A model generated the notes under the pieces. It had not been told where the DNA came from. It worked only from the letters and a program-made list of their open reading frames with translations, and ran no database searches. From positions 80,828 through 144,827 of the forward strand of contig CALRBH010000001.1 of assembly GCA_943354165.1 (NCBI GenBank): a stretch of 64,000 nt of DNA, in the 5' to 3' direction. Made by a program: the position numbers and the translations under genes. This stretch comes from Candidatus Uhrbacteria bacterium RIFOXYB12_FULL_58_10. GTDB taxonomy: Bacteria; Patescibacteriota; Patescibacteriia; UBA9934; GWF2-40-263. Positions 1-64,000 of this stretch are shown in pieces (positions within the stretch are counted from its first letter, which is position 1; each line of letters opens with the position of its first letter).

Positions 1-52
1 AACCACGGACGGCCGCCCAAAAGGTGGCCGTTTTTGGTATACTGTTTCCACT

Positions 53-1468
53 ATGTTAAGGAGGAGTACAGACAAGCGCACCAAAATCGTGTGCACGGTT
101 GGGCCTACCTCGGCGGATCCGCGCATTCTTACGCGCATGGTCATGGCCGGGATGAACGTGGCGCGCCTCAACTTTTCTCATGGCACACATGCAAGCCATC
201 AAGCCGTCTTGAAGACCGTGCGGAGCGTGGAGCGCAAAACGAAACAAGTGATCGCCGTCCTTGCAGACTTGCAGGGTCCGAAGATTCGGTTGGGTGAACT
301 TCCGGCGGACGGGGTGGATATTCATACGGGGAGGGAAGTTGTATTTTCAACCGCCTCAAGTGTCTACAAGTCCGGACTCCTTCCGGTAACTTACGCTGGG
401 CTTCATAAAGACGTTAAGGTGGGAGATCGGATTCTCATCGATGACGGGCTGCTCGAAGTGAAGGTGCTGGCCGTACATGGAACGTCCATACGCGCCAAGG
501 TGATAAACGGCGGGCACGTCTCGTCTCACAAGGGGATGAACTTTCCGGACTCCACACTGCGGGTTCCTGCGCTCACGGCGAAGGATCGCGCGGACGCAAA
601 GTTTGCCGTGAAGGCGGGCGTGGAATACATCGCGCTTTCGTTTGTCACCAGCGCAAAGGACATTCGCACCTTGCGCGGGATCATTCAGGCGGCCGCATCG
701 AGAGGAACGGTGCTTCCTCGCATCATCGTGAAGATCGAAAAGCACGAGGCGATCACGCGGTTCCTTGAAATCCTTGCGGAGACGGATGCCGTGATGATTG
801 CACGCGGAGACCTTGGTGTAGAAATTCCCGCCGCGGAAGTTCCGGTGAAGCAGAAGGAAATGATTATGCTGTGCCGGCTCGCGGGCAAACCCGTTGTCGT
901 GGCTACGCAGATGCTCGACTCCATGATCCGCAATCCTCGCCCCACGCGCGCGGAAGTTTCGGACGTCGCGAACGCGGTGTTCGATCATACAGATGCCGTG
1001 ATGCTTTCTGGCGAAACTGCGTCTGGAAAATATCCCGTTGAGGCGGTCACGGCGATGGCGAACATTATTCGTGAAGCCGAACAGTCATCGTTCGATGATA
1101 TCCATTTACCAACCCTCATCTCCGGACGCCCCGAAGCCGCCATCGCCCAAGCGATTAAACTTCTTGCGGATGCGGGGGAGATTCAAGCGGTGGCTGCGCA
1201 TGGAGACCTGACCCCTTGGGCGGAAACACTCCTCAGCGATCGTCCAGAAATTCCATTTGTCTTTGCCTCAAGCGATACGTGCCACTTGCGACAGTCCCAT
1301 CTGCGATGGGGTGTGCATCCAGTGCTGCTTGCCTCCTCCGCATCCAGTACACTTGGACGACATCTTCTTGAGCGTCTGCATGCCAATACCAGCCTTCCTA
1401 AGGGCGCGCGCGTCGCCCTGATCCTTGGCGGGGTGCACGGCTCCGGATTCGACGTAGTTTCGTTGTAG
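53..1468 (+). CDS. pyk: pyruvate kinase
   Basis: 471 aa; N-terminus KIVCTVGPTS, MNVARLNFSHG; conserved PK barrel and C-terminal regulatory domain; TATACT 9 nt upstream of ATG. Confidence 0.9.
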   Translation: MLRRSTDKRTKIVCTVGPTSADPRILTRMVMAGMNVARLNFSHGTHASHQAVLKTVRSVERKTKQVIAVLADLQGPKIRLGELPADGVDIHTGREVVFSTASSVYKSGLLPVTYAGLHKDVKVGDRILIDDGLLEVKVLAVHGTSIRAKVINGGHVSSHKGMNFPDSTLRVPALTAKDRADAKFAVKAGVEYIALSFVTSAKDIRTLRGIIQAAASRGTVLPRIIVKIEKHEAITRFLEILAETDAVMIARGDLGVEIPAAEVPVKQKEMIMLCRLAGKPVVVATQMLDSMIRNPRPTRAEVSDVANAVFDHTDAVMLSGETASGKYPVEAVTAMANIIREAEQSSFDDIHLPTLISGRPEAAIAQAIKLLADAGEIQAVAAHGDLTPWAETLLSDRPEIPFVFASSDTCHLRQSHLRWGVHPVLLASSASSTLGRHLLERLHANTSLPKGARVALILGGVHGSGFDVVSL

Positions 1469-1536
1469 ATCCTAGGTCTTGCAGAGCCCTTTGGCTCATG
1501 TTAAGGTGCTGGCGCTTAGAGAGCGATCACCCCTTT

Positions 1537-1614
1537 GGACTGGTGGTGTAGCCCGGTTAACACGTCTCCCTGTCACGGAGAAGATCGCGGGTTCGAATCC
1601 CGTCCGGTCCGCCA
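1537..1614 (+). tRNA. tRNA-Asp (anticodon GTC), encoded CCA
   Basis: Cloverleaf drawn by hand: acceptor GGACTGG/CCGGTCC with one G-U, anticodon stem TCTCC/GGAGA, loop CTGTCAC, T-arm GCGGG TTCGAAT CCCGT, discriminator G then CCA. Confidence 0.88.
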
Positions 1615-1622
1615 GAAAAATC

Positions 1623-1650
1623 CCAGACCCGTTCTGGGGTTTTTCTTTTG
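1623..1650 (+). terminator. rho-independent terminator after tRNA-Asp
   Basis: CCCAGA-cccgt-TCTGGG hairpin followed by GTTTTTCTTTT. Confidence 0.7.
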
Positions 1651-1662
1651 GGGAAAAAAATG

Positions 1663-1686
1663 AACAGTTGCCGAGGGGCAACTGTT
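1663..1686. terminator. palindromic hairpin, likely bidirectional terminator (ends the minus-strand operon 4149..1706)
   Basis: AACAGTTGCC-gagg-GGCAACTGTT perfect 10-bp stem directly downstream of the minus-strand stop at 1706. Confidence 0.55.
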
Positions 1687-1705
1687 CGTCGTGTCGCAGA
1701 AAGGA

Positions 1706-2305
1706 CTAGTCGATGGTCGGGTCGTTGTAGTCGCCATCAGGCATGGGTTCTTCCACGAAAGGTTTGATCTGTGTGGTCACGAGCTTGCCGCCAACGAGCT
1801 GCAGCGTACCGGCCTGTATGAGCTTGCCGCCGCAGTCGTAGATCAGCTGTCCGTTTTCATGGTGCGGCTTGCCGCGCTCCAGGTGCAACGTGCATGGTGT
1901 CGCCGTCGCCTTCACGCGTTTTTGGGCGATCTCGATGGGTTGCGCGTTCGCGGAGGAGAGGCCGAACCCGCCGATGAGCATGGCCGCAAGGACGGGGCCA
2001 ACGGCCTTCTTCATCCAGCTGAAGGACCAACCTGACCAGATCGAAGGCTCTTCGTAGACCAAATCCTCGACGAAGTCCATGGGCGGCGGAGCGGTCACAA
2101 CTGCGGGCGCTGCCTTCGGAACCGTGATGGGTTTGGGCTTCTCATTTTTCTTTGCGTTCTCGGCACGAACCTTTGCCTTCACGGACTTGGGCTGGTAGAG
2201 CCACATCACTGACATGTCGATCAGCGTGCCTTTATCGGTGAAGACGTCGGTGTTTCTTGGATGCGGTGCGTTCGCTTCTTTGTACCATCCTTCAAATGTC
2301 TGCAT
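1706..2305 (-). CDS. hypothetical single-pass membrane protein with a C-terminal extracytoplasmic 2-Cys domain (paralogous to the C-terminus of the 2461..4149 protein)
   Basis: 199 aa; AAGGA RBS; one TM helix (VGPVLAAMLIGGFGL); C-terminal PCTLHLERGK...LIYDCGG resembles GCTYALYGKEQ...VFFSCPS of the upstream gene. Confidence 0.55.
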   Translation of the reverse strand: MQTFEGWYKEANAPHPRNTDVFTDKGTLIDMSVMWLYQPKSVKAKVRAENAKKNEKPKPITVPKAAPAVVTAPPPMDFVEDLVYEEPSIWSGWSFSWMKKAVGPVLAAMLIGGFGLSSANAQPIEIAQKRVKATATPCTLHLERGKPHHENGQLIYDCGGKLIQAGTLQLVGGKLVTTQIKPFVEEPMPDGDYNDPTID

Positions 2306-2460
2306 GATTGCCGTCCTTTCATGTAGTGCTTCCCGGGATGGGAGAGCCTGAAAACATACACGAAAAAATGCGTTTTGTCAATGGGTGATTGTGTGTTTTC
2401 AATAAAAAAGCGGCGACAAGGAGTATTCCTTGTCGCCGCCCTAGGTTGGGAGTTCCCGTC

Positions 2461-4149
2461 CTAGTTCTGACTCACCACGATCTTCACGATGCGCATGCCC
2501 TCACACAAGGGCTTGCCGTCTGCGTTCACCTTCGCGATCACGGTATTCTCGGTCTCCGAGGGGCAGGAGAAGAACACTCCACCACTCGTGAGCCGTCGGC
2601 CGCGCTGTTCCTTGCCGTACAACGCGTACGTGCACCCTTCGATGACCTCGGGTGTCGACGCGATGACTGGAGCCACAGGTGCCACCACCGGAGTGGGGAC
2701 AGGAGCGACTGGTGGCGTGACCACAGGGACGACCGGCGTCACCACTGGGGTTACGACAGGCTGTACCACTGGCGTCACGACGGCCACTTGTGTCGCCGGT
2801 TGCCGGAAGTGATTGACAAAGAGCCCAATCCCCACCAACAATAGGACCAGCACGGCCGCGATGGCCCCGAGCACCGGCCACGGCGAACCTTCATTTTTCT
2901 TCTCGTCTTTCTTCGGTCCGTCCGTTCCGGAGGTGCCCTTGTTGAGCGGCGACTTCGGAGCGGCGGTCGTAGGGACGTTGAACAGCTTCGGTGCCGGTTG
3001 CGGCTTCGGAGGTTGGGGAAGGTCTGCTTCCTTTTCCTCTGGCACCGGCGGAGGCACCGGAGCTTGCGTCGGCGCCACCGCCTCGGCAACGAAGGCTGCA
3101 GTTTGCGCGCTGACCGTCTCTTCTTCCATGAGCTCAGCCAGTGCCTGTTTGGTCAGGGCTTCGTCCTCGAGACGTTTGTTTTCCGTCGCGATCCGAACTT
3201 CCTCGGCCCCTTCGGCCATCAGATGAGCCACTTCCTGCGGAGGAAGCGCCTCCTCCTGCTTGCGTGCGGCCTCGGCGGATTCCTTCTCCCACTTCTTGTG
3301 CAGCTCCGCCTCGATGCGCTGCTTCTCCTCCGTCACCTTCAGGCGTTCGTCTTTGAGACGCTGTGCTTCGGCTTCATCCAATGCGGCTTGCAGCCGATTG
3401 GCCTCCGCCAGATCAGATGCGGCCTTGTTGGCTTGCACCTGCGCCTTGATCTGTGCGATCTCAGCTTCGGCCCTTGCGGGCTTCTCCTTGGTGGCTTCGG
3501 TGGCAGTGATACCCCCTATCTCGTCCTCGTCCGTCACTGGCGCTTTCGTCGTCGGCGGGGGCATTGGAGCCCCTCCGGCGCCTTTCATTGTGGCCTCGGG
3601 CTTCTGTTTTCTCGGCAGGAGATCCGTTGGAATGTCCTTTTGAGGATCCAGATGCCTTAGCGGCGGCACCTCCGTCGGCAACGGCCTGTCCATGGGCTGC
3701 TTGGCCATATTCACATTCCCGTTCGAGAACACGTCGCCGTCGCTCGTGGGTTCTCCTGTGAGCCCCTCCGGCTGCGGCGTGTCCACCGCGGTGTTCGGCG
3801 GCAACCGCGGAATCTGCCAGAGTTTCTTCATGAAGCGTTTCGTATCCGCCGGCTTGATCTCGATGTGTGTCACTTCTGGATCATAGATCGGAATGCGGAC
3901 CATAACGCTGCCGTCCTTCTGCTTGATTCCGGTGTATTGATTGGTGTCGTGCTCGAGCAGTTCATCGTCGAACATCGTACTTCCGACAATAACCTCGATC
4001 TCTTCCATGTCCGTTGGAGTTCCTCCGAAGGAGAACCTGACGACGCGGATGAACTGCTTGTCATTTCCCCTGAGGCCGTCCACGTGCTCGTGGGTGATCT
4101 CGGGGGCGTTGGGCAGGGTGACGGGGAACTCTTGCTTCTCACTATTCAT
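2461..4149 (-). CDS. hypothetical membrane protein: cytoplasmic beta-rich domain, long coiled coil, one TM helix, Pro/Val/Thr-rich stalk and C-terminal 3-Cys domain
   Basis: Start chosen at ATG 4149 behind a GGAGGA RBS (the track ORF extends to 4200); EAEIAQIKAQ...coiled coil; TM AIAAVLVLLLVGIGLFV; VVTPVVQPVVTPVVTP repeats. Confidence 0.6.
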   Translation of the reverse strand: MNSEKQEFPVTLPNAPEITHEHVDGLRGNDKQFIRVVRFSFGGTPTDMEEIEVIVGSTMFDDELLEHDTNQYTGIKQKDGSVMVRIPIYDPEVTHIEIKPADTKRFMKKLWQIPRLPPNTAVDTPQPEGLTGEPTSDGDVFSNGNVNMAKQPMDRPLPTEVPPLRHLDPQKDIPTDLLPRKQKPEATMKGAGGAPMPPPTTKAPVTDEDEIGGITATEATKEKPARAEAEIAQIKAQVQANKAASDLAEANRLQAALDEAEAQRLKDERLKVTEEKQRIEAELHKKWEKESAEAARKQEEALPPQEVAHLMAEGAEEVRIATENKRLEDEALTKQALAELMEEETVSAQTAAFVAEAVAPTQAPVPPPVPEEKEADLPQPPKPQPAPKLFNVPTTAAPKSPLNKGTSGTDGPKKDEKKNEGSPWPVLGAIAAVLVLLLVGIGLFVNHFRQPATQVAVVTPVVQPVVTPVVTPVVPVVTPPVAPVPTPVVAPVAPVIASTPEVIEGCTYALYGKEQRGRRLTSGGVFFSCPSETENTVIAKVNADGKPLCEGMRIVKIVVSQN

Positions 4150-4286
4150 GTTTCCTCCATATTTGAGTTTCGGGAACGGTTTGTTTTCTTTGACCACCAC
4201 CGCTTTACTATTAAATTTAATTGTGAAGGCGCCTCATAGCCCTTCAATATTTATGGCATGAGCGAACGTGCGAGTATTGCATGTTT

Positions 4287-4301
4287 TTGACAAAATGTCA
4301 A
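4287..4301. promoter_or_regulatory. perfect palindrome TTGACAaaaTGTCAA, a candidate shared -35 element between convergent or divergent units
   Basis: TTGACA on both strands with a 3-nt spacer, in the intergenic region between rplT operon end and the start of 2461..4149. Confidence 0.35.
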
Positions 4302-4318
4302 TGTCTTGCCCTAACATA

Positions 4319-4347
4319 GCCAAAAACGCCCTTGCGGGCGTTTTTGA
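4319..4347. terminator. rho-independent terminator downstream of rplT (minus strand), hairpin with T/A runs on both sides
   Basis: AAAACGCCC-ttgc-GGGCGTTTT. Confidence 0.65.
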
Positions 4348-4354
4348 AGGAGGT

Positions 4355-4702
4355 TTAAGCTTTTACGCTCTTTACCACCGCTTCGAATACAGAGGCGTGG
4401 TCCTTCGCGATGAAGGAGAGCACCTTGCGGTCCAAAGACACGTTGTGTGCCTTGAGGGCGCCGATAAAGCGGGAGTAGGACATGCCGAGTGGACGCAGGG
4501 CGGCGTTGAGCCGAACCGTGAACAGGGCACGCATATCACGCTTTACGAGACGGCGGTCGCGGTAAGCGTACTTACCAGCCTTGAGCTCCGCGGTCTTTGC
4601 GAGCTTGATCTTTGATTTTCGGCCCCACATCATGCCTTTCGTCTTTGCAAGGAGATTCTTGCGACGCTTGGCATGCATGACACCGCGTTTAACGCGTGGC
4701 AT
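4355..4702 (-). CDS. rplT: 50S ribosomal protein L20
   Basis: 115 aa MPRVKRGVMHAKRRKNLLAKTKG..., canonical L20. Confidence 0.95.
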   Translation of the reverse strand: MPRVKRGVMHAKRRKNLLAKTKGMMWGRKSKIKLAKTAELKAGKYAYRDRRLVKRDMRALFTVRLNAALRPLGMSYSRFIGALKAHNVSLDRKVLSFIAKDHASVFEAVVKSVKA

Positions 4703-4711
4703 AGAAGTTTT

Positions 4712-4915
4712 TTATGTACCTGCGTAAGGAAGAAGGGTCTGGAAGGCCTCCGCGTGCGCATTGTTCAGGGTCTGATCGCGGCGCTTTTTGCGGGTGATTT
4801 TTCCAGAATCTCGGCTGTTAAAATGGCCCTGTCCAGCATGACGCTTAAGGACTTTGCCGTTCTTGGTCACCTTTACGCGCTTTGCGAGCGCTTTGTGCGT
4901 CTTGAGCTTCGGCAT
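4712..4915 (-). CDS. rpmI: 50S ribosomal protein L35
   Basis: MPKLKTHKALAKRVKVTKNGKVLKRHAGQGHF...; start taken at the internal MPKLK, since the track ORF has an unlikely N-extension. Confidence 0.88.
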   Translation of the reverse strand: MPKLKTHKALAKRVKVTKNGKVLKRHAGQGHFNSRDSGKITRKKRRDQTLNNAHAEAFQTLLPYAGT

Positions 4916-4974
4916 AACGGGTTCGGTAAGAAGTGCGGGGAGTGTAAGGAATCGGCTGATATCCGTCAAGATAC

Positions 4975-5526
4975 TTAGATGCGGCCTACGATGGCGGTCA
5001 TTCGGCCGGCCATATAGGTGATTTCCTGCTCGGTACGGATGGGGAAGTCGGTTTTCAGGAGTTCCATGAACTTGATGGCGACTTCGCGGGCGATCTCCTG
5101 GTGGCCCTTTTCACGGCCACGGAGCACGAGCTCGATCTTGACCTTATCCCCACGCTCGAGGAATTTCTTGGCCTGTTGATGGCGGACTTCAAGGTCGTGA
5201 TCTCCGATGCGGAGGGAAAGGCGGATCCCCTTGACCTCGACTTCATGCGATTGGGCCTTTTGTTTGCGGGCTTCCTTTTCCTTCTGGTATTTGAACTGGC
5301 CGAAGTTGAGGAGCTTGCAGACCGGCGGGTTTCCCTTAGGAGAGACTTCCACCAGGTCCGATTCTTTGCTGAGCGCAAGCGCGATGGCGTCCGCGGTCGT
5401 CATGACTCCAAGTGGTTCACCTTCAAGCCCAATAACGCGAACCTCAGGGACGAGGATCATTTCATTGGCCTTGTAGCTCGGAACCTCAAATTTGGGTTTC
5501 CGAACCCGGTGTCGATGAATACGCAT
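4975..5526 (-). CDS. infC: translation initiation factor IF-3
   Basis: VIGLEGEPLGVMTTADAIALA..., PPVCKLLNFGQFKYQKEK, C-domain; start uncertain (IF-3 often uses a non-ATG start; the ORF could extend to 5580). Confidence 0.85.
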   Translation of the reverse strand: MRIHRHRVRKPKFEVPSYKANEMILVPEVRVIGLEGEPLGVMTTADAIALALSKESDLVEVSPKGNPPVCKLLNFGQFKYQKEKEARKQKAQSHEVEVKGIRLSLRIGDHDLEVRHQQAKKFLERGDKVKIELVLRGREKGHQEIAREVAIKFMELLKTDFPIRTEQEITYMAGRMTAIVGRI

Positions 5527-5589
5527 AACGTGGCCGATTGTAGCAGAGGAATGGAAAAAAACAAGAGAACGGGCTACCATCCGGTGGCT

Positions 5590-6030
5590 ATGGCAGATCT
5601 AGCGTTCAACAAGCGGGCCGCATTCGATTACGACCTTCTTGAAAAACTTGAGGGCGGGTTAAAGCTGACCGGGCCGGAAGTGAAGTCGGCGAAGGCTGGG
5701 CACGTGCAATTTAAGGGGGCGTTTCTACATGTGCAGAAGGGAGAGCTGTGGCTTAAGAATCTCCACATCTCCAAATACGTTCCGGCGGGGGAGCAGCTGC
5801 TCTATAATCCAACGCGTGATCGGAAGGTGCTTGTCCACAAGCGGGATATTGCTCGGCTCACCGGAAAAACGCATGCGGACGGATTGACATTGGTGCCAAT
5901 TTCGGTGTATCTTCGCAGGAATCTCGTGAAGCTTTCCTTCGCCCTCGCGCGCGGAAAAAAGCTGTTCGAAAAGAAGGACGCGATCAAGAAACGCGATCTC
6001 GACAGGGAAGTCCGCCGCGGCGAGGCGTAG
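5590..6030 (+). CDS. smpB: SsrA-binding protein SmpB
   Basis: MADLAFNKRAAFDYDLLEKLEGGLKLTGPEVKS...; the track ORF from 5101 is an artefactual extension. Confidence 0.93.
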   Translation: MADLAFNKRAAFDYDLLEKLEGGLKLTGPEVKSAKAGHVQFKGAFLHVQKGELWLKNLHISKYVPAGEQLLYNPTRDRKVLVHKRDIARLTGKTHADGLTLVPISVYLRRNLVKLSFALARGKKLFEKKDAIKKRDLDREVRRGEA

Positions 6031-6113
6031 TTAGTAGTTAGTAGATAGTAGTTAGTAGAGTTGGTTGGAAAATTTTCCTACTTACTACTAACTACTTACT
6101 ACTAACTGCTAAC
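6028..6113. repeat. TAG-rich imperfect inverted repeat (GTTAGTAG units) forming a ~30-bp hairpin; an empty copy of the element that flanks the four-helix-bundle gene at 44784..45226
   Basis: TAGTTAGTAGATAGTAGTTAGTAG (identical 24-mer to 44791..44814), 19-nt spacer, then CTACTTACTACTAACTACTTACTACTAAC; starts at the smpB stop codon; stops in all three frames. Confidence 0.7.
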
Positions 6114-6127
6114 GCAGTTAGTCATAT

Positions 6128-6528
6128 GGGGCTGATCGGCTTCGCCGGCAGCCTGTTTCCGTCTAAGCAAGCCGAGGGTGTACTGAACCTCGTAAATCCT
6201 CTGTGCAAAGAAGTCATTTGCCAACCTCTTCTCACAAGTGAAGAGCGCGATCGCTTCGGCGTTCCGCGTTCCGACACTTGCCATGGTTACCGCCTAAGGG
6301 CTTGTAACCCATCCGTCCTGCTGGTTCGTAAGCGGGGTCGCGGGTGTTATATCTACGGACTCTCCTTGATGGACTACCGGTCTTCAGCAAGGGAATTGGC
6401 GGCCGGTCCGTCTGCAGGTATTTCGTTCTGTTTGACCCTGCAGCCGCGTAAATCTAACAGAACTTCGCTTGGAGAAAGGATTGGGGACAGTTGACCAGAC
6501 GGGGGTTCGATTCCCCCCAGCTCCACCA
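6128..6528 (+). ncRNA. ssrA: tmRNA (ssrA)
   Basis: 5' GGGGCTG pairs with 3' CAGCTCC-A-CCA (G3:U70-like wobble); 3' tRNA-like T-arm GGGGGTTCGATTCCCCC; adjacent to smpB; the tag ORF cannot be delineated confidently by eye (candidate in-frame stops at 6295 and 6459). Confidence 0.88.
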
Positions 6529-6590
6529 AAATATCCGATAGGCCTGTCCTCTCGGATATTTTGTTTGGGGAATGGTATACTCCTAGACGT

Positions 6591-7628
6591 ATGCCATTAC
6601 CGAAATCTCCTCTTCCGCAAACCATCACGCTTTCCACCGCCACGTTCATTAAGGCAGCGCTCGTGGTTGGCGGTATTGTCCTTGTCTGGTTCTTGCGTGA
6701 CGTGCTCGCGATCATTTTTGTCGCCCTCTTGCTCGCCGCGCTCATCGATCCGTTTGCGGACCATCTTCATTCGAAGGGGATGCCTCGCGGGCTCGGGGTC
6801 ATCATCATCTATTTATGTCTTGGAACGGTTTCGGTTCTTGGTCTGATTGTTCTTGTCCCAGTTGTCATTGAACAGTTCCTCCAGCTCGTCTCAAACCTTT
6901 CAGGAACCTATTCGGATTTTGCGAGTTCCTTCGGTCAGCTCAAGACGCTCTCGGTGAAGTACGGGTTTGAAACGAATCTTCTTTCAAGTCTTCAGTCGCT
7001 TCAGGAAGCGATCACTGGATCATTTGCTTCCATCTTCTCCACGGTACGCGGATTCTTCGGGGGGATTGCTGCTCTGTTTATCGTGCTCGTCCTCGCCTTT
7101 TACATGGTGGCGGAAGAAGACACGGCACGGAAATATTTTCAGAACATCGCTCCTCTGGAATATCAGCCGTTTCTTTCGCAGCTGTTTGCGAAGATGCAGA
7201 AGCGGATCGGTTCCTGGTTGCGCGGACAGCTCGTCCTTGGGTTGATCGTAGGGACGGCGGTGTATATCGGGTTGAGCTTGCTCGATGTAAAGTACGCGCT
7301 CCTTCTGGGTATTGTCGCCGCGATTTTCGAAGTGATCCCATATGTCGGTCCCGTCCTTTCGCTTATCCCGGCGGCGATCATTGGGTTCGCGCAGGGTCCG
7401 GTCACGGGCCTCTTGGTGGTAGGCCTCTACGTGATCATCCAACAGGTTGAGAATAACGTTCTGGTCCCGAAGATCATGCAAAAGGCGACGGGGCTGAATC
7501 CGGTCGTCAGCATCATTGCCCTTATGATCGGCATCCAGTTCGGCGGGCTGATCGGGGCCATTCTTTCCATTCCGGTCGCGACCATGATTTCCGTCGTGTT
7601 GGAAGATTTGTTTACACCAACCGCCTGA
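6591..7628 (+). CDS. AI-2E family transporter (PerM/YhhT-like, UPF0118)
   Basis: Multi-TM protein with typical C-terminal VENNVLVPKIM...GG motif region; start ATG 6591 with TATACT 9 nt upstream (the track ORF start at 6561 is a TTG). Confidence 0.75.
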   Translation: MPLPKSPLPQTITLSTATFIKAALVVGGIVLVWFLRDVLAIIFVALLLAALIDPFADHLHSKGMPRGLGVIIIYLCLGTVSVLGLIVLVPVVIEQFLQLVSNLSGTYSDFASSFGQLKTLSVKYGFETNLLSSLQSLQEAITGSFASIFSTVRGFFGGIAALFIVLVLAFYMVAEEDTARKYFQNIAPLEYQPFLSQLFAKMQKRIGSWLRGQLVLGLIVGTAVYIGLSLLDVKYALLLGIVAAIFEVIPYVGPVLSLIPAAIIGFAQGPVTGLLVVGLYVIIQQVENNVLVPKIMQKATGLNPVVSIIALMIGIQFGGLIGAILSIPVATMISVVLEDLFTPTA

Positions 7629-7632
7629 GGGT

Positions 7633-8037
7633 ATGCACAAGCATCTCCGTTCTGGATTTCTTGGTGTCATCATCGTTCTTTCCTTTGCCCTCGCGGTTTT
7701 TGTCCTGAAGGCAGGGAAGAGCGCGCCGACGGCAACCACCCCTTACCCCTCCTTGGCGAAGGAGGGGAGTCTGGCTCCGACGGATGGAGAATATCGTGCG
7801 GCCACTCATTCTATTATTGCGGAAGTGCGCGTGGCGTATCCAGCGGCTAAAACCGCCTATGATCGCGAGCAGGCTCTCACGGTCGCGTTGAACAATCTGC
7901 TCGATGTCCGCGTTCCAAGAGAGGAAAAGGATTTTCACCTGGAACTCGCGGTATCCCTTGAGCTTACGCGCTCCGGTTCTCCAGATGGCTGGAAGCGTTT
8001 TCTGGCGACGGTTGAAAAAACGGACTGGTTGAAGTAA
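7633..8037 (+). CDS. hypothetical secreted/membrane-anchored protein
   Basis: 134 aa, N-terminal hydrophobic segment GVIIVLSFALAVFVL; no recognisable domain. Confidence 0.5.
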   Translation: MHKHLRSGFLGVIIVLSFALAVFVLKAGKSAPTATTPYPSLAKEGSLAPTDGEYRAATHSIIAEVRVAYPAAKTAYDREQALTVALNNLLDVRVPREEKDFHLELAVSLELTRSGSPDGWKRFLATVEKTDWLK

Positions 8038-8059
8038 GTAGAAGGAAACACGTTCCGTT

Positions 8060-8764
8060 ATGTCACGAGTTGAAAAAAACGCTCCCGTACAAGATGAGCT
8101 GCGCGCCATGCGCGGAGAGATGCTTGAAACTGTGAAAGTGAGTGGACGCGGGGTGGGGAAGAAGACGGGTTGCGCGATCATTCTCCTTCTTGTGCTGATG
8201 GCGTTTGGTCTTTGGATCCTGGTTCTTTTCGCTCGCACAGGACTCATAACGATTCCAGGTATTTCTCCAATCGTATTTACGGCTCCGGCTCCTGACCATC
8301 AGGTTGCCCCGGGGATCCTGATGGAAGAGAGCATTTCGCAGCAGTTGTCACAGGCCTCCACTTCGACAGCTATCGCGCTGCGCATGTCCGAGGAGTCACT
8401 TACCGCCTCCGTACGCCGAGTGCTGGCGGGATCGAACGTGAATTTCATCGATGCCGAAAAGACGCAGGTCATTGTGGAGACAGACGGTATCGAGATCTTC
8501 ATTCCCGTTGAAGGGAAGGATACGGCGGTCATGGTGCGTTTGCTTCCAGAGATCGAGAACGGTGCGTTTACGCTTTCGATCCGGGGCGTCGATGTCGGGA
8601 CGCTTGCTCTGCCGGGGGTGATTGTGGACTCCATGCTGCGTCCGGCCTTCGATGCGTCGGTGGACGAATTCAATCGAGAACTTGCCAAGCACGTTCTTCT
8701 TGAACAGATCCGTCTCGAGTCAGGCTCCCTTAGTATTTCAGGAACGCGATTCATTCCGCAGTAA
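8060..8764 (+). CDS. hypothetical single-pass membrane protein
   Basis: 234 aa; TM AIILLLVLMAFGLWILVLF; tightly linked to neighbours. Confidence 0.5.
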   Translation: MSRVEKNAPVQDELRAMRGEMLETVKVSGRGVGKKTGCAIILLLVLMAFGLWILVLFARTGLITIPGISPIVFTAPAPDHQVAPGILMEESISQQLSQASTSTAIALRMSEESLTASVRRVLAGSNVNFIDAEKTQVIVETDGIEIFIPVEGKDTAVMVRLLPEIENGAFTLSIRGVDVGTLALPGVIVDSMLRPAFDASVDEFNRELAKHVLLEQIRLESGSLSISGTRFIPQ

Positions 8765-8767
8765 TAC

Positions 8768-9532
8768 ATGGTCATCATCCACCGAGCCACTCCGTTTGCG
8801 ATAGGGCTTGTGACCGCGCTGCTTTTTACCGCGGTGCTGTTGGGTTGGCTTCCGGTGGCTATCGGATTTCCATTGCTTCTTCTTCTGCCGTTCTTGCTGT
8901 TCTCGCGTTTATGCCAGTGGAGCGGGCGTACGTTTCAATTTTGGTATTTCGTGGGGACGCCCGTCGTGTTCCTCCTCTCCTCCATCGGATTCCTCCTGCT
9001 GCTTGAAGACTCCGTGAGCCGGTGGGCGCTTGCTGGGCTTGCGGCCTCGCTTCTATTTGTCTTTGGTGAATTGGTTTTCGTTTACTTACACCTGCCAGCT
9101 TCCTATCAGCCGTATTCCATCGAACATCTTTCCCTGCCGATGAACATCCTCTCGGTTTTTTTTCTTTCTGCGACGTTTTTCGGGACGAACCTGTTTTTGC
9201 AGCTCCCGCTCCCGCTCCTCTCCATCGCCTTCGCATTAGTGGTAATGTTCCTGGTGTTCGGGACGCTGTGGGTAAGTAAGGTGTCATTCACACAGGCGAT
9301 GCCCTATGCGCTTGCCGGCACCTTGCTCGCCACTCAGCTGTTCGCCGTGCTTACGTACCTGCCGACAGGGTATTATACGAATGCGGCGCTTCTCGCCTTA
9401 TACTTTTACCTCTTTTTAGGATGCACACGCGCCCAATCGCTCGCCCGGCTTTCCAAAGATGTGGTTAAGAGATATGTCATCTTCGGGGCGCTGCTCGGAG
9501 CGGTGATCTTAGGGAGCGCGCGCTGGATTTAA
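8768..9532 (+). CDS. hypothetical polytopic membrane protein
   Basis: 254 aa, ~7 hydrophobic helices. Confidence 0.5.
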   Translation: MVIIHRATPFAIGLVTALLFTAVLLGWLPVAIGFPLLLLLPFLLFSRLCQWSGRTFQFWYFVGTPVVFLLSSIGFLLLLEDSVSRWALAGLAASLLFVFGELVFVYLHLPASYQPYSIEHLSLPMNILSVFFLSATFFGTNLFLQLPLPLLSIAFALVVMFLVFGTLWVSKVSFTQAMPYALAGTLLATQLFAVLTYLPTGYYTNAALLALYFYLFLGCTRAQSLARLSKDVVKRYVIFGALLGAVILGSARWI

Positions 9533-9539
9533 CCTTCAT

Positions 9540-10574
9540 ATGTCTACATCGTTTCGACCTCCCATCTCCTGGTTGCTGCTCTGTCTGTTCATTGGGGCCG
9601 CAAGTGGAATCACCGGCGTTTCCATCGCGGTGTATTCTTTTTCCAAGTATGCGCAAACCTTGGAGGAACTTTCTCTTCCGTTGCGGTTAGGGGATGAACG
9701 CCCGGCTCCCGTGACGGTGTCGAAAACGATCGACGCGCTCATGAGTTCGGTCTCCGGATCCGTTGTGCCGCTTTTTGTCTCTGATCGTGCGATGGACCGC
9801 GCGGATTCGGCGGTGGCTTCAGGTGTCGCCCTCACAAGTGATGGGTGGGTGCTGACGTCCGGGAGCGTGGAGGTGAGCCGCGGAAGGGCGTTCATAAAAA
9901 ATACCTCCTATGCCGTGGACCGCGTGGTGCGCGACCCGGCAACCGGATCGGCTTTTATTCATATTGCCGCCGATGGACTTCCGGTGGCGACATTCGGATC
10001 CGGCACTTCGCTGTCTCCTGGATCAGACGTCTATCTCGTTCCCGTGAGCGATCATCTTGTTCGCCGCACCTTGGTGGCCGTGGATCCTGGGGAGGCTTAC
10101 GATCACTCGTGGGACGTCTCCCAGAAACGATTAGTGTTAGATGCCGCCGCAAATGTTCCGCCTGGGACTCCCGTGTTTGATGCGGCAGGGAAGCTGGTCG
10201 GCATCATGGCGGATGCTGTTCGCGCGGTTCCGATCGACACGATTCTTCCCGCCCTCTCTTCCTTGCTTAAAGACGGATCAATTCACCGCATCGTTCTTGG
10301 GGTAAGTGGCACGGATCTTTCTCGGGCGGCGCCTGCAAGCGGATCTTCCGCACGTGCTGGCCTCAAGGTGAGCGCCGTACGGCCAGGTTCAGTCGCGGCT
10401 ATCGCTGGCGTGCGGGCAGGGGACATTATTCTTGAGGTCGATGGGGAGGCGGTTGGACGCCGTACGCTCGACGAGCTCATTCTAGGATTCGCCCCAGGGG
10501 CACGCGTGCCCGTTTCCGTTGAACGCCCAGACGGTTCCGTCGCGGATCTCGAGATGATCCTCACGGACAAATAA
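9540..10574 (+). CDS. membrane-anchored HtrA-like (trypsin-fold) protein with C-terminal PDZ domain, probably catalytically degenerate
   Basis: N-terminal TM; trypsin-like core (TSDGWVLTSGSV..., GTPVFDAAGKLVGI in place of GNSGGP); PDZ GLKVSAVRPGSVAAIAGVRAGDIILEVDGEAV. Confidence 0.55.
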   Translation: MSTSFRPPISWLLLCLFIGAASGITGVSIAVYSFSKYAQTLEELSLPLRLGDERPAPVTVSKTIDALMSSVSGSVVPLFVSDRAMDRADSAVASGVALTSDGWVLTSGSVEVSRGRAFIKNTSYAVDRVVRDPATGSAFIHIAADGLPVATFGSGTSLSPGSDVYLVPVSDHLVRRTLVAVDPGEAYDHSWDVSQKRLVLDAAANVPPGTPVFDAAGKLVGIMADAVRAVPIDTILPALSSLLKDGSIHRIVLGVSGTDLSRAAPASGSSARAGLKVSAVRPGSVAAIAGVRAGDIILEVDGEAVGRRTLDELILGFAPGARVPVSVERPDGSVADLEMILTDK

Positions 10575-10590
10575 GGTATACTGCCCCCAT

Positions 10591-11232
10591 ATGTCACAGC
10601 CTTCGTACGGAGTCGTGCTTGCGAACCGATGGAAATCGCTCGCGGCGTTTACTCTCCTCGGTCTCGTTCTCTCCTTGCTGGTTTCGTTTATCCAGCCGCT
10701 CAAGTATTCCTCGACCGTTCGGCTTCTGGTACGTCAGGACATCGGTTCCTCAGATGCCTACACAGCCAGTCGGAGTGAGGAACGCATCGCGGAAAACCTT
10801 ACGAACATTCTTTATACCACCACGTTTTTTGACGATGTCTTGAACGCCGGGTTCACCATCGATGAACGGACGTTTCCGGCCGAGGATTACAAGCGACGCA
10901 AGGAATGGGGAAGGACGGTTTCCGCCACGGTGGCGCGCGGATCCGGCCTCATGACCGTCGTGGCCTATCATCCGGATGTGAAGCAGGCCGAGCAGATTGC
11001 CCGCGCCGTGGCGTTTGTCTTCACTCAGAAGGCCAAGGACTACACCAGTGCGGCCGGGGTGGACGTGCGGTTGATCGATGCGCCGTTGAATTCCAATTGG
11101 CCGGTGAAGCCTAATTTGCTCGCAAATGGTTTGTCCGGTCTGGTCCTGGGCGGTCTGTTTGGGGTGGCCTACCTGCTATTGCAGGCAGAGCGGATTCGCC
11201 GCCGCCATCAATTGGTTCACGAGGAATTTTAA
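10591..11232 (+). CDS. Wzz-like polysaccharide chain-length determinant (PCP family, short form)
   Basis: TM1 AAFTLLGLVLSLLVSF, Wzz-like N-region LKYSSTVRLLV, C-terminal TM LSGLVLGGLFGVAYLLL then RIRRR. Confidence 0.6.
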   Translation: MSQPSYGVVLANRWKSLAAFTLLGLVLSLLVSFIQPLKYSSTVRLLVRQDIGSSDAYTASRSEERIAENLTNILYTTTFFDDVLNAGFTIDERTFPAEDYKRRKEWGRTVSATVARGSGLMTVVAYHPDVKQAEQIARAVAFVFTQKAKDYTSAAGVDVRLIDAPLNSNWPVKPNLLANGLSGLVLGGLFGVAYLLLQAERIRRRHQLVHEEF

Positions 11233-11308
11233 AAACCCTATTCCGTTAGAGAACGGTCTGATATCATAGCGCGCGTCCCATCCCGGGACGCGCGTTTTTG
11301 GAGGAATC

Positions 11309-11890
11309 ATGCAGCTGATCAATGTGTATCTAGCGATGCTGCTCGCGGCGGCTCCGGTCGCAGCGCAGTACACAGAACTCGCTCCGTTTCTTGGAGTGGG
11401 GACAAGTTTCGTCAGCGTCCCGTTTGAGACTCAGATTGGTGCGCCGGAATGGCAGACAGGTGAAAGGAGCTTTACCGGAGGTGTTACTTTTTCTACCGGA
11501 ATTGATCACACCTTTGGACGACTCGGAGTTCATCTTGATTTCGGACCGCGCGCTACGTTCTTTCCAGAAGAAGGGATGATGATGGGGGTTTTGGTCACCG
11601 GCTGCGTGGACGCGCTTTTCCGTCCGACCCACCATCTGCTGATCGGTCCATCCTTCTGTGTCGAAACCCACGAACCGCTTTGGTACGGTGGGGAAGCGCA
11701 ACGTACGATTTATGGAATGGGCGGGGTTGGGCTGGTCGTTCCGTTCCTGTTGGGCGATGAGACCGAACTGGCTCCTCACGTCTTTCTCGGTATTGCGCCC
11801 GTCTCAGGCGAAGATTCGATGCGTCTTGTTCCGTCCGTTCTGTTAGGGATAGATCTGGAGGTCTTGTTTTCACCGGCATTCCATCCGTAA
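11309..11890 (+). CDS. hypothetical secreted beta-rich protein
   Basis: Signal peptide MQLINVYLAMLLAAAPVAAQ; Gly/aromatic-rich; no recognisable domain. Confidence 0.5.
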   Translation: MQLINVYLAMLLAAAPVAAQYTELAPFLGVGTSFVSVPFETQIGAPEWQTGERSFTGGVTFSTGIDHTFGRLGVHLDFGPRATFFPEEGMMMGVLVTGCVDALFRPTHHLLIGPSFCVETHEPLWYGGEAQRTIYGMGGVGLVVPFLLGDETELAPHVFLGIAPVSGEDSMRLVPSVLLGIDLEVLFSPAFHP

Positions 11891-12103
11891 GGCAAAGGCA
11901 ACCGTTGGAGGTCGTAGACCGCTCTTGGGGCGGTTTTATTCTATCTATAAGCAAAAAATCCACTGGGGCGGCTTGGCCTGGCAAGTCAGAGCGAGGAGGA
12001 GACGCCATGACCGCTGTACCAAGCCGACTCAACGGACTTTTGATGTGCGAACCCTATCAACCTGGCTGTGCGGGGTCAAGAAATTCGTGGCTGTCATGGG
12101 GGA

Positions 12104-12132
12104 TTGACAAAACGGCCAGTTTCTGTTATATT
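12104..12132 (+). promoter_or_regulatory. sigma70-type promoter TTGACA-N17-TATATT
   Basis: Perfect -35 and near-consensus -10 with 17-nt spacer; the transcript would carry a ~310-nt leader to the ATG at 12446. Confidence 0.5.
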
Positions 12133-12445
12133 GCCGGGTCGATCGATCACTCAAATAGCCAATACATCACGCCAAACCGCGCGATTTCAGGCGGTTCGGC
12201 AGAGCACATAGCATCTCCTCCTTGCTATGGGCGCTGTCGGACCACTCGAGTTCACGCGGCCAGCGCGCAGACGCCCTTATCCACAGGGACCCTGCGCGCT
12301 GGTCACGTTGGACCCAATGGTCCTTACAAACGTGTCCTTACAGAGTACCAGCCGTAGGAAGAACGAGCCCAAGGCATTCCGCCAAAAAGCTCACCCTCTT
12401 CCGCGCGCTGTGCCGGAAGGAGAACAAATGCAACAGGAGAGTCCC

Positions 12446-13540
12446 ATGAAAACGAGCATCGTTTCCGTGTTCATCATCACTATGATCGGCTTCGCCTTCC
12501 CGGCCTTTGCGGACGTCTCGTCCACGGATGCCGGCGTCGCCGCGGCACCGGTCCTGTTCGATGAGATCCCCGACATGTGCCTCGCTGACTGCACGCAGGC
12601 CTATCAAACGGCCAACGACGCGTGCCTCAAGCAGTTCAACAACTGCGTGACCGAAGAGCAGGTCCGCGTGGACCCGCCCAAGGTCACTCCCGAGAAGTCC
12701 AAGAAGCCCAAGGCTCCGGAGGCCCCCAAGGCCTCGAAGCAAAAGGTGGAGAACTTCCGGGAGGCGCTCAAGGAACTCGAAAAGCGCACGGAGGACGGGT
12801 TCACCTCCAATGACGAGAAGCTCAAGAAGGTCAAAGAGACCATCAAGCTTCTCGACGATCGCGTCGGCAAGGTCGAAGACCGTGTCGGCAAGGTCGAAGA
12901 GGTCATCAAGAATCTTGTAGGTCGAGCCGACAAGGTCGGCGTCATGGGAATTATTGGGTTCGAAGCCTGCCTGGGCTCCACCCGCCAGGTGGACCTCACC
13001 GATCTGCGGCAGATCGATCAGAATGGGAATAACGTCGGCAACGACGGCACGCTCAAACTGCAAGATCCGGGCGCGGCATGCGTTCGTCCTGTGCTCGGGT
13101 TCGGTCTCCAAAACAAATACATGGTGCTGAAGATCTCGGGCAGCCCGTTTGGCGTCACCTTTGGCTCCGCGCAGGCGTCCAATGGAGATCCCTCGCAGGT
13201 CATCGGCTACGCTCCCAGCGTCGCCGGCGAGTTCCTGGGCTTCGTGACTCCCGACCTCGCGCTTGGAGTGTACGGCCAGTACATGTTCAACAAGGTTGGT
13301 GCACTGCCCAGTGGGAAAGCCTCGCTGGACGCGCAGACCTTCACAGGCGGCCTCGCGGCGGACTGGACCTTCCTGCGATTCGGATCGACGGCGCTCGCGC
13401 TCTCGGCTCGCGTCGGCGGCGGGTACGGTCATCTGTCGACTCGGCTCCCGACCGGCAAGGACAAGTGGTGGCCCGCGCTCGCGCTCGACGGCCAAGCCGG
13501 TGTGACCATGCGGTTCAACCCCTTCCAGGCCGCGGAATGA
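12446..13540 (+). CDS. hypothetical secreted protein: signal peptide, 4-Cys segment, Lys/Pro linker, coiled coil, C-terminal beta-rich domain
   Basis: Start at ATG 12446 behind an AGGAGA RBS (the track ORF 12227 is a GC-driven extension); MKTSIVSVFIITMIGFAFPAFA signal peptide; DRVGKVEDRVGKVEEV heptads. Confidence 0.6.
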   Translation: MKTSIVSVFIITMIGFAFPAFADVSSTDAGVAAAPVLFDEIPDMCLADCTQAYQTANDACLKQFNNCVTEEQVRVDPPKVTPEKSKKPKAPEAPKASKQKVENFREALKELEKRTEDGFTSNDEKLKKVKETIKLLDDRVGKVEDRVGKVEEVIKNLVGRADKVGVMGIIGFEACLGSTRQVDLTDLRQIDQNGNNVGNDGTLKLQDPGAACVRPVLGFGLQNKYMVLKISGSPFGVTFGSAQASNGDPSQVIGYAPSVAGEFLGFVTPDLALGVYGQYMFNKVGALPSGKASLDAQTFTGGLAADWTFLRFGSTALALSARVGGGYGHLSTRLPTGKDKWWPALALDGQAGVTMRFNPFQAAE

Positions 13541-13731
13541 AGTAGGACACGACTACGGTGTGGGGAGGGAGCAGGATTTAATCCTGTCTCTCTCCCCACA
13601 TTCTCTCTCTAAAGCCAGATACGTATGCGGACGAATTTTTCGCCCGCAGACGACCCCGGCTTTCCCGCCTCGTAGGAGGCAAGCCATCCGCCTCTCAAGA
13701 GGCTTGTCAGCAACCCCAGCAGGAGACAGAC

Positions 13732-14760
13732 ATGAACAACGTCAGCAAGTTCCTTTTCATCGCGGCCCTCGTGGCCATCACCTTCAACACGGTCGGCTGC
13801 GAGCCGGCCCAGGCGTCTGGCGCAAACGTCGTCGTGGACGGCGCCGCTGAATGCGAGAACAACGTCGATTGCACTGGCGATGAGGTCTGCACCGACGCAA
13901 CGTGCGTCGATCCCGACACCATCGAGTGCCGTCTCAACAGCGACTGCAACGACGACGACAAGGTCTGCACCGACGCGAAGTGCGTCGACAAGGACCCCCC
14001 GTCCAACGTCGGCTGCACGAACAACGACGGCTGCGAGTTCGACGAGGTGTGCACCAACGGCACCTGCGAAGAGCTCGATTGTGAAGTTGACGAGTGCGCG
14101 GCGGACCACGAGTGCGTGGACCTCCCGCCGGTCAGCGACTGCACGCTCAACAGCGCGTGCGGCGACGCCCAGCAGTGCACCAACGGCCAGTGCGTCAACA
14201 CGTCTTGTCCCTCGGGTCAGCACGCGGTGAACCACAATGAGTGCGTGAACGACACGCCCTCCGGCCAATGCACGCTGAACTCGCAATGCAGCAACGGCCA
14301 GGTGTGCACGAACGGTCAGTGCGTCGGCGGCAACCCGGTCAATCCCGGACCCACGCGCACGGAGCGGTTGTGCCAGAACGCCCCCTCGGGCAAGACGGTG
14401 AACGGTGACCTTACGGGTCGTTCGTTCGCCACCGACGGTGTCACGCTCTTGCAGAGCTCGTTCGCGAACGTCGCAGTGAATGCGGCGCGAACGCAGATCT
14501 GCGGTGACATCACGGTCCAGACCGGCGGGTTCCTTGAACACAACGTCACGTTCATCCCCACCGGCTTCACGGGATACGTGGCGTTCAACCAGAACTCGCA
14601 GAGCTGCCAGATCACGGCGGGTGCGTCATCGGCTCTCGGTGCGCGCTCCTTGTCCCCGGTCGCGATCCCGTGGCACTGTTCCGGACTGGGCTCGTGCAGC
14701 AACGCTGTGCCCGCAAGCAACGAAGGTTGCGATGCGCGCAGCAGCGTCCCGGCTCCTTAG
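13732..14760 (+). CDS. secreted Cys-rich repeat protein (C-x-D/N-x-D-C-T-N-G-x-C modules), possible lipoprotein
   Basis: Signal peptide ending ...NTVGC; >40 Cys in short D/N-rich repeats (CTDATCVD, CTNGQCV); AGGAGA RBS. Confidence 0.65.
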   Translation: MNNVSKFLFIAALVAITFNTVGCEPAQASGANVVVDGAAECENNVDCTGDEVCTDATCVDPDTIECRLNSDCNDDDKVCTDAKCVDKDPPSNVGCTNNDGCEFDEVCTNGTCEELDCEVDECAADHECVDLPPVSDCTLNSACGDAQQCTNGQCVNTSCPSGQHAVNHNECVNDTPSGQCTLNSQCSNGQVCTNGQCVGGNPVNPGPTRTERLCQNAPSGKTVNGDLTGRSFATDGVTLLQSSFANVAVNAARTQICGDITVQTGGFLEHNVTFIPTGFTGYVAFNQNSQSCQITAGASSALGARSLSPVAIPWHCSGLGSCSNAVPASNEGCDARSSVPAP

Positions 14761-14776
14761 CTGGAAGTACGATACT

Positions 14777-14816
14777 AACCCCCATCACATCTGTGAGTGG
14801 GGGTTTCGTCTTTTCT
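14777..14816 (+). terminator. rho-independent terminator
   Basis: AACCCCCA-tcacatctgtgag-TGGGGGTT followed by TCGTCTTTTCT. Confidence 0.65.
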
Positions 14817-14832
14817 GGAGCCGCATGTTCGA

Positions 14833-14861
14833 TTGACAAAAGTCCTTTTTCTTGGTAGAAA
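14833..14861 (+). promoter_or_regulatory. promoter TTGACA-N17-TAGAAA upstream of 14982 gene
   Basis: Same architecture and hexamers as 15784..15812. Confidence 0.45.
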
Positions 14862-14981
14862 AGAACGTTAGTATTTCACTAAGGATCGCGCGCTGATGTG
14901 GGTAGGGAATCCACACCAGGTCACGATCTTTAAACCCATACTTGTATCCTGCCGATCTGGGGCAGGGTACGGAGGTGATCC

Positions 14982-15758
14982 ATGCCGCGTTGGTTAAAAG
15001 CCTTGTTGCTGTCGTGTGTTCCGTTTGCCAAGTCCTGCAGCCTGCTCCTGCCCGCGACCGGATGCTCGCTCTGTGCCGTAGCATCCCAATGCTATGACGA
15101 CGTCGATTGCTCTCCGGGATCTGTGTGCGAGGAGGGGGCCTGTATTTCGAGCGGGACTACCATCGACGAGCCCGATGCCGGACCTGATCCTGGTGAAGGT
15201 GAAGGCGAGGGAGAGGGCGAAGGCGAGGGTGAAGGAGAGGGAGAAGGAGAAGGTGAGGGTGAAGGAGAACCTGATGAGGATGGGGATGGAAATCCCAATT
15301 CTACGGACCCTGCGGTGTTGCGTGATACGAATGCCAACACCAGACCAGATACTCTGTGTATCCTTTCGAGCCAGGTGATGCCGGAGCCGTGGGCAAATGA
15401 TGACGTGTTCCTTCAAATCCAGGGAGGCAGCTTCAATGATTTCGACACCATGACGCTTGGTGCAGAGATCCAAATTGAGCAGTTTGGCCCTGGACTTGGT
15501 TGGTGTCCGGACCTGAGTGGGTTCCCAGATGGAGATTATTTTATCCGGTTCGTGGCTGTTGAGGGGATCGATCAGACTTCTCTGCAGAGCGGATATGTGT
15601 GTTCCAGGGCTGTCATCAGCGACTTTGATGCGGCCTGTACTGGGGCAAATCCCGACCTTCTTTGCGGGTTCCTCTCGCGACAGGATAACTGCGGTGGATT
15701 CGTGGGAAATCTTATTCACGTAACCGTCACTGCAGCCTTTGGGGTGGAACCTGGCTAG
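14982..15758 (+). CDS. secreted protein with N-terminal Cys cluster and (Gly-Glu)16 acidic linker
   Basis: Signal peptide MPRWLKALLLSCVPFA; GEGEGEGEGEGE... stretch; C-terminal 6-Cys domain. Confidence 0.6.
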   Translation: MPRWLKALLLSCVPFAKSCSLLLPATGCSLCAVASQCYDDVDCSPGSVCEEGACISSGTTIDEPDAGPDPGEGEGEGEGEGEGEGEGEGEGEGEGEPDEDGDGNPNSTDPAVLRDTNANTRPDTLCILSSQVMPEPWANDDVFLQIQGGSFNDFDTMTLGAEIQIEQFGPGLGWCPDLSGFPDGDYFIRFVAVEGIDQTSLQSGYVCSRAVISDFDAACTGANPDLLCGFLSRQDNCGGFVGNLIHVTVTAAFGVEPG

Positions 15759-15783
15759 ACAGCACGTTTCTCTAAGCGAGCCT

Positions 15784-15812
15784 TGACAATATCGGTAAAA
15801 TCCGGTAGAAAT
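15784..15812 (+). promoter_or_regulatory. promoter TTGACA-N17-TAGAAA upstream of 15979 gene
   Basis: Identical hexamers and spacing to 14833..14861. Confidence 0.45.
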
Positions 15813-15978
15813 CAAGGTCCGTATTTTTCTTTATACCGTCCAATTTCGTGCTTTGTCTTCGGCATAGGAGGGTCGTGGACTGGGACATGAAACTTTCACA
15901 AGCGTGCTCGTACACGCATCCCCGTCCGCTACCAGTAGCGAGGAGACCAACCATGAAGCAGAGAAAGAGGAGGAGACC

Positions 15979-18330
15979 ATGAGAAGTTTGTTTTTGCTGG
16001 TTTTGTTTGCCATGATGCCCGCCTGCGTCGGCTGCGACGACGGGGATGGCATTCCCACCGAGGACGACTGCGATCCGGAGACGTCGGGTGACAATCAGGT
16101 CATCTCACTCTGCGGATGTCCGGACAACCCTGCCAGCCCTCCGGGCTGTGCGGATAATTCGGGCGAAGGCGAAGGTGAGGGCGACGGTGAAGAAGGCGAA
16201 GGCGAAGGTGAGCCGCTGCAGGAGTGTGTGCTCAACACCGAATGCGACGACGGCGAAGAGTGCACCGATGGAGAGTGCATCCAGATTCCTGTGGAGCCAG
16301 TGTGTACGCCCGGCGAACGCCGGGTATGCAATACGGGTCTCGACGGCGTCTGCATCTTCGGCAGCCAGCGATGCAAGGAGGATGGATCGGACTTCGACAC
16401 ATGCGAAGTCGAGACGTCTCCTGGCGAGCTCGATGAAGTCTGTTTTGATGGCATCGACCAGGACTGCGACGGTCGCATCGACAATGGATGCGCCTGTCCG
16501 GCTGGAGAAGAAGCTGACTGTGTCCTCCCTGCGCTCGACGGCGAATGTCGCCGCGGACGTATGGTGTGCCTACCGGACGGCTCCGAGTTCGGCGAGTGCG
16601 AGCAGGTCACCTTCTTTCAAGAAGAGATCTGCTTAAACGGGTTTGATGAGACGTGCGATGGCACAGCCGACGAAAACTGCGTGTGCTTCCCTGGGCAAAC
16701 CCAGCCGTGCAATTCAGGGTTTGAAGGCGTGTGTGCCGCGGGCGTCCAAACGTGTTTGCCGGATGGTCTGGGGTTTGACTCCTGCCAACCGCTGATCGCG
16801 CCGTTTACGGAACCTGAGACTTGCGAGAACGGGGTCGATGAGGACTGCGACGGTCGTCCGGATTCCGGATGTACCTGTTCGCCTGATGAACGGGCCCTCT
16901 GTGTCGTAGTGAGCGAGGTCGGACCGTGTTCTGTTGGAGAGGCAGTATGTCTTCCCGACGGAAACGGCTTCGGCGCCTGCGTCCAGACGGTACTGCCCGC
17001 CGCAACGGATTCCTGCTTCAACCTGCGGGATGACGACTGCGACGGCACGGTGAACAACGGCTGCGCGTGTGAGGCAGGAACCAGCATCGTCTGCGACACA
17101 GCCCTCGAAGGGATCTGTGCCTCGGGCCTGCAAACCTGTCTTGCGGACGGCTCCGGGTTCGACATCTGTCGTCCCGTGATCCTTCCGTTCGCACAAGCTG
17201 ATACCTGTGGCAACGGCGTCGACGAGGACTGCGACGGGCTCCCGGACAACGGGTGCACCTGCGATCCCGGTGATCAAGTCGACTGCGTTGTGACGGGGCT
17301 CGAGGGCGCATGCAAGATCGGGAAGGCGACCTGTCCTTCTGACGGCAACGCGTTCGGTGCCTGTACACAGACGGTCTTCCCGGCGGCGCAGGATACCTGC
17401 ATCAATGGGATCGACGACGACTGCGATGCGGCGACGGATGAAACGTGCGTCTGCCAGCCGTTCACGTCCCGTCCTTGCGCCACTGGCTTGCCAGGGGTCT
17501 GCAATGGCGGAAGCGAAACGTGCCGCGCCGACGGAACTGGATTCAACGTGTGTCAGGTGCTCATCATTCCCGGAACCCAGGCGGAAACCTGTGGCAACGG
17601 GCTGGATGATAACTGCAACACGGCGGTTGATGACGGGTGCGTAGTGGGTGCGGGCGTCCCTGGGACGCTGGCCTTTGATGACGATGGTGACTGCGAGTGT
17701 GAGATCGTCGCAGGCATCTGCTCGGGGTCTATCAACCCCGTGTGCACGGCGGTTACGGCAGATGACTGCGATGACGCTGCGAGAGTCAAAAGCTCGCTCG
17801 CCAACGAAGTCTGCGGTGGTACGGAGGACTTCGACTGCGATGGCTCGATCGGTGCCGCCGATCCGGACAGCGTGGCGCAGTGTGTAGGAACAATCAGCGT
17901 GAGTTTCGCGGCAGGGAACTTCACAGCCGTGATGAACGGCAATGTGACGGGAACAACCTTGAGCGAGATGACGACAGGCGCGGCTACGCTTCTTGGAAAC
18001 GTTCTGTTCCTTGAAGTCGGTGCCAACTCCGCCGGCTGCAGCTTTGATGCGACGAGTTCGTGTGGGCAAGTGGCCTTCGATCCCCTCACGGATAACTTCG
18101 TCAACAAGGCTCTGGTGTTCGCTGGAGCGATCGGTATTCCGACAGACTTCACTCCGCGGGTGCAGACGAACCAGACGGTGGTGACTCCAGGTACAGGAGT
18201 CGTGGTGCCTGAAGGAGCGTTCATTGATCTCGCCCGTTGGGGGGTGATCAATGGAGCAGGAGGCAAAACCTGTGCCGTATTGCCCGGTGGTCCACTGGGT
18301 GCGGCTCTGACCACACACTGCACGCCGTAG
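15979..18330 (+). CDS. secreted/lipoprotein with seven ~64-aa 8-Cys tandem repeats of the C-x-N-G-x-D-(D/E)-D-C-D-G-x-x-D-x-G-C type (MopE/putative metal-binding-motif-like), (GE)n linkers and a C-terminal Cys-poor domain
   Basis: Start ATG 15979 behind GAGGAGGAG; MRSLFLLVLFAMMPACVGC lipobox-like; repeats e.g. ETCENGVDEDCDGRPDSGCTC x7. Confidence 0.7.
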   Translation: MRSLFLLVLFAMMPACVGCDDGDGIPTEDDCDPETSGDNQVISLCGCPDNPASPPGCADNSGEGEGEGDGEEGEGEGEPLQECVLNTECDDGEECTDGECIQIPVEPVCTPGERRVCNTGLDGVCIFGSQRCKEDGSDFDTCEVETSPGELDEVCFDGIDQDCDGRIDNGCACPAGEEADCVLPALDGECRRGRMVCLPDGSEFGECEQVTFFQEEICLNGFDETCDGTADENCVCFPGQTQPCNSGFEGVCAAGVQTCLPDGLGFDSCQPLIAPFTEPETCENGVDEDCDGRPDSGCTCSPDERALCVVVSEVGPCSVGEAVCLPDGNGFGACVQTVLPAATDSCFNLRDDDCDGTVNNGCACEAGTSIVCDTALEGICASGLQTCLADGSGFDICRPVILPFAQADTCGNGVDEDCDGLPDNGCTCDPGDQVDCVVTGLEGACKIGKATCPSDGNAFGACTQTVFPAAQDTCINGIDDDCDAATDETCVCQPFTSRPCATGLPGVCNGGSETCRADGTGFNVCQVLIIPGTQAETCGNGLDDNCNTAVDDGCVVGAGVPGTLAFDDDGDCECEIVAGICSGSINPVCTAVTADDCDDAARVKSSLANEVCGGTEDFDCDGSIGAADPDSVAQCVGTISVSFAAGNFTAVMNGNVTGTTLSEMTTGAATLLGNVLFLEVGANSAGCSFDATSSCGQVAFDPLTDNFVNKALVFAGAIGIPTDFTPRVQTNQTVVTPGTGVVVPEGAFIDLARWGVINGAGGKTCAVLPGGPLGAALTTHCTP

Positions 18331-18363
18331 TGGTGCAGTTGGGATGATGTCCTAGTTACTTCT

Positions 18364-18416
18364 GCCGGCGGCCGCGATCTCCTCTCTGAGGAATCGCGAC
18401 CGTCGGTCTTTTATTT
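18364..18416 (+). terminator. rho-independent terminator after the Cys-rich gene
   Basis: GCCGGCGGCCGCGAT...ATCGCGACCGTCGGTC hairpin then TTTTATTT. Confidence 0.6.
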
Positions 18417-18424
18417 GGTACACT

Positions 18425-19975
18425 ATGAGCGTTATGTTGGACCTGCAGGCGATGTATGGCCTTACGGAGGAGCGGTCAAAGGGATTGATGGTGGTGCTCG
18501 CCATCTCGTTTGTTGTTCTCATCGGCTCCATGTCGTTTCTTTCGCCGGTAGCGGTGGTGGCCGGGGTGATTGGCGTTCTGCTGCTCGCTCTCACGATTGT
18601 GCGACCGCTCTGGACGCTGAGCCTACTCGCCCTCTACCTTCCGTTCGAGCCGTTTCTGCTCAAGTTTGCGCCGGACGAAGTGTATACGTTTGCCCGGTTC
18701 GGTTCCGAAGGACTCATCTATATTCTTGGGGGGCTCGTGATCGCGCGTATCCTCATGGGGCGTACGTCGAACGTTCAGACGCCTATCAGTCTTCCGTTCG
18801 TCCTGTTCTGCGTTGTTCTCGGCGCGTCCGCGCTTATCAATGCCGTGCCTCCGAGCATCGCCGTACTCGGCATCAGACAGATCATCAGGTTCATCCTGGT
18901 ATTCTTTATCGTCGTACAGCTCGCGCCGTCCAAGTCTTACATTTCAAAACTGACGATCGCACTGTTTGGGATTGCGGCGTTCGAAAGTTTGCTGGCGTTC
19001 GCCCAGCTCGTCATTGGTGCGCCGCTCGACACATTCCTCCTGCCGTCGGACACGCGCGCGATCGGCGACGTTGCCGTTACGGCCGGGACGACCCAGTTCT
19101 GGGACCCGGGCTCGCGCACGTTCGGGACGCTCGGTCGGTATGATCGGCTCGGAAACTTTCTGTTCATGATGCTGTTGTTCGGCGTCGGCTTCCTCACGCA
19201 GCAGGGGAAGCGCGCGATCTCTTTGTCCCGTAATCAACTTCTTTGGCTGTTCGCCCTCGGGTTACCTGCGCTCCTCATGACGTTCTCGCGCGCATCTTGG
19301 TTCGCCTTTCTCTTCGGCTTCCTTTTCATCATGGTGGTGCTGCTGCGCGATAAACGCGTGATGGCGGCGTTCGGGATTTGTGGGGTCCTTGCGGGAGCGT
19401 ACGTGGGATTGTCCGGGCTTAATGTACGGTTCATTACGGAAGCGCCGGGGCAGACCCTCATCGAGCGGTTTTACGAAACGTTCAGCTATGCGCGATGGCG
19501 CGGGGAATATTACGGACTCGGCCGCGTGTTTTGGTTCGTGCAAACCGTGTCAGTTGTCGTCCCCGCTGCGCCGATCTTTGGCTGGGGGCCTGGGCAGTAC
19601 GGGGCAGGGGCCGCGACCACGCTCGTGAATACGCGCGTGTATGACGCGCTCGGCTTGCCGTTCGGGGTCTATGGAACCGATGGGTATATCGATAACAACT
19701 GGTTCTCCTTATGGGGGGAAGCCGGAACGCTCGGACTCGCGTTTTTCCTCTGGATGTACATCGGACTATTTGTGTACGTATGGCGAGGATATCGCCGGAG
19801 TTCCGATGGGTTCACACGCGGGTTGTGCGCGGGGTATCTCGCCCTGCAAATCGGCGTCGCGTTCGCGGCGTTCCTTGCGACATCGTTCGAGACAAGAACG
19901 GTCGGGTACTACTTGTGGATGTATGCCGGGTTCCTCGTGGTGCTGCTTGAGCGTGAACGTCGTACGCCCGTATGA
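18425..19975 (+). CDS. O-antigen ligase / Wzy-type polymerase family membrane protein
   Basis: ~12 TM helices, large periplasmic loop containing the TFSRASW signature of the Wzy_C/O-antigen ligase family. Confidence 0.72.
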   Translation: MSVMLDLQAMYGLTEERSKGLMVVLAISFVVLIGSMSFLSPVAVVAGVIGVLLLALTIVRPLWTLSLLALYLPFEPFLLKFAPDEVYTFARFGSEGLIYILGGLVIARILMGRTSNVQTPISLPFVLFCVVLGASALINAVPPSIAVLGIRQIIRFILVFFIVVQLAPSKSYISKLTIALFGIAAFESLLAFAQLVIGAPLDTFLLPSDTRAIGDVAVTAGTTQFWDPGSRTFGTLGRYDRLGNFLFMMLLFGVGFLTQQGKRAISLSRNQLLWLFALGLPALLMTFSRASWFAFLFGFLFIMVVLLRDKRVMAAFGICGVLAGAYVGLSGLNVRFITEAPGQTLIERFYETFSYARWRGEYYGLGRVFWFVQTVSVVVPAAPIFGWGPGQYGAGAATTLVNTRVYDALGLPFGVYGTDGYIDNNWFSLWGEAGTLGLAFFLWMYIGLFVYVWRGYRRSSDGFTRGLCAGYLALQIGVAFAAFLATSFETRTVGYYLWMYAGFLVVLLERERRTPV

Positions 19976-21198
19976 CCGTCCTTCAAGCGCATAAATTTTA
20001 TTTTCCACGCGGCGGGGCGGAGACGTATCTCTTCGCGCTGTCCGAATATTTAGCGTCGCGCGGGTCAACGGTCGTTCCGTTCGCGATGCAACATCCGGGG
20101 AATCGGCAAACTCCATATTCGCACTATTTCCCTCGGTTCGTTCCTACGGAAAAAGTGAAGATGTCGCCGGCGGGATTGCGTACCGTAGGCCGGATGTTTT
20201 ATAGCTTCGAATCTAAGCGCCAGATGGAGCGATTGTTACGGGACGTCCCCATCGACGTCGCCCATATCCATAATCTGTACACGCAGCTGTCCCCATCGAT
20301 CCTTACTCCGCTCCGGAAGAGAAAGATTCCGACGGTGATGACGGTGCATGATTATCACCTGGTGACTCCGCACTATGCACTTCCGCTTGCCGGGCAGGCC
20401 GTGGACGTTTCTCGTGTGGGAGCATTGCGCGCGGCGCAGACGAAGTTTCATAAGGACTCAATGGCCGCAAGTTTTCTGCAAGCCGCATCTTATCGATTCA
20501 CCCGCCGCTGGAGATTTTATGATCGTGCCATTTCGCTCTTCATCGCTCCGAGTGAATTCATGGCGGCAAAACTGCGCGCGTCCGGATATGACAAGGATCG
20601 CATTCGCGTAATCCATTACGGCATCGACACGCGGACGATCGAACCTCGGTTCGGACACGATGGATATTTTCTGTTCGTCGGAAGGCTCTCGGAAGAGAAG
20701 GGGGTCGATACGGTGCTTGAGCTTGCGCATCGACTTCCGGATCTAAAGTTTAAGATTGTCGGGACCGGGCCAGATGAGGCGTTATTGCACTCCGTTGGCG
20801 ATCGACTTCCGAACGTCGAGTTCATGGGATACCAGCAAGGCCAGCGGTTGCGGGATCTGTACCTTGGTGCCCGGGCGGTATTAGTGCCTTCCAGGTGGGA
20901 GGAGCCTTCCGGTCTGGTTTTGCTTGAGGCCCAGGCCTGTGGAAAACCTGTGATTGCGAGCCATGCCGGTGGCATCCCGGAGGCCATGGAAGACCGCAGG
21001 AGCGGGTTTCTGGTCCCACCGCTTGATATCCACGCCTGGACCGAGGCCGTGCTGCGCCTCGCCTATGACGACCGGTCACGCGAAAAGATGGGCAGGGACG
21101 CCAGAACCCTTATGGAAGACCGGTTTTCGCTCAGGGCCCATTACGAGGCTGTGGAGCATGTTTATGCTGAGGCAATACGATTAGGGGGTAGTGCGTAG
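19972..21198 (+). CDS. glycosyltransferase family 4
   Basis: GT-B; C-terminal EPSGLVLLEAQACGKPVIASHAGGIPE (E-x7-E region). Confidence 0.85.
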   Translation: MTVLQAHKFYFPRGGAETYLFALSEYLASRGSTVVPFAMQHPGNRQTPYSHYFPRFVPTEKVKMSPAGLRTVGRMFYSFESKRQMERLLRDVPIDVAHIHNLYTQLSPSILTPLRKRKIPTVMTVHDYHLVTPHYALPLAGQAVDVSRVGALRAAQTKFHKDSMAASFLQAASYRFTRRWRFYDRAISLFIAPSEFMAAKLRASGYDKDRIRVIHYGIDTRTIEPRFGHDGYFLFVGRLSEEKGVDTVLELAHRLPDLKFKIVGTGPDEALLHSVGDRLPNVEFMGYQQGQRLRDLYLGARAVLVPSRWEEPSGLVLLEAQACGKPVIASHAGGIPEAMEDRRSGFLVPPLDIHAWTEAVLRLAYDDRSREKMGRDARTLMEDRFSLRAHYEAVEHVYAEAIRLGGSA

Positions 21199-21212
21199 TG
21201 TGTAGGGGGTAG
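21183..21212. repeat. stop-codon-rich GTAG motif GTAGTGCGTAGTGTGTAGGGGGTAGG overlapping the stop of the GT4 gene
   Basis: TAG in all three frames; shares the GCGTAGTGTGTA 12-mer with 33424..33448. Confidence 0.55.
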
Positions 21213-21253
21213 GAAAAAAGGGCTCTATTTAGCTAAATAACTGTTGAAATGGC

Positions 21254-21282
21254 TTGACAAAAAGCCATTTTTTTGCTATTCT
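21254..21282 (+). promoter_or_regulatory. promoter TTGACA-N17-TATTCT; the -35 is embedded in the hairpin AAATGGCTT/AAGCCATTT; -10 lies 8 nt from the ATG (leaderless)
   Basis: Hexamers and spacing read directly. Confidence 0.45.
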
Positions 21283-21290
21283 GCGCAGTT

Positions 21291-22463
21291 ATGAAAATCG
21301 CCATGATCGGATCAAAGGGGATTCCCGCCGCCTCCGGAGGAGTGGAGCGGCACGTGGAAGAGCTCTCAACGGAGCTCGTAAAGCTGGGACATGATGTCCT
21401 GGTGTATTCTCGTGCTTGGTATACGGGCGTAAACAAGCCTCGTTTTTCGCATCGCGGGGTGACCTGCGTTTCCGTTCCGTCATTGCGTACGAAGCACTTC
21501 GATTCCATTACTCATACGTTTGCCTCCATTGTGGCAGCGGCTCGTGAAGGGGTGGACGTGTTCCATATCCACGGCGTCGGTCCCGCTTTGCTTTCTTGGC
21601 TTCCTAAGCTGTTGCTTCCGTCCGCCAAGGTGGTTGTGACCTTCCATTGCATTGATCGCCATCATGAGAAATGGGGATGGATTGCCCGCTTCATGCTCCG
21701 CACCGGCGAATGGGCCGCAGTCCGTTTTCCGGACGCGACCATCGCGGTTGCAAAGTCTCTTCAGGATTACTTGCGCCTCACCTATGCCACCCACACCATG
21801 CATGTGCCTAACGGTACCCGCATGCCGGAGGGGGAAGGGGACGCGACCAAGCTCTCAAAGTTTGGACTTGAAAAGGGAAAGTATCTGATGTTCTGCGCCC
21901 GCCTCGTCCGTCACAAGGGGGCCCATGTTCTCGTGGAAGCCTGGAAGCTTCTTTGTAAGGAGCGTCCGGACCTCACGGACGGAATGAAGCTTGCGATTGT
22001 CGGAGGCTCGGCGTTTACGGACGGGTATGTCCGCGAACTCACGGAGCTTGCGAAGGGCGATGAGTCCATCGTTCTCACTGGTGCCCAGCATGGCGAGGAC
22101 CTGCATGCGCTCTTCAGCCATGCGTACGCCTTCGCCCATCCATCGTCTTCTGAAGGGTTGCCGATCTCGGTCCTCGAAGCGATGTCCTACGGCAAGTGCG
22201 TGGTCGCCGCAGACATTCCGGAATCGCGCGAAGTCGTGGAAGGCCACGGTCTCACCTTCAAGGTGGGGAACGTGGAAGACCTTGCCCGCAAACTCGCGAT
22301 GGTGATTGAAAGCCCGGACCTCGCCGCCTCCGTCGGGTATGACGCCCGCGACTTCGTGGCGCGACAGTACGACTGGGACAACATTGCCGAGACCACCAGC
22401 TACCTGTATGAGGCGCTCCAGTTCGAGCCTCGCGTACAGGTCCGGCCAGTTGCCGGGCGATAG
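21291..22463 (+). CDS. glycosyltransferase family 4
   Basis: MKIAMIGSKGIPAASGGVERHVEEL N-terminus; GT-B C-domain with EGLPISVLEAMSYGKCVVAADIPE. Confidence 0.85.
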   Translation: MKIAMIGSKGIPAASGGVERHVEELSTELVKLGHDVLVYSRAWYTGVNKPRFSHRGVTCVSVPSLRTKHFDSITHTFASIVAAAREGVDVFHIHGVGPALLSWLPKLLLPSAKVVVTFHCIDRHHEKWGWIARFMLRTGEWAAVRFPDATIAVAKSLQDYLRLTYATHTMHVPNGTRMPEGEGDATKLSKFGLEKGKYLMFCARLVRHKGAHVLVEAWKLLCKERPDLTDGMKLAIVGGSAFTDGYVRELTELAKGDESIVLTGAQHGEDLHALFSHAYAFAHPSSSEGLPISVLEAMSYGKCVVAADIPESREVVEGHGLTFKVGNVEDLARKLAMVIESPDLAASVGYDARDFVARQYDWDNIAETTSYLYEALQFEPRVQVRPVAGR

Positions 22464-22466
22464 CCG

Positions 22467-22500
22467 AAAACACCCCCGCAGTTGCGGGGGTGTTTTACGT
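22467..22500 (+). terminator. rho-independent terminator
   Basis: AAAACACCCCCGC-agtt-GCGGGGGTGTTTT. Confidence 0.7.
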
Positions 22501-22504
22501 GGTA

Positions 22505-22816
22505 TTATGTCGGCTGCATCCCCGTATCAGGAGGAGGTTCGATGTTGATGGATTTGGGGTTTGGGGAGAACAGTTTGTTCTTGATCTTCCATTGATCTAC
22601 GTACTGACCGATGCCACCTTTGTCCCGCTTATTGCGCACCGTGGTGGTGTGCTGGGACCACTTGAGAAGTGACTCGAAATTGATCTTGTAGCGCCCCTGG
22701 ACCACCACATAGCTCACCGCCCCATCGGTAATGGCCCGGCGTACCGTGCGCTGGGAAATCCCAAACAAACGGGCGGCTTCGGACACGGAAAGGCGGATGA
22801 GGGGGTTGAGAGACAT
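22505..22816 (-). CDS. helix-turn-helix DNA-binding protein (excisionase/MerR-like HTH_17 type)
   Basis: Start taken at MSLNPLIRLSVSEAARLFGISQRTVRRAI (HTH); the track ORF extends to 22900 through the CCCTTACC repeat. Confidence 0.55.
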   Translation of the reverse strand: MSLNPLIRLSVSEAARLFGISQRTVRRAITDGAVSYVVVQGRYKINFESLLKWSQHTTTVRNKRDKGGIGQYVDQWKIKNKLFSPNPKSINIEPPPDTGMQPT

Positions 22817-22829
22817 AGGGTCTTTGTGG

Positions 22830-22868
22830 GGCTGTAAAGGCAGTAAGGGCTGTAAAGGCGGTAAGGGG
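22830..22868. repeat. tandem GGTAAGG/CCTTACC-type repeat upstream of the HTH gene
   Basis: GGCTGTAAAGGCAGTAAGGGCTGTAAAGGCGGTAAGGGG; related units at 30361..30405 and 63395..63500. Confidence 0.5.
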
Positions 22869-22946
22869 ATGAGGTTGTTTGGATACACCAGTGTAGCCAA
22901 ACAGAAGGACTTTCGTCAATCAAGGCTTGATAAAAATCACGATTTC

Positions 22947-22960
22947 GGCTAAGGTTAGCC
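22947..22960. promoter_or_regulatory. perfect palindrome GGCTAAggTTAGCC in the divergent HTH / ECF-sigma intergenic region (candidate operator)
   Basis: 6-2-6 inverted repeat read directly. Confidence 0.35.
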
Positions 22961-23003
22961 ATCGCTAAATATACATGTAAGACTTTGTCTTTTTCTGCAT
23001 CAT

Positions 23004-23546
23004 GTGTCGAAGCAACTAGATCAATTCCTTATTTCTCGGATCCGGGCGTTCCGCGACGAAAGCGCGTTCGAACGGATCATGGCAGATCATCATAAAGCTT
23101 TGCTTCGATTCCTTGAGTTTCGTCTGCCCTCTAAAGCCGATGCAGATGATGCCCTTTCCATCACCATGTTACGGACGTGGAACTATCTCACATCCGGGAC
23201 GCATGTAGAGCACTTGCCAGGACTCATTTATACCATTGCGCGTTCTGTGGTTGCAGAGTTCTACCGCTCGCGTCGATCAACGGTGTCTACTGATCTCTTG
23301 GAAGAAAGCGGAGTGATCATTCCGGATACGCAGCACACAAAGGGTGCCATGGAGGCACGAGTGGATGTTCAGTTCCTCGAAGAGAAGCTCAAAGAGCTTT
23401 CCGAAGAAGATCGAGATCTGATCGTGATGAAACACTTCGAACAATTGAGCACTCAAGAAATTGCGGACCGACTAGAAAAATCTGTAACAGCCACAAGCGT
23501 TGCCCTCCACCGCGCGTTAAAGAAACTCAGGGGGCTTATCGAATAG
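23004..23546 (+). CDS. ECF-type RNA polymerase sigma-70 family factor
   Basis: Region 2 (DDALSITMLRTWNYL...) and region 4 HTH (LSTQEIADRLEKSVTATSVALHRALKKLR). Confidence 0.8.
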   Translation: MSKQLDQFLISRIRAFRDESAFERIMADHHKALLRFLEFRLPSKADADDALSITMLRTWNYLTSGTHVEHLPGLIYTIARSVVAEFYRSRRSTVSTDLLEESGVIIPDTQHTKGAMEARVDVQFLEEKLKELSEEDRDLIVMKHFEQLSTQEIADRLEKSVTATSVALHRALKKLRGLIE

Positions 23547-23550
23547 AGAT

Positions 23551-24693
23551 ATGACGGAGCGCGAACTCATTAAACTTTTGAACAAAGCAAAAGACCTCCC
23601 CCAATTTGGCGGAGGGTTTGATGCATCTGTTGAGACACCAAAAATGTGGGCGCGGATTGCCGGAGAACTCGGTTTTGATCCTGTCATGAAACACCGCGTC
23701 TACACCTGGCAGGAGTGGGCGCAATTTTACGTTCATAAATTCGGCGGCATGTTCCGCCACTCGTTCGCTTACGGACTTTCCGTATTCGCCCTCATGTTCG
23801 GCGGATGGGTTGCCACTGTTAACGCTTCGTTTGATTCCGTGCCAGGCGACACGCTTTATCCGGTGAAGCTCGCTACGGAGAAAATGCAGATCACGCTCGC
23901 AACGTCCACGGAGCGCCGCGCTAAGCTCCACACGGAGTTTGCTGGACGGCGCCTGCAGGAAGTGAACGAGATTTCCGTGTCCGATCGCGGCGACAAGGAC
24001 GCACGCATTAAGGAAGCCGTCGCCTCCTTTAAGACGGAGCTCGCCTCCGCTGGAGACCAGCTCGCGGTTCTCACGGATGGAAATTCAACAGAGGTGGCTG
24101 CTGTTGCCGCCGCCATTGAACAGAAAACAAACGAGTACGCTTCCACGCTCACCCAGGCTGAACTCGGAGATAACTCCAAGGATGATGTGGACTCTGCAAA
24201 GGAAGATGTAGAACGTACGGATGCCCAGGCCATCGATGCTCTCGTCGTCGTTCATGAGTCGGATACAGCTGAACCTTCGCGCGAGGCGCTTGAACGCTCC
24301 TTCCGTCAGGACTTCCAGAGTGTAAAGGACCGCTTGTCCCTCTCGCTCGGCCGGCTCTCCACGGTAGAACGCGTGCTTACCAACCTCGGTCGGATCGAAG
24401 CCTCGGAATACCGCGGACGCATCAACAAGGCCAGGGAAGTGATTGTGGGTCACGATCGCACTCTGGGCGGGTCTCAAGACTACGCTGCCGCCGGCGGATA
24501 TCGCCGCGCGTTTGACCTCCTGCGGATCGTCTCAACGGACGTGAAAGTTTCCGAAGAAATTATTGCCGCGTTGGAAATCGAGATTACGACGTCGGTTGCG
24601 ACGCAGGAGGAAGTAGCTGATGCCACGGACGGCAACCCCACCTCACCTCCCCTTGGCGAAGGGGAGGAACGAGTTCAACCCGCATCGTTTTAA
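23551..24693 (+). CDS. DUF5667-like membrane-anchored protein, putative anti-sigma factor
   Basis: Immediately follows the ECF sigma gene; short cytoplasmic N-terminus, one TM (LSVFALMFGGWVATV), extracytoplasmic helical domain. Confidence 0.5.
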   Translation: MTERELIKLLNKAKDLPQFGGGFDASVETPKMWARIAGELGFDPVMKHRVYTWQEWAQFYVHKFGGMFRHSFAYGLSVFALMFGGWVATVNASFDSVPGDTLYPVKLATEKMQITLATSTERRAKLHTEFAGRRLQEVNEISVSDRGDKDARIKEAVASFKTELASAGDQLAVLTDGNSTEVAAVAAAIEQKTNEYASTLTQAELGDNSKDDVDSAKEDVERTDAQAIDALVVVHESDTAEPSREALERSFRQDFQSVKDRLSLSLGRLSTVERVLTNLGRIEASEYRGRINKAREVIVGHDRTLGGSQDYAAAGGYRRAFDLLRIVSTDVKVSEEIIAALEIEITTSVATQEEVADATDGNPTSPPLGEGEERVQPASF

Positions 24694-24897
24694 AAACTGC
24701 ATCGGGCCCCGTGCTTATCTCCTCACGTGAGTAGGGAGATGAGCTCGGGGAAATCACCCGATAGCCCCGCAGCTAGTTGATGCAACGCAAGGTCGACCAC
24801 GTGTAAAAAACGTGGATGCATCAGCCTCCCGAGATCCGGGTTACCGGATCCGGCACTACAAAGGTTCACCTGGCTTACGCCAGGTATCTACTAAGCT
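24694..24897 (+). promoter_or_regulatory. long structured 5' leader of the giant surface-protein gene
   Basis: Multiple hairpins (CATCTCC...GGGAGATG; CACGTG-taaaaaa-CGTGG; CCGGATCCGG; CCTGGC-ttac-GCCAGG) within ~200 nt before the ATG. Confidence 0.45.
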
Positions 24898-27800
24898 ATG
24901 ACTGATTCTTTGCGAATCGGAAAGCGCGCTCTCACTGTGGCCGTTGCCGCCGTGACCATTCTTTGGTCCGTTGGCTTCTCCGCATTTGTGGCTCCGATGA
25001 CTGCTTCGGCAGCATCGTCTGGTGACGTTATTCGCGGCACCACGCTTTCCACCCTTTACTACCTCGCTTCAAACGGACAGCGCTACGCATTCCCTAACGA
25101 AAAGACTTACAAGTCTTGGTACGCAGACTTCTCGGGCGTTCAGACTCTTTCTGATTCCGCTCTTGCTGCGATCCCACTCGCTGGGAACATTGTGTACCGC
25201 CCAGGAGCTCGCTGGATTAAAATCCAGTCTGATCCTAAGACCTACGCCGTGACTCCACAGGGTCAGATCCGCTGGATCGAAACTGAGGCAGTTGCTGTCG
25301 GTCTTGCCGGTGCTAACTGGAACACATTCATCGATGACGTTTCGGATGTGTTCTTCGTTGACTACTCGGTAGGCGCTTCTCTCGCTTCGGCTGCCAACGG
25401 TTATTCTGGCATGCTCGTTGAAGAGGCTGGCAAGAACTGGCTTCTTTCGAGCAACCAGAAGCGTGAGGTTACCTCCGCTGGTTTCTCGGGCAACCGTTTC
25501 CAGACGCGCCATGTCCTCTCCGGTGACGGTGTAAACCTCGCTGGGATGACTGTGGGTGCTATGGTCACGGGTGCAGAAGCAGGTCTTACGGACACCGCAC
25601 AGCTCGGTGCAGCAGTGACAGGTGGTCTTTCCATCTCGCTCGCTTCTGACACCCCAGCTTCGACGACGGTTCCAGGCGGCGCTGACTCCGTTGAGTTCAC
25701 CAAGTTCAAGCTTGTTGCAAACTCCGGTTCAGCAACCATCAACCAGATCGTTGTGAGCCTCGGCGGCGTTGGGGCGACCAGCAACATCGACAACGTGTAC
25801 CTCTACAAGGGGAGCACACGTCTTACCGATGGTCGCTCGGTCAACTCGACTACGCGCAAGGCGACCTTCACAGGTCTCAACATCGCTCTCGCTGCCGGTG
25901 ACATCGTGTACCTCTCGGTACGCGCTGATACCAACGCAGCCGCAGGCGGTGGCGACACAGCTAACTTCTCCATCGCTGCTTCCGGCGATGTGACTGGCAC
26001 TGCTACGGTCTCTGGGAACTTCCCAATTTCTGGGAACACCATGAGTTTCTCCGATCAGAACGCCGGTACCATCACGGTAAGCAAGAACGCCACCATCACC
26101 GACCCAACGGTTGGCCAGGAGAATGCCGTGATTGGTAAGTTTAAAGTTGAAGCCGCTACGGAAGACGCTTCGCTTAAGCAGATTACCCTCAACATCGATG
26201 ATGCTGGCGACCACTCCAACTTCAAACTTTGGAAGGGTTCCACGCAGCTCGCTACGGGGACATCTGACGGCGAACTCGTCACCTTCGTGCTCACTAACCC
26301 ACTGCTCGTAGCAGAGGGCGACTCCGAAAACCTTCAGGTTTCGGCTGACATCGGTGGCGAGAAGGACGACGACATCAAAGTCGCGATTGAAGCTGAAGCA
26401 GACGTCGTTGCCATCGGTGGCGATTTCGGCTTCAACATGTCCACTGTCATCACTCTTTACGATGACGAAGGCGGCGCTTGTGTGGACGGAACAACAACTG
26501 GCTGTTCGTTCTCAGAAGTCCTTGGTGGTGAACTTACGTTCGCTTTCAACGGTCCAGCTGCAGACGACATTCAGATCGACGGCGATGACGTTGTGCTCTT
26601 GAAGTTCTCCATCACTTCGGAAGAAGCGGTTGAGATCAAGACGCTGAAGGTCACCGTCGCATGTTCCACTGGTGCGGAATGTGATAACGACAACAACGAC
26701 GAAGGCGGTCTCATTAACGACGTAACTGGCGCAGACAGCCCAGATACGCTCAATCTTGAGAACATCACTATTCGTAAGTCCGACGGTTCCGCTTGGATGG
26801 GTCCTGAGGAGCTCTCAGCCGCTGGCTCTGACGCAACTCAGACTCTTTCCTTCACGGACAACCAGAACATGACGGCCGGGCAGACGCTCGACCTTATGGT
26901 CACTGCAGACGTCGACAACGTTGATGGTCTCAGCGATGACAAGTACCGCGCTACATTGGAGCTTGGTACCGCTGGTGATGTTGAGGCAGAGGATGCAAAT
27001 GGCGACGATCTCGCCCTCGGCGACATCGTTCCAGGTACTGATCTCGTAGGAAACGAGATGACTGCAACCAACTCCTCCCTCTCGGTGCAGGTTTCGACTC
27101 CACCATCCTCTGGTACCTTCGTTAAGGGCCTCCAGAACGTGGCTGTGCTCGGCCTTGCCTTTGAGGCTGGGGATGCATCTGACGTAAAGGTCACCGACCT
27201 TGTGCTCAATGCTGATCTCGACACCACTGTCGGCGGCGGCGTTACCAGCACGGACTTGGTCCGCGATTCTGTGAACTCCTGCTCGCTTTACGACAGCCAG
27301 TCTGGAGCCCTTATTGCTGGCCCAGAGTCCTTCGACGCCGCTAATGAAGAAGCTTCGTTCGACAACTTCTCCTGGACCGTATCGGCCGGAGAAACCGAAA
27401 AGATGATCGTGAAGTGTAACTTCGCGAACGTTGATTCCAACGATGCTGACGATGATGAATACAACTTCTTCATCGACACCATTGGTACTGACATCACCGC
27501 AGAAGATACAGACGGCGATGACGTTGATCCAACAGCAGGTGCTGCTGGCCTCAACGAAGCCGTAGAAACAGTGGTCATCACGATCACGAACGCAGGCACC
27601 TTGATCATTAGTCTCGACGGTTCCACCGCTGCTTCGAACATCATCCTTGGTGCTTCGACCGGTGTGGCCATGTCGAAGTTTAAGTTCGAGGCAGGGGACG
27701 AGTCCTTCCTCGTGAAGGAACTTACCCTGGACAACTGTGTCACGCTCGTTGCAGACGCCGATGGCGACTGTGCAGACGGCGGTGAAGCCCTTGGTGCTGA

Positions 27801-28740
27801 TGACATCGCATCTGCGGTGAAACTCAGCTACCAGAACGAGGCAGGCGCTACGGTCACCAAGACCGGCTTCCTCTCGGGTAACACCATGAACGTCTCCGGC
27901 CTGGACTTCTTTATCCCATCCGGTACGACTCGTGTGCTCACCGTCACGATTGATACCAACGCGGTATCTTCCGTCGGTGCAGACTCCGGTACTCTTATTC
28001 AGCTCAACTTCAATGCCGAGGCCTCGGGTACGGCAACCTTCGAAGCTGTTGGATCTGGTTCCGGTGAAACGCTTACTGAAGTTGAGATTGATGCCGCCAA
28101 CTCTGGCGAATACATCGTTACGAACGACATGGTCGTTCGTAAGACAAAGCCAACGATCTCGCTCGCTTCGGGAAGCCCAAGCGGTGCAAGCATTCCTGGT
28201 CTCTCAGAAGTCCTTCGCTTCAACGTCGCTGCGGATTCCCGTGGCTTCGTGACCCTCGACGCAGTGACCTTCAAGGTAACCACGACCGATGGCGCTGCAA
28301 GCGGTTGGGCAGACTGTGATGACGCCTCGTTCGCAGTTGCAACGGGTTGGGAACTCTTCGACAACGACGATTCATCGGATAAACTCGATGACGCCGCTGA
28401 TTGGACCTTCCGAGATGGCGCAGGCGCTAACGTCTGTGGCGCCGGTGTTCCTCTCAAGTTCGTTGAACTTGACTTCGAAGGCGCTGCAACTCACCCAGCT
28501 GAAGAAATCGGTGCAGGTACAACGAAGACGTACGTTCTCCGCGTTGACACCACTGGTGCCGACTCAGCTGACGACGATTCGATCCGCATCGACATTCCAG
28601 ATGAGGCAGAAATCGATGCCGTTGTTGGCATGACTGCTATCCCATCTGCGATTCGTTGGGATGACGACGTGGAAGGCGACGACATCAACGGTGATCTTGT
28701 CAAGAACCTTTCCGTCACTGGCGGCACACTCGTTTACTAA
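24898..28740 (+). CDS. giant (1280 aa) secreted surface/S-layer-like protein with repeated Ig-like beta domains
   Basis: Signal peptide ...PMTASAAS; acidic, Thr/Ser/Gly/Asp-rich; recurring LYKGSTRLTDG / LWKGSTQLATG modules; no LPXTG. Confidence 0.7.
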   Translation: MTDSLRIGKRALTVAVAAVTILWSVGFSAFVAPMTASAASSGDVIRGTTLSTLYYLASNGQRYAFPNEKTYKSWYADFSGVQTLSDSALAAIPLAGNIVYRPGARWIKIQSDPKTYAVTPQGQIRWIETEAVAVGLAGANWNTFIDDVSDVFFVDYSVGASLASAANGYSGMLVEEAGKNWLLSSNQKREVTSAGFSGNRFQTRHVLSGDGVNLAGMTVGAMVTGAEAGLTDTAQLGAAVTGGLSISLASDTPASTTVPGGADSVEFTKFKLVANSGSATINQIVVSLGGVGATSNIDNVYLYKGSTRLTDGRSVNSTTRKATFTGLNIALAAGDIVYLSVRADTNAAAGGGDTANFSIAASGDVTGTATVSGNFPISGNTMSFSDQNAGTITVSKNATITDPTVGQENAVIGKFKVEAATEDASLKQITLNIDDAGDHSNFKLWKGSTQLATGTSDGELVTFVLTNPLLVAEGDSENLQVSADIGGEKDDDIKVAIEAEADVVAIGGDFGFNMSTVITLYDDEGGACVDGTTTGCSFSEVLGGELTFAFNGPAADDIQIDGDDVVLLKFSITSEEAVEIKTLKVTVACSTGAECDNDNNDEGGLINDVTGADSPDTLNLENITIRKSDGSAWMGPEELSAAGSDATQTLSFTDNQNMTAGQTLDLMVTADVDNVDGLSDDKYRATLELGTAGDVEAEDANGDDLALGDIVPGTDLVGNEMTATNSSLSVQVSTPPSSGTFVKGLQNVAVLGLAFEAGDASDVKVTDLVLNADLDTTVGGGVTSTDLVRDSVNSCSLYDSQSGALIAGPESFDAANEEASFDNFSWTVSAGETEKMIVKCNFANVDSNDADDDEYNFFIDTIGTDITAEDTDGDDVDPTAGAAGLNEAVETVVITITNAGTLIISLDGSTAASNIILGASTGVAMSKFKFEAGDESFLVKELTLDNCVTLVADADGDCADGGEALGADDIASAVKLSYQNEAGATVTKTGFLSGNTMNVSGLDFFIPSGTTRVLTVTIDTNAVSSVGADSGTLIQLNFNAEASGTATFEAVGSGSGETLTEVEIDAANSGEYIVTNDMVVRKTKPTISLASGSPSGASIPGLSEVLRFNVAADSRGFVTLDAVTFKVTTTDGAASGWADCDDASFAVATGWELFDNDDSSDKLDDAADWTFRDGAGANVCGAGVPLKFVELDFEGAATHPAEEIGAGTTKTYVLRVDTTGADSADDDSIRIDIPDEAEIDAVVGMTAIPSAIRWDDDVEGDDINGDLVKNLSVTGGTLVY

Positions 28741-28790
28741 GCCTCGGCTTAGCGAACAGTACGCCGCGCTCAGCGCGGTGGCTGCTAGAA

Positions 28791-28830
28791 GCAAACTCCC
28801 CGCCCGCAAGGGTGGGGAGTTTGTGTTTGG
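28791..28830 (+). terminator. rho-independent terminator after the surface-protein gene
   Basis: CAAACTCCCC-gcccgcaagggt-GGGGAGTTTG then TGTTTGG; stem identical to that at 30296..30322. Confidence 0.65.
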
Positions 28831-28919
28831 GGGACAACTAGTTCCAAACTGGAACCAGTTCACAATACACAGGAATATGGATAGCAATATGCCAAATATG
28901 CCTATTACAATTTTGATTT

Positions 28920-28946
28920 GAACTGTTACAAAATATGTAACAGTTC
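28920..28946. promoter_or_regulatory. perfect 11-bp inverted repeat GAACTGTTACA-aaatat-TGTAACAGTTC, candidate TA operator
   Basis: Just upstream of the TTGACG-N17-TATGAT promoter of the toxin-antitoxin operon, in an AT-rich island. Confidence 0.55.
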
Positions 28947-28952
28947 AACGGA

Positions 28953-28981
28953 TTGACGCGTTTCTCCCTCATTAGTATGAT
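28953..28981 (+). promoter_or_regulatory. promoter TTGACG-N17-TATGAT of the antitoxin-toxin operon, -10 lies 8 nt from the ATG
   Basis: Hexamers and spacing read directly. Confidence 0.5.
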
Positions 28982-28989
28982 TCATCTGT

Positions 28990-29235
28990 ATGGTAAAGCA
29001 AAAACTTTCAGCCAAAGTGGATCGTAAAACGATTATCCACGCCGTTGACCAACTCTCTCCAGATCGTGCGAGGATCGCGGTGGATTTTTTGGAGTTTCTC
29101 CATCAGAAAGATGCTGAATGGGATGCAACTACAGAACTCCTTTCGGATAAAAAGTTGATGAGCGATATCGCCACCGCAAGAAGGGATGTGGCAAAAGGAA
29201 TCGGACTCTCGTCTTGGCGCAAAACATCTGCGTAA
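28990..29235 (+). CDS. putative type II antitoxin (cognate of the downstream RelE/ParE toxin)
   Basis: 81 aa, small acidic protein, stop 1 nt before the toxin ATG. Confidence 0.55.
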   Translation: MVKQKLSAKVDRKTIIHAVDQLSPDRARIAVDFLEFLHQKDAEWDATTELLSDKKLMSDIATARRDVAKGIGLSSWRKTSA

Positions 29236-29236
29236 T

Positions 29237-29494
29237 ATGTTCGAGGTCCAGCTTCATATAAAAGCCAGGAAATCATATGAACGGCTTCCAAAACAGGCCG
29301 TTCTTCTTGTTGATCGCGGATTTGCTCTTCTTGAGTCGGATCCGTTTTCCGGGCCACAGATTAAACGTCTGCACGGTCCACTTGCCGGGCTATATCGTTT
29401 ACGGGCTGGAAGATATCGTATTGTTTATCAGATCATAAATGATCATCAAATAGTCGTAGTTCTTGTCATTGGCTCAAGAGAGAGTGTGTATTAA
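29237..29494 (+). CDS. type II toxin, RelE/ParE family
   Basis: ...GLYRLRAGRYRIVYQIINDHQIVVVLVIGSRESVY matches the RelE/ParE C-terminal signature; start at MFEVQ. Confidence 0.85.
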   Translation: MFEVQLHIKARKSYERLPKQAVLLVDRGFALLESDPFSGPQIKRLHGPLAGLYRLRAGRYRIVYQIINDHQIVVVLVIGSRESVY

Positions 29495-29544
29495 TAAGGT
29501 TTGCCATTTCGCCCACATTTCGCTAAGATTCCGCAACGAATGTA

Positions 29545-30288
29545 ATGATTGATCGATATCCCTGTATGTCTAAGCAGATCCGGCCGAAAACGCTTCTAAC
29601 TGCCCTTGCCGCCGTCATTGTGATTGTGGTTGGCGGGATGTGGTACGACCGCTCCACAAATCTTTCTCAGGATACGACTTCTAAGCAGATTATCGTTGAT
29701 ACCGTGGATCGCGGGATGTCGCCGGAACAGCGCGATACGTTTTATAAAAAAATTGCGGAACTTCAGGTACAGATCGCAGACGATGCCAATGAAGGCAAAC
29801 GCGATATCAGCAAAATCCTCCAGCTCGGAAACATGTTTTACACCGCCGGGGAACTCGCTCAGGCGAACGAGCAATACAAGGATATTTTGCGCACCAACCC
29901 TACGGACACTCCGGCTATGGAGAATATGGGACAGTCTCTCATGGAAATGGGGGACTATGAGGGAGCGGCCGCTCTTTGGGTGAGGTCGCTTAATATTTCT
30001 GCCAATGAGCAGATCTACATTAAACTTGTGGACCTCATTACGGAGCGTCTTCCCGCCAAGAATGCGCGCATTCAGGAGATCCTTGAATCCGCCATTGCCA
30101 ACATCGGCCAGACCCCAACGCTTCTCAAACGTCTCGCGCAGTGGTACGGGGAAAATGGAAAATACGAGGAGGCCATTTCTCATTACGAGGTCGCCCAGAA
30201 GCTGAACCTCAAGGACACCAGCATTAAGGAAGAGATAGACGCTCTGCGTCTGAAGCAGGCTCAAGCACTGCGATTACAGGAACGGTAA
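29545..30288 (+). CDS. membrane-anchored TPR-repeat protein
   Basis: N-terminal TM (LLTALAAVIVIVVGG) then 3-4 TPR-like helical repeats (YEGAAALWVRSL, YEEAISHYEVAQKL); alternative start at 29566. Confidence 0.65.
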   Translation: MIDRYPCMSKQIRPKTLLTALAAVIVIVVGGMWYDRSTNLSQDTTSKQIIVDTVDRGMSPEQRDTFYKKIAELQVQIADDANEGKRDISKILQLGNMFYTAGELAQANEQYKDILRTNPTDTPAMENMGQSLMEMGDYEGAAALWVRSLNISANEQIYIKLVDLITERLPAKNARIQEILESAIANIGQTPTLLKRLAQWYGENGKYEEAISHYEVAQKLNLKDTSIKEEIDALRLKQAQALRLQER

Positions 30289-30295
30289 TAATTCT

Positions 30296-30330
30296 CAAAC
30301 TCCCCTCCAGCAGGGGAGTTTGAGTTTGCT
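30296..30330 (+). terminator. rho-independent terminator sharing the stem sequence of 28791..28823
   Basis: CAAACTCCCC-tccagca-GGGGAGTTTG then AGTTTGCTTC. Confidence 0.6.
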
Positions 30331-30351
30331 TCATGTTATAATAGCAAAATT

Positions 30352-32403
30352 ATGCGTCGCCTTCTTACCCTTACCGCCCTTACAGCCATTACCGCCCTTA
30401 CCACCCAACCCGCACTCGCAGCCATCCCGAACGATCCTCTCATTGAACAGCAATGGTACCTGGCCAAGGTTCAGGCATTCAACGCATGGGACCACGGGAC
30501 GGGAACGGATGACGTCGTCGTTGCGGTGCTTGATACGGGTATTGATCTTGATCATCCGGATATAAAAGAGAATCTTTGGCGTAACGAAGGAGAGGTGAAA
30601 GGCGATGGGATCGATAATGATCAGAATGGTTTTGTTGACGATACGAACGGTTGGGATTTCATTGATGGGGACAACAGTCCGACTCCTTCCGCCGTGAACG
30701 CGCCGAGCGATGACGCGGTCGTGCATGGAACCGTCATTGCCGGAGTTATCGCCGCTGTTGGAAACAACGGGGAAGGGATCGCCGGGCTCAACTGGAAGGC
30801 GAAGATCATGCCGGTCCGCATCCTGGACCAATTCGGTTCCGGGACGAGCGAGGGAGCGCGTAAGGCCATCGAATACGCCGTGGCCAATCATGCCGACGTC
30901 ATTAATTTGAGTTTTACCGGATTCGAAGTCGACGAGGTCTTTAAGGACGTGGTTCACCGCGCGTACCAGGCAGGGGTGATTGTTGTTGCGGCTGTGGGGA
31001 ATAAAAGCGGCGGGGGAGTGAACCTGGACGAGACACCCGTGTATCCGGCCTGCTTCATGGGACTCGATGGGGACTGGGTGCTCGGTGTCGCCGCGACCAC
31101 TCGTCAGGACACCAAGGCTGGATTTTCAAACTACGGTTCGACCTGTACGGACATCAGTGCACCTGGGATCGAAGTGTTTGGCACGTCTTTTCAGGATCCG
31201 ACGGTAAACGGGTTTGGCCAGGCTTATCTTGGCGGATGGGCAGGTACATCGATTGCGTCTCCGATGGTGGCTGGCGCGGCTGCGCTGCTTAAGGCCAAGT
31301 ATCCGTTCATCACGCCAACGCAGGTAAAAACTGCATTGCAGCTTTCCGTGGATCCGCTTGCGGAAGTTGGGACGCCTGCCGCGGGGAAACTCGGTGCGGG
31401 TCGGCTGAACGTTGCTCGGGCGTTTGAGGTCGCGGGACAGTTTACGTTTGGGACGTCTTTGCCGATTCCTTCAGGACCCGCACCGGCAGTTCTCCCACCC
31501 CCTCCAACTCCCCCTCCGGGAGGGGGAGGGTTCGAGTCTGTTCGGATCGTCCTTGCGGCTGGGCCGGGTGCTGCGCCTCGAGTTCAGGTTTTTGATGAAG
31601 GCGGGCATGCGTCTGCATCGTTCTTGGCGTATGCCGAGGCGTTTAAGGGCGGCGTGCGCGTTGCGGCTGGCGATGTGGATGGGGACGGCGTCATGGAAAT
31701 CATCACGGTGCCCGGGCCAGGTGGCGGTCCGCACGTGCGTATCTTCACTCTTTCTGGCACGGTGAAAGGACAGTTTTTTGCCGGGGACAAGGCTGACCGG
31801 CGCGGATTAAACGTGTCGGTTGCGGATGTGGACGGCGATTTGAAATGGGAGATTATCACCAGCACGGAAGTGGGCGGGCTTGGGGAGGTGAACGTCTTTA
31901 CCATGGACGGAACTCGGCTTTCGAGCTTCAAACCGTTTCCAGGATCCAAGGAAGCGATTCGTGCGACGGGCGTGGACGCGGATGGAGATCGGCGAGATGA
32001 GATTGCCGTAGCGCTCGGCGCCGGGGCGAAACCGGAAGTGCGATTGTTTAGTTCCACCGGTTCGCTGAAGAAGAGTTTTCTTGCATATGGGGCAGGGTTC
32101 CTTGGCGGGATCTATTTGACTGCCGCGGATCTCGATGCAGACGGCAGCGAGGAAATCGTTGCGGGAACCGGGACTGGAGGAGGACCGCAGGTGCGGACGT
32201 TCACCGGCAAGGGTGCCGTCGTGGATTCTTTCTTCGCCTTTGACGCCACGCACCGCAAAGGGGTGATGGTCGCGGGGGCGGGCACGTTCCTTGTGGCCCT
32301 TGAAGGAAGCAGCGGAGCTGTGAAGCTCCTGAATCGCAAGGGACAGACCATGGGCGGATTCGATGTCCTCCCGGGCAATTATTCATTAGCTGTCCTTGAA
32401 TAA
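30352..32403 (+). CDS. secreted subtilisin-like serine protease (S8) with C-terminal FG-GAP/VCBS-like beta-propeller repeats
   Basis: Triad motifs VLDTGIDLDHPD, HGTVIAGVIAA, GTSIASPMVAGAAALL; repeats AAGDVDGDGVMEII, TAADLDADGSEEIV; the signal peptide is encoded by the CCCTTACC repeat; TATAAT 9 nt before the ATG. Confidence 0.85.
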   Translation: MRRLLTLTALTAITALTTQPALAAIPNDPLIEQQWYLAKVQAFNAWDHGTGTDDVVVAVLDTGIDLDHPDIKENLWRNEGEVKGDGIDNDQNGFVDDTNGWDFIDGDNSPTPSAVNAPSDDAVVHGTVIAGVIAAVGNNGEGIAGLNWKAKIMPVRILDQFGSGTSEGARKAIEYAVANHADVINLSFTGFEVDEVFKDVVHRAYQAGVIVVAAVGNKSGGGVNLDETPVYPACFMGLDGDWVLGVAATTRQDTKAGFSNYGSTCTDISAPGIEVFGTSFQDPTVNGFGQAYLGGWAGTSIASPMVAGAAALLKAKYPFITPTQVKTALQLSVDPLAEVGTPAAGKLGAGRLNVARAFEVAGQFTFGTSLPIPSGPAPAVLPPPPTPPPGGGGFESVRIVLAAGPGAAPRVQVFDEGGHASASFLAYAEAFKGGVRVAAGDVDGDGVMEIITVPGPGGGPHVRIFTLSGTVKGQFFAGDKADRRGLNVSVADVDGDLKWEIITSTEVGGLGEVNVFTMDGTRLSSFKPFPGSKEAIRATGVDADGDRRDEIAVALGAGAKPEVRLFSSTGSLKKSFLAYGAGFLGGIYLTAADLDADGSEEIVAGTGTGGGPQVRTFTGKGAVVDSFFAFDATHRKGVMVAGAGTFLVALEGSSGAVKLLNRKGQTMGGFDVLPGNYSLAVLE

Positions 32404-32420
32404 GGTACAATGTCCCCACT

Positions 32421-33431
32421 ATGCCAACCCAACCATTTGAAAAGAAAAACGTGCTTGTCACCGGCGGGGCCGGGTTCATCGGATCCCATCTCTGCGAACG
32501 GCTGCTCATGGATGGCCATCGCGTGATCTGCTTGGATAACTTTTCCACCAGTCACGTCCGTAATATCAACGACCTGCTTTCGAATCCAAACTTTCAGTTC
32601 CTCCGCCTCGACATCAACGAGCCGATGAACCTCGAGCAGTACACCGAGCTGTCCGGATTCAAGCTTCCGTTCCAGGGGATCCAGGAGATCTATCACTTGG
32701 CGTGTCCGACATCGATTAAACAGTTCGACCAGTTCCGTGCGCAGACGCTGCTCGCCAGTTCCGTGGGCACGTACAATGTACTTGAGCTCGCCCGGAAATA
32801 TCGCGCGAAGATTTTGCTGTCGTCGAGTTCGGTCGTCTACGGATCGCGACGCAAGGAACATCCAGTTGTCGTGGAAACGGATTTGGGAACGGTTGACCAG
32901 CTCTCCCCCCGCGCCTGTTACGATGAAGGCCGCCGGTTTTCGGAAACCATGTTTGCCACCTACCAGCAGGTGCACGGGCTTGAGACGCGCATCGCGCGCA
33001 TCTTCCGCACGTATGGTCCTCGCATGCCGCTTTTTGACGGCCATCTCATTCCGGATTTCGTCCTCAACGCCCTCGAAGGGAAAGATCTGGTGGTATACGA
33101 CCATGGAGGATTCCACTCGTCGTTCGTCTTCGTGACGGACGTCGTGGACGCGCTCGTCCGCCTTATGGGCACGCCGACCGATCCGGGTCCCGCCAACGTG
33201 GGAAGCGACGTCGACATGCTTGTGGACGATGTCGCGGCGATGATCGTCAAGCTGACGGAATCGACTTCGCCGGTAAAGCAAGGCGAGGACCTTCTGTTCC
33301 TCTCGGAGCTTCCGATTCCAAACATTGACCGCATGCGCGAGATTGGATGGTTTCCGATCGTGCGGCTGGAGGACGGGCTTGAGAAGACGGTCGAATACAT
33401 GAAGGCGAATCGGCTGCTCTTGAGCGTGTAG
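32421..33431 (+). CDS. NAD-dependent UDP-glucuronate decarboxylase (UXS / UDP-xylose synthase-like SDR)
   Basis: VLVTGGAGFIGSHLCERLL, YDEGRRFSE (YxxxK region), extended-SDR epimerase/dehydratase fold. Confidence 0.8.
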   Translation: MPTQPFEKKNVLVTGGAGFIGSHLCERLLMDGHRVICLDNFSTSHVRNINDLLSNPNFQFLRLDINEPMNLEQYTELSGFKLPFQGIQEIYHLACPTSIKQFDQFRAQTLLASSVGTYNVLELARKYRAKILLSSSSVVYGSRRKEHPVVVETDLGTVDQLSPRACYDEGRRFSETMFATYQQVHGLETRIARIFRTYGPRMPLFDGHLIPDFVLNALEGKDLVVYDHGGFHSSFVFVTDVVDALVRLMGTPTDPGPANVGSDVDMLVDDVAAMIVKLTESTSPVKQGEDLLFLSELPIPNIDRMREIGWFPIVRLEDGLEKTVEYMKANRLLLSV

Positions 33432-33448
33432 GGCGTAGTGTGTAAGGT
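33424..33448. repeat. stop-codon-rich motif GTAGGGCGTAGTGTGTAAGGTATAGG overlapping the stop of the UXS gene
   Basis: Shares GCGTAGTGTGTA with 21183..21212; TAG/TAA in all three frames. Confidence 0.5.
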
Positions 33449-33458
33449 ATAGGAATCT

Positions 33459-34124
33459 ATGCGAGTTATCGCGGTTATTCCTTGTTATAACGAGGCAAGC
33501 GAGGTGGGACGGGTCGTGCAAACGGTCCGTTCCTTTGTCGCACAAGTGATCGTGGTAGACGACGGCTCTAACGACGCGAGTGCAGAAGAAGCGCGCAAGG
33601 CCGGAGCGGTGGTGGTGCAACATGTCATCAACCGCGGATTGGGCGCTTCGCTCGGCACTGGGTTTGCCGCCGCTCTCATGAACGGCGCGGATGCCGTGGT
33701 CACGTTGGATGCCGATGGTCAGCACGACCCGTCGGAAATCCCGTCGCTCGTCGCGGCGCTTGAAGCTGGGGCAGATGCGGCGCTCGGATCGCGCATGCTT
33801 ACGCGCACGGGGATGCCGGCGCGCCGCCAGTTCGCGAACACGCTTGGAAACGTCCTTACGTTTCTCTTGTTCGGCTCATGGGTCACGGACAGCCAGTCCG
33901 GATACCGCGCGATCAACGCATCGACGCTTGCGAAGATGGATCTCAAGACCAACCGGATGGAAGTGTCCTCGGAAATCATCGCCGAGCTTTGCCGTGTAGG
34001 CGCGTGCGTCGTCGAGGTTCCCATCAAGGCGATCTACACGGAGTATTCGCTTTCCAAGGGGCAGAACTGGTTTGTCGGAATTAAAACCGCGATCAAGCTT
34101 CTTCTTCGCCGCCTCTCCTCGTAA
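33459..34124 (+). CDS. glycosyltransferase family 2, polyprenyl-phosphate sugar transferase type (DPM1/GtrB-like, soluble)
   Basis: VIPCYNEASE, VVDDGSNDAS, DADGQHDP motifs. Confidence 0.85.
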   Translation: MRVIAVIPCYNEASEVGRVVQTVRSFVAQVIVVDDGSNDASAEEARKAGAVVVQHVINRGLGASLGTGFAAALMNGADAVVTLDADGQHDPSEIPSLVAALEAGADAALGSRMLTRTGMPARRQFANTLGNVLTFLLFGSWVTDSQSGYRAINASTLAKMDLKTNRMEVSSEIIAELCRVGACVVEVPIKAIYTEYSLSKGQNWFVGIKTAIKLLLRRLSS

Positions 34125-34126
34125 CT

Positions 34127-34477
34127 ATGTCGTTCACCCTCATCCAAATCATTCTCATCGGCGTTGCCTTGCTCGGAGCGTTCCGTACTGTGCGACAGTT
34201 TAGGGCCGGCCGCGTGCCACCCGCCTGGCTCGCCTTTTGGGGAGCGTGCTGGACGGCACTCGCGGTCGTCGCCTTCATTCCGCAGACGACCGACATCGCG
34301 GCGAACATTTTCGGCGTCGGCCGCGGAGTTGATCTTGCGGTGTACGTTTCCATCGTTCTTCTGTTCGCCCTCTCCTTCAAGCTCCTCATGAAGATCGAGG
34401 ATCTTGAGCGCGACATTACCAGGCTCGTCCGCGCGCTCGCCCTTAAGGATTCCGATAAGACTGATCATGTCGCCTAA
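34127..34477 (+). CDS. DUF2304-like small membrane protein (GT2 partner)
   Basis: 116 aa, 3 TM, directly downstream of the GtrB-like GT2. Confidence 0.55.
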   Translation: MSFTLIQIILIGVALLGAFRTVRQFRAGRVPPAWLAFWGACWTALAVVAFIPQTTDIAANIFGVGRGVDLAVYVSIVLLFALSFKLLMKIEDLERDITRLVRALALKDSDKTDHVA

Positions 34478-35546
34478 GGTTTCCATCGTCTACCTTTCGT
34501 ACAACTCCGTCCCGTATCTCCCGGACGTCGTGGACGCATGGGTAAAGATCGACTATCCGCGCGAGTCTCTTGAAATCGTGATCGTCGATAATGCGTCGGC
34601 CGACGGGAGCGTGGCGTGGATTCAGGAACATGTTCTTCCTCGGTCCGGTGCAGGTCTTCCCTCAATCATCTTTTTTTCACAGAAGGAGAACCTCGGATTT
34701 GCGGGTGGGTGCAATATTGGGATGGAGTACGCCATAGCGAACGGCGCTTCGTACGTCTATTTGCACAACAACGACTTGAAGCTCGATTCGGCTTCCATGA
34801 AGGAAGCGGTTTCACTCGCGGAATCAGATGCGTCCATCGGGTCCGTGCAGTCGCTCATGTGCCTGTGGCAGGATCCCTTGCGGGTTAATTCGACGGGAGG
34901 CATGGTGCACTTTCTTGGATTCGGGTTTGTGCGCGACAACGGACGGCTGCTTGCTGACTGTTCCGTTACGGATGGCGGGGAGATCGCGTACGGAAGTGGG
35001 GCAGCGACGCTCTACCGCTCTTCGTGTTTGAAAGAAGTTGGCCTGCTCGATTCGTTCTTGTGGCTCTATCACGAAGATTTGGAACTTGGCTGGCGCTTGC
35101 GGTTGGCCGGATTCAAGAACGTGCTTTCGACGAAATCGATCGCGTACCACAAGTACGAATTTCGTCGATCGACTTCGAAGATTTTTTGGATGGAGCGCAA
35201 CCGACTGCTCGTTCATCTTTCGCTATTGAAGCCTGGAACGATTATTTTGCTTGCGCCGTTTCTTTTGGCGCTTGAACCGGCTCTCATTCTGTTTTCCATC
35301 AAGGGCGGATGGTGGAAAGAAAAGTTCCGCGCGCTCGCGGCATTTTTCTCGCCGAAGCTCTGGACGTACCTGTACGAAAAACGAAAAGAAGCCCGGATGC
35401 TGCGTCGGGTGTCCGACCGAGAGATTGTAAGGATGTGGACGGGGAAGATCGTTCATCAGGAAACCTCGAATCCGCTAGTGGACCGGTTCGCGAATCCGGT
35501 GCTTGGTGGCGTCTGGGAGGTTTTGAAGAACCTGATAGTATGGTGA
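34467..35546 (+). CDS. glycosyltransferase family 2
   Basis: Start MSPKVSIVYLSYNS (overlaps the upstream stop); IVDNASADGS; NLGFAGGCNIG. Confidence 0.8.
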   Translation: MSPKVSIVYLSYNSVPYLPDVVDAWVKIDYPRESLEIVIVDNASADGSVAWIQEHVLPRSGAGLPSIIFFSQKENLGFAGGCNIGMEYAIANGASYVYLHNNDLKLDSASMKEAVSLAESDASIGSVQSLMCLWQDPLRVNSTGGMVHFLGFGFVRDNGRLLADCSVTDGGEIAYGSGAATLYRSSCLKEVGLLDSFLWLYHEDLELGWRLRLAGFKNVLSTKSIAYHKYEFRRSTSKIFWMERNRLLVHLSLLKPGTIILLAPFLLALEPALILFSIKGGWWKEKFRALAAFFSPKLWTYLYEKRKEARMLRRVSDREIVRMWTGKIVHQETSNPLVDRFANPVLGGVWEVLKNLIVW

Positions 35547-35565
35547 GATTGTAGATGTTTAGAGT

Positions 35566-35655
35566 GGGCAGGGTTTGCAGGGTGGGCAAGGGTGTAGGAA
35601 ATTTTTATAAAAAGCCATTCCATCACCCCGCCCATCCTTGCCCACCCCACAAACC
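35566..35655. repeat. long imperfect hairpin with G-tract-rich arm (GGGcaGGGtttgcaGGGtGGGcaaGGG), potential G-quadruplex / i-motif pair
   Basis: Left arm GGGTTTGCAGGGTGGGCAAGG, right arm CCTTGCCCACCCCACAAACCC; between two GT genes. Confidence 0.5.
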
Positions 35656-35666
35656 CCTCGATTCCT

Positions 35667-36845
35667 ATGAAAATCGCCCAGGTCGTCTCAACATATCCTC
35701 CCTATCATGGCGGCATGGGCCGTGTGGCGTTTGAATATACGGAACGTTTGCGGGCACACGGGAACAATGTCCACGTGTTCACGCCGCAGTATCGGAATGG
35801 TGGAGACCCCACTTCGCCAAGGCTTCGAGGGGCAGGAGATCCGGAGTATGTTCATCGCGTGCCGTCCCCGCTTACGGCGGGGAATGCGGGCGTAGTGCCG
35901 TCGCTTTTCAACCGCATGAAAGGGTTCGATGTCGTGCATCTCCATTATCCTTTTTTTGGCGGGGCCGAACCCGTTATTATTCGGAAAGCAATACGGGACG
36001 ATCAGGCGCTCGTGATGACCTATCACATGGACGCCGTGGCAGATGGCGTGCGCGGCGCCATATTTGAAGCGCATCGCCGACTGTTGTTTCCGTGGATCGT
36101 CGGACGCTGCGATCGCATCCTCGTAAGTTCCAAGGAGTATGCGCAGTCCTCTTCGCTCTCTCGCGTGCACGGAGCGCTTGAGAAGGTGGAGATCCATCCG
36201 TTCGGGATCGACCTGCAGCGATTCTCTCCCGGGAGCGAACCGGAGTTGCGCGCGCAGCTCGGGATCACGGAAGCGGTTCCTCTGATTATTTTTGTCGGCG
36301 GGTTGGATACGGCACATCACTTTAAAGGATTACCCGTGCTGCTTAAGGCTCTTGAAACTCTTTCTGCGACGAAGTGGCATCTTCTTGTGATCGGTGACGG
36401 GGACATGCAGCCTACGTTTCAGGCGAACGTGTCTGCTGGCGCCATCAAGGATCGCGTGACGTTTCTTGGAAACGTGACGGACGAGGAGCTTCCGCGCTGG
36501 TACCGTGCGGCGGACCTTCACGTGTTTCCGTCCACGGAGCGCGCAGAGGCGTTCGGGCTCGTGGCGCTCGAGGCCGCCGCGTCCGGCATTCCGTCCATCG
36601 CGTCCGCGCTTCCCGGCGTTGCTTCCGTCGTACTCGATGGAGAGACGGGGATGCTTGTCCCCCCAAACGATGCGACCGCGCTCGCGAAGGCGATCGAACT
36701 TCTGTTGCTTCGGGCCGACGTGCGCGAACGTTTCGGCATGGCCGCGCGCAAACGCGCGGAAGCGGATTTCGCGTGGGGGCCGATCATTTCGAAGCTTGAA
36801 GGGACCTACCGCTCGCTGCTCGCTACACGAACCATGCGCGTATGA
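35667..36845 (+). CDS. glycosyltransferase family 4
   Basis: MKIAQVVSTYPPYHGGMGRVAFEY; C-terminal EAFGLVALEAAASGIPSIAS. Confidence 0.85.
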   Translation: MKIAQVVSTYPPYHGGMGRVAFEYTERLRAHGNNVHVFTPQYRNGGDPTSPRLRGAGDPEYVHRVPSPLTAGNAGVVPSLFNRMKGFDVVHLHYPFFGGAEPVIIRKAIRDDQALVMTYHMDAVADGVRGAIFEAHRRLLFPWIVGRCDRILVSSKEYAQSSSLSRVHGALEKVEIHPFGIDLQRFSPGSEPELRAQLGITEAVPLIIFVGGLDTAHHFKGLPVLLKALETLSATKWHLLVIGDGDMQPTFQANVSAGAIKDRVTFLGNVTDEELPRWYRAADLHVFPSTERAEAFGLVALEAAASGIPSIASALPGVASVVLDGETGMLVPPNDATALAKAIELLLLRADVRERFGMAARKRAEADFAWGPIISKLEGTYRSLLATRTMRV

Positions 36846-38041
36846 AGATTCTCATCCTCTCAAATCTCTACCCACCGTATGCGCGCGGGGGAGCGGAACA
36901 GGTGGCCGCACGCAGCGCCGCCGAACTGTTCGTGCGCGGACACAAGGTCAGTGTCCTCTCTACTCGTCCGTACGAGGGAAGGGATTCGCTGACTGCACGC
37001 GTCATGGAACGCGATCTCGAGCCCGTGTATAGGTTTTTTCCGCTCAACCTCTATCACTCACTTAATGATCATAAACACAGTTTTCCGATACGCTGGGCCT
37101 GGCATTCGTGGGACATCGTAAATCCTCATGCGCGGTATGAGATGTTTCGCGTGCTCACGCATGTGGAACCGGACGTGGTGCTTTCGCATAACCTGAAAGG
37201 CCTTGGACTGTCCGTCATTCCGGAAATTCGCCGATTCGGGATCAGACACGTGCATGTGGTCCATGACGTGCAACTTTCCATTCCAAGCGGTCTGCTCATC
37301 AAGGGATCAGAGCATGCCTGGCCGAATCTTCCTCCGCTTCGTACGGCGTATGAGCTCGCCGTAAAGGCGACCGTCGGTTCGCCCGATGTCATTGTTTCGC
37401 CGTCCAAGTTCCTTGCGGATTTTTACAAAGCTCGCGGATTTTTTCCGAAGAGCCAAGTCGAGATTCTTCCGAATCCAGCGCCGGATTCGGGGATTCCGCT
37501 GCGCGGTCCGCGTCATCCGGGTCCGGTTCGATTACTTTTCGCGGGACAGCTTGAAGACCACAAGGGCATTCGGTTTCTTTTGCGCGCTCTCGAGAAATGG
37601 GGACAGCCGTTCGAGCTTCATGTTGCCGGCGAGGGCGTTCTTTCGCCGATGGTGAAGTCATGGGCCATGCGTGACAAGCGCGTGAAGTACCACGGATACG
37701 TTTCCTTCGGGCACCTCGTGAAGTTGTTCGCGATCTGCGATGCGGTGACGGTGCCGTCGCTCTGCTACGAAAATTCTCCCACGGTGATCTATGAGAGTCA
37801 GCGCGCCGGACTTCCGGTGATCGGGGCGAATATCGGTGGAATCGGTGAGCTGGTGGAGCATGGACGTAACGGACTGCTTTTTGAAGCCGGGAATGAGAAG
37901 CAACTGCTTGCGACGCTCGATCTGTTCGTGAAGGAGCAGACCGTGTGGCGCGGACGAGACGCAAACATCCGTGATGGGGTTGAACCGTATGCGCTCGGAC
38001 ACTATGTGGATAAGCTTGAACAGTTGATGAAACCTGTATGA
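36842..38041 (+). CDS. glycosyltransferase family 4
   Basis: MKILILSNLYPPYARGGAEQVAA; C-terminal ENSPTVIYESQRAGLPVIGANIGG. Confidence 0.85.
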   Translation: MKILILSNLYPPYARGGAEQVAARSAAELFVRGHKVSVLSTRPYEGRDSLTARVMERDLEPVYRFFPLNLYHSLNDHKHSFPIRWAWHSWDIVNPHARYEMFRVLTHVEPDVVLSHNLKGLGLSVIPEIRRFGIRHVHVVHDVQLSIPSGLLIKGSEHAWPNLPPLRTAYELAVKATVGSPDVIVSPSKFLADFYKARGFFPKSQVEILPNPAPDSGIPLRGPRHPGPVRLLFAGQLEDHKGIRFLLRALEKWGQPFELHVAGEGVLSPMVKSWAMRDKRVKYHGYVSFGHLVKLFAICDAVTVPSLCYENSPTVIYESQRAGLPVIGANIGGIGELVEHGRNGLLFEAGNEKQLLATLDLFVKEQTVWRGRDANIRDGVEPYALGHYVDKLEQLMKPV

Positions 38042-38715
38042 AGTCTTTCAAGGCATGGCTGTGGGCTTGGCCAGACGGTGTTGTGTGGAAAGCGACGCGC
38101 AAGGCGTCGATCGCTTCCCGCAAGAGGAAGTTCGAGCTGTTCATGGAACACATGAAGCCCGGCGCCGAAACGACCGTGCTCGACGTTGGCGTGTCCGGCG
38201 CGGCCACGGACAATCGCGGGGAGAATTTTTTGGAGGAATGGTATGCCTTCCCGAGGCGCATCACCGCGCTTGGGGTCGATGACCTGTCTAAGTTTCAGGA
38301 GCGATATCCGTGCGTCCAGGTCGTCTCCGGAGACGGGAAGTCGCTTCCGTTTTCCGACAAGTCGTTTGACATCGTCTTTTCAAATGCCGTCATTGAGCAT
38401 GTGGGCGATGCGGAGAACCAGAAAAAATTCGTCGCGGAATGCCTTCGTGCAGGGAAGCGCGTGTTTCTTACTACTCCCGCGCGAACGTTTCCGCTCGAAG
38501 CGCATACGATGATCCCGTTCGTCCACTGGCTTCCGCGATCGCTTCGCAATTCCATCTATCGAAAACTCGGCCGCGTTCATGAAGGAACCGGCGACAACCT
38601 CGTCCTCTTAAGCGGCCGCTCGCTGCGCGCCGTTTTTCCGCGTGACGCCAAGGTGAAGATCGTCCGCCAGCGGATGCTTGGGATGACGACCGTGCTTATT
38701 GCGATCGCGGAGTAG
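38038..38715 (+). CDS. class I SAM-dependent methyltransferase
   Basis: VLDVGVSGAATD (motif I), FDIVFSNAVIEHV (Methyltransf_11-like). Confidence 0.72.
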   Translation: MKSFKAWLWAWPDGVVWKATRKASIASRKRKFELFMEHMKPGAETTVLDVGVSGAATDNRGENFLEEWYAFPRRITALGVDDLSKFQERYPCVQVVSGDGKSLPFSDKSFDIVFSNAVIEHVGDAENQKKFVAECLRAGKRVFLTTPARTFPLEAHTMIPFVHWLPRSLRNSIYRKLGRVHEGTGDNLVLLSGRSLRAVFPRDAKVKIVRQRMLGMTTVLIAIAE

Positions 38716-40882
38716 TCATATCAAACCTGAACACGGTGATCGCCCCGTTATCGATCGCGAACCAGTCGTCGGCGATGTTCTTTGAGGTCTCCACGATGCG
38801 GTTGCTCTGCCACCAGTACTCGTTTACGGCAGAGAAGACGAATTCTACGGGAGACTGTACGCACGTCGGGGAGGCGTCGCATTGTGCGTTCAGAAGTTTT
38901 GCTGCTTCCTCAGCGATCTCGCGGGACGGGGCGTCGTTCATCTTGAGGAAGAGGGAATAGAGCTCGCCACCGGTTGGGATCGGATAGAAGAATGCGTCGC
39001 CATAGTAGCGGGTGAAGCCGAGGGTACGGACCGCCGCCGCGGAAACCGTCTGGTTGGCGAGGACCGCATAGGGCCTGCCGCCCGCCGCGCGGTCGATCTC
39101 GTAGACCGCGTTCACATCGCTCTGCGAGGTGTTGAAGGCGCGGCCACGTTCGTGGGCGTCGTTCCGTGGATAGGCCATGTACAGGAGGGAGGTCGCGGCT
39201 CCGGCTATGAGCACGATGCTCCCGATGCGCATGAGGAGACCGCGGTGTTGCGCGCGCACAAGAAGCGTTCCGAGGATGGCGAGGAACCCCGGGGCCGCAA
39301 AGAAAACAGCGAGCGGGATCAGACGCTGCGCGTAGTTTTGGCGTTCGTAATCTATCAGGAACGAGAAGTCCACGGCGGTCGAAAGCAGTAAATAGTTCAC
39401 AAGAAGGATTCCTGCGACGGCGATGCCGGGGAAGAGCGCGCGGCGCCACGGTTTCTTAACGACAAACGTCACGAAGGCCGCACACAGGATGAGCGGAACC
39501 ATGTTCTTGCCCACCAGATATGCGGCGTCGAGAAGCGGGCGGAATCCGTTTTTCAGGAACAGGCCGAGGTTGAGCGAAGCGATGAGGGTCGTTGGATTGA
39601 GGCGCGAAAGGTCGAGCCCGGTGCCTGTGTGGGCGAGGAGGGCGTTCGCGATAAACGACGCCGGCAACAGCATCGCTCCTGTGACGATGATGACGATACG
39701 GAAGGCTTGCGCGAGTCTGGGTGTGCGCGAACGCGTTGGATCGCTCAAGAGGATGCAGACGTAGAGCAGGGTGGGAATCCCGGCGATCGGATGAATGGCA
39801 CAGGCGGCCACGGCGGGAATAAGAAGCATGAACGGCCGCGGGCGTTCCTTGCCCGCAAGAGCGGGGAGTGAGGCGAGAACGGTAGCGAGCGCGAGGAGGT
39901 TGGCGATCCCTTGGGGTGTGGTTGGAATCAGTGTGACGAATGGGAGCAGAAGCAATCCCGCCGTTCCAGCCATGGCCGCTCGTCGATCAGGGAGGATATG
40001 CGAGAGTCCTAGATACGCAAGCGCCGGCAAAAGGAGAGCGGCAAGAATTGGGAGCAGCCACGGATCAAGTACGTCGACGGGAACACGAAAGGCCATCGAG
40101 ATGATTGTTTCGAAGGCGTAGGCTCCCGCATAATACAGCGGCTTTGGAGAAATGGTTCCGTGATCGATGATGTGTGTGACGGTCGCACGATGAAGAAACG
40201 GATCGAATCCGTAGCCGATGGGAAATAGGATGATGCCCGCGCCAAGCACGGTGACGATGAGTCCCGAAAGCAGCATCAACGACATCCATTTTTCGCGTCC
40301 ACGGACGAGGAGGGTCACGACTCCTATCGATGCAAGAAAGAATGCGGCGAGCGCGCCTGCCGTCCCGGCGGTCCAGGCGGTACGTACGCTTTCCGCGGTG
40401 GCAAGCGCGGCGAGGGTGTGGAACGTAAAGGCAAGTGCCGCCATCACTCCGGCACTTACGAGCAGAACTGGTCCCGGAACCCGGTGCGCGGACGCAGGCA
40501 TTCGATCATGCCGTCGCGCGATGAATCCGCGAGGCACGTTTCTCGCGAGGAGGGCCGTGAGCGGAACGCTGAGCGCGACGAATCCAATCGCCATGTCTTT
40601 GGTGAAGGGAAACAGATAATACCAGGCGGCTCCTATGATAAGGATTCCGCCAAGGGTGATCAACATGCCGGCCCCTGTGCGCAACAGAGGGGATTCTTCA
40701 GGGGCAACACGGGTTCCAAGGAGCCACCCCATGGCGAGGAGCCATACGCACGCAAGGACAGCTCCAAGCGCCAGCGGGCCTCCATAAAATGCGTTTATGA
40801 GGAAAACCCCTAGAAAAACAACAGAAATTATGGTACGTTCTACATGAGGGAACCGCATATGGTCAGAGTGTACCGTGTGCAC
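38696..40882 (-). CDS. large polytopic membrane protein with C-terminal soluble domain (hypothetical; possibly polysaccharide-related)
   Basis: ~15 TM helices then ~250-aa hydrophilic domain; the start at 40882 is a GTG (alternative ATG at 40858); convergent 20-nt overlap with the methyltransferase gene. Confidence 0.5.
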   Translation of the reverse strand: MHTVHSDHMRFPHVERTIISVVFLGVFLINAFYGGPLALGAVLACVWLLAMGWLLGTRVAPEESPLLRTGAGMLITLGGILIIGAAWYYLFPFTKDMAIGFVALSVPLTALLARNVPRGFIARRHDRMPASAHRVPGPVLLVSAGVMAALAFTFHTLAALATAESVRTAWTAGTAGALAAFFLASIGVVTLLVRGREKWMSLMLLSGLIVTVLGAGIILFPIGYGFDPFLHRATVTHIIDHGTISPKPLYYAGAYAFETIISMAFRVPVDVLDPWLLPILAALLLPALAYLGLSHILPDRRAAMAGTAGLLLLPFVTLIPTTPQGIANLLALATVLASLPALAGKERPRPFMLLIPAVAACAIHPIAGIPTLLYVCILLSDPTRSRTPRLAQAFRIVIIVTGAMLLPASFIANALLAHTGTGLDLSRLNPTTLIASLNLGLFLKNGFRPLLDAAYLVGKNMVPLILCAAFVTFVVKKPWRRALFPGIAVAGILLVNYLLLSTAVDFSFLIDYERQNYAQRLIPLAVFFAAPGFLAILGTLLVRAQHRGLLMRIGSIVLIAGAATSLLYMAYPRNDAHERGRAFNTSQSDVNAVYEIDRAAGGRPYAVLANQTVSAAAVRTLGFTRYYGDAFFYPIPTGGELYSLFLKMNDAPSREIAEEAAKLLNAQCDASPTCVQSPVEFVFSAVNEYWWQSNRIVETSKNIADDWFAIDNGAITVFRFDMTTPRSQ

Positions 40883-40897
40883 GTCTCCTAGTCACTC

Positions 40898-41470
40898 ATG
40901 CGCAATCCATTAACCCCTTATCCGCACGACCGGCTCATGGCGGCTCTCGTGCTGCCGTTTATCCCCAAGTGGGTGACGCCAAACATGGTCACCATTTTTC
41001 GGTTCCTGCTTATCCCGTTCGTCGTCTGGCGGATCTATCTCGGGGATTACGCCACAGGACTTCCCTTGTTCGTATTCGCGGCTTTTACAGACGTCATTGA
41101 CGGTTCCGTCGCAAGGTTGCGCAATCAAGTCACGACTTGGGGAACGTTCTACGATCCACTCGCGGACAAGCTTCTCATCGCCCCCGTCGCCCTACTCGTG
41201 GTGACACGTCACGCGTCATTCGACCTCGCGCTCGTGATGGCCCTTTTTGAAATATTGATCGGGATCGGTGCCGTAGTATGGAGGCGTCGCGGCCAGCAGG
41301 TGAGTGCGAATAATTACGGAAAAACAAAAATGGTGTTGCAGGTCGTGGGCGTTTCCCTGCTGATCATCTCCGTTCTGTTCTCCGTTCCCCTTGCCGCCAA
41401 TCTAGGAGTGCTGCTTCTGTTCGCCTCCATTGGGTGTGCCGTGGTAAGCCTGTTCACGTATGGGATTTAG
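40898..41470 (+). CDS. CDP-alcohol phosphatidyltransferase family protein
   Basis: DVIDGSVARLRNQVTTWGTFYDPLADK matches D-G-x2-A-R-x8-G-x3-D-x3-D. Confidence 0.8.
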   Translation: MRNPLTPYPHDRLMAALVLPFIPKWVTPNMVTIFRFLLIPFVVWRIYLGDYATGLPLFVFAAFTDVIDGSVARLRNQVTTWGTFYDPLADKLLIAPVALLVVTRHASFDLALVMALFEILIGIGAVVWRRRGQQVSANNYGKTKMVLQVVGVSLLIISVLFSVPLAANLGVLLLFASIGCAVVSLFTYGI

Positions 41471-43124
41471 CAAGCCGGCCGCAACGGCTCTTGTCGTTTG
41501 CGTGGCCATCGTCGCGCTGCTCGGTTCTTTTTCGCTGTTTACGAACGAGCGCACGTTCGTCTCTCCGGATGAAAATGCCAATTATTTTTTTACACACACC
41601 TTTTTTCAGACGGGGAGGCTTTCCGCTCATGAGTCGCTGGGCGCGGACTTGGACGATGCCTTGCATCCACGTTCCATGGTTTCGCGTGAAGGGTCCCTCA
41701 TGCCCGTAAGTTTTCTTGGATTGCTCGTCACGTATGGTGCGGTCGCCAAGCTTTTTGGAATGGGGATCGTGCCTTTTCTTACACCCTTTCTGTTTGTGTG
41801 CTCCATTTTTGCGTTCCGTGCGCTCATGAACCGCCTGTTCGACCGGGATACGGCGCTCGTGGCCACTGTGTTGTATGCGTTCCATCCAGCCATGTGGTAT
41901 TACGCCGCCCGCGCGATGATGCATAACGTGCCATTTACCGTGCTCCTCGTGTTCGCGGCGTACGTGCTCGTGTGCAAGCCGTTCGCCCATAAGTTTTCCA
42001 AGGATCGTTTCGCGGCCTTTGCGGACGCTGGACTTTCTGGCCTGCTGGTGGGAACGGCGCTTTTTTTCCGTACGTCCGAGATCATCTGGATGTTTCTCGC
42101 GGTCGTCGTCGCGCTTGTCGCGTCACGCGTGCGGTTTACGTCGCGTCGCGTAGTGGTATTTGTCTTCGGCGTTGTTCTCGGCCTCGTTCCCATGCTGTTC
42201 TTCAACGCCTCCACCTACGGATCCCCGTTTACGTTCGGGTATACCGTGACTCCGCTTTCCGGCAGCTCGAACCCCCTCCAACTCCCCCTCCGAGAGGGGG
42301 AGGGTTCGATGGCGATGCCTGAGGTGGATCCGCCGGAACGGATCGGGGCGTTTCCGTTTGGCCTCCACCCGCGTGCAACGCTTGTGCATCTTTCGGAATA
42401 TGGATTCGGGCTGTTTTGGTGGCTCACGATCCTCGCGGCCGGCGGGATGATCATCTTGCTGCAGTCGCGTGACGCATCGCCTGAGCAGAATCAGCTGCGC
42501 AAGGCGTACGGCGCGTTCTTTATCGTCTCGGCCGGCTATCTCGCGCTCATGTATGGGAGTTGGACCATCCGGGACAATCCGGACCCCACGGCCATCACCA
42601 TCGGCAATTCCTACGTGCGCTACTGGCTGCCGGCGTACGTGTTGTCCGTTCCGCTCGCGGCCGTCTGCATCATGTGGATTTCCCGGCGACTGCTCACTCC
42701 TGCGCGCCGAGCGCTTGTGGCGAGCGCTCTTACGCTCATGTGCGTAGCCCTCAGTGTCGCTACGGTGTTTTACACGAAAGGCGATGGGCTGATCGACGCG
42801 CGGAAGACGCTCGCGGAAACCGCTTCCATCCGTGGGCAGCTGCTCAACCTCACGGAATCCGATTCGGTGATCATCGCGGACCGGGCGGACAAGTTCCTGT
42901 TTCCGTACCGACGGGTCGTGACGCCGTTGCGCGATGAGCACACATACTCGCTCATGCCGCGCATCGTCCTGCGCGTTCCGCTCTACTATTACGGCGTGAC
43001 GTTCCCGGAGAAGGACTTGGAATACTTGAACACCGAAAAGCTTCCGCCCCTCGGGCTGCAGATTGAGGAGCTTCGATCGTTCAAGGCGGAAACGCTTTAC
43101 CGCATTTATCGCTTGCCTTCATGA
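41460..43124 (+). CDS. GT-C fold glycosyltransferase (ArnT/PMT-like, family 39/83-type)
   Basis: ~11 TM; first periplasmic loop SPDENANYF (DE motif); overlaps the upstream stop. Confidence 0.6.
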   Translation: MGFSKPAATALVVCVAIVALLGSFSLFTNERTFVSPDENANYFFTHTFFQTGRLSAHESLGADLDDALHPRSMVSREGSLMPVSFLGLLVTYGAVAKLFGMGIVPFLTPFLFVCSIFAFRALMNRLFDRDTALVATVLYAFHPAMWYYAARAMMHNVPFTVLLVFAAYVLVCKPFAHKFSKDRFAAFADAGLSGLLVGTALFFRTSEIIWMFLAVVVALVASRVRFTSRRVVVFVFGVVLGLVPMLFFNASTYGSPFTFGYTVTPLSGSSNPLQLPLREGEGSMAMPEVDPPERIGAFPFGLHPRATLVHLSEYGFGLFWWLTILAAGGMIILLQSRDASPEQNQLRKAYGAFFIVSAGYLALMYGSWTIRDNPDPTAITIGNSYVRYWLPAYVLSVPLAAVCIMWISRRLLTPARRALVASALTLMCVALSVATVFYTKGDGLIDARKTLAETASIRGQLLNLTESDSVIIADRADKFLFPYRRVVTPLRDEHTYSLMPRIVLRVPLYYYGVTFPEKDLEYLNTEKLPPLGLQIEELRSFKAETLYRIYRLPS

Positions 43125-44596
43125 AGTCCATCCGTGCGATTCAGGCTTTGATCATTCTTGTCCCCGTCATCCTGTTCGGCTGGCTGCTTTGGCAGGAGCT
43201 CGTCCCGACGGGCACGTTTATCATGGAGCGAGTCGCAGGAACGGCCTCGCCGTTTATTGATCGATTGCTTCCGGACGGACGCGTGCAGCTCGCTGATCCT
43301 CATTCCGCTCGTCCTACGGATACCATCACGGGCGACCCTGCGTTCTTTTTCGTCCATCCGCACCGCGGATTTGAATCCGGCGAGGTGGAAATTCGTTTTC
43401 AGAATACGGGCGTGCCCATCGTTGAGTTTGGTGGACTGGCGCGCGAAGAAGGACAGGTCTATGACCTCACGCCCATTCAGAACCGGCTGATCGACACCTC
43501 CACATGGACGCGTCATGAAGAACAAGGAATCACTCTTCTTGAGCGCGAGCCGAAGTTCGCGACGATCGCTGATTTTCTTGCGAACCCTCCGCCGCGCCAT
43601 GAGATTTCCACCTATCACTATCGACTCGCCCGCGCGTACCGGATGCCCGGGTATGTCGCACAAGGAGGCACCAGGAACATCGACGTTTCTTTGCGCGGAT
43701 TTCATGAATTCGAAACGTACCTGAAGAACGAGCCGCTTTCGTTCACGTTTTCTTATACGGATGAGAACCGCGGGGAAGGGCCGGACCCGTTTGAGGTGAT
43801 CGTCTTCAATGAGAACAACGAAGCCGTGACGGACGTCCATGTGGCGGATGACGGAAATACAGGCGATGATGCGCGGCCTTCCAGAATACGCACCGCGACC
43901 GTTTCGCTCGCATTGGTTCCGGAAGGGACGTACAAACTTGAGATACGGGTTGGCACGGACATTTTTTTGAGATCGATTCAGACAAGCGCGAACAAGCTCG
44001 TCGCGATGAACACCATCATTCTCGGAGATGAGGTTGGCTACAAGCCCGTGCCGTCGAGCGTGCGGATGTGGACGGAGTCGAAGACGCTCGCGTTTGAGAC
44101 GACGCACGCGGAAGGGGTGCAGTCGGTGGAGGTTGGGGCGAACGCCGTTGCTCTCGCGACGCCATTTACGCGCGTGGAATACGACGTGAAGGAATCCGGC
44201 GTCGTGCGCATTACGGTTCCGAAGGGCGATGCGCGCGTGTTCGGCGACGGACATTATGCGTTTGCCCCGGACCAGTTTTTCAATCCGGATCCTGTACGTC
44301 TGAACGCCACCACGAATCTTGATCGGCTCGGGGTAAACTATGTCATCGCCGCCTATACTCCGCCTGTGAAGGACCCTTCGACAAGCTCAGGGCAGGGAGG
44401 GGAATGGCTCGTGGCGCGCGTTCCGTTTAACACAGAAGGACTCGTTCAACTGAACGGCACCTGGAAATTTGCGTTCTCGCTTCCGGGAATCGAGCGGACA
44501 GGCGGCGCGGTGAACGTCCGATCCGTCTCGTTCACCATGCACCGGGCTCCTCTCACCATCTCTGTATTGATGACCCTGATCCGTTCGCGCTTATGA
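43121..44596 (+). CDS. hypothetical membrane-anchored extracytoplasmic protein
   Basis: N-terminal TM ALIILVPVILFGWLLW; 450-aa beta-rich ectodomain; translationally coupled to the GT-C. Confidence 0.5.
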   Translation: MKSIRAIQALIILVPVILFGWLLWQELVPTGTFIMERVAGTASPFIDRLLPDGRVQLADPHSARPTDTITGDPAFFFVHPHRGFESGEVEIRFQNTGVPIVEFGGLAREEGQVYDLTPIQNRLIDTSTWTRHEEQGITLLEREPKFATIADFLANPPPRHEISTYHYRLARAYRMPGYVAQGGTRNIDVSLRGFHEFETYLKNEPLSFTFSYTDENRGEGPDPFEVIVFNENNEAVTDVHVADDGNTGDDARPSRIRTATVSLALVPEGTYKLEIRVGTDIFLRSIQTSANKLVAMNTIILGDEVGYKPVPSSVRMWTESKTLAFETTHAEGVQSVEVGANAVALATPFTRVEYDVKESGVVRITVPKGDARVFGDGHYAFAPDQFFNPDPVRLNATTNLDRLGVNYVIAAYTPPVKDPSTSSGQGGEWLVARVPFNTEGLVQLNGTWKFAFSLPGIERTGGAVNVRSVSFTMHRAPLTISVLMTLIRSRL

Positions 44597-44793
44597 AACC
44601 GTTCACGCTTCGTCTCATCGCTACGTTGTTCCGCGTAAGTGCCCTCTCGTACGTTTTATTCTGGGCGGCAGATGCGATGAGGCCAGGGTTTGTGTCACGA
44701 TACGTCTCCGTCCACTTGTTCGGGTTGCTTGCGCTTGTGTTCGGAACCCTTTTTGCGGTATATGGAGAGGACGTTGGGGGTCGTAGTAAGTAG
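44593..44793 (+). CDS. small 2-TM membrane protein
   Basis: 66 aa, overlapping start with the upstream gene. Confidence 0.4.
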   Translation: MKPFTLRLIATLFRVSALSYVLFWAADAMRPGFVSRYVSVHLFGLLALVFGTLFAVYGEDVGGRSK

Positions 44794-45226
44794 TTAGTAG
44801 ATAGTAGTTAGTAGGTATGGATGATGATTTGCGCAGGGATAAACGTTCATATAAAGATTTGACGGTTTGGCAGAAGTCCATGGATTTGGTTGTGCTTATC
44901 TACGAACTGACAAAAGATTTTCCTGCCGATCAGAAATTTAGTCTTGTGAATCAGATGCAGCGTGCGGCTGTCTCTGTGCCGTTGAATATCGCGGAAGGTT
45001 CACGTAGACGAAGTGAAGCAGATAATATTCGTTTTCTCCGCATCGCGTTTGGATCAGCGTCTGAACTCGAAACCCAGATCCTTATCTCTCAACGTCTCCG
45101 GTTCGGTCATTCTGAGAAATATTCAGGCATAAAAAGCTTGCTTATAGAGGTTCTCAAGATGCTAAACAAAATGTCAGAATGACCGTAACCCTACTTTCTA
45201 CTTACTACTATCTTCTAACTACACCC
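44784..45226 (+). mobile_element. cassette: four-helix-bundle (23S rRNA IVS protein) gene bracketed by TAG-rich imperfect inverted repeats, inserted exactly between two host genes
   Basis: Left arm GTAGTAAGTAGTTAGTAGATAGTAGTTAGTAGG overlaps the upstream stop codon; right arm CCCTACTTTCTACTTACTACTATCTTCTAACTACACCC ends 2 nt before the HIT ATG; 24-nt core identical to 6031..6054. Confidence 0.6.
44817..45182 (+). CDS. four helix bundle protein (TIGR02436; 23S rRNA-intervening-sequence protein family)
   Basis: 121 aa; YKDLTVWQKSMDLVVLIYELTKDFPADQKFSLVNQMQRAAVSVPLNIAEG... typical of the family. Confidence 0.85.
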   Translation: MDDDLRRDKRSYKDLTVWQKSMDLVVLIYELTKDFPADQKFSLVNQMQRAAVSVPLNIAEGSRRRSEADNIRFLRIAFGSASELETQILISQRLRFGHSEKYSGIKSLLIEVLKMLNKMSE

Positions 45227-45228
45227 AT

Positions 45229-45645
45229 ATGTCTGACTGTATTTTCTGTAAAATCATTGCGGGGGACATTCCTGCCATAAAGATTCATGAGGACGAGCAG
45301 TGCATTGCATTTCTCGATATCCATCCAGTGAACCCTGGGCACACGCTGATCGTTCCGAAGGAACACCATGCAAATTTTCTTGAGACGCCTAAGGAACTCG
45401 TGGCGGTGATCATGGCGCTCGGACAGAAGCTTTCGCCGGCCATCCTTAAAGCCGTCGGTTCCGATTCGTTTAATTTTTCTACGAACAACGGCCGCGCAGC
45501 AGGACAGTTGATTGCTCATACGCATTTTCACCTGATCCCGCGCTTTCCGGCAGACGGCCATAAGATGTGGCATGGGTCTGACGAGCATCAGGATTTTGCG
45601 GCGATGGCCACGAAGATTCGAGAGGCAGTAGGCAGTGGGGAGTAG
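45229..45645 (+). CDS. HIT family hydrolase
   Basis: CIFCKIIAGDIPA; HTHFHLIPR histidine triad. Confidence 0.9.
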   Translation: MSDCIFCKIIAGDIPAIKIHEDEQCIAFLDIHPVNPGHTLIVPKEHHANFLETPKELVAVIMALGQKLSPAILKAVGSDSFNFSTNNGRAAGQLIAHTHFHLIPRFPADGHKMWHGSDEHQDFAAMATKIREAVGSGE

Positions 45646-45654
45646 GAAGTAGAT

Positions 45655-46593
45655 ATGAAAATACTTGTTACTGGCGGAGCGGGATTCATTGGATCCGCGT
45701 TCGTGCGCTACATCATCCGGGAACATGCGAACGACGAGGTGATCACCCTCGATGCGTTGACGTACGCGGGGAATCTCGAAAATCTTTTGGACGTGAAGGA
45801 CAATCCGCGTCACGTGTTCGTGAAAGGGGACATCTGCGACCGGAAACTCGTAAGCGATTTCGTGAAGAAATGTGACGCGGTGGTGCACTTCGCCGCGGAG
45901 ACGCATGTTGACCGATCGATTGTCGGAGCGAGCGAGTTTGTCCGGACGAACGTCGTCGGCACCCTTTCGATTCTTGATGCCGTGAAGGAACATGGAAAGC
46001 GACTGCATCATATTTCAACCGATGAGGTGTTCGGTGCCCTCGGACCCAAAGATCCGCCGTTCAACGAGAACACGCCGTACGCTCCGCGCAATCCGTACAG
46101 CGCTTCGAAGGCCGCGGCCGATCATCTTATTCGTTCGTACGTCATTACCCATGGCGTGAAGGCGACGATTTCGAACTGTTCGAATAATTACGGCCCCTAT
46201 CATTTTCCAGAGAAGATGATTCCGCTGTTCATTTCAAATCTGCTTTCCGGAAAGAAGGTGCCGGTGTATGGCAAGGGCGATCAGATGCGTGACTGGATTT
46301 ACGTGGAAGATCACGTTCGCGGCGTGGACCTTGCGCTGCGCAACGGCAAGATCGGCGAAACGTATCTCTTCGGCGGTGACGGAGAAATTACGAACCTCGA
46401 GCTCACGAAGAAGCTTCTCACATTGTGTGGACGCGATGAGGATGCGATTGAATTCGTCGCGGACCGTCCTGGCCACGATCGACGCTATGCGGTCGATTAT
46501 TCGAAGGCGAAACGAGAACTCGGTTGGGAACCGAAGATCAGCTTGGATGAAGGATTGAAGCGGACCGTGAAGTGGTTTAAGGCGAAGCTATGA
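45655..46593 (+). CDS. rfbB: dTDP-glucose 4,6-dehydratase
   Basis: MKILVTGGAGFIGSAFVRY; YSASKAAADHL; RmlB-length and layout. Confidence 0.88.
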   Translation: MKILVTGGAGFIGSAFVRYIIREHANDEVITLDALTYAGNLENLLDVKDNPRHVFVKGDICDRKLVSDFVKKCDAVVHFAAETHVDRSIVGASEFVRTNVVGTLSILDAVKEHGKRLHHISTDEVFGALGPKDPPFNENTPYAPRNPYSASKAAADHLIRSYVITHGVKATISNCSNNYGPYHFPEKMIPLFISNLLSGKKVPVYGKGDQMRDWIYVEDHVRGVDLALRNGKIGETYLFGGDGEITNLELTKKLLTLCGRDEDAIEFVADRPGHDRRYAVDYSKAKRELGWEPKISLDEGLKRTVKWFKAKL

Positions 46594-47423
46594 AGATCCT
46601 GATTTTCGGAAAGGGATTTGTGGGCAATCGCTGCGCGTCCGCCTGGCCGGATGCGGTGCTTTCGGACGTACGCGTCTCGAATAAAGAGGAAGCGCTCGCG
46701 GAAATCAAGCGCGTACAGCCTGATGCGGTGTTGAATGCCGCTGGTGTGAAAGGGAAACCGAACGTGGACTGGTGCGATACGCATCAGATGGAAACCATTC
46801 TCGGCAACACGCTCGAACCGATCGTTCTCGCGCAGGCGTGTCAGGAAGTGGGCGTCTATCTTCTGCACATCGGATCCGGTTGCATCTTTTACGGTGACTC
46901 TCCGCATCCGGACAAGACGTGGCGTGAAGACGATTTCGGGAATCCGCGCCCTACATATAGTCGCGCTAAGTGGGCGGCGGATCTTGTGCTGTCGACATTG
47001 CCGAATGTGGCCATCGCGCGCATTCGCATGCCCATCGATCATGTTCGGAATTCCGGAAACCTTTTGCAAAAGCTCGCGGCGTACCCGAAGGTCATCGACG
47101 TCGAAAATTCGATTACGGTTGTAGATGACATGGTGTCCGTTTTCCGTCAGCTCATGGAAAAGAAGGCGCCGGGGATTTTTCATGTCACGAATCCAGGCAC
47201 AGCTCGCCACCGCGAGATTCTTGGATTGTATAAAGACCTTGTTGACCCGAATCATTCCTGTGAATGGATTTCTGAAGAGGATCTCGTGGTCCAGGGTCTG
47301 GCAACAAAGAAGCGTTCAAATAATTTTCTCGCTTCAACGCGCCTTGCCGAGGTTGGCATCGCGATGCGACCCGTGAAAGAGGCGTTGCGGGATACGGTTG
47401 AAAAATACGCGCGGGCCAAGTAA
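46590..47423 (+). CDS. rfbD: dTDP-4-dehydrorhamnose reductase
   Basis: 277 aa RmlD-like SDR; GKGFVGNR; YSRAKWAADL; ATGA overlap with rfbB. Confidence 0.78.
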   Translation: MKILIFGKGFVGNRCASAWPDAVLSDVRVSNKEEALAEIKRVQPDAVLNAAGVKGKPNVDWCDTHQMETILGNTLEPIVLAQACQEVGVYLLHIGSGCIFYGDSPHPDKTWREDDFGNPRPTYSRAKWAADLVLSTLPNVAIARIRMPIDHVRNSGNLLQKLAAYPKVIDVENSITVVDDMVSVFRQLMEKKAPGIFHVTNPGTARHREILGLYKDLVDPNHSCEWISEEDLVVQGLATKKRSNNFLASTRLAEVGIAMRPVKEALRDTVEKYARAK

Positions 47424-47435
47424 GGTTTGCCCGTT

Positions 47436-48521
47436 ATGAAAGCCCTGATTGCGGCGGGAGGCCGGGCCACGCGCCTGCGTCCCATCACCTGGACCATCAA
47501 CAAGCACCTGATCCCGATGACCAACCGGCCCATGTTGGCGCACGCGATCGACAAGATCGTGGAGGCGGGGATCACGGACATCATCGTGAGCGTGAATCCC
47601 GGCGAGACGGATTCCATGAGAGCGGCGCTCGGCGACGGGTCCGCATGGGGAGCCCGACTTACGTATCTCGAGCAGCGGGGCGGAGCGCTCGGTGTCGCGC
47701 ACGTGGTCGCAAACGCGGAGGATCTTCTGCGAGGAGAGAAGTTTTTGTTTTATCTCGGCGACAACATTATTCTCGGCAGCCTCAAGAAGTTCGTCGACCG
47801 TTTTCTCGACGAAGAGCTCGACTGCATGCTCGCGTTCTCTCGCGTGAAAGATCCGCAGCGATTTGGTGTTCCAGAATTTGCTGAAGACGGAAAAACGTTG
47901 CTTCGCGTGATTGAAAAGCCGGCGCATCCGCCTTCGGACTTTGCCGTTACCGGCATTTATCTTTACAACGACCGCTACTTTGACGGGTTCTTTTCCATCA
48001 AGCCGTCCTCACGAGGAGAATACGAAATTTCCGATGTGAACTCCTGGTTCGTGGAGAACGGAAAGGTGGGTTATGAGGAAATTACCGGATGGTGGAAGGA
48101 TACCGGCACGCCGGACGCGCTTCTCGAAGGGAACGCGCTCATGATGGACGACATGCCGCGCGAGCAGTTCCGTGTGGACGTGGACGTTCCGGATTCCGCC
48201 CAGGTTCAAGGACTCGTGAAGATCGGCAAGGGAACCGTTATTGGCGAGAAGGTGCTTATTCGCGGGCCGGTCGTCATTGGCGAGCATTGTCAGATCGACA
48301 ACGCCTACATTGGTCCTCATACTTCCATTGGTGATGGCGCCTCCGTAAAAAATGCGGAAGTGGAACACTCGATCATTTTTCCAGGCGCCTCGATTGATAC
48401 CAAACGTCGCATCGTAAGCAGCCTTATCGGAAAAAACGCTATCGTACACGATGCCGTTCAGACCCTTCCGCGTTCAGGATCCAGACTGGTGATTGGGGAC
48501 AGTAGTTCCGTTGAGCTGTAA
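47436..48521 (+). CDS. rfbA: glucose-1-phosphate thymidylyltransferase, long form with C-terminal left-handed beta-helix
   Basis: MKALIAAGGRATRLRPIT (G-x-G-T-R-L); LbH hexapeptide repeats at the C-terminus; start ATG 47436 (the track start at 47427 is a TTG). Confidence 0.78.
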   Translation: MKALIAAGGRATRLRPITWTINKHLIPMTNRPMLAHAIDKIVEAGITDIIVSVNPGETDSMRAALGDGSAWGARLTYLEQRGGALGVAHVVANAEDLLRGEKFLFYLGDNIILGSLKKFVDRFLDEELDCMLAFSRVKDPQRFGVPEFAEDGKTLLRVIEKPAHPPSDFAVTGIYLYNDRYFDGFFSIKPSSRGEYEISDVNSWFVENGKVGYEEITGWWKDTGTPDALLEGNALMMDDMPREQFRVDVDVPDSAQVQGLVKIGKGTVIGEKVLIRGPVVIGEHCQIDNAYIGPHTSIGDGASVKNAEVEHSIIFPGASIDTKRRIVSSLIGKNAIVHDAVQTLPRSGSRLVIGDSSSVEL

Positions 48522-49826
48522 TTATTGCAGGGCGCGCCGATAGACTCCCTGATCCCCATTTGTGCGGAAGAACCAGAGTTCACGGGCACGACGGTCAAAA
48601 CCGAGGGCGGTGGCCGATCCCTCGAATAATTTGAATGTCGCTCTTCCTTCCTGTGAGACGGTTTCAATGGCGGTCACAGCATGGTCATCTGCGTAAATGA
48701 TAGCGGCCCCTGAAGGGAGCCAGAGAATTTCGCGGAGCTCGCTTGAAACCCTCGTGAGGGTTTCAGAACTATTTTTCTCAAGCGAATAGACGTTCAGCTC
48801 ATGTCCATCTCCGTTGGTGGCGAGGAACTTGGCGTCCGGCGACCAGCTTGTGAGGGAGGTTTGGGAAGAAAAAAGAATGGGGCGATCGGATCCGCGCGCA
48901 TCCAGGAGAATGACGCGTCTCGTGCCGGTCTCCTTCAGCAGGGCATAGCCGGACGGAGCCCACTCAAACGACCAGGTGCCGCGTGGGATCACGGCAAGTG
49001 GAGTGATGGTGGTTCCTTCGAGCCTTGATACAGCTTCTCCGGACGGGGAGGATTCCAAAATAAGAAAGCCGGATCCGGATCCCATGGCAGCTTTTACGCC
49101 GACGGGGAACGTTCGGCGCGTTTCCGATTCAAGATCCACGAGAACGAGCGTCTTTGGCTCATGGACGAATATGCGGGATTCTGAAGTCGGATCAAATTCC
49201 GCCGCAAGACTGGTGTGGAAAGAGGCGGTAAGTCCCGTGTCGATCCGCACGAATGTTGTTTCCGTTTTTGTATGGATGCGCAATAGGTGTCCTTCTGGAT
49301 GAAAGGAAAGCGCAAGATCACTGGCGCTCAACGCCGGAATGCGCGACAGGAGCGTTTTGTTTTCACCAAATTCATTGAGCGTCCAGAGCTCGACCCATCC
49401 GGCCTCCGTGCGCGCTACGATGAATGTTCCGATCGTTGCGGCTCCTGCATGGATGAATCCTGATTCGATTTTGGTGGCGGGAGCGGTAAGGAACAGAGGA
49501 ATACCTTCAAGAAAAACGGTTTGTCGCGCCACGACAGAAAGCGTTCTCTCCCAGGGGAAATAGCCGGATTTTTTCAGGAGCACCTCATGCGCTCCGGCGG
49601 GAATCGCATCAATCACAGACGGAGTGCGGGAGCCGATGAGCCTTCCGTCAATGGAAATCTCCGCGGAACGGGGGAGGGTAGATACGGAGATAAGGCCGGT
49701 CTGGACGATCCGCGCTGTTTTCCAATTTATGCGGAAACCAGCGGTATAGAGGACGACTGCGGGTGCCACCATGAAAAAACCCAACACAAAGAGGGTATAC
49801 AGCACGCGCCGGGTCCAACGATTCAT
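48522..49826 (-). CDS. PEGA domain protein with TolB-like beta-propeller
   Basis: Start at MNRWTRRV behind a GGAG RBS; TM; PEGA segment AEISIDGRLIGSRTPSVIDAIPAGAHEVLLKKSGYFPWE; WD/TolB-like repeats. Confidence 0.65.
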   Translation of the reverse strand: MNRWTRRVLYTLFVLGFFMVAPAVVLYTAGFRINWKTARIVQTGLISVSTLPRSAEISIDGRLIGSRTPSVIDAIPAGAHEVLLKKSGYFPWERTLSVVARQTVFLEGIPLFLTAPATKIESGFIHAGAATIGTFIVARTEAGWVELWTLNEFGENKTLLSRIPALSASDLALSFHPEGHLLRIHTKTETTFVRIDTGLTASFHTSLAAEFDPTSESRIFVHEPKTLVLVDLESETRRTFPVGVKAAMGSGSGFLILESSPSGEAVSRLEGTTITPLAVIPRGTWSFEWAPSGYALLKETGTRRVILLDARGSDRPILFSSQTSLTSWSPDAKFLATNGDGHELNVYSLEKNSSETLTRVSSELREILWLPSGAAIIYADDHAVTAIETVSQEGRATFKLFEGSATALGFDRRARELWFFRTNGDQGVYRRALQ

Positions 49827-49964
49827 AATGGCTCCAGCATACGGAAAATATGCCATTCTGCAAATCCTCCTTCGCTCTGCGGAGCTTCGGAGGACAGGCC
49901 GGCCTGCCAGCCGAAGCCTTAGCGAAGGCTGGTTGTCCGTTTCGTACAATCCCGATATGATGCC

Positions 49965-51212
49965 ATGCATATGTTGTCACCTCTTGAAAAGCATGCGCGT
50001 AGCTCTTCGCGTTCGCTTGTCACGCTCAGTCTTCTTCTTGCGGTCGCCTTTTCTTTTTCTGTCGGCGTGCTGCTTGGGCATGAACAGGGGGCGCGTGCGT
50101 CCGTGCCGGACGGAGAAGGCCGTGTGATTCATATTGGGGATGCGGCGCCTTCGCTTGGGGAAGACGTCGATTTCCGCCAGTTCTGGAACATCTGGAATCT
50201 GGTGAAGGAGTCCTACGTGCACCAGCCCGTTTCGGACAAGGAATTGTTTTACGGCGCGCTGAAGGGCATGGTGGCAGGAACCGGTGATCCGTACACTGTG
50301 TATTTTGACCCTGAGGAGGCGGGGGATTTCGCGGCGAACCTCGACGGCAAGTTCGAAGGTATCGGCGCGGAGATTGGCATCAAGGAAAACCAGCTTCAGA
50401 TCGTGGCCCCCCTTCCGAAGACTCCGTCGGAAAAGGCCGGTATCAGGAGTGGAGACCGCATTTACAAGATCGATGAGTCCGAGACCACTGGCATGTCCGT
50501 GGAAAAGGCAGTCACGCTTATCCGCGGGGAAAAAGGGACGCCTGTCACGCTTACCATCGGCCGAGAAGGAGTTGACGAGCTTCTTGTCATCAAGATCATA
50601 CGAGACACCATCAAGATCGACAGCGTGAAGTATGAGAAGGACGGGACTATCGCGATCATCTCCGTGTATACGTTCAATGACGACACGAACTCGCTGTTCG
50701 TCGATGCGGTGAACAAGGCACTGGCAGATGGTGCGACCGGCGTCATCCTCGATCTCCGCGGGGATCCGGGTGGCCTGCTTTCCTCCGCCATCAACCTCGC
50801 CTCCGTCTGGGTCGGCTACGATCCTGTACTCATTGAACGCACGCAAGACAAGTCGCAGACGTTCCGGGGCATCTCCGCCCCAAGGCTGAACACCGTTCCT
50901 ACCGTCGTGCTCGTAAACGGTGGGAGCGCATCCGCCTCCGAAATTCTCGCCGGAGCCCTGCAGGATTACGGTCTTGCCACCCTCGTAGGGGAACAGACGT
51001 TCGGGAAGGGGTCCGTACAGGACTATCAGCAGCTGCCAGACGGTTCCGCGGTAAAGATTACCGTGGCCGAGTGGTTCACCCCTAAGGGCCGCGGGATCAA
51101 TAAGACCGGGATCACCCCGGATGTCGTCGTTCCGTTCACTCAAGAAGACTTCCATGCCAAACGCGATCCACAAAAGGCCAAGGCCCTCGAGATCCTCCGG
51201 ACGAAGCGATAA
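49965..51212 (+). CDS. carboxyl-terminal processing protease (S41, CtpA/Prc family) with PDZ
   Basis: N-terminal TM; PDZ (GIRSGDRIYKID); VLDLRGDPGGLL, Ser/Lys dyad region. Confidence 0.85.
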   Translation: MHMLSPLEKHARSSSRSLVTLSLLLAVAFSFSVGVLLGHEQGARASVPDGEGRVIHIGDAAPSLGEDVDFRQFWNIWNLVKESYVHQPVSDKELFYGALKGMVAGTGDPYTVYFDPEEAGDFAANLDGKFEGIGAEIGIKENQLQIVAPLPKTPSEKAGIRSGDRIYKIDESETTGMSVEKAVTLIRGEKGTPVTLTIGREGVDELLVIKIIRDTIKIDSVKYEKDGTIAIISVYTFNDDTNSLFVDAVNKALADGATGVILDLRGDPGGLLSSAINLASVWVGYDPVLIERTQDKSQTFRGISAPRLNTVPTVVLVNGGSASASEILAGALQDYGLATLVGEQTFGKGSVQDYQQLPDGSAVKITVAEWFTPKGRGINKTGITPDVVVPFTQEDFHAKRDPQKAKALEILRTKR

Positions 51213-51246
51213 GCGTCTGCCTAAGGGGAGCGAGCGTGTAGACCGC

Positions 51247-51699
51247 GAGGTGTCCTCGGGCGGGTTGGTATTCAGGCGTTCGCCAAAGGGTGTGCAGTTT
51301 GCGCTCATGCTGGATTCTTACGGGAAGTGGGCGTTCCCAAAGGGGCACGTGGAACCCGGAGAATCGCGCGAGGAAGCCGCGGCGCGTGAGACGCTGGAGG
51401 AGCTTGGGCTGGAGCAGGTCCGGCTGCTTGAGTACCTCGGGAAAATCGACATCTGGTTCCGTGACCGTTTTGAGAAGAAAGGAACCCTCATTCATAAGGA
51501 CATCCATTACTTCCTCTTCGAGACCACGCCGGAGGCGGAGTTGAAGCCTGATCCGGGGGAGCATGTGTACGATGCCCGATGGGTTCCGGCCGGCAAGATC
51601 ACCAAGACCTCCAACTATCCGGACATGCTTCCCATTATCCGCCGAGCCCTTGGGTTTGTTCGGCAAGAGACCGATGCGGCCGCCCAGGACAACGTATGA
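51247..51699 (+). CDS. NUDIX hydrolase
   Basis: Nudix box GHVEPGESREEAAARETLEELG; start uncertain (GTG 51247 proposed; the track ORF start overlaps the S41 gene). Confidence 0.65.
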   Translation, partial: EVSSGGLVFRRSPKGVQFALMLDSYGKWAFPKGHVEPGESREEAAARETLEELGLEQVRLLEYLGKIDIWFRDRFEKKGTLIHKDIHYFLFETTPEAELKPDPGEHVYDARWVPAGKITKTSNYPDMLPIIRRALGFVRQETDAAAQDNV

Positions 51700-52460
51700 A
51701 ACGTTTTATCGCCTTTGCCCGCATCTTCACCGGGGACATTAGGGGGTTCCGTGAGGGATTCGCGTATCTGTTTCGCGGGGCGCATCGCCTGTTTAGGGAT
51801 CGCACGCTGTATCCGTATCTCGTCGCTCCCGTCCTGTTAAACATTTTGCTGTTTCTTGCGTTTCTGTGGGTGGCGGCTCAGGTGTTTGTCGCTGTGTTCG
51901 GTCGCGGGGTTCCGGAGAGCTGGTGGGGGATCGCTCTGTTTGTCGGCGTCATCATCGCGAGTCTCATTACACTGCTTTTCGTTGGTTCGGCGCTGTTTGT
52001 CTTTCTCGGGTCCATCATCTGCGCGCCGTTTTATGAAGCTATCGCCGTCCGGATCGCGCGCGAGCAGGGCAGGATCGTGGTTGACCGGCCTTGGTGGAGT
52101 CAGATGGGATCCATCATGGCGCGCTCTGCCAAGAAGTGGTGGTGGTACCTGCTGATCCAGCTCGGGCTTTTGGTGCTGTTTTTCATGCCGATCGCGGTCG
52201 GGCCGGTGGCGTACTCCGTGTGCGGGTTTCTCGTCACGACGTTTTTCCTTGCGTGGGAATATCTCGACATGTCATTTGACTTTCGCGGGCTTTCGTTCGA
52301 ACAGCGGTGGAAATGGTGCCTCCTGCACCGGGGAATCCTGTTCGGATTCGGTACAGCGATATTCCTGGGATTCGCGATCCCCATCTTAAACCTTTTCATT
52401 CCGGCCTGCGCAGTCGTCGGATCTATTTTGCTCTTCGAACACAAGGACAATCCTCGATAA
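51696..52460 (+). CDS. CysZ/EI24-family membrane protein
   Basis: Start MKRFIAF (ATGA overlap with the NUDIX stop); 4-5 TM with LFRDRTLYPYLVAPVLLN and PFYEAIAVRIARE segments. Confidence 0.5.
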   Translation: MKRFIAFARIFTGDIRGFREGFAYLFRGAHRLFRDRTLYPYLVAPVLLNILLFLAFLWVAAQVFVAVFGRGVPESWWGIALFVGVIIASLITLLFVGSALFVFLGSIICAPFYEAIAVRIAREQGRIVVDRPWWSQMGSIMARSAKKWWWYLLIQLGLLVLFFMPIAVGPVAYSVCGFLVTTFFLAWEYLDMSFDFRGLSFEQRWKWCLLHRGILFGFGTAIFLGFAIPILNLFIPACAVVGSILLFEHKDNPR

Positions 52461-53387
52461 ATGCAGTATACTGCCCTGGATATGCTAGTCTCGGGGGAGC
52501 AACAGACCGTGTGGATACTTGTCGCGATTGTTTGTGTTCTCCTGCTGTGTATTGCGCAGCTCCTTATACACTTGCGTCGCGTCGTGAGGAGGCATCGCCG
52601 ATACCTAAGACCCATGGAAGAAGCTATGTGGGACCAGACGTTGCTGGTGAAGGGACTGACCAAGCGGATCGACGCCATTAAAGAAACGGAAGACACGGTC
52701 GTGTACCGCCTGTGTACAGGACTCAAGTCGCCGCTTAAGCGCTTGCAGTGGAACATCGATAACCTCTTTCTCTCCACACGCATGGCACTGCCGCCCGCGG
52801 ATGTCCGCGCACTCCGTGAAATCCAGGAGGCCGGTCATTCCATCACGCACTCCGTCACAAAACTAGTCACGCTCCTCGACATTCAGGAAGGGCGGGGGAA
52901 AATCCGGCTCGAGACCGTCGATCCCGCGGCCCTCGTGCGGGCGGTCTATGCCGCGAGTCGTCAGACGATGGACCACCTAGGACTCGCGTTCGATCTTTCG
53001 CTTCCAAAGCGTGCCATTAAGGACGTTCCGATGGACCGGGGGAGAATTCGCGAATGCCTCGAGTTTTTTCTTGAAAACGCCCGGTCGTACACCCCGCAGG
53101 GCGGGAATGTAACCATCGCGCTTGCCGAGACGAAAACAGGGATCCGCATCTCCGTTACTGATACAGGTATGGGGATTCCCATGAACGAGCAGAATAAGGT
53201 CTGGGAGAAGTTTTTCCGTTCCCCGTCTGCGGCGGAGCAGAAGCCGGACGGAACCGGAGCCGGCCTCGCCATCGTCAAATATTACGTGAAAGCGCACGGG
53301 GGCCACGTCGGGTTTACCAGCCGGCACGGGAAGGGGAGTATGTTTTGGATGGAACTCCCCTCAGTCCCTTTCATGGCGAACCCTTGA
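52461..53387 (+). CDS. sensor histidine kinase (single N-terminal TM, HisKA + HATPase_c); no response regulator adjacent
   Basis: G-box region GTGAGLAIVKYYVKAHGGHVGF. Confidence 0.8.
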   Translation: MQYTALDMLVSGEQQTVWILVAIVCVLLLCIAQLLIHLRRVVRRHRRYLRPMEEAMWDQTLLVKGLTKRIDAIKETEDTVVYRLCTGLKSPLKRLQWNIDNLFLSTRMALPPADVRALREIQEAGHSITHSVTKLVTLLDIQEGRGKIRLETVDPAALVRAVYAASRQTMDHLGLAFDLSLPKRAIKDVPMDRGRIRECLEFFLENARSYTPQGGNVTIALAETKTGIRISVTDTGMGIPMNEQNKVWEKFFRSPSAAEQKPDGTGAGLAIVKYYVKAHGGHVGFTSRHGKGSMFWMELPSVPFMANP

Positions 53388-53460
53388 CGCCGCGAGGGTG
53401 ACGTATCGGAAAACGCATGTTACCATGGCTTTTGTACGAAATTAACTTATCCACACCCGT

Positions 53461-53742
53461 ATGGCAAAGATGACCAAGAGTCAGACGATGGCCGCTCTCG
53501 CGGACGCAACCGGCATGTCTAAGAAGGACGTCGGCATGTTCCTCGACAAGATGGCTGAGCTCGCTTACAAAGAGGTTAAGGTCAGCGGTGAGTTCGTCGT
53601 TCCAGGTCTCGGTAAGCTCGTGAAGGTTCACCGCGCAGAGCGCATGGGCCGCAACCCAGCGACCGGCGAGTCTATCAAGATCAAGGCAAAGACCGTCGTA
53701 AAGTTCCGCGTGGCCAAGGCGGCAAAGGACGCCGTTCTCTAA
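53461..53742 (+). CDS. DNA-binding protein HU
   Basis: MTKSQTMAALADATGMSKKDV...GRNPATGESIKIKAKTVVKFR. Confidence 0.9.
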   Translation: MAKMTKSQTMAALADATGMSKKDVGMFLDKMAELAYKEVKVSGEFVVPGLGKLVKVHRAERMGRNPATGESIKIKAKTVVKFRVAKAAKDAVL

Positions 53743-53753
53743 GCATTGATGAT

Positions 53754-53792
53754 AAAACGCCCTCCCTTTACGGGAGGGTGTTTTTGTTCTAC
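53754..53792 (+). terminator. rho-independent terminator after HU gene
   Basis: AAAACGCCCTCCC-tttac-GGGAGGGTGTTTTTGTTCT. Confidence 0.75.
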
Positions 53793-53835
53793 GCGCCACT
53801 CTTTTCTTTTTCTCCAGCTATGGGAAGCTGCCTGC

Positions 53836-54981
53836 ATGGAATCCAAGAGAAAAGTAAAAGCGATCCTCGTAGACATCATTCACCCCCGAATGCTGCCCGA
53901 ACATGCCCTTGAGCGTATGGGAGAGCTTGAAGAGCTCGTCCGTACGTATGGCGGGATCGTCATCGTGAAAACTTACCAGCGCCGGTTCGAGCCACACCCG
54001 CGTACGTTCATTGGTCCGGGGAAGGTGGCGGACATGATGGAAGAGGGGAAGAAGTTTGGCGTCGAGCTTATTATCGTCAATGACCAGCTCAAGCCTCGGC
54101 AGATGTATAACGTAATGGAGATTCTAAAGGGGAACCCTTCGACAGGCTCAGGGCCTAGCGGGATTCAGTGCTGGGATCGGCTTGATTTAATCCTCAAGAT
54201 TTTCGGGAAGCATGCGAAGACGACGGAAGCCCGCCTCGAAATCGAACTTGCGAGCATTCGGCACATGGGGCCGCGCATTTATGGGATGGGCATGGAGCTT
54301 TCGCGGCAGGGAGGCGGTATCGGCACGTCCGGGATTGGGGAAACCAACACGGAGCGCATGAAGCGGCACTTGCAGGAACAGGAGCTGAAGATCAAGGAAC
54401 GGATCGAACGGTACGAGCGAGTGCGGGGTCAGCATCGACAGAATCGGACTCGCAATGGATTCAAGACAGCGGCAATCGTCGGGTATACCAATGCGGGTAA
54501 GACGACGCTTTTGAACGCCCTCACTGGCAGAAAGGAATACGCGGCGAACGAGTTGTTCGCGACGCTGGATACGCGGGTGGGGGAGTGGTACCTGCCGACG
54601 ATCGGAAAAAGCGTGCTTCTTTCGGATACGATCGGGTTCATCAAGAACCTTCCGCCGGAGCTCATCAAGGCGTTCGCCTCCACGCTTTCCGAAGCGGTGG
54701 AAGCCAATATTCTTCTTCATGCCGTAGACGCCTCCGATGAACATGCCGCGGCGCATATCCGGGTGGTGGAGGAGATTCTTGGCCGTTTAGGGATCATGGG
54801 GAGCCCTCGGATCATCGTATTTACCAAGTCCGAGGATGTGACGAAGGCTGCGAGAAAACGCTTAAAATCGCTTGTGGGCGAACTTCCGTGCGTGTTCGTT
54901 TCCTCGATAACCCGTGAGGGTTTGGAGGCCCTTGGGGAGGAACTCATCCACACCCTCCAGCAGGCCCCCCCGAAGCCGTAG
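53836..54981 (+). CDS. hflX: GTPase HflX
   Basis: HflX N-domain; G1 GYTNAGKTTL, G3 DTIGF; start at MESKRK. Confidence 0.85.
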   Translation: MESKRKVKAILVDIIHPRMLPEHALERMGELEELVRTYGGIVIVKTYQRRFEPHPRTFIGPGKVADMMEEGKKFGVELIIVNDQLKPRQMYNVMEILKGNPSTGSGPSGIQCWDRLDLILKIFGKHAKTTEARLEIELASIRHMGPRIYGMGMELSRQGGGIGTSGIGETNTERMKRHLQEQELKIKERIERYERVRGQHRQNRTRNGFKTAAIVGYTNAGKTTLLNALTGRKEYAANELFATLDTRVGEWYLPTIGKSVLLSDTIGFIKNLPPELIKAFASTLSEAVEANILLHAVDASDEHAAAHIRVVEEILGRLGIMGSPRIIVFTKSEDVTKAARKRLKSLVGELPCVFVSSITREGLEALGEELIHTLQQAPPKP

Positions 54982-55041
54982 CGAAGGAGGGCTTGCCTGT
55001 TCCCAGGCCTTTTGCTATTATCCCGCCGAACTAGACGACCT

Positions 55042-55278
55042 ATGAAGACCTGCATTGTCACGGGCAAAAAGCCCATCTCCGGCTTTCTCGTAAGCCACTC
55101 CAACCGCCATGTGAAGCGCTGGTTGTTTCCAGCCGTCACCAAGCGCACACTTTTGAACCCAGCAACGGGTCGCAAGGTCACGGTGATGATCTCTAACCGA
55201 GGTCTCCGCACCCTGAAGAAGTGGCAGCGTGAAGGGAAGGTGTACAACCTTTCGACCATGGGATCAGAGCTTTGCTAA
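55042..55278 (+). CDS. rpmB: 50S ribosomal protein L28
   Basis: MKTCIVTGKKPISGFLVSHSNRHVKRW... Confidence 0.88.
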   Translation: MKTCIVTGKKPISGFLVSHSNRHVKRWLFPAVTKRTLLNPATGRKVTVMISNRGLRTLKKWQREGKVYNLSTMGSELC

Positions 55279-55285
55279 ACATCAT

Positions 55286-55314
55286 CTCCGCCCCTCGGGC
55301 GGAGTTTTGTTTTG
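55286..55314 (+). terminator. rho-independent terminator after rpmB
   Basis: CTCCGCCC-ctc-GGGCGGAG then TTTTGTTTTG. Confidence 0.75.
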
Positions 55315-55351
55315 TGGTAAAATGAATCACCGATAATTTTCATTTTTCGCT

Positions 55352-55753
55352 ATGGCTGACCTGAACCGTCTCCAAGAAATTCACAACGAGATGCACGGGA
55401 AGAAGCATCGCCGGAAAGAGCTTGCCCAGACGTTCAAGGATGAACTCGCCCAGCATGCTCGCTATCAGGAGCTTCTGGAGGAAATGGAGACCTTAAAGAT
55501 TGAAAAGAGTTCCATCGAAAATCTCGTTCGCGAAACCGCCCCTAAGGATGCCGCTGAGCTCGAAGATCTCAAGGTGGAGATCAAGGCCGATGAAGAACTG
55601 CTCTCCGACCTCGCCATGACGCTCATCATGCAAAACGAAATTGTTGAACTCGTGGATGAGCAGTTGAACCGATATGTCGCCCACATGCTCGTGAAGTTTA
55701 AGAAGGATGGCATGGTGGATACGGACAAGCAAAAAAAATCTACCGAAGCGTGA
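55352..55753 (+). CDS. hypothetical coiled-coil protein
   Basis: 133 aa, charged heptad-rich, no recognisable domain. Confidence 0.45.
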   Translation: MADLNRLQEIHNEMHGKKHRRKELAQTFKDELAQHARYQELLEEMETLKIEKSSIENLVRETAPKDAAELEDLKVEIKADEELLSDLAMTLIMQNEIVELVDEQLNRYVAHMLVKFKKDGMVDTDKQKKSTEA

Positions 55754-55768
55754 TATACTCATTGAAGT

Positions 55769-56509
55769 ATGGCCAAAGGGGGAAAGAACAAGAAACAACC
55801 ATTCGACATGCACGGTCGTGTTTGTCGTATTCCGCTTCCCCCTGACGAAGCAGTACAGACGGCGGTCCCTGCGCAGATGAACGAGATCACTTGGCGCATT
55901 TTCCGCATCATGGCGGAGTTTGTGGAAGGATTTCAGTTCCTTTCCCAGTTTAACCGCGAAGTCAGCATCTTCGGTTCTGCGCGGTTGAAAGAGGATCACA
56001 AGTGGTACCAGGAAGCGCGTAGGCTCGGGCAGCTGCTTGCCGAATGCGGATTCACTACCATTACTGGTGGCGGCCCTGGGATCATGGAAGCGGCCAATCG
56101 CGGCGCGATGGAGCGCGAGGGCATTTCCGTTGGCATCAACATCCAGCTTCCTCTTGAGCAGCGCATCAACCCCTATGTGAACAAGGGGAGGGGTTTCCAT
56201 TATTTTTTTACGCGTAAAATCATGCTTGCGGCTTCCGCCCAGGCGTATGTCTTTTTCCCGGGCGGGTTCGGGACGCTCGATGAAATGTTTGAAATGATCA
56301 CGCTCATCCAGACGGGGAAGTCCATCAGGATTCCCATCGTGCTTGTCGGGAAATCCTTTTGGCGGCCCTTGTTCGACTGGGTGGACGCCCAGATGATTCC
56401 GCACAAGCTCATCGCACCGGAAGACCGCGCCATCTACCGCATCGTCGATACGGCGGAGGAGGCGTTCGACATCATTCAGGACGAATCCAGGGAACGGAGT
56501 TTCTTTTGA
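55769..56509 (+). CDS. LOG family protein (TIGR00730; cytokinin riboside 5'-monophosphate phosphoribohydrolase-like)
   Basis: VSIFGSARL, GGGPGIMEAANRGA, PGGFGTLDEMFEMITLIQTGK motifs. Confidence 0.85.
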   Translation: MAKGGKNKKQPFDMHGRVCRIPLPPDEAVQTAVPAQMNEITWRIFRIMAEFVEGFQFLSQFNREVSIFGSARLKEDHKWYQEARRLGQLLAECGFTTITGGGPGIMEAANRGAMEREGISVGINIQLPLEQRINPYVNKGRGFHYFFTRKIMLAASAQAYVFFPGGFGTLDEMFEMITLIQTGKSIRIPIVLVGKSFWRPLFDWVDAQMIPHKLIAPEDRAIYRIVDTAEEAFDIIQDESRERSFF

Positions 56510-56510
56510 T

Positions 56511-57896
56511 ATGGCCAAGCATCATCACAACAGCAGCATACCCGAAGCGTGGGTCATTGACGTTGATATGGGCTACGGCCACAGCCGTGCGGCGTTTGCG
56601 CTGCGCGACCTGTGCGGGGGATCGGTGATCACCGCCAACGCCTATAAGGGAATCCCCGACCTCGACCGCCGCCTCTGGAAGCTCACCCGCCAGGCATATG
56701 AGTTCGTGTCCAGGCTCAAGCCTATTCCGCTCATCGGAGATGCGGCGTTCGAGATCATGGACCGCATGCAGAGGATCCCAAACTTCTACCCAAGGCGCGA
56801 CCTGTCGAAGCCGAGTCTTCAAGTACGTCAAACCTATACGTTACTCAAGCGCGGGCTGTGCAAGCACCTGATCGCCGCACTCGGCAAAAAACCCCTCGGC
56901 CGTAGCTCGTATAAGCCTATTGGCGAGGCGCTTCCACTCGTTTCCACCTTTCCCATTCCTGCGCTCGCCGCCGAATATTTCAACTATCCAGGCGAGATCT
57001 ACTGCGTGACCACGGATACGGACGTGAACCGGGCCTGGGTCCCGCTTGATCCCAAGCGGAGCCGCATCAAGTACTTCGCCTCGTCCGGGCGCGTGGTGGA
57101 GCGGCTGAAATTATACGGCGTAAAGGAGAGCCACATCTTCCTTACGGGGTTTCCTATGCCCAAGGAACTCATTGGCGGGCCGAACGCCAAGCCTCTCAAG
57201 GAACTTCTTGCCGCCCGGTTGTGCAACCTCGATCCAAAGGGGATTTTTCATGAGCGTTACTCAAAAGCGCTCCATCAGGAGCTTGGAACGGAGCTTTGCC
57301 GGATGACCAAGGCGGCACACCCCCTCACCCTCACGTATTCCGTGGGCGGGGCCGGGGCGCAGCGCCAGCTCGGGGTGGACATCATGAAAAGCCTTCGTAC
57401 GCACATCACACGGCGCAACATCCGTGTGAACTTAGTGGCCGGTGTGCGACATGACGTAGCGAAGTTTTATCAGGAGGCGGCCATAGATCTTGGGCTGCGC
57501 AAGCACCTTGGTAAAGGGCTCGTGATCCCCACGTTCGAATCGCGCCTCGGGTATTTCGAAGGGTTCACGAAGATCTTGGAGACGACGGACATCCTCTGGA
57601 CGAAGCCGAGCGAGCTCTCGTTCTATACCGGTCTCGGACTTCCCATCATTATGGCACCTACCATCGGCAGCCAGGAGGATTTTAATAGGCTCTGGCTGCA
57701 GTACGTGGGAGGAGGGGCCATGCAGTTTGAGACCCCGCACGTGAACGAATGGCTGTTCGACTGGATCGATTCCGGCTCCCTCGCACGCCTCGCCTGGAAC
57801 GGCTATGTGCAGGCGCCCACGCATGGCACGTACCGAATTGAGGATACGGTCCTCGGCCGGCCGAGTGAGCTGGAGGAATTGCCGCTCATCGTATGA
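56511..57896 (+). CDS. putative GT-B glycosyltransferase resembling MGDG-synthase / diacylglycerol glycosyltransferase (GT28-like)
   Basis: N-terminal VIDVDMGYGHSRAAFAL resembles the MGDG-synthase G-G-G-H-R-A-S motif; otherwise unassigned. Confidence 0.4.
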   Translation: MAKHHHNSSIPEAWVIDVDMGYGHSRAAFALRDLCGGSVITANAYKGIPDLDRRLWKLTRQAYEFVSRLKPIPLIGDAAFEIMDRMQRIPNFYPRRDLSKPSLQVRQTYTLLKRGLCKHLIAALGKKPLGRSSYKPIGEALPLVSTFPIPALAAEYFNYPGEIYCVTTDTDVNRAWVPLDPKRSRIKYFASSGRVVERLKLYGVKESHIFLTGFPMPKELIGGPNAKPLKELLAARLCNLDPKGIFHERYSKALHQELGTELCRMTKAAHPLTLTYSVGGAGAQRQLGVDIMKSLRTHITRRNIRVNLVAGVRHDVAKFYQEAAIDLGLRKHLGKGLVIPTFESRLGYFEGFTKILETTDILWTKPSELSFYTGLGLPIIMAPTIGSQEDFNRLWLQYVGGGAMQFETPHVNEWLFDWIDSGSLARLAWNGYVQAPTHGTYRIEDTVLGRPSELEELPLIV

Positions 57897-60655
57897 AGCG
57901 ATCCCCGTTGAGTGTCATTGTCTTTATTCTCATTGCCCTTGGCGTCGGTGTCTGGTGGGTGTATTTGCAGTTCCTCGTCGTTCACACCCTCCCCATCAAT
58001 TTCCTCTTTAATGCGGCGTATGCCGTCCCGTTCTTTGTGGCTGGGGGCATCATGTTGCGTTCCGTCTGGGGCTGGCGGCACAAACATGTTCCTGAATCCC
58101 CTATCATCCTCCTCATTCTTCTTTCCCTGGTGTTTTATGGCTTTGCGCAGCTTGCGTGGACCTATAATAATTTTACCTTTGGGGTTGAGGTCCCGGAATT
58201 TTCCCTCGCCGATGTTTTCTATATCTCTTCTGTCCTGCTGCAATTGATGGGTGCCGGGAGTCTTCTTGTCCATCAGGTTCGTAAGCAGCCAAGTAAACTC
58301 GCTGCGACAGGCTTCTACATATTTATCGCCGTCCTTGCGAGTTTTGCAAGCGCCTATGGCCTGTTTTCTGTCCTGAAAGGCCTTCAGAACAGCCGTGTCA
58401 TAACGCTTGAGTCGTTTTACACCACCGTATCTTTTTTCACGATCTTTGCCACCATTTTCGCCATCAATCGTGACAAGCACGGGGAAATGCGCCCGTTCCT
58501 TTACCTGTTTTTCGTCTCAGCGGTGGCTCATGCAGGAGCGGATTTCTTTTTCGCTTTGCGTGCGAGATCTGAGCTGTACTGGAATGGAGATTTCGTAGAC
58601 GGCATGTATGCGATGTCCGCTCTTTTTGTGTATTATGCGGCGCTTTGCCTCCCAGCATCACTCGACCATAGTGCCAAGGAGGAATACACCAAAGACCGAT
58701 GGGGAAGTTTTCTCCTTCCGATTGCGATCCTGCTCGTAGGCTTGCTTGCCGCCGTACAGGTTGGAGATTTCTTGTTTGTGGATAGACAACATCAACTCCA
58801 AAATGATGCGGACATGGCTGTGGAGCGCTATGTGGAAATCGTGCAGAAAAACATGCAAGTTCATATCGCATCGGTTCTTGCGGTAGCAGGATTTATTGAG
58901 GGAGATGAACAGATTACGGAAGAAGAATTCAAGAAAATTATTCAGGTACTGCATATCGATGAAACGCTTCCGGATCTCCGTCTTTATTTTGTCGGCCTTG
59001 ATCATCGTGTGGTATTTTCCGAAAAGCCATCGATCATAGGTTTGGACGTTTTCTCAGATCCGCAGTGGCAACTGATTCTGGAGGAAACGATCGCTTCCAC
59101 CAAACTCGTCATCTCCAAGCCGGTACCTCTCGTCTCAAGGGTTCCCGGCATTCTGCTCATGAAATCCGTCTATAAAGACGGGGTGTACGTAGGAACAGTC
59201 GTGGGGACCGTGAGATTGTCAGAGCTCATGACGGCGCTTCATGCTTTTTCTGAGCAAGAACAGCTCGATATTCAACTACTGCTTTCGGAGTCCATTGTGT
59301 CTTCGGACGGACTTGCGGTGTTCAATCTCGCATTTGACCCGATTTTTTTGGATCCATCTCTCATTGAGAAGAGGGTGTTCGTTCCGTTTCATCCACAAGC
59401 CATCATGGGCCGTGCCGTGTTCCTGGTAGGTACGGATGAATGGCAGTTGGATGTCGGTATCCGTCAGGATCGGCAAAATTCTGCTTATACAATAGCGATC
59501 TCTGTGTTTCTTGGGGTGTTCACGTTGATATTTGCGCTCGCGATGGTGGTGTATTTACTCACCTCTCAGCGTGTGCGCCTGCGCGAGCAGTTGGAGATGA
59601 AAACGCGCTCCCTAAAGAAATCCATTTCCGACCTTTCTGAAAAGAAGTCTTACCTCGATAGCGTAAGCGATGCGGTCGTTGTGCGTGCTGGATCCGCAGT
59701 TCTCTATAAAAACGCCGCCGCCGTGCGCCTGTTCGGAACGGAGAACGGACACAAGGAATGGCCTTACAACACGATAAATATCGACAGAGATGAGGTGCAC
59801 GAATCTTTGGTGCAGAAGCATGTGTTCGAAGGGGAGGGTCAGACGGGCAAGAAGGACCTTTCACGTGATGTCCTTGTGTCCGTTCGGATGCTTGCGGAAG
59901 ATGGGCGTCGTGGAACGGAACTTTTGTTGGCGCGAGACATTACGGATCGAAAAAACATCGAGCGGGCAAAGACGCAGTTCGTTTCGCTTGTCGCCCATCA
60001 GTTGCGCACTCCGATGACCCAGCTGCGATGGATGGTGGAAACCATGGAAGGATCGAAACGCCTGTCGGCGCACACACGTGAGACCCTTGAGGATATGCAC
60101 GCAATTATCCTAAAAGAGAATCAATTCGTGGGCGACCTATTGAATGTTTCGCGTATTGAACGCGGAGTACTCAAGCTTAATACGGGAAACGTTGGCGTCG
60201 AAGACCTCCTCAAAAAGACGGTGTCCCCGCTCCTTCCCCTAGTTAAGGAGCGGAAGATTTATATAATCATTGAGGATATTCCACGCACAGCTCGCATTCA
60301 TGTCGATGAAGAGAAGACGATCGAGGCGCTCAGGAATCTGGTGGATAATGCTGTGAAGTATGCGCCGGTCGGTTCCACGGTTACGTTGGATGCCGTACGG
60401 AACAGGGATGCCTGGGAAGTGCGCGTCACGGATCAGGGTGCAGGCATTCCGGATGAATTGCAGTCGCGGCTCTTCGATATTAAAACCAGCATCTCCGTCT
60501 CATCGAATCAAAATGCGTCCAGTACCGGCCTTGGGCTGTACCTTACGAAAAAGTTTATTGAAGGCATGGGAGGCACCATCAGGTTTGAGACCTCTTCCAA
60601 AGGGACAACGTTCTTCGTGCAGCTTCCATCCGCCTCTAAAGAATCCGCCGCCTAG
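57893..60655 (+). CDS. large sensor histidine kinase: polytopic N-terminal membrane domain, extracytoplasmic sensor, PAS-like, HisKA, HATPase_c; no cognate regulator nearby
   Basis: H-box LVAHQLRTPMTQL; G-box GLGLYLTKKFIEGMGGTIRF. Confidence 0.8.
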   Translation: MKRSPLSVIVFILIALGVGVWWVYLQFLVVHTLPINFLFNAAYAVPFFVAGGIMLRSVWGWRHKHVPESPIILLILLSLVFYGFAQLAWTYNNFTFGVEVPEFSLADVFYISSVLLQLMGAGSLLVHQVRKQPSKLAATGFYIFIAVLASFASAYGLFSVLKGLQNSRVITLESFYTTVSFFTIFATIFAINRDKHGEMRPFLYLFFVSAVAHAGADFFFALRARSELYWNGDFVDGMYAMSALFVYYAALCLPASLDHSAKEEYTKDRWGSFLLPIAILLVGLLAAVQVGDFLFVDRQHQLQNDADMAVERYVEIVQKNMQVHIASVLAVAGFIEGDEQITEEEFKKIIQVLHIDETLPDLRLYFVGLDHRVVFSEKPSIIGLDVFSDPQWQLILEETIASTKLVISKPVPLVSRVPGILLMKSVYKDGVYVGTVVGTVRLSELMTALHAFSEQEQLDIQLLLSESIVSSDGLAVFNLAFDPIFLDPSLIEKRVFVPFHPQAIMGRAVFLVGTDEWQLDVGIRQDRQNSAYTIAISVFLGVFTLIFALAMVVYLLTSQRVRLREQLEMKTRSLKKSISDLSEKKSYLDSVSDAVVVRAGSAVLYKNAAAVRLFGTENGHKEWPYNTINIDRDEVHESLVQKHVFEGEGQTGKKDLSRDVLVSVRMLAEDGRRGTELLLARDITDRKNIERAKTQFVSLVAHQLRTPMTQLRWMVETMEGSKRLSAHTRETLEDMHAIILKENQFVGDLLNVSRIERGVLKLNTGNVGVEDLLKKTVSPLLPLVKERKIYIIIEDIPRTARIHVDEEKTIEALRNLVDNAVKYAPVGSTVTLDAVRNRDAWEVRVTDQGAGIPDELQSRLFDIKTSISVSSNQNASSTGLGLYLTKKFIEGMGGTIRFETSSKGTTFFVQLPSASKESAA

Positions 60656-60696
60656 GCTTGTCCTTCCGGCTCCCGCGCGTTATCCTCCTAGACGTT

Positions 60697-60867
60697 ATGG
60701 AAGATCAAAATACGGCCTATTGTCCCTCTTGTCGTGAAGACCGCGTACTGCTTGACGCGGAGCCTGTGCGCATCCCTTCCGGAAGTGGCACGCAGGAAGC
60801 TCTGAAGGGAACCTGTGCCGTCTGCGGCGTAGCCATCATCTCTATTACTTCGAAGGAAACGCGTTGA
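60697..60867 (+). CDS. small zinc-ribbon protein
   Basis: CPSC...(29 aa)...CAVC pairs; 56 aa. Confidence 0.4.
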   Translation: MEDQNTAYCPSCREDRVLLDAEPVRIPSGSGTQEALKGTCAVCGVAIISITSKETR

Positions 60868-60868
60868 T

Positions 60869-62437
60869 ATGGCTACATCCATTAAAGTGTTGCTGGAAGC
60901 CGTGGAGCACGAGCGCGCCCTGCACGGGGCCGCCACCTCTGGAGAGGTGATCATGGTGAGCGACACCGTATCCGCTGCGGCAAGCGTGTACGAATCGCTG
61001 CGGAATACCCTTGAATACGATGAAGAACATTTACTCAGGCGCAATGCGATCCGACGCATCCTCAAGCGCCGTATCGGCGAGGAGTCGGCAGAGGCGTTTT
61101 CCATCGATCTGTTGCGCGAGCTCATTTGGGCGCGGTATCTCCCAAATGGGAAGGTTCCTGAAATGATGGTGGCCACGGTCGCCGGCATCCTTGCAAAATA
61201 CCGCGTGCTGTTTGATACAGCCGAAGGAGCCGGCAACGACATGGAAGAGTGGCTGCTCGACGTAGTTTCCGCCGAGGTTGAATATGCGCTCTCTCCACCC
61301 TATGGAGACGAAGCACTTGCAAACCTCGCCTATGAGGAACTGCGCAGCCGCATCCAGTGGGCGTCTACGGTAGTTGCTGAACAGGACCGCGACCTGCAGC
61401 TATATATCGCCGTTCACCGAGCGGCCCTGAAGTCGAACCTCGCGACGTTGCGTTTCCGCACGCTCTGCCTATTTTTCCCAGACTGGTCGAAAGCGCACAA
61501 GGACAGTTCTGTGGTTTCGGAACTCTCCGCGGCCCTTCCGGACGTCATCCAGACCATCGAGCGACACATGCAGCATCCGGCCTCGGACCAAATGTTCCGG
61601 CTGGTGCGCAAGTATATTTTCGCCTTCCAACTTCTGCATGATGTCGCCCGGGACCACCCGGAAGATCTGTCAGCTGCGTTGAACGGTGATACGGCGGGGC
61701 TCGACGCTTCGCTCAAGAAGGCGGCGTCTTCCCGTTACCGCAAATTTCATGCCCGATTGCGCCGCGGCGTGGTGCGTGCAGTGCTGTTCCTGTTGTGCAC
61801 CAAATCCATCCTCGCGCTCCTGATCGAGCTTCCGTATGAACGATTTGTGCTCGGTGAGTCCGCGTGGACTCCGCTTCTCGTCAACATTACGTTCCATCCG
61901 TTCCTTCTCGGATTCATCGGTCTCACGGTGACGATTCCGGAAAAGAAAAATACGGCACGTGTTCTTGAACTTGCTCACGCGCTCCTCGGCCAGGGCAATG
62001 ATTTCACCGTCACGTTCAAAGCCAAGCGCACCTGGGGCCGCGGCACCCTCGCGCTCGTGTTCCGCCTGCTGTACGCCGCGTTCTTCCTGTTTACCATCGG
62101 CGTCATCGCGACGTTCCTCACGGCGTTGCACTTCAATCCGCTTTCCATCGCGTTCTTCATCTTTTTCCTCGCGCTCGTGACCTTCTTCGGGTTGAAAATC
62201 CGGAGTAGTCGTAAGGAGCTCCTGGTCATTGAGACAGGTGGCGGGTTCTTCGGAACCATCTCCGACGTCCTATTTCTTCCGCTCATCCGCGCCGGACGCT
62301 GGATTGCCATGCGCGCGCCACGCGTGAACATCTTCCTGTTCTTCCTCGACTACATCATTGAGGCGCCGTTCAAGAGCGCGATCCGTCTGATCGAAGGCTG
62401 GCTCTCTTATCTACGCGAAAAGCGTGAAGAAATATAA
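60869..62437 (+). CDS. hypothetical protein with soluble N-terminal helical domain and 4-5 C-terminal TM helices
   Basis: 522 aa; no motif recognised. Confidence 0.5.
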   Translation: MATSIKVLLEAVEHERALHGAATSGEVIMVSDTVSAAASVYESLRNTLEYDEEHLLRRNAIRRILKRRIGEESAEAFSIDLLRELIWARYLPNGKVPEMMVATVAGILAKYRVLFDTAEGAGNDMEEWLLDVVSAEVEYALSPPYGDEALANLAYEELRSRIQWASTVVAEQDRDLQLYIAVHRAALKSNLATLRFRTLCLFFPDWSKAHKDSSVVSELSAALPDVIQTIERHMQHPASDQMFRLVRKYIFAFQLLHDVARDHPEDLSAALNGDTAGLDASLKKAASSRYRKFHARLRRGVVRAVLFLLCTKSILALLIELPYERFVLGESAWTPLLVNITFHPFLLGFIGLTVTIPEKKNTARVLELAHALLGQGNDFTVTFKAKRTWGRGTLALVFRLLYAAFFLFTIGVIATFLTALHFNPLSIAFFIFFLALVTFFGLKIRSSRKELLVIETGGGFFGTISDVLFLPLIRAGRWIAMRAPRVNIFLFFLDYIIEAPFKSAIRLIEGWLSYLREKREEI

Positions 62438-62439
62438 CT

Positions 62440-63399
62440 ATGAAGCTCTCGCCTATTGCGATCTTGGTTGCAATTTGCGTGAGCCTCGCCGCTCTTGCGG
62501 TTTGGGCCATGCCTCAAGTGGAGCCGCGCTGGGGCGTGACGTTTTCCACCAAGTATTCTCGCGAGCTCGGGTTGAATCCGGAAACCGTGTTTTGGGAGGT
62601 GGTGAACGACCTGAACGTCCGTGCAATCCGGTTGCCCGTGTATTGGGATGAGGTGAATCCACAATTCGACGTTTGGAATTGGCAGCCGTACGACCATCTG
62701 GTTGAAATGGCCGATGAGAAGGGGGTCGCCCTCACGCTTGCGGTGGGAATGAAGACGCCGCGCTGGCCGGAATGCCATGTTCCAGAATGGGCCGCCTCCA
62801 TTTCCTCCATCGATTCATTCGACAAGCAGCGATCCGCCTACATCGATGCGGTTATTAAACGATACGACGGACACGTCTCCGTGGAGCGGTATCAGATCGA
62901 GAATGAGCCGTTGTTTCCGTTTGGTGAGTGTCCGGGTTCCAGCATCGAGCGGCTGGAAGAAGAAGTGCATCGTGCGAGGCTTGTGACGACGAAGCCAATA
63001 CAAATCACGGCGAGCGGAGAATTCGAGCTCTGGAGCCGTGTGGCCCCTCTTGTCGATGTCCTTGGCGTTTCCCTTTATCGCATTTCCTGGAACGATGCAT
63101 ACGGTTTTTTTCGCTATCCCATTCCCGCCGCGTATTACCGATTACGGGCTATGGGTATCCAGCGTCCGGTTATTATTTCCGAGCTTCAGGCCGAGCCGTG
63201 GTTTCCCGTCTCCATTGAGAGTCACCCCGCCTCTTATTGGGCGCAGCTGTTCACGTCCAATGATTTCCGCGACCAGGTCCGCTTTGCCCGCCGGACCGGA
63301 TTGTCCGAAGCGTATCTTTGGGGGGTGGAGTGGTGGTACTATTTGCGTGCTCACGGATATCCAGAGCTTTGGGACGCTGCGCGTCCTCTTTGGCGGTAA
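62440..63399 (+). CDS. secreted TIM-barrel glycoside hydrolase (GH5/GH113/PslG-like)
   Basis: Signal/TM anchor; conserved ENEP (acid/base) and SELQAEPW (nucleophile) typical of clan GH-A. Confidence 0.55.
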   Translation: MKLSPIAILVAICVSLAALAVWAMPQVEPRWGVTFSTKYSRELGLNPETVFWEVVNDLNVRAIRLPVYWDEVNPQFDVWNWQPYDHLVEMADEKGVALTLAVGMKTPRWPECHVPEWAASISSIDSFDKQRSAYIDAVIKRYDGHVSVERYQIENEPLFPFGECPGSSIERLEEEVHRARLVTTKPIQITASGEFELWSRVAPLVDVLGVSLYRISWNDAYGFFRYPIPAAYYRLRAMGIQRPVIISELQAEPWFPVSIESHPASYWAQLFTSNDFRDQVRFARRTGLSEAYLWGVEWWYYLRAHGYPELWDAARPLWR

Positions 63400-63500
63400 G
63401 GGCGGTTAGGGTTGTAAGGGGAGTAAGGGATTTTCCTTTCGCTCTATTCGTTCTGTCGCCCTTACCGTCCATTACCACCCTTACAACCCTTACCACCCAA
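63395..63500. repeat. inverted repeat of GGTAAGGG/CCCTTACC units (G-quadruplex-capable left arm) between the GH gene stop and the next gene
   Basis: GGTAAGGGCGGTTAGGGTTGTAAGGGGAGTAAGGG ... CCCTTACCGTCCATTACCACCCTTACAACCCTTACCACCCAAC; shares CCCTTACCACCCAAC with 30391..30405. Confidence 0.55.
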
Positions 63501-63515
63501 CGATCCCACGAATCT

Positions 63516-64000
63516 ATGCCCAACAAAGAAATCGTTTTAGATATCGAAACCGCTAACACCTTTCAAGAGGTCGGCTCTTATGATCATACCAAGCTTGTCA
63601 TGTCCGTTTGCGGCGTCTATTTCTACGAAACAGACGAATACCGGGCGTATGAGCTCCATGAGATGAAGGATCTTTGGCCCCGGCTTGAAAGCTGTGATCG
63701 CATCATCGGCTACAACACCATCGGGTTCGATATGCCCGTCATGAATAACTATTATCCGGGGGATCTTCTTAAGCTCAATCAACTTGATATTCTGGCCGAG
63801 ATCCAAAAAGCCCTTGGGTTCCGTTTGAAACTCGATGACGTTGCCGCGGCTTCGCTTGGTCACGGAAAAACGGGCCATGGGCTCCAGGCGGTTGAGTGGT
63901 GGAAGCAGGGGGAGAAGGAAAAGGTGAAGACCTACTGCCTCGATGACGTCCGGGTGACCAAGGAACTGTACGAATACGGCCTGAAATACAACGCGGTCGC
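63516..64000 (+). CDS. DEDD/RNase H-fold 3'-5' exonuclease-like protein (partial, runs off the window)
   Basis: LDIETANTF (Exo I D-x-E), YNTIGFDMPVM (Exo II), CLDDVRVTKELY (Exo III Y-x3-D region). Confidence 0.5.
   Translation, partial: MPNKEIVLDIETANTFQEVGSYDHTKLVMSVCGVYFYETDEYRAYELHEMKDLWPRLESCDRIIGYNTIGFDMPVMNNYYPGDLLKLNQLDILAEIQKALGFRLKLDDVAAASLGHGKTGHGLQAVEWWKQGEKEKVKTYCLDDVRVTKELYEYGLKYNAV

What the first reader, a model, noticed from the sequence alone, without database searches (positions are those of the whole stretch)
6028..6113. Stop-codon-rich G/T repeat family placed directly on gene ends, with TAG/TAA in all three frames
Four intergenic spots start exactly at a stop codon and supply further TAG/TAA triplets in every frame within 30 nt. 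They are 6028 (gcgTAGttagTAGttagTAGaTAGTAG), 21183 (gTAGtgcgTAGtgtgTAGggggTAGg), 33424 (gTAGggcgTAGtgtgTAAggtaTAGg) and 44784. The copies at 21183 and 33424 share the 12-mer GCGTAGTGTGTA, and both sit between polysaccharide-locus genes. This looks like a dedicated three-frame translation stop / ribosome clearing element, or a degenerate member of the TAG-hairpin element above. It does not look like chance, given the ~60% GC background.
Basis: seen in the sequence. Interest (0 to 1): 0.6.

Follow-up and report, generated by a model that had tools for sequence, protein, structure and literature searches.

The report
TAG-heptamer arrays of S23p-type hairpin elements
The stop-codon-rich spots are short tandem arrays of a 7-base unit (GTAGnnn, about five copies) that form the arms of inserted hairpin elements, the same architecture that brackets the gene for the enigmatic 'S23p' four-helix-bundle protein in many bacterial phyla; the three-frame stops are a side effect of the 7-base period, not a dedicated translation-stop device.

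Summary
All four sites are tandem arrays of GTAGNNN (period 7, about 4.6 units, five TAG cores). TAG-N4-TAG-N4-TAG occurs 15 times in the window against 0.05 expected. Stops in all three frames follow arithmetically from a 7-nt period that contains TAG. Gene ends in the window show no general three-frame-stop enrichment (2 of 56, P=0.37).

What the sites are:
- 6027-6113 is a roughly 30-bp hairpin between smpB and tmRNA.
- 44783-44814 and 45191-45222 are inverted arrays bracketing a PF05635 (S23p, Avd-like four-helix-bundle) gene.
- 21182 and 33429 are orphan arrays with no complementary partner.

In 85 PF05635 loci from more than 10 phyla, 73 have period-7 or period-8 arrays in a flank. That is 56-58% of flanks, against 4-6% at other gene boundaries. 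The two flanks are usually reverse complements. TAG is enriched in the units (61% against 21% expected) but TAA and TGA are not.

Syntenic relatives lack both the arrays and the cassette, so these are insertions. One insertion truncated a gene.

Closest known systems are the S23p-carrying 23S rRNA intervening sequences (cut by RNase III) and the Xanthomonas GGGAATC heptamer arrays. The likely role is an intercistronic RNA stem. Function remains inferred.

The parts
6027..6058 (+). 5' arm of a solo hairpin: GTAGTTA x4.6 (five GTAG cores). Its first TAG (6028-6030) is the smpB stop codon.
   Evidence: SmpB domain; pairs with 6078-6113; dG -49.7 kcal/mol, z -6.1
6059..6077 (+). Loop of the solo hairpin (gagttggttggaaaattttc), containing a small GGAAAATTTTCC palindrome.
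6078..6113 (+). 3' arm of the solo hairpin: CTACTAA x5.1, the complement of the 5' arm. It ends 14 nt before tmRNA (6128-6528) and has no U-tract.
21182..21213 (+). Orphan heptamer array (TAGGGGG TAGTGCG TAGTGTG TAGGGGG TAGG) with five TAGs at 7-nt spacing. The stop of the GT4 gene 19972-21198 lies inside it. No complementary arm is nearby.
   Evidence: A separate terminator-like hairpin (21246-21271) and a promoter-like site (21254-21282) follow.
33429..33458 (+). Degenerate orphan array (TAGGGCG TAGTGTG TAAGGTA TAGGAAT CT) filling the whole 27-nt spacer between the epimerase stop and the GT2 start (ATG 33459). It shares 20 of 23 nt with the 21193 array.
   Evidence: The orthologous spacer in relative L216 is 2 nt.
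44783..44814 (+). 5' arm of the S23p cassette: GTAGTAA GTAGTTA GTAGATA GTAGTTA GTAG. It provides the stop (44791-44793) of a truncated small membrane-protein ORF and ends 2 nt before the S23p ATG.
44817..45182 (+). PF05635 / TIGR02436 gene (S23p, 'four helix bundle protein', Avd-like), 121 aa. Its GC3 is atypically low (0.43 against about 0.65 for the host).
   Evidence: E=2.5e-38; PDB 2GSC E=3.4e-36
45191..45222 (+). 3' arm of the S23p cassette: CTACTTT CTACTTA CTACTAT CTTCTAA CTAC. It ends 6 nt before the HIT gene ATG (45229).
   Evidence: arm complementarity score 20 against null median 7; the MFE of the 457-nt RNA pairs the two arrays; z -3.7
45623..45652 (+). Related orphan heptamer array (AGGCAGT AGGCAGT GGGGAGT AGGAAGT AG) covering the HIT gene stop (45643-45645) and ending 2 nt before the next ATG.
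35560..35650 (+). Sister element: a solo hairpin with periodic G-rich 5' arm (GTGGGCAGG...) and C-rich 3' arm, in a GT2-to-GT4 spacer that is 3 nt long in a syntenic relative.
63392..63498 (+). Sister element: a solo hairpin with nonamer arms (GGCGGTAAG x4.2 / CCCTTACCA x4.3).
   Evidence: A second copy lies about 2 kb past the window end (L002 10738-10864).

Best explanation
The four sites are tandem arrays of a 7-nt unit (GTAGNNN, about 4.6 units, roughly 30-32 nt). They belong to a family of inserted elements whose full form is [G/T-rich heptamer array] - [short loop, or a PF05635 'S23p' gene] - [complementary C/A-rich array].

Shown here:
- The arrays are periodic and non-random.
- 6027-6113 and 44783...45222 are complementary arm pairs.
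- The same architecture brackets PF05635 genes across many phyla.
- The elements are absent from the orthologous gene junctions of syntenic relatives, so they are insertions sitting exactly between one gene's stop and the next gene's start.
- Array copy number changes by whole units between close relatives.

Inferred:
- In the polycistronic transcript the two arms pair into a roughly 25-30-bp stem. This is the structure that RNase III cuts in the S23p-carrying intervening sequences of 23S rRNA.
- The element would therefore act as, or be tolerated as, an intercistronic processing or insulating stem-loop.
- The orphan arrays at 21182 and 33429 are half-elements: degenerate copies, or copies that never acquired a partner.

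The TAG/TAA triplets in every frame are a by-product of the 7-nt period. Their practical effect is that any ORF running into the array ends at once. That is why arrays appear to sit directly on gene ends.
For: In the window:
- Period-7 arrays and statistics.
- Hairpin 6027-6113: dG -49.7 kcal/mol, z -6.1, no shuffle as stable.
- Whole-cassette RNA fold closes on the two arrays.
- PF05635 identity.

Across 85 PF05635 loci (Patescibacteria, Bacteroidota, Planctomycetota, Clostridia, Acidobacteriota, Proteobacteria, one archaeon):
- Lag-7 periodicity is found in 56% of upstream and 58% of downstream flanks. It is found in 1.6% of random windows and at 3.6-5.7% of other gene boundaries in the same loci.
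- 73 of 85 loci have an array in at least one flank, and 44 in both.
- Period-7 TRF arrays occur at 3.27 per kb near the gene against 0.109 per kb elsewhere.
- The 5' flank against the reverse complement of the 3' flank scores a median of 15, against 7 for mismatched loci. 41 of 85 exceed the 99th percentile of that null.
- The modal length of both arms is 4.3-4.6 units.

Evidence of insertion:
- Relatives L216 and L218 have 2-nt and 3-nt spacers where the window has the 33429 array and the 35560 hairpin.
- They have an intact 113-128-aa ORF where the window has a 66-aa stump followed by the cassette.

Evidence of unit-wise dynamics:
- L003 carries the same cassette (90% nt identity) with 14 + 20 extra nt in the left arm.

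Precedents:
- The Coxiella IVS has an S23p ORF preceded by tandem GACAGAT heptamers of variable copy number, inside a 28-bp stem cut by RNase III (PMC4990558).
- Xanthomonas GGGAATC arrays are mostly four units, include 70-75 convergent pairs, and lie on average 28 nt after the upstream ORF (PMC4692102).
- The X. campestris S23p ortholog lies between accB and accC, flanked by exactly those arrays.
Against: - There is no transcript or cleavage data for any of these loci.
- Mismatches between the arms show no excess of G.U-type (77) over A.C-type (93). So there is no signature that pairing is selected specifically in the sense-strand RNA. A DNA-level origin of the inverted arrangement is equally compatible.
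- Two of the four sites, and 82 of about 115 short GTAG arrays sampled from metagenomes, have no complementary partner. The stem model does not explain these.
- Units differ between elements within one genome (7-mers and 9-mers here), so a single copy-and-paste repeat is excluded.
- 12 of 85 PF05635 loci show no array at the chosen threshold.
- RNase III was not looked for in this genome.
Confidence: 0.55

Rival explanations
1. Protein-binding arrays. The roughly five-unit arrays are binding sites, in RNA or single-stranded DNA, for the homopentameric S23p ring, with one unit per subunit. This would resemble TRAP on (G/U)AG repeats or HutP on UAG-N4 repeats. Binding to the 5' arm would control stem formation, the protein's own translation, and genes next to orphan arrays.
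For: - The modal array length of 4.3-4.6 units gives five cores.
- S23p homologs crystallise with five chains per entry (2GSC, 2RLD) and are described as a homopentamer.
- The homolog Avd is a positively charged pentamer that specifically protects about 30 nt of RNA (PMC6182149), which matches the 30-32-nt arrays.
- TAG, not stop codons in general, is enriched in the units.
- Arrays often abut the S23p start codon.
- Non-cassette arrays share the cassette's unit (up to 1 mismatch) in 33% of same-locus comparisons against 7% across loci, P<0.0005.
- This model would explain orphan arrays.
Against: - No binding data exist.
- Two thirds of co-resident arrays differ by 2 or more positions from the cassette unit.
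- This window alone holds GTAGNNN, GGCAGT-type and 9-mer families but only one S23p gene.
- Unit sharing could equally reflect common descent or base composition.
Confidence: 0.2
2. Selfish or neutral slippage-prone repeats. The arrays and hairpins are by-products of an insertion or slippage process (heptamer simple-sequence repeats). They are tolerated at gene junctions and have no host function.
For: - They are absent from orthologous junctions in relatives.
- One insertion destroyed half of a gene.
- Copy number differs between close relatives.
- There is no RNA-wobble signature.
- Heptamers are reported as the commonest long simple-sequence repeat class in prokaryotes (Mrazek 2007, as summarised in PMC4679880).
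- The S23p ORF is decaying in Coxiella.
Against: - Arm length is tightly conserved at about 4.5 units across phyla.
- Arm complementarity is kept while units diverge.
- There is a strong arrangement bias: the complementary array lies downstream of the GTAG array in 26 cases and upstream in 2.
- The S23p protein sequence is conserved, with 21 invariant columns in 20 diverse sequences.
Confidence: 0.15
3. One reading: a dedicated three-frame translation-stop or ribosome-clearing element placed after genes.
For: - The arrays do supply the actual stop codon of four upstream ORFs.
- 76% of 5' arm units contain some stop, against 55% expected.
Against: - Gene ends show no general enrichment (2 of 56, P=0.37; 0 of 52 outside arrays).
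- The enrichment is specific to TAG; TAA and TGA are at or below expectation.
- 24% of units have no stop.
- The 9-mer sister elements cover only one frame.
- The same sequences occur as complementary CTA arms.
Confidence: 0.05
4. Ordinary structural signals: intrinsic terminators, G-quadruplexes or Shine-Dalgarno spacers.
For: - The hairpins are stable.
- G4 formation was proposed for the Xanthomonas GGGAATC arrays.
- Some arrays end in AGGA-like motifs just before an ATG.
Against: - No U-tract follows any of the hairpins, and the scan makes no terminator call at 6027-6113 although it finds canonical ones elsewhere (sequences).
- GTAGTTA arrays lack G-tracts.
- 3' arms abutting start codons are C/A-rich and have no SD.
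Confidence: 0.05

Closest known systems
S23p-carrying intervening sequences (IVS) of 23S rRNA (Coxiella burnetii, Leptospira, Brucella; PMC4990558)
   Same: - A PF05635 ORF sits in the loop of a long stem formed by terminal inverted repeats.
- Tandem heptamers lie immediately upstream of the ORF, with copy number varying between strains.
- The stem is about 28 bp.
- The element is regarded as selfish or inserted.
   Different: - Here the element lies between protein-coding genes, or before tmRNA, and not inside rRNA.
- Both arms are heptamer arrays.
- ORF-less and one-armed versions coexist with the full form.
- RNase III cleavage has not been shown here.
GGGAATC heptamer arrays of Xanthomonas and GGGGA(C/T)T arrays of Nostoc (Rehm et al. 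2015, PMC4692102)
   Same: - The repeats are intergenic heptamer arrays, mostly about four units.
- They lie close behind the upstream ORF.
- They frequently occur as convergent (inverted) pairs.
- Lengths differ between related species.
- I found that the Xanthomonas S23p gene is bracketed by these very arrays.
   Different: - The unit sequence differs (GTAGNNN, with no G-tracts, so no G-quadruplex).
- That paper did not link the arrays to S23p.
- Xanthomonas uses one unit genome-wide, whereas this genome has several.
TAACTGA direct repeats of marine Beggiatoaceae, cyanobacteria and Bacteroidetes (MacGregor 2015, PMC4679880)
   Same: - Heptamer units contain stop codons and so give stops in all three frames.
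- Arrays have 2-6 copies.
- They sit between a stop codon and the next start codon, sometimes overlapping the end of the upstream ORF.
- That author reached the same by-product reasoning about stops.
   Different: - TAACTGA arrays are almost all direct repeats, with only one inverted case.
- No associated gene was identified.
- The units differ.
TRAP and HutP RNA targets (own knowledge: ring-shaped oligomers binding (G/U)AG repeats; the HutP site is UAG-N4-UAG-N4-UAG)
   Same: - TAG cores recur at a fixed 7-nt spacing.
- They lie in the 5' arm of a stem-loop.
- The number of cores equals the subunit number of a ring-shaped protein encoded next door.
   Different: - S23p is unrelated to either protein.
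- No binding is shown.
- HutP and TRAP are restricted to Firmicutes.
DGR accessory protein Avd bound to spacer RNA (Handa et al. 2018, PMC6182149)
   Same: - It belongs to the same protein superfamily (weak NF033474 hit).
- It is a pentameric barrel.
- Its specific RNA footprint is about 30 nt.
   Different: - No reverse transcriptase or template/variable repeats are near the gene here.
- The score is far below the Avd equivalog cut-off (23.7 against 80 bits).

Membership tests
Intergenic heptameric tandem repeats (long SSRs; Xanthomonas GGGAATC / Beggiatoaceae TAACTGA type) | Unit of 7 nt repeated head-to-tail, typically 2-6 copies (mode about 4) | tested here: met
   TRF finds period 7 with 4.6 copies at 6027, 21182 and 44783. 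TAG spacing is exactly 7 nt.
Intergenic heptameric tandem repeats (long SSRs; Xanthomonas GGGAATC / Beggiatoaceae TAACTGA type) | Intergenic, close to or overlapping the 3' end of the upstream ORF | tested here: met
   All four arrays contain the stop codon of the upstream ORF.
Intergenic heptameric tandem repeats (long SSRs; Xanthomonas GGGAATC / Beggiatoaceae TAACTGA type) | Frequent convergent (inverted) pairs able to form stem-loops | tested here: met
   Pairs are 6027-6058/6078-6113 and 44783-44814/45191-45222. The arrays at 21182 and 33429 are unpaired.
Intergenic heptameric tandem repeats (long SSRs; Xanthomonas GGGAATC / Beggiatoaceae TAACTGA type) | Many copies dispersed over the genome | tested here: inconclusive
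   Five GTAG-type arrays, plus related 7-mer and 9-mer arrays, occur in about 70 kb. The rest of the genome could not be fetched.
S23p-type intervening sequence (IVS) | PF05635 ORF enclosed by terminal inverted repeats forming a stem of at least 20 bp | tested here: met
   Met for 44783-45222. The solo hairpin 6027-6113 has the stem but no ORF.
S23p-type intervening sequence (IVS) | Tandem heptamers directly upstream of the ORF | tested here: met
   The array at 44783-44814 ends 2 nt before the ATG. The same holds in 56% of 85 loci.
S23p-type intervening sequence (IVS) | Inserted in a 23S (or 16S) rRNA helix | tested here: not met
   The only structured RNA genes Rfam finds in the window are tmRNA and one tRNA. 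The elements lie between protein-coding genes.
S23p-type intervening sequence (IVS) | Excised from the transcript by RNase III | not testable with these tools
   This needs RNA end mapping or an in vitro cleavage assay.
Rho-independent terminator | GC-rich stem followed by a U-tract | tested here: not met
   The stems are A/T-rich TAG/CTA repeats. No T-run follows 6113, 35650, 45222 or 63498. The scan makes no call there.
HutP/TRAP-type NAG-repeat operator | NAG triplets at regular spacing (HutP: UAG-N4) | tested here: met
   Five TAGs occur at 7-nt spacing. This shows resemblance only.
HutP/TRAP-type NAG-repeat operator | Cognate HutP or TRAP protein encoded in the genome | not tested
   Only selected window ORFs were scanned. 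The candidate binder proposed here is S23p, which is unrelated to either protein.
MITE / REP-like dispersed repeat | Multiple near-identical copies with conserved terminal inverted repeats and target-site duplication | tested here: not met
   The elements in this window have different units (GTAGTTA, GGGCAGG-type, GGCGGTAAG). No duplication is visible at the junctions compared with L216.
G-quadruplex-forming repeat | At least four G-tracts of 3 or more G | tested here: not met
   GTAGTTA arrays have isolated Gs. The 21182 array has only two G5 tracts.

The most novel reading that the evidence does not exclude
S23p (PF05635) is a ring-shaped pentameric nucleic-acid-binding protein whose cognate sites are five-unit heptamer arrays. 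The protein gene bracketed by its own sites forms a mobile intercistronic cassette. Solo hairpins and orphan arrays are trans targets or relics of it. This would give a function to a very widespread protein family of unknown role. It would also explain why heptamers are the dominant long simple-sequence repeat in prokaryotic genomes.
Probability: 0.22. Interest if true: 0.85.

Novelty: new variant of a known kind. Interest (0 to 1): 0.6.

Why it matters
Three literatures have stayed separate: S23p-carrying rRNA intervening sequences, unexplained intergenic heptamer repeats (Xanthomonas, Nostoc, Beggiatoaceae), and the Avd/four-helix-bundle protein family. This locus, together with the 85-locus comparison it prompted, suggests they describe one architecture: a PF05635 gene bracketed by inverted arrays of about five heptamers, with ORF-less derivatives, inserted at stop/start junctions of operons.

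I found no paper stating this general association. The nearest is a single observation of heptamers upstream of the Coxiella S23p ORF.

If it holds, it gives concrete experiments for a protein family of unknown function present in most bacterial phyla. It also offers a mechanistic handle on heptamer repeats.

For annotation, it warns that such arrays define gene ends, can truncate genes, and break assemblies.

Tried and rejected
1. General three-frame-stop enrichment after gene ends: absent.
2. Known RNA family: Rfam at gathering threshold finds only tmRNA and one tRNA.
3. Intrinsic terminator: no U-tracts and no scan call at the hairpins.
4. G-quadruplex: the units lack G-tracts.
5. RNA-level selection tested through wobble asymmetry in the arm mismatches: G.U-type 77 against A.C-type 93, inconclusive.
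6. Alternative genetic code as an explanation for TAG/TAA-only stops: rejected, because TGA ends many well-scoring ORFs.
7. Array seeded by duplication of the upstream gene's own stop codon: unlikely, because TAG, usually the rarest stop, dominates the units while TAA and TGA do not.
8. GTAG arrays as a reliable marker of S23p: no. In a metagenome sample of GTAGN3 x4 arrays only 1 of about 115 abuts a PF05635 gene. The association runs from gene to arrays, not from arrays to gene. That sample also contains eukaryote-like microsatellites.
9. The source contig (298 kb, NCBI) could not be retrieved beyond about 6 kb past the window, so no genome-wide census was possible.
10. Literature searches for PF05635, TIGR02436 or S23p together with heptamers returned only the Coxiella paper.
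Full report
OBSERVATION.

The four sites exist as described.
- TRF reports GTAGTTA x4.6 at 6027-6058, a period-7 array x4.6 at 21182-21213, and GTAGTTA x4.6 at 44783-44814.
- It reports reverse-complement arrays (CTACTAA) at 6078-6113 and 45191-45222.
- TAG-N4-TAG-N4-TAG occurs 15 times in the window against 0.05 expected from dinucleotide shuffles.
- GTAGTTAGTAG with up to 1 mismatch occurs 14 times against 0.10 expected.
- The shared 12-mer GCGTAGTGTGTA is confirmed at 21193 and 33433.

Because 7 mod 3 = 1, a TAG in the unit falls in frames 0, 1, 2, 0... Three-frame coverage is therefore arithmetic (positions). Window GC is 56%. TGA is used as a stop, so the genetic code is standard.

SURROUNDINGS.

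Site 6028 is the 5' arm of a long hairpin.
- Its first TAG is the smpB stop codon (SmpB domain).
- The complementary arm ends 14 nt before tmRNA (6128-6528; Rfam).
- The RNA fold gives -49.7 kcal/mol with z = -6.1.

Site 44784 is the left arm of a cassette.
- The array ends 2 nt before the ATG of a 121-aa PF05635 / TIGR02436 protein (S23p, 'four helix bundle protein'; E = 2.5e-38).
- That protein is a homolog of PDB 2GSC, XCC0516.
- The complementary array begins 8 nt after its stop and ends 6 nt before the next gene's ATG.
- The minimum-free-energy fold of the 457-nt RNA closes on the two arrays.
- The gene has atypical codon usage (GC3 0.43 against about 0.65).

Sites 21182 and 33429 are arrays without a complementary partner.
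- They are about 87% identical to each other over 23 nt.

The same window holds further periodic-arm hairpins at 35560-35650 and 63392-63498. The latter has 9-nt units. Another orphan heptamer array lies at 45623-45652.

COMPARATIVE EVIDENCE.

The organism is a Patescibacteria (Uhrbacteria-like) MAG.

PF05635 genes in relatives are flanked by TTAGTAG-type arrays upstream and CTACTAA-type arrays downstream.

A scan of one genome per species returned 80 PF05635 loci. They come from Patescibacteria, Bacteroidota, Planctomycetota, Clostridia, Acidobacteriota, Proteobacteria and an archaeon. By eye, almost all show a heptamer array before the gene and its reverse complement after it, with a lineage-specific unit.

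Quantified over 85 loci:
- Lag-7 periodicity of at least 15 of 21 matches is found in 56% of upstream and 58% of downstream flanks.
- The same threshold is met by 1.6% of random windows and by 3.6-5.7% of boundaries of other long ORFs in the same loci.
- Period 8 contributes a further 13%. Other periods are at background.
- 73 of 85 loci have an array in at least one flank.
- The two flanks are reverse complements far more than mismatched pairs are: median score 15 against 7, with 41 of 85 above the 99th percentile.
- Both arms have a modal length of 4.3-4.6 units.
- ORF-less inverted pairs also occur in these loci.

In a metagenome sample of GTAGN3 x4 arrays, a complementary array lies within 200 nt downstream in 26 cases and upstream in only 2.

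THEY ARE INSERTIONS.

Two syntenic relatives (upstream protein 52% identical) lack everything:
- The epimerase-to-GT2 spacer is 2 nt. In the window it is the 27-nt array.
- The GT2-to-GT4 spacer is 3 nt. In the window it is a 120-nt hairpin.
- A small membrane-protein gene is intact at 113-128 aa. In the window and in L003 it is cut to 66-72 aa and followed by the S23p cassette, whose array supplies the new stop.

L003 has the same cassette at 90% nucleotide identity but 34 extra nt (14 + 20, roughly five units) in the left arm. The arrays therefore grow and shrink by units.

- Among 56 gene ends, only the two array-bearing ends have stops in all three frames within 30 nt (1.29 expected, P = 0.37). 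Without the array sites the count is 0 of 52.
- In 49 homologous 5' arrays, TAG is present in 61% of units against 21% for letter-permuted units. TAA (12% against 17%) and TGA (14% against 22%) are not enriched, and 24% of units have no stop.
- The enrichment is for TAG, with CTA in the other arm, and not for termination signals as such.
- MacGregor reached the same by-product conclusion for TAACTGA arrays.

HOW IT PROBABLY WORKS.

The only experimentally studied relatives are the S23p-carrying intervening sequences of 23S rRNA. In Coxiella the S23p ORF is preceded by tandem GACAGAT heptamers of variable number, inside a 28-bp terminal stem that RNase III cleaves (PMC4990558).

By analogy, I infer that the arms here pair in the polycistronic transcript and form an RNase III-type intercistronic stem. 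None of the hairpins has a U-tract, and the terminator scan does not call them.

This step is inferred, not shown. The arm mismatches give no wobble signature: G.U-type 77 against A.C-type 93. Orphan arrays remain unexplained by it.

AN ALTERNATIVE OR ADDITIONAL MECHANISM.

Arrays carry five cores. S23p is a homopentamer. The homolog Avd is a pentamer that protects about 30 nt of RNA (PMC6182149), which matches the 30-32-nt arrays. Non-cassette arrays share the cassette's unit more often within a locus than between loci (33% against 7%, P < 0.0005). The arrays may therefore be S23p binding sites, TRAP/HutP-like. This is unproven.

RELATION TO KNOWN WORK.

- Intergenic heptamer arrays of about four units, close behind the upstream ORF and often in convergent pairs, are described for Xanthomonas (GGGAATC) and Nostoc (PMC4692102).
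- Stop-containing TAACTGA arrays are described for Beggiatoaceae (PMC4679880).
- I found that the X. campestris ortholog of XCC0516 sits between accB and accC, bracketed by GGGAATC arrays and their complement. This ties that literature to S23p.
- PF05635 genes wedged between operon genes (for example cmr3/cmr2) and inside CPR rRNA insertions have been noted without mention of the arrays.
- Searches of the held library found no paper stating the general association. Absence from that library is not proof of novelty.

VERDICT.

The feature is real and non-random.

The sites are a new, TAG-type, mRNA-resident variant of a known but unexplained kind: heptamer arrays and the S23p IVS.

Caveats:
- The 80 loci are the best tblastn hits, not a random sample.
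- ORF starts were set heuristically.
- No expression data exist.

Noticed in passing
window 44593-44793: A small membrane-protein ORF is truncated to 66 aa. Its orthologs in syntenic relatives are 113-128 aa (L216 11464-11850, L218 11242-11583). The S23p cassette replaces its 3' half.
   Followed up: yes
window 30368-30406: A nonamer array CCCTTACCG x4.3 lies inside the start of a 683-aa ORF, where it encodes the hydrophobic stretch LTLTALTAITALTT of an apparent signal peptide. It is nearly identical to the 3' arm of the hairpin at 63459-63498, so a repeat arm may have been co-opted as coding sequence.
   Followed up: partly
window 22829-22867: A nonamer array (GGGCTGTAA AGGCAGTAA ...) lies just upstream of a minus-strand HTH_17 (excisionase-like) gene that starts at about 22816.
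   Followed up: no
L002 10738-10864 (about 2 kb beyond the window end): Another nonamer-arm hairpin (GTAAGGGCG / CCCTTACCA) lies between the small and large ribonucleotide reductase subunit genes. It is the same family as 63392-63498.
   Followed up: partly
window 5884-5913: A promoter-like site (TTGACA-18-TATCTT) sits inside the 3' end of smpB. If it drives ssrA, the TAG hairpin lies in the pre-tmRNA 5' leader.
   Followed up: no
window 5101-6030: The smpB ORF is 309 aa, but the SmpB domain covers only residues 168-306. Either there is an N-terminal extension or the true start is internal.
   Followed up: no
window 21254-21291: A promoter-like site TTGACA-17-TATTCT (with TG) ends 8 nt before the likely ATG of the next glycosyltransferase (21291). 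This suggests a leaderless or very short-leader mRNA. It overlaps a terminator-like hairpin at 21246-21271.
   Followed up: no
window 28990-29494: Two small overlapping ORFs have very low GC3 (0.35-0.45) compared with the host. They may be a foreign toxin-antitoxin-like pair.
   Followed up: no
L213 2920-3375 (Xanthomonas campestris): The ortholog of the crystallised S23p XCC0516 is inserted between accB and accC. It is flanked by GGGAATC-type arrays upstream and their complement downstream, and the 3' arm runs into the accC ATG.
   Followed up: yes
L004 4540-4603 against L006 730-794: Two assemblies of the same Parcubacteria S23p locus differ by a 31-nt duplication of the upstream GTTAGTAG array. 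This is population-level array polymorphism.
   Followed up: partly
metagenome loci L134, L153, L160, L186, L188: Long GGGTGTA/TAGGGTG arrays picked up by the GTAG pattern look like eukaryotic telomere-like or microsatellite repeats. They are unrelated to the bacterial elements.
   Followed up: no

Follow-up and report, generated by a model that had tools for sequence, protein, structure and literature searches.

Large Cys-rich extracellular proteins have been described in the CPR Peribacteria, where they were proposed to serve in attachment (Anantharaman et al. 2016, PMC4736985), and the resemblance of such CPR proteins to Myxococcus repeats has already been reported (PMC4736985). A second point of comparison is the methanotroph copper protein MopE/CorA. 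The high-affinity site of MopE/CorA lies in a beta-rich domain and is made up of two His and a kynurenine (PMC3423442, PMC3912023); in MopE these Cu(I) ligands are His132, His203 and kynurenine-130 (PMC3423442). MopE/CorA also hold structural Ca2+ (PMC3912023, PMC3423442), and weak Cu(II) binding, in the micromolar range, has been linked to the Asp-rich N-terminal stretch of MopE* (PMC3423442). Only a small, Asp-rich part of MopE falls under the Pfam family PF11617 (Cu-binding_MopE), a model that "lacks specificity" (PMC6189053). In our survey of this family, 632 hits were obtained at E <= 0.001 among the 8,000 candidates scored, and the proteins, which NCBI names "MopE-related protein", are mostly Myxococcota lipoproteins.

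Here we analysed a 64-kb stretch of DNA (the window) in which three consecutive genes form a conserved yet fast-evolving island within the Wzz/Wzy-type envelope-glycan locus of an ultra-small CPR (Candidate Phyla Radiation; Uhrbacteria-like) bacterium (Table 1). On balance, we think it probable that the trio encodes lipid-anchored surface stalks or adhesins stiffened by disulfides and Ca2+, each with its own sigma-70-type promoter. All three open reading frames were confirmed, and the proteins are as rich in Cys and in Asp/Asn as the original prediction had claimed: Cys makes up 9.4, 5.4 and 10.0% of proteins 1, 2 and 3, compared with 0-1.6% in the 27 other genes of the window, and Asp plus Asn 17.0, 12.8 and 14.9%. 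The host is the small-genome organism that had been suspected; the best named relatives of the pyruvate kinase encoded in the window are from Candidatus Uhrbacteria (56-61% identity). The original observation was thus confirmed as a whole. Of its interpretation, the PF11617 assignment, the small-genome CPR host and the extracellular, adhesion-type role stood, the last of these still appearing to be the best fit for the trio, while copper capture, a TIGR02232 assignment and co-regulation through cloned promoters found no support.

Table 1. Features of the island and its flanks, in window coordinates (nt unless marked aa).
Feature	Position	Strand	Details
Wzz-type chain-length determinant gene	10591..11232	+	Pfam Wzz and GNVR, TIGR01006 weak; conserved left flank of island
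p0 promoter	12104	+	TTGACA-17-TATATT
p0, upstream neighbour	12443..13540	+	signal peptide, coiled coil, Gly/aromatic-rich C-terminal part
Terminator-like hairpin 3' of p0	13557..13602	+	-39.1 kcal/mol, z -5.4
Gene 1	13732..14760	+	342 aa
Gene 1 parts			lipoprotein-like signal aa 1-23 (TVGC); 4-Cys modules aa 41-197; orphan C-terminal part aa 198-342
Terminator-like hairpin and U-rich tract 3' of gene 1	14769..14822	+	ACCCCCA...TGGGGGT
Promoter-like site, gene 2	14833..14861	+	TTGACA-N17-TAGAAA; TGG directly before second hexamer
Gene 2	14982..15758	+	258 aa
Gene 2 parts			lipoprotein-like signal (ATGC at aa 25-28); 4-Cys module aa 37-54; C-terminal orphan domain aa 110-258
(GE)13 spacer, gene 2	15192-15269	+	aa 71-96
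Hairpin and U-tract 3' of gene 2	15776..15822	+	-25.7 kcal/mol, z -3.3; encloses gene 3 promoter
Promoter-like site, gene 3	15783..15811	+	TTGACA-N17-TAGAAA
Gene 3, large MopE-repeat lipoprotein	15979..18330	+	783 aa from ATG 3' of GGAGGAG
(GE)n-type acidic spacer, gene 3	16162..16212	+	aa 62-78, GEGEGEGDGEEGEGEGE
Single 4-Cys module, gene 3	16225..16278	+	aa 83-100; type common to genes 1 and 2
Seven 63-64-aa units, gene 3	16303..17643	+	aa 109-555; 8 Cys per unit
Degenerate eighth unit, gene 3	17644..17883	+	aa 556-635; 8 Cys; DFDCDG
Orphan C-terminal domain, gene 3	17884..18327	+	aa 636-783; 4 Cys
Terminator-like hairpin and UCUUUUAUUU 3' of gene 3	18364..18417	+	
Wzy_C-family membrane protein gene	18425..19975	+	Pfam; conserved right flank
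GT4 genes	19972 and 21273		downstream of Wzy_C gene

The seven repeats of about 64 aa that had been noted in protein 3 were recovered with the signature C-x-[ND]-[GL]-x-D-x-x-C-[DN]-x-x-x-[DN]-x-x-C, found at aa 155, 218, 282, 346, 410, 474 and 538 (period 63-64), and within each unit the PF11617 motif comes after a beta-hairpin part. The units are 32-59% identical to one another in pairwise comparison, with an alternation of odd and even units (R3/R5 59%, R4/R6 50% identity). PF11617 matches protein 3 in 6 stretches at 89.4 bits against a cut-off of 27 (E = 1.6e-25). TIGR02232, the other family proposed, gave no match at E <= 0.1, and TIGR04201 (Myxococcus Cys-rich repeats) was seen on protein 1 only, at 16.7 bits against a curated cut-off of 25. 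An ion-free AlphaFold2 model of units 3-4 reached a mean pLDDT of 87.5 and has one beta-hairpin per unit with the rest in loops, as expected of disulfide- and ion-stabilised modules. A fold search of the repeat model against the PDB returned no match, and the PF11617 motif profile found none among PDB chains even at E <= 10.

Protein 1 has at least 5 modules of 4 Cys, spaced C-x4-5-C-x5-6-C-x4-C, and matches DUF7107 (PF23416) in 2 stretches at 30.6 bits against a Pfam gathering cut-off of 24.6; matches to EB, Dumpy and Dickkopf fell under their cut-offs. A search of 5.8 billion proteins recovered only protein 1 itself and no homologues. The predicted (GE)n spacers are present in two of the proteins, protein 2 with (GE)13 and protein 3 with GEGEGEGDGEEGEGEGE. 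The C-terminal "binding" domains of the trio are orphans without a predictable fold. That of protein 3 had no relatives among the sequences fetched and gave an unusable single-sequence model (pLDDT 36.8), and that of protein 2 has one distant relative (P0242, E = 5.7e-4), itself an acidic lipoprotein with MopE-type motifs.

Signal peptides had been predicted for all three proteins, and each does begin with K/R and a hydrophobic core (Kyte-Doolittle 2.2-3.2), but the core is followed by TVGC, ATGC or MPAC/CVGC so that the N-termini look like lipoprotein signals rather than signals for plain secretion. By the relaxed lipobox pattern we used, lipobox-like N-termini occur in the trio, where the residues at -3 and -2 are atypical (T-V-G-C, A-T-G-C, M-P-A-C), in most myxobacterial homologues and in all island proteins of the related loci L025 and L044. 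These features suggest that the trio is probably membrane-tethered at the cell surface. No Lgt, LspA or disulfide-forming enzyme was found among the scanned ORFs of the window.

The sequence TTGACA-N17-TAGAAA occurs exactly twice in the 64 kb, before genes 2 and 3, against 0.01 expected. These promoters had been described as near-identical and cloned; the hexamers and the N17 spacing do recur, but only 17 of the 29 positions agree, and alignment of the rest of the two intergenic regions found no similarity. The bases common to both sites (TTGACAA, GGTAGAAA and two spacer bases, counted by hand) amount in essence to the consensus -35 hexamer and GGTAGAAA; the second hexamer, TAGAAA, does not end in the T that is conserved in the sigma-70 consensus. 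Equivalent places in relatives have TTGACAA-...-TATAGT or TATAAT, and the orthologous large gene in L025 is preceded by TTGACG-N17-TAGAAA. The elements resemble ordinary strong sigma-70-type promoters, as generic as their equivalents in relatives, and do not bear out co-regulation. No recognisable promoter was found for gene 1. As predicted, stable hairpins with U-rich tracts (z -2.8 to -5.4) lie 3' of p0 and of each trio gene, which argues against a single operon; each gene would be transcribed by itself, from a sigma-70-type promoter to an intrinsic-terminator-like hairpin.

About 40 kb around the island is devoted to envelope-glycan biosynthesis, and this setting recurs in other genomes. 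L025 has the order Wzz (64% identity), a protein of p0 architecture in the equivalent place, a small Cys lipoprotein, a MopE-repeat lipoprotein, Wzy (61%) and GT4 genes (52 and 64%). The Falkowbacteria locus L044 encodes a pair of small, acidic, Cys-rich lipoproteins and a MopE-repeat lipoprotein of 1446 aa, with Wzy and GT4 genes downstream; on two more contigs, L082 and L083, genes for Wzy_C, two GT4 proteins and an FG-GAP protein come after that for the MopE protein. The large MopE-repeat gene thus lies directly upstream of Wzy_C and GT4 in five loci, counting the window. Between relatives whose flanking enzymes share 52-64% identity, however, the island proteins show an identity of only about 30% or no detectable relationship; such fast divergence beside conserved flanks is typical of exposed surface proteins. 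The module had been called unusual for a small-genome organism, which is true insofar as the family is mostly myxobacterial, but its conservation at this position in other CPR genomes shows that it is not peculiar to this one.

What the Asp-rich repeats bind, if anything, separates our preferred reading from two alternatives. Judged by its residues, the repeat motif of protein 3 is the Dx[DN]xDG calcium-loop pattern, present in five exact copies (0.18 expected; none of 2000 shuffles reached 5) and once in protein 2 as a DEDGDG loop at aa 98-103; this motif is a Ca2+ ligand in many unrelated folds (PMC3123361). A metal bound by the trio would then stiffen the protein rather than be acquired. 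The copper capture originally suggested, that is, acquisition or sequestration of copper outside the cell as by methanotroph MopE/CorA, could appeal to the family name, the strong PF11617 score and the micromolar Cu(II) binding attributed to the Asp-rich N-terminus of MopE* (PMC3423442). However, PF11617 covers a small, unspecific region of MopE (PMC6189053), and is not the MopE Cu(I) site, whose ligands sit in a beta-rich domain (PMC3423442). Protein 3 also lacks the His/His/Trp ligand set, with a single His and a single Trp in 783 aa and neither within the repeat units; phmmer searches of protein 3 against all PDB chains gave no match at E <= 1, MopE and CorA included, and the window contains no copper enzymes or copper-homeostasis genes. 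We regard a copper role as highly improbable. Bulk buffering of divalent cations or mineral nucleation at the surface, in which the polyanionic (GE)n tracts and Asp-rich loops would soak up Ca2+, Mg2+ or Fe instead of building a stalk, is suggested by the extreme net charges (-30, -38 and -114 for proteins 1, 2 and 3), the repetition of the Asp loops and the recurrence of acidic spacers among the L025 and L044 island proteins. We nevertheless consider it unlikely, since the spacers, at 17-26 residues, are short, the confident fold of the ordered 8-Cys modules and the presence of distinct C-terminal domains point to an architectural protein, and fast divergence of the distal domains better fits recognition or exposure.

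The origin and the partners of the genes allow two further explanations. Recent transfer from myxobacteria, leaving genes with no conserved role in this lineage, would agree with the overwhelmingly Myxococcota membership of the family, the absence of a homologue for gene 1 and the GC3 of p0 and gene 1 (0.81-0.85, p0 being 0.81, against 0.52-0.73 elsewhere). Yet gene 3 has a normal GC3 (0.68), the two best relatives of protein 3 (45 and 39% identity) and another at 30% are encoded in CPR-type loci with this gene context, the three-gene layout appears again in Falkowbacteria, and the island genes retain intact ORFs, ribosome-binding sites, promoters and terminators, making this explanation very unlikely. 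Somewhat less remote is the idea that the trio supplies protein partners of the glycan machinery, either glycosylated by the Wzy_C enzyme and glycosyltransferases or scaffolding their product in a glycoprotein coat. Among the members of the Wzy_C family are protein O-oligosaccharyltransferases (PglL, PilO), alongside O-antigen ligases and polymerases, and the position of the large gene just upstream of Wzy_C and GT4 in the five loci is consistent with such a partnership. Against this, terminators divide the genes into individual transcription units, family-level matches do not specify the type of Wzy_C activity, and adjacency may merely reflect a common envelope theme. We hold this partnership to be rather doubtful, although it can coexist with the stalk or adhesin explanation.

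If the trio does encode stalks or adhesins, the precursors would be exported and lipid-modified at the signal-terminal Cys, tethering them at the outer face of the cytoplasmic membrane. The acidic, flexible (GE)n spacer may raise the folded part off the membrane, and the 4-Cys modules, together with the seven to eight disulfide-knotted 64-aa units of protein 3, would form an extended stalk in which one Dx[DN]xDG-type Asp loop per 64-aa unit holds a structural Ca2+. The lineage-specific C-terminal domain at the far end could attach to a host cell, to some other surface or to the glycan layer of the cell itself. We can only tentatively extend this to a CPR-widespread, fast-diversifying module for host attachment or the cell coat, in which stalks of the Ca2+-stabilised 64-aa fold, one with no solved structure, bear lineage-specific tips and are partnered or glycosylated by Wzy_C/GT4. 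Were it true, Parcubacteria-type episymbionts would gain a defined system of adhesins that is separate from their type IV pili.

Compared with known systems, protein 3 shares with methanotroph MopE/CorA a secreted or surface-associated location and the short Asp-rich motif that is the source of the PF11617 name, but it is not homologous to their Cu(I)-binding beta-rich domain and lacks the His/His/Trp ligand set. Protein 3 also has what we take to be a resemblance to thrombospondin type 3 repeats, with D-x-D-x-D-G-x-x-D amid Cys in a tandem, extracellular arrangement; TSP_3 and LDL-receptor class A gave no Pfam match at E <= 0.1 and no PDB fold match. The PF11617 MopE-related proteins are built, like protein 3, from many 64-aa units of the form C-x-P-G...C...G-x-C followed by E-x-C-x-[ND]-G-x-D-x-D-C-D-G-x-x-D-x-G-C, behind lipoprotein-type N-termini. 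Protein 3 differs from the myxobacterial members in its CPR host, (GE)n spacer, orphan C-terminal domain and fixed Wzz-Wzy position, and is without the PKD, lamin-tail and SdrD-B domains (Pfam) common among them. The Peribacteria Cys-rich proteins share with the trio a CPR host, signal peptides, at least 7% Cys, weak similarity to Myxococcus Cys-rich repeats, strain variability, a proposed attachment role and genome investment in surface glycans. The trio belongs to another CPR lineage and comprises 3 genes of 258-783 aa, in contrast to a 14-gene cluster averaging 1655 aa. Our trio joins a kind already known from the PF11617 family and the CPR Cys-rich surface proteins (PMC4736985), and, unlike the Peribacteria set, has a defined repeat type, lipoprotein-like signals and a conserved Wzz/Wzy gene order.

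The island of Cys-rich repeat proteins described in the original prediction is real. Three plus-strand ORFs were found as claimed, and their products (proteins 1, 2 and 3) contain 9.4, 5.4 and 10.0% Cys by composition count, compared with 0-1.6% in 27 other gene products of the window. The three proteins carry net charges of -30, -38 and -114 and have in common a 4-Cys module (C-x4-5-C-x5-6-C-x4-C), present in at least five copies in protein 1 and in one copy each in proteins 2 and 3. The (Gly-Glu)n spacers reported for two of the proteins are also present, in proteins 2 and 3. The island sits exactly between the Wzz and Wzy_C genes of an envelope-glycan synthesis locus of about 40 kb, which further encodes six GT4/GT2 glycosyltransferases, epimerases, dehydratases, a nucleotidyl transferase, a methyltransferase and a CDP-alcohol phosphatidyltransferase. 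The window also encodes pyruvate kinase, tRNA-Asp, IF3, SmpB, tmRNA and an HtrA-like protease. The best named relatives of the pyruvate kinase are from Candidatus Uhrbacteria and other Patescibacteria (56-61% identity), so the description of the source as a small-genome organism was correct. The tmRNA (6128-6528; 105 bits) comes immediately after SmpB (5101-6030), whose listed ORF includes about 165 surplus N-terminal residues; the true start of SmpB is probably internal.

Features of the Cys-rich island and its flanks
Feature	Window position (nt)	Strand	Protein position	Description
Wzz	10591-11232			left flank of island
Gene 1	13732-14760	+		ORF, 342 aa
Gene 2	14982-15758	+		ORF, 258 aa
(GE)13 spacer	15192-15269	+	protein 2 aa 71-96	
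Gene 3	15979-18330	+		ORF, 783 aa counted from ATG with GGAGGAG before
GE-type spacer GEGEGEGDGEEGEGEGE	16162-16212	+	protein 3 aa 62-78	
Degenerate eighth unit			protein 3 aa 556-635	after seven units
C-terminal domain of protein 3				148 aa, after degenerate eighth unit
Wzy_C	18425-19975			right flank of island

Protein 3 scored 89.4 bits against the Pfam family PF11617 (Cu-binding_MopE; cut-off 27), so this suggested assignment was right; TIGR02232, the other suggested model, was unmatched. Seven matches to the signature C-x-[ND]-[GL]-x-D-x-x-C-[DN]-x-x-x-[DN]-x-x-C recur every 63-64 residues, which bears out the seven units of ~64 aa that had been described. These units span aa 109-555 and hold 8 Cys each, with pairwise identities of 32-59%, and odd and even units alternate in similarity, suggesting duplication of two-unit blocks. 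Among 8,000 candidates scored, 632 homologues of protein 3 were found at E ≤ 0.001. Nearly all of those carrying a name are Myxococcota proteins called 'MopE-related' or 'putative metal-binding motif-containing' protein, and these homologues have the whole 64-aa unit in common with protein 3, beyond the motif alone. Relatives of the MopE-repeat protein were also identified by tblastn in two MAGs (L023 and L071; E 3e-17 and 2e-9) of the Aenigmatarchaeota, which belong to the DPANN, another small-genome, presumably symbiotic group. Protein 1 scored above the DUF7107 cut-off and below those of the EB, Dumpy, Dickkopf and TIGR04201 models, and its search against 5.8 billion proteins returned only itself. 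The product of gene 2 has no entry in the protein collection, and an exhaustive search with its C-terminal part gave one marginal match, P0242, a lipoprotein-like protein with an Asp-rich spacer and MopE-type motifs. No mutual relationship was detectable among the C-terminal domains of proteins 1-3 and of the proteins P0002-P0004.

Searching all PDB chains with the sequences of proteins 1 and 3 gave only chance-level matches, and a profile of the 24-residue motif gave zero matches to PDB chains even at E ≤ 10; by these searches there is no solved structure for the 64-aa unit. Since no solved chain matches the motif, the structure of one unit would provide annotation for hundreds of detected homologues, mostly myxobacterial, as well as those of the Candidate Phyla Radiation (CPR). 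When the protein 3 C-terminal domain was modelled with AlphaFold2 from its single sequence, the result was unusable (pLDDT 36.8). The AlphaFold2 model of units 3-4 (m3e92212c1f3b) matched two uncharacterised proteins of Edafosvirus, a giant virus, in BFVD (E 3.6e-5 and 1e-4; identity 27% and 21%).

Copper or calcium capture had been proposed for these proteins, and the Pfam label would seem to favor copper. However, the Cu(I) site of MopE consists of His132, His203 and kynurenine-130 (PMC3423442), that of CorA is analogous (PMC3912023), and PF11617, which is described as one that 'lacks specificity', spans no more than a short segment of MopE (PMC6189053). In MopE*, the Asp-rich stretch at the N-terminus has been implicated in weak Cu(II) binding only and is invisible in crystals (PMC3423442); this stretch is related to the PF11617 motif, which is not the Cu(I) site. 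Protein 3 has one His and one Trp, and it has no similarity to the MopE/CorA fold. On this evidence, copper capture is unlikely. The motif cores DEDCDG, DDDCDG, DQDCDG and DFDCDG are instead exact matches to the calcium-loop pattern Dx[DN]xDG, of which protein 3 contains five copies (0 of 2000 shuffles reached five) and protein 2 contains one, directly after its GE spacer. Proteins of many unrelated folds use this linear motif to bind Ca2+, in most cases to stabilise their structure (PMC3123361), and we infer that structural Ca2+ would be the best-supported metal role. The label 'Cu-binding_MopE' should therefore not be taken as copper binding but as a Dx[DN]xDG-type loop.

The island has counterparts in relatives. 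For each of the two closest relatives of protein 3 (45% and 39% identity), the next genes downstream encode Wzy_C, GT4, GT4 and an FG-GAP protein. In one related locus, L025 (CAZCMI010000001.1, 47229-69388), Wzz (64% identity) is followed in turn by a coiled-coil protein with a signal peptide that resembles the one upstream of gene 1 (p0), a lipoprotein of 220 aa that contains Cys, a MopE-repeat lipoprotein of 1062 aa bearing an acidic spacer, Wzy (61%), GT4 (52 and 64%), DUF5667 and a 1280-aa protein (48%). Its record is labelled 'uncultured Gammaproteobacteria', but gene order and identities shared with the Uhrbacteria-like window suggest that it is probably a mislabelled bin; the pyruvate kinase P0131, whose gene is probably on the same contig as L025, is 59% identical to that of the window. 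In a Falkowbacteria locus, L044, genes for two acidic, Cys-rich lipoproteins of 274 and 480 aa, one of which contains the 4-Cys module of protein 1, lie ahead of those for a MopE-repeat lipoprotein of 1446 aa, a Wzy-like protein and a methyltransferase, and of GT4 genes. Taken together, these gene orders indicate that the island layout is conserved across several CPR lineages. Between relatives, the island proteins are ~30% identical or their relationship is undetectable, whereas the flanking enzymes are 52-64% identical, a pattern that would be expected for exposed, fast-evolving surface proteins.

Two signal-peptide proteins are encoded just upstream of the island (11309-11890 and p0, 12443-13540), neither with a match in Pfam or NCBIfam. 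In p0, a coiled coil is followed by a Gly/aromatic-rich C-terminal part ending in aromatic residues, reminiscent of outer-membrane beta-barrels, which would be strange in a member of the CPR; L025 has a protein with this architecture at the equivalent position (about 7250-8637). The GC3 values of p0 and gene 1 (0.81 and 0.85; 12443-14760) are far higher than the 0.52-0.73 of 27 other genes, which could reflect foreign origin or expression-linked codon bias, and genes 2 and 3 fall within the normal range. Further downstream (23004-28740) lie genes for an ECF-type sigma factor, for a DUF5667 protein that may be an anti-sigma-like partner, and for a protein of 1280 aa that lacks Pfam domains; the latter two are conserved in L025.

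The original prediction also inferred co-regulation from 'near-identical', cloned promoters. TTGACA-N17-TAGAAA does occur exactly twice in the 64 kb (14833 and 15783; 0.01 expected), upstream of genes 2 and 3. However, the two sites are identical at 17 of 29 positions by hand count of the matched strings (TTGACAA, GGTAGAAA and two spacer bases) and the intergenic regions do not align beyond these positions, so 'cloned' is too strong. The idea that genes 2 and 3, promoters included, arose by a recent DNA duplication was likewise rejected, as they resemble each other only in the hexamer repeat that encodes GE and in the hexamers of the promoters. L025 has TTGACAA-...-CCGGTATAGT before its small lipoprotein gene and TTGACG-N17-TAGAAA before its large MopE-repeat gene, where the second hexamer TAGAAA is thus conserved with the window, and L044 has TTGACAA-...-TGCTATAAT at the equivalent position. 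These equivalents suggest that the window sites are probably ordinary strong sigma-70-type promoters of the lineage, giving no evidence for a dedicated regulator. The claim that each gene has its own terminator held up: a stable hairpin with a U-rich tract follows p0 and each of genes 1-3 (z -2.8 to -5.4), and the hairpin downstream of gene 2 encloses the gene 3 promoter. Genes 1-3 look like separate transcription units. No recognisable promoter was found upstream of gene 1. The long 5' leaders matched zero Rfam families at gathering thresholds.

Tandem Repeats Finder detected only the GE-coding hexamer repeats in the DNA. These imperfect GAAGGN arrays (12.5 copies in gene 2 and 8.3 in gene 3) could undergo in-frame slippage, leading to strain-to-strain variation in spacer length. 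The Logan assembly of run SRR7054680 contains the same sequence broken over genes 2 and 3 (about 14806-17975), with one contig (L084) stopping 46 nt past gene 1 and the next (L081) beginning within the gene 3 C-terminal domain, which fits trouble from the hexamer repeats or strain heterogeneity.

Each of proteins 1-3 has an N-terminus with K/R and a hydrophobic core that leads into a box of small residues and Cys (TVGC, ATGC and MPAC/CVGC), atypical as a lipobox. The same lipoprotein-like arrangement occurs in most myxobacterial homologues examined, in P0242 and in all island proteins of L025 and L044, so lipoprotein anchoring would be, judged by sequence, a family trait. We propose that the trio most likely represents stalks or adhesins of the cell surface, anchored by lipid and stiffened by disulfides and Ca2+, of a CPR envelope-glycan locus. 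Beyond type IV pili, little is known of how uncultivated members of the CPR construct their surface and attach to hosts, and this locus offers concrete, conserved and testable candidates: three abundant-looking predicted surface lipoproteins that have defined promoters and keep a fixed position beside glycan polymerase genes in several CPR lineages. PF11617 proteins are common, and extracellular proteins that are rich in Cys, weakly similar to Myxococcus repeats and proposed to function in attachment are already known from CPR Peribacteria (PMC4736985). To these our analysis adds the lack of a solved structure for the unit, the anatomy of that unit, the lipoprotein and acidic-spacer architecture, and the conserved position beside Wzy_C.

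Follow-up and report, generated by a model that had tools for sequence, protein, structure and literature searches.

A conserved RNA motif in the spacer before a giant surface-protein gene of Candidatus Uhrbacteria

The window, i.e., the whole 64-kb stretch of DNA that was analyzed, originates from Candidatus Uhrbacteria (CPR/Patescibacteria), an uncultured ultra-small bacterium. Four genes, a structured spacer, and a terminator were all found where an earlier note on this DNA had placed them. The features, numbered from the first position of the window, are as follows.

22505-22816, minus strand: HTH_17/excisionase-family DNA-binding protein, 103 aa from ATG 22816
22829-22866, minus strand: 9-nt tandem repeat array (CCCTTACNG type) in the HTH 5' region, from a repeat search
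22876-22903, no strand assigned: conserved palindrome, consensus tTTGTCtACaCtAGtGTAGnCAAA, an inverted repeat with 13-nt arms, 92% complementary
22890-22919, minus strand: sigma-70-like promoter of the HTH gene, TTGACG-18-TACACT, from a promoter scan (consensus match only)
22927-22955, plus strand: sigma-70-like promoter of the sigma operon, TTGATA-17-TAAGGT, read from the sequence without a statistical test
22976-23001, plus strand: degenerate copy of the ECF-type promoter (TGTAAG-N16-CATC), 2 nt upstream of the sigma GTG
23004-23546, plus strand: ECF-type sigma factor, 180 aa, GTG start, regions 2 and 4 only
23551-24693, plus strand: DUF5667 single-pass membrane protein, 380 aa (PF18915, E 7e-11)
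24694-24897, plus strand: structured spacer or leader RNA separating DUF5667 from the big gene, MFE -94.4 kcal/mol
24707-24750, plus strand: hairpin H1, directly after the DUF5667 stop and without a U-tract, an inverted repeat with 16-nt arms, 88% complementary
24776-24825, plus strand: conserved RNA motif, P1 (24776-24784 paired with 24817-24825) and P2 hairpin (24797-24815)
24829-24853, 24860-24864, and 24868-24885, plus strand: hairpin H3, SD-like AAAGG, and hairpin H4, from the MFE structure
24898-28740, plus strand: 1280-aa secreted acidic protein with a signal peptide, an N-terminal alpha/beta domain, and a beta-sandwich chain
28793-28829, plus strand: intrinsic terminator with a 13-bp stem (28793-28822), GCAA loop, and T-rich tail, from the sequence and a terminator scan

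The order of HTH_17 (on the opposite strand), ECF sigma, DUF5667, and the ~1280-aa protein was observed in every one of 80 related loci with sufficient upstream DNA and also in more distant Patescibacteria. The HTH, sigma, and DUF5667 genes were present in 72, 75, and 77 of the 80 loci, respectively, with constant order and strand, and those absent from the remaining loci corresponded to contigs cut short. The four-gene unit proposed in the earlier note is thus a real and strongly conserved module, and its gene order, ending in a giant secreted Ig-like protein, is fixed lineage-wide. Genes for GT4, Wzy_C, and S8 proteins were frequent neighbors in the related loci.

The 1280-aa protein (pI 4.05) had no Pfam or NCBIfam match but had 358 homologs, with full-length orthologs in Uhrbacteria. 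Its AF2 model (pLDDT 86.3) comprised an N-terminal domain (about residues 44-235) and, behind it, a series of beta-sandwich (Ig-like) domains, in agreement with the acidic Ig-repeat surface protein described in the earlier note. Foldseek matched the model to the Ig-like domains of PrgB, integrin legs, and alpha-2-macroglobulin. The best match was the beta-sandwich chain of Enterococcus PrgB (PDB 8BEG, E 6e-17), at a sequence identity of about 10% and with global TM-scores as low as 0.1-0.2; unlike PrgB, the protein has a different, unannotated N-terminal domain and no LPXTG or other known anchor. In this confident model, the N-terminal alpha/beta domain, present in 4111 cluster representatives, is novel. 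No known S-layer domain (SLH, CWB2, or other) was found in the protein, which may be the dominant, S-layer-like surface protein suggested in the earlier note.

The sigma factor matched Sigma70_r4_2 (46.8 bits), Sigma70_r2 (23.8 bits, borderline), and Sigma70_r4 in Pfam, as well as TIGR02937 (68 bits, cutoff 42.9). DUF5667 lay directly behind the sigma gene in all cases; its start is 4 nt past the sigma stop codon in the window, and of the 31 loci that could be scored, 16 have a 4-nt overlap of the two genes. The pair is thus translationally coupled. The AF2 model of DUF5667 (pLDDT 89.4) consisted of two short N-terminal helices, a long membrane helix (53-93), and a long helical bundle, for which no PDB match was found at E<0.001. 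No anti-sigma domain was detected in DUF5667 by Pfam, NCBIfam, or fold search, which counts against the explanation preferred below; the protein is a candidate anti-sigma factor. The pair resembles SigX-RsiX and SigW-RsiW of Bacillus subtilis in the two-domain sigma (regions 2 and 4), the translationally coupled downstream gene for a single-pass membrane protein, and, in most relatives, a promoter of the TGTAAC-N16/17-CGAC type directly before the sigma gene. It differs from them in that the partner carries a DUF5667 helical ectodomain and no recognizable anti-sigma domain, the adjacent candidate target gene lacks the ECF-type promoter, and the module always includes a divergent HTH_17 regulator.

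The HTH protein was the most conserved of the module (median identity of 68% in 72 loci) and matched Pfam HTH_17 (E 2.4e-9) and TIGR01764 (33.7 bits, cutoff 28.8). Its ORF reaches TTG 22900 (22505-22900, minus strand; 131 aa), and the 103-aa start agreed with the homolog alignments, in which the first aligned residue was 25-35 of the long form. The protein shares its HTH_17 winged-helix domain with small excisionase-family proteins such as Xis and RdfS (PDB 8DGL), the latter being the nearest solved sequence (E 0.052). In contrast to these, the HTH gene is chromosomal, is syntenic across the whole lineage, and has a 22-bp palindrome lying over its promoter, and no integrase was found in the gene tables of the related loci. 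The protein therefore appears to behave as a transcription regulator and not as an excisionase.

In the divergent region, the palindrome at 22876-22903 was conserved in 62 of 73 relatives at ~110 nt upstream of the sigma start and overlaps the -10 of the HTH promoter, whose -35 corresponds to a GTCAA box conserved in relatives. It is likely the operator of the HTH protein. The earlier note had singled out another element, the perfect palindrome GGCTAAGGTTAGCC. This palindrome does exist (22947-22960), but it overlaps the -10 of the sigma-70-like promoter of the sigma operon, where relatives carry cTTGATTTTTTGGCTAAAGTAAGCTACAAT, and it was rejected as the operator of the module in favor of the lineage-conserved palindrome. 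Similarly, the reported CCCTTACC repeat is present as the 9-nt tandem repeat at 22829-22866 but is not part of the module: it is genome-specific and dispersed, recurring at 30360-30401 and 63396-63493 (12 matches vs. 0.78 expected), and none was found in the divergent regions of relatives. Besides the conserved palindrome at the HTH promoter, the divergent control region carries a sigma-70-like promoter and, in the majority of relatives, one of the ECF type.

This ECF-type promoter (acTGTAAT-N16-aCGACTa in relatives) ends 7 nt before the sigma ATG and matches the SigX-type consensus TGTAAC-N17-CGAC. The promoter abuts the sigma start codon, which suggests that the sigma mRNA is leaderless or near-leaderless. 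The exact core TGTAAT-N16-CGAC was found upstream of sigma in 41 of 73 loci, with PWM scores up to 31. When 1.3 Mb was scanned on both strands, all matches scoring above 17 were upstream of the sigma gene, either immediately adjacent to it or as an additional copy in or close to the 5' end of the HTH gene; the best match elsewhere (16.7, in locus L075) was on the opposite strand of the box. The window's own copy (TGTAAG-N16-CATC) is degenerate and fell below the reporting threshold of 12, which also counts against our preferred explanation.

Envelope genes next to an ECF sigma gene are commonly under its control, and sigma, DUF5667, and the big gene are fixed neighbors; on these grounds, the ECF sigma released from DUF5667 could activate a dedicated promoter in the spacer, giving a monocistronic big-gene mRNA with the ~200-nt RNA as its 5' UTR. 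This would spell out the proposal of the earlier note that the circuit drives the surface-protein gene. Such a promoter did not emerge from the scan. The median best PWM score was 20.1 upstream of sigma but -3.4 upstream of the big gene (200 nt of the DUF5667 3' end plus the spacer), compared with -2.3 for control windows inside the big gene, and no ECF-type promoter was found before the big gene in any of 78 loci (best score 7.1, no better than controls). Moreover, the hairpins start directly at the DUF5667 stop codon and thus leave little unstructured DNA for a spacer promoter. We consider this mechanism improbable. The overall reading of the earlier note was partly supported: it held for the conserved module, the coupling of sigma and DUF5667, the structured leader, and the secreted Ig-like protein, but not for the dedicated ECF promoter, the operator, or the assignment of the repeat to the module.

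The strong folding of the leader was well supported. The spacer at 24694-24897 folded with a z-score of -7.45 (none of 200 shuffles folded as well), and 76 orthologous spacers (median length 185 nt) had a median z-score of -4.35, with 74 below -2, indicating structure in essentially all relatives. The leader forms hairpins at 24707-24750, 24776-24825 (inner hairpin 24797-24815), 24829-24853, and 24868-24885. AAAGG at 24860-24864 is a putative SD; AAAGGTTC followed by a hairpin also occurs in four relatives (L069, L010, L068, and L074), and in most relatives GAAAGGA stands 11-13 nt ahead of the big-gene ATG.

The core of the spacer is a motif composed of an outer helix P1, a bulge AAnGUCGA, and an inner hairpin P2; in the window, the bulge comprises the linker ACGC and the box AAGGTCGA (24789-24796). 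Covariation was strong: in 23 fixed-register sequences, 89.8% of the cells were paired, 14 of 14 pairs changed on both sides, and the covariation score was 0.741, compared with 0.251 when shuffled and at most 0.18 when slid. For 62 distinct sequences, the corresponding values were 89.7% paired and a score of 0.661 (0.196 shuffled). Covariance model (CM) matches fell in the leader in 65 of 66 cases, the full-length model matched only at the leader position (65 loci), and all 16 high-scoring metagenome instances lay between DUF5667 and big-gene homologs. In L018, L028, and L068, P2 carries insertions of 100-150 nt without loss of the closed helix, which fits an RNA and not a promoter. Rfam 15 had no match to the spacer or the motif. 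These alignments identify the spacer as a conserved folded RNA whose core is a previously undescribed motif, which is the main new result of this analysis. The window copy is divergent: it was the top CM match within its own spacer (E 0.0064) but scored 10.4 bits, with an E of about 2 over the 64-kb window, which is not significant there and counts against the preferred explanation.

The big gene might have an unrecognized housekeeping promoter of its own, located either within the spacer or at the 3' end of DUF5667; in favor of this, a 5'-terminal helix is a classic mRNA stabilizer and S-layer genes typically have long structured leaders. The motif would then be a true 5'-UTR element (a stabilizer, riboswitch, or autogenous protein-binding site), and the regulators would sense or adjust the envelope, e.g., through the glycosyltransferases and S8 protease whose genes, with Wzy_C, often adjoin the module, without transcribing the big gene. 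An A/T-rich element (cTTATTAA, CACTTCTAA, or TGTTAAC) often found 1-10 nt upstream of P1 could be its -10. However, no -35/-10 pair recurred at a constant distance from P1, and no positionally consistent sigma-70-type site was found in the orthologous spacers. In several loci (L012, L070, and L073), the A/T-rich element pairs with sequence 3' of P1 and lengthens the helix, so it must be transcribed, and the hairpin structures of H1 and H2, which lie upstream of this element, are likewise conserved. Taken as a whole, this account is unlikely, though it deserves serious consideration.

The spacer hairpins (H1/H2, or P1-P2 with a pyrimidine tract) could alternatively act as a partial terminator or attenuator that sets read-through, with alternative pairings responding to a signal. 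Under loose criteria, 39 of 78 spacers contained a hairpin with a T-rich tail behind it; this hairpin was often the motif, with CTCTATTCTT or TCCTTCTT as the tail. Some bases belong to both H1 and H2 in the window and one clade, and H1 of one clade contains TCGACCT, complementary to the motif box. By strict criteria, in contrast, only 4 of 78 spacers had terminator features, a U-tract is missing behind the motif in the window and the L002 clade, and the anti-box is clade-specific, leaving attenuation very improbable. In roughly one third of clades, a pyrimidine-rich tract (CTCTATTCTT) comes after the motif and could make it a weak attenuator instead, which counts against the preferred explanation. 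After the big gene, strict terminators were found within 150 nt in 37 of 63 loci, and the strong terminator noted there in the window was confirmed (13-bp stem and T-rich tail).

Since the spacer has no ECF promoter, no consistent sigma-70-type promoter, and few canonical terminators, sigma control of the big gene, if any, would most likely occur by read-through as an operon. The promoters of CPR bacteria could be atypical, which weighs against reading co-transcription from missing recognizable promoters and terminators.

Our preferred but tentative explanation, to which we give slightly less than an even chance as a whole, is that Candidatus Uhrbacteria and related Patescibacteria share a cell-envelope module throughout the lineage, with a single operon, an autoregulated sigma, and an intercistronic RNA motif. 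Promoters upstream of sigma would yield one transcript of sigma, DUF5667, and the big gene. DUF5667 would be a membrane-bound, anti-sigma-like partner linking an extracytoplasmic signal to sigma activity, and sigma autoregulation would therefore raise big-gene transcription by read-through. The HTH protein would use the palindrome to regulate its own gene and might also adjust the divergent sigma promoter. The big protein would be an envelope-anchored surface layer or adhesin, with the N-terminal domain as its anchoring module. Read-through places a presumably abundant surface protein and its regulators on one transcript, which speaks against the operon model; the RNA motif would uncouple their outputs post-transcriptionally, most likely as a recognition site for a protein or ribonuclease, after which its helices would shield the big-gene mRNA at the 5' end or determine how strongly that mRNA is translated.

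Intercistronic processing or stabilizer elements give differential operon expression in B. subtilis cggR-gapA (RNase Y cleavage) and E. coli papBA. As in these systems, low-level regulator genes are separated from a presumably highly expressed gene by a structured element, with neither a terminator nor a promoter between them. Here, any cleavage site and nuclease are putative, and the P1/AAnGUCGA bulge/P2 motif has no counterpart in Rfam 15. The slpA genes of Lactobacillus and Thermus are S-layer genes with long structured, mRNA-stabilizing 5' leaders. They share with the present locus a very large acidic secreted envelope protein, a strongly folded 100-300-nt leader before the gene, and a strong terminator after it. 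Unlike slpA, the big protein lacks SLH, CWB2, or other known S-layer domains, and its leader comes behind two regulator genes, without a recognizable promoter, and carries a sequence-conserved bulge motif beyond generic hairpins.

The earlier note placed four genes and a terminator in this region. All four genes were recovered in the ORF listing and domain scans, and the terminator was also present. The features of the module were as follows:

22505-22816, minus strand: HTH_17/excisionase-family protein, 103 aa from an ATG supported by homolog alignments (the ORF runs on to a TTG at 22900)
23004-23546: ECF-type sigma factor of 180 aa, regions 2 and 4 present
23551-24693: DUF5667 protein
24898-28740: ORF of 1280 aa (the large protein), assigned to no Pfam or NCBIfam family when searched whole and as four fragments
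28793-28829: terminator with a 13-bp stem, after the large gene

The window proteins were searched by tblastn in 80 related loci obtained from a scan with one genome per species, and one gene order was found throughout, with the HTH gene on the opposite strand followed by the sigma, DUF5667, and large genes. The HTH, sigma, and DUF5667 genes were detected in 72, 75, and 77 of the loci, respectively; a gene was missing in a few loci because the contigs there end too early. The HTH protein was the best conserved (median identity of 68%), ahead of the large protein (42%), sigma factor (35%), and DUF5667 protein (32%). The sigma and DUF5667 genes overlapped by 4 nt in 16 of the 31 loci scorable for this feature, and in the window, the DUF5667 gene starts 4 nt past the sigma stop codon. 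The same four-gene module was found around DUF5667 homologs of only about 20% identity, where GT4 glycosyltransferase and Wzy_C genes adjoin it. Two GT4 glycosyltransferase genes lie immediately upstream of the window module (19972-22463) and are conserved in 38-43 of the 80 loci, and genes for Wzy_C polymerase/ligase-like proteins flank it in distant relatives (loci L107-L109), which suggests a wider gene neighborhood for surface glycans and surface proteins.

The sigma protein contains regions sigma-2 and sigma-4 only and has the size of ECF (group IV) factors (about 170-200 aa). It matched TIGR02937 at 68 bits (cutoff of 42.9), r4_2 at 46.8 bits, and r4 at 35.8 bits, with a borderline match to Sigma70_r2 (23.8 bits, cutoff of 24). 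An ECF-type promoter, acTGTAAT-N16-aCGACTa, ends 7 nt ahead of the sigma ATG, and its exact core was found in 41 of 73 loci. It resembles the SigX-type consensus. As the promoter abuts the start codon, the sigma mRNA would be leaderless or have a very short leader. A PWM derived from the 41 exact sites was run on both strands of the 80 loci and the window, giving scores of up to 31. All matches above 17 were located upstream of the sigma gene, either directly before it or, in some clades, also as a second copy 143-365 nt farther upstream, near or inside the 5' end of the HTH gene. The window copy is degenerate (TGTAAG-N16-CATC) and falls under the PWM threshold. In relatives, the site has the form of an ECF autoregulatory promoter (AAC-type -35 and CGT/CGA-type -10 ahead of the factor's own operon), and it is a candidate autoregulatory promoter of this sigma factor.

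The HTH protein matched PF12728 (HTH_17) at 37.7 bits (cutoff of 27) and TIGR01764 at 33.7 bits (cutoff of 28.8). It carries the HTH_17 domain of excisionases and recombination directionality factors, and no association with an integrase or mobile element was found, its position being fixed in 72 loci; the gene tables of L107-L109 contained no integrase, and the window neighbors of the HTH gene encode glycosyltransferases. Alignment of the HTH-sigma intergenic regions revealed four conserved elements (a palindrome, a GTCAA box, a sigma-70-like promoter, and the ECF-type promoter). The following features were located in and next to this region of the window:

22466-22497: bidirectional terminator hairpin, AAAACACCCCCGCAGTTGCGGGGGTGTTTT, between the convergent glycosyltransferase and HTH genes
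22876-22903: window copy of the conserved palindrome (22-bp palindrome)
minus strand: window copy of the sigma-70-like HTH promoter, TTGACG-18-TACACT
22927-22955: sigma-70-like promoter facing the sigma gene, TTGATA-17-TAAGGT

The palindrome, tTTGTCtACaCtAGtGTAGnCAAA, lies some 110 nt ahead of the sigma start and was conserved in 62 of 73 loci. The GTCAA box lies next to it and, read on the minus strand, forms the -35 element (TTGAC) of the HTH promoter, whose -10 element is inside the palindrome. A palindrome over the gene's own promoter is the classic layout of an autoregulated repressor, and this arrangement suggests that the HTH protein binds it. Relatives carry cTTGATTTTTTGGCTAAAGTAAGCTACAAT as the sigma-70-like promoter that faces the sigma gene. 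A palindrome reported earlier, GGCTAAGGTTAGCC, was confirmed and overlaps the -10 element of this promoter. The CCCTTACC repeat described with it was also present, as tandem units of 9 nt. It was found again in two more places of the window, and it showed no conservation in relatives.

Several clade-specific arrangements were observed in this region. The conserved palindrome was absent from the divergent region of one clade (L032, L044, L050, L053, L054, L072, and L077), where a second copy of the ECF-type promoter and an inverted repeat (GCGAACCTTAGC / GCTAAGGTTCG) are located beside the start codon of the HTH gene. In another clade (L024, L035, L036, L039, L042, L058, L059, and L060), the HTH coding region contains an ECF-type motif in antisense orientation (codons I-V-V ... 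K-I-T), which could be a coincidence or an antisense promoter. Weak Rfam matches to Leu_leader came from the terminator hairpin at 22466-22497 and were dismissed as meaningless.

The DUF5667 protein is predicted to be a single-pass membrane protein with one hydrophobic helix at about residues 74-97. In its AF2 model (pLDDT of 89.4), two short N-terminal helices precede a long transmembrane helix, and a long helical bundle is placed outside the cell. Its gene comes immediately after the ECF sigma gene and is coupled to it, which is the placement of anti-sigma factors, and the order is the same in distant relatives. No anti-sigma domain (zf-HC2, RskA, or similar) was matched in Pfam or NCBIfam, nor with residues 1-70 alone at E<=10, and the model had no fold match in the PDB at E < 0.001. 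The 82 homologs were all from Patescibacteria, with PF18915 as the only domain. The module is the first strong lead from genomic context to the function of DUF5667.

The earlier note proposed a circuit in which the ECF sigma factor drives the large gene, and this was examined here as transcription from a dedicated ECF promoter. The best PWM scores in the last 200 nt of the DUF5667 gene plus the spacer ahead of the large gene had a median of -3.4 (maximum of 7.1), compared with medians of -2.3 in size-matched control windows inside the large gene and 20.1 upstream of the sigma gene. The scores upstream of the large gene did not exceed those of the controls, and a dedicated ECF promoter there is unsupported and improbable. 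An ECF sigma gene beside a surface-protein gene naturally invites the assumption of one, and the adjacency does not amount to a dedicated ECF promoter in front of the surface-protein gene. Scanning of the spacer for sigma-70-type promoters returned weak sites only, at scattered distances from the RNA motif described below and none at a fixed distance from its outer helix, P1. An independent promoter that went unrecognized, with the motif as a true 5'-UTR element of the resulting transcript, is a somewhat unlikely account. Strict intrinsic terminators were found in 4 of 78 spacers compared with 37 of 63 loci after the large gene, indicating that these genomes use such terminators but not in the spacer. 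That the spacer hairpins act as an attenuator is improbable. The simplest reading is that the large gene is transcribed by read-through from the sigma promoters.

The structured leader noted previously was borne out, as the 204-nt spacer folded at -94.4 kcal/mol (z = -7.45 relative to shuffled sequence). The orthologous spacers were also strongly structured (median z of -4.35; 74 of 76 below -2), and every one of them contained the box AAnGUCGA. Thermodynamic folding with only the box kept unpaired gave the same architecture in 72 of 78 spacers: P1 of 8-11 bp, a 5' bulge made of a 1-5-nt linker and the box, an inner hairpin (P2) right after the box, and the 3' strand of P1 right after P2. In 23 gap-free sequences in a fixed register, 89.8% of the cells paired, all 14 pairs changed on both sides, and the covariation score was 0.741 compared with 0.251 for shuffled sequences and <=0.18 with the partners slid; this set was picked for common geometry, which favors pairing near the junction, and the outer P1 pairs still showed 4-6 pair types each. 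For 62 distinct model-aligned sequences, 89.7% paired, with a score of 0.661 compared with 0.196.

A covariance model searched over 1.2 Mb returned 65 matches, one per locus and all in the leader, and one marginal match elsewhere (E of 0.92). Scanning metagenome contigs for the exact pattern gave 26 places, 16 of which lay between DUF5667 and large-gene homologs; 15 of these scored 31-56 bits at full length, the exception being a local match in L092 (23.5 bits). The ten matches outside the module were rejected as unrelated (mostly coding, 23-30 bits, and mostly local). In three loci (L018, L028, and L068), P2 is extended by 100-150 nt of inserted sequence that itself forms long closed helices and leaves P2 closed, which fits an RNA rather than a promoter; a promoter spanning P2 was excluded because of these insertions. 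Rfam 15 matched nothing in the window leader at E<=10 or in eight related leaders at E<=1, and at gathering thresholds, only a tmRNA and a tRNA were matched in the window.

The window carries the following copy of the motif:

24776-24825: window motif copy with a different P2 (CCACGU/ACGUGG, 7-nt loop)

This copy was not significant with whole-window covariance models R1 and R2 (9.8-10.4 bits, E of 2-3, among generic hairpins) and was the top match within its own spacer (E of 0.0064). We accepted it because of its position, exact box, geometry, and the match within the spacer. The upstream hairpins of the spacer, H1 and H2, likewise keep their structure in at least one clade. In most relatives, GAAAGGA lies 11-13 nt ahead of the ATG of the large gene, and in the window and a few other loci, AAAGGTTC precedes a hairpin. 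An extra hairpin (e.g., GGAGAGCCCGCTCTCT) was seen in the bulge just before the box in L032, L040, L050, L053, L054, and L077; in a clade related to these loci, an alternative pairing is possible because TCGACCT in H1 is complementary to the box.

Other readings of the box were considered and rejected. A Shine-Dalgarno or standby site was rejected as the principal account of the box, as GG varies (AAAAGUCGA, AACGUCGA) while GUCGA is fixed. A hammerhead-like reading (CUGA ... GGCC GCAA GGCC) lacks GAAA, stem III, and an Rfam match. No conserved complement that could form a pseudoknot with the box was found within 150 nt on either side. As an ECF -10 element, the box or its reverse complement had a minus-strand PWM match in one locus only (L075, 16.7). 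Other copies of AAGGTCGA in the window (12869, 12890, 26888, and 39608) are chance matches in coding sequence.

The model we prefer, tentatively, combines these elements. The sigma, DUF5667, and large genes would form one operon with housekeeping-type and autoregulated ECF-type promoters; DUF5667 would be the membrane partner of the sigma factor, and the HTH protein would be an autoregulator bound to the palindrome. The spacer motif would act post-transcriptionally as a recognition or processing site with a protective helix, setting the output of the large gene independently of its regulators.

The large protein, a candidate S-layer protein, has a signal-peptide-like N-terminus and is acidic (pI of 4.05), with a high content of A, G, T, D, S, and V. 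No known S-layer domain (SLH, CWB2, SLAP, or others) was found with Pfam and NCBIfam, and no sequence relative was found in the PDB. It had 358 detectable homologs, of which the full-length ones (40-67% identity) were without exception unnamed proteins from Candidatus Uhrbacteria or Patescibacteria. The structure predicted for residues 1-1200 (mean pLDDT of 86.3) comprised a signal-anchor helix and an alpha/beta domain (about 44-235), followed by a continuous chain of beta-sandwiches, and Foldseek against the PDB returned generic Ig-like chains only (PrgB, integrin legs, and alpha-2-macroglobulin). The N-terminal domain (residues 38-245; 25009-25632) matched 4111 representatives of clusters formed at 50% identity (E <= 1e-30 for 946) and is a candidate new domain family that is unannotated so far. 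Other extracellular proteins carry its first ~130 residues at one end or the other, and the domain also occurs in tandem; its partner domains elsewhere include S8 protease, GDSL lipase with fn3, DUF3048, Big_5, and PG_binding_1. This distribution suggests a mobile anchoring or binding module.

The CPR (Patescibacteria) comprise uncultured bacteria of ultra-small size, most of which are thought to live attached to other cells, and to our knowledge, the makeup of their envelope and the way it is regulated are largely uncharacterized. The large protein is a concrete lineage-wide candidate for the main surface protein, with an N-terminal module recurring in thousands of extracellular proteins, and the locus offers a compact regulatory cassette. 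The short RNA motif shows strong covariation, is absent from Rfam, and is open to direct assay. The components are of known kinds (an ECF sigma factor coupled to a membrane protein, an autoregulatory HTH protein, and a surface-protein gene with a structured leader); the fixed gene combination, a DUF5667 partner with no recognizable anti-sigma domain, and the RNA motif appear to be undescribed. Literature searches for DUF5667, for Uhrbacteria with S-layer or RNA motif, for Patescibacteria with ECF sigma, and for the box sequence returned nothing relevant. A bolder and unlikely view is that P1, the AAnGUCGA bulge, and P2 constitute a new class of cis-regulatory RNA limited to Uhrbacteria-like CPR bacteria, which would offer a dedicated protein or small-ligand site or a processing signal and control a universal giant surface protein as the post-transcriptional arm of an HTH/ECF sigma/DUF5667 envelope circuit, with DUF5667 as a new type of anti-sigma factor.

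Downstream of the large gene, the window encodes a ParE-family toxin (PF05016, E of 1.5e-9) and an overlapping upstream small antitoxin-like ORF with a weak DUF2281 match (28990-29494). The pair lies between the large gene and a TPR gene, and the 80 related loci yielded neither protein; being confined to the window's genome, it looks like a recent insertion. The TPR protein (29545-30288) has a homolog near the large gene in 44 of the 80 loci, and an S8 subtilase with C-terminal FG-GAP repeats (30352-32403) has one less than 7 kb from it in 62. S8 proteases are elsewhere fused to the N-terminal module of the large protein (P0317), which may point to a functional link, for example in processing or co-anchoring.

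A 9-nt repeat (CCCTTACNG) forms arrays at 22829-22866 (minus), 30360-30401 (plus), 63396-63428 (minus), and 63462-63493 (plus), at the 5' ends of three genes (12 matches compared with 0.78 expected). In the S8 protease gene, the array at 30360-30401 codes for the hydrophobic core of the signal peptide (LTLTALTAITALTT), and the two at 63396-63493 face each other over an intergenic region. In relatives, the same intergenic regions contain short tandem repeats of other kinds (e.g., L006, L023, L024, L041, L060, and L078). A tmRNA gene (105 bits) and a tRNA-Asp gene are located at 6128-6528 and 1537-1614, respectively; the tmRNA was found by Rfam and was absent from the ARAGORN output.
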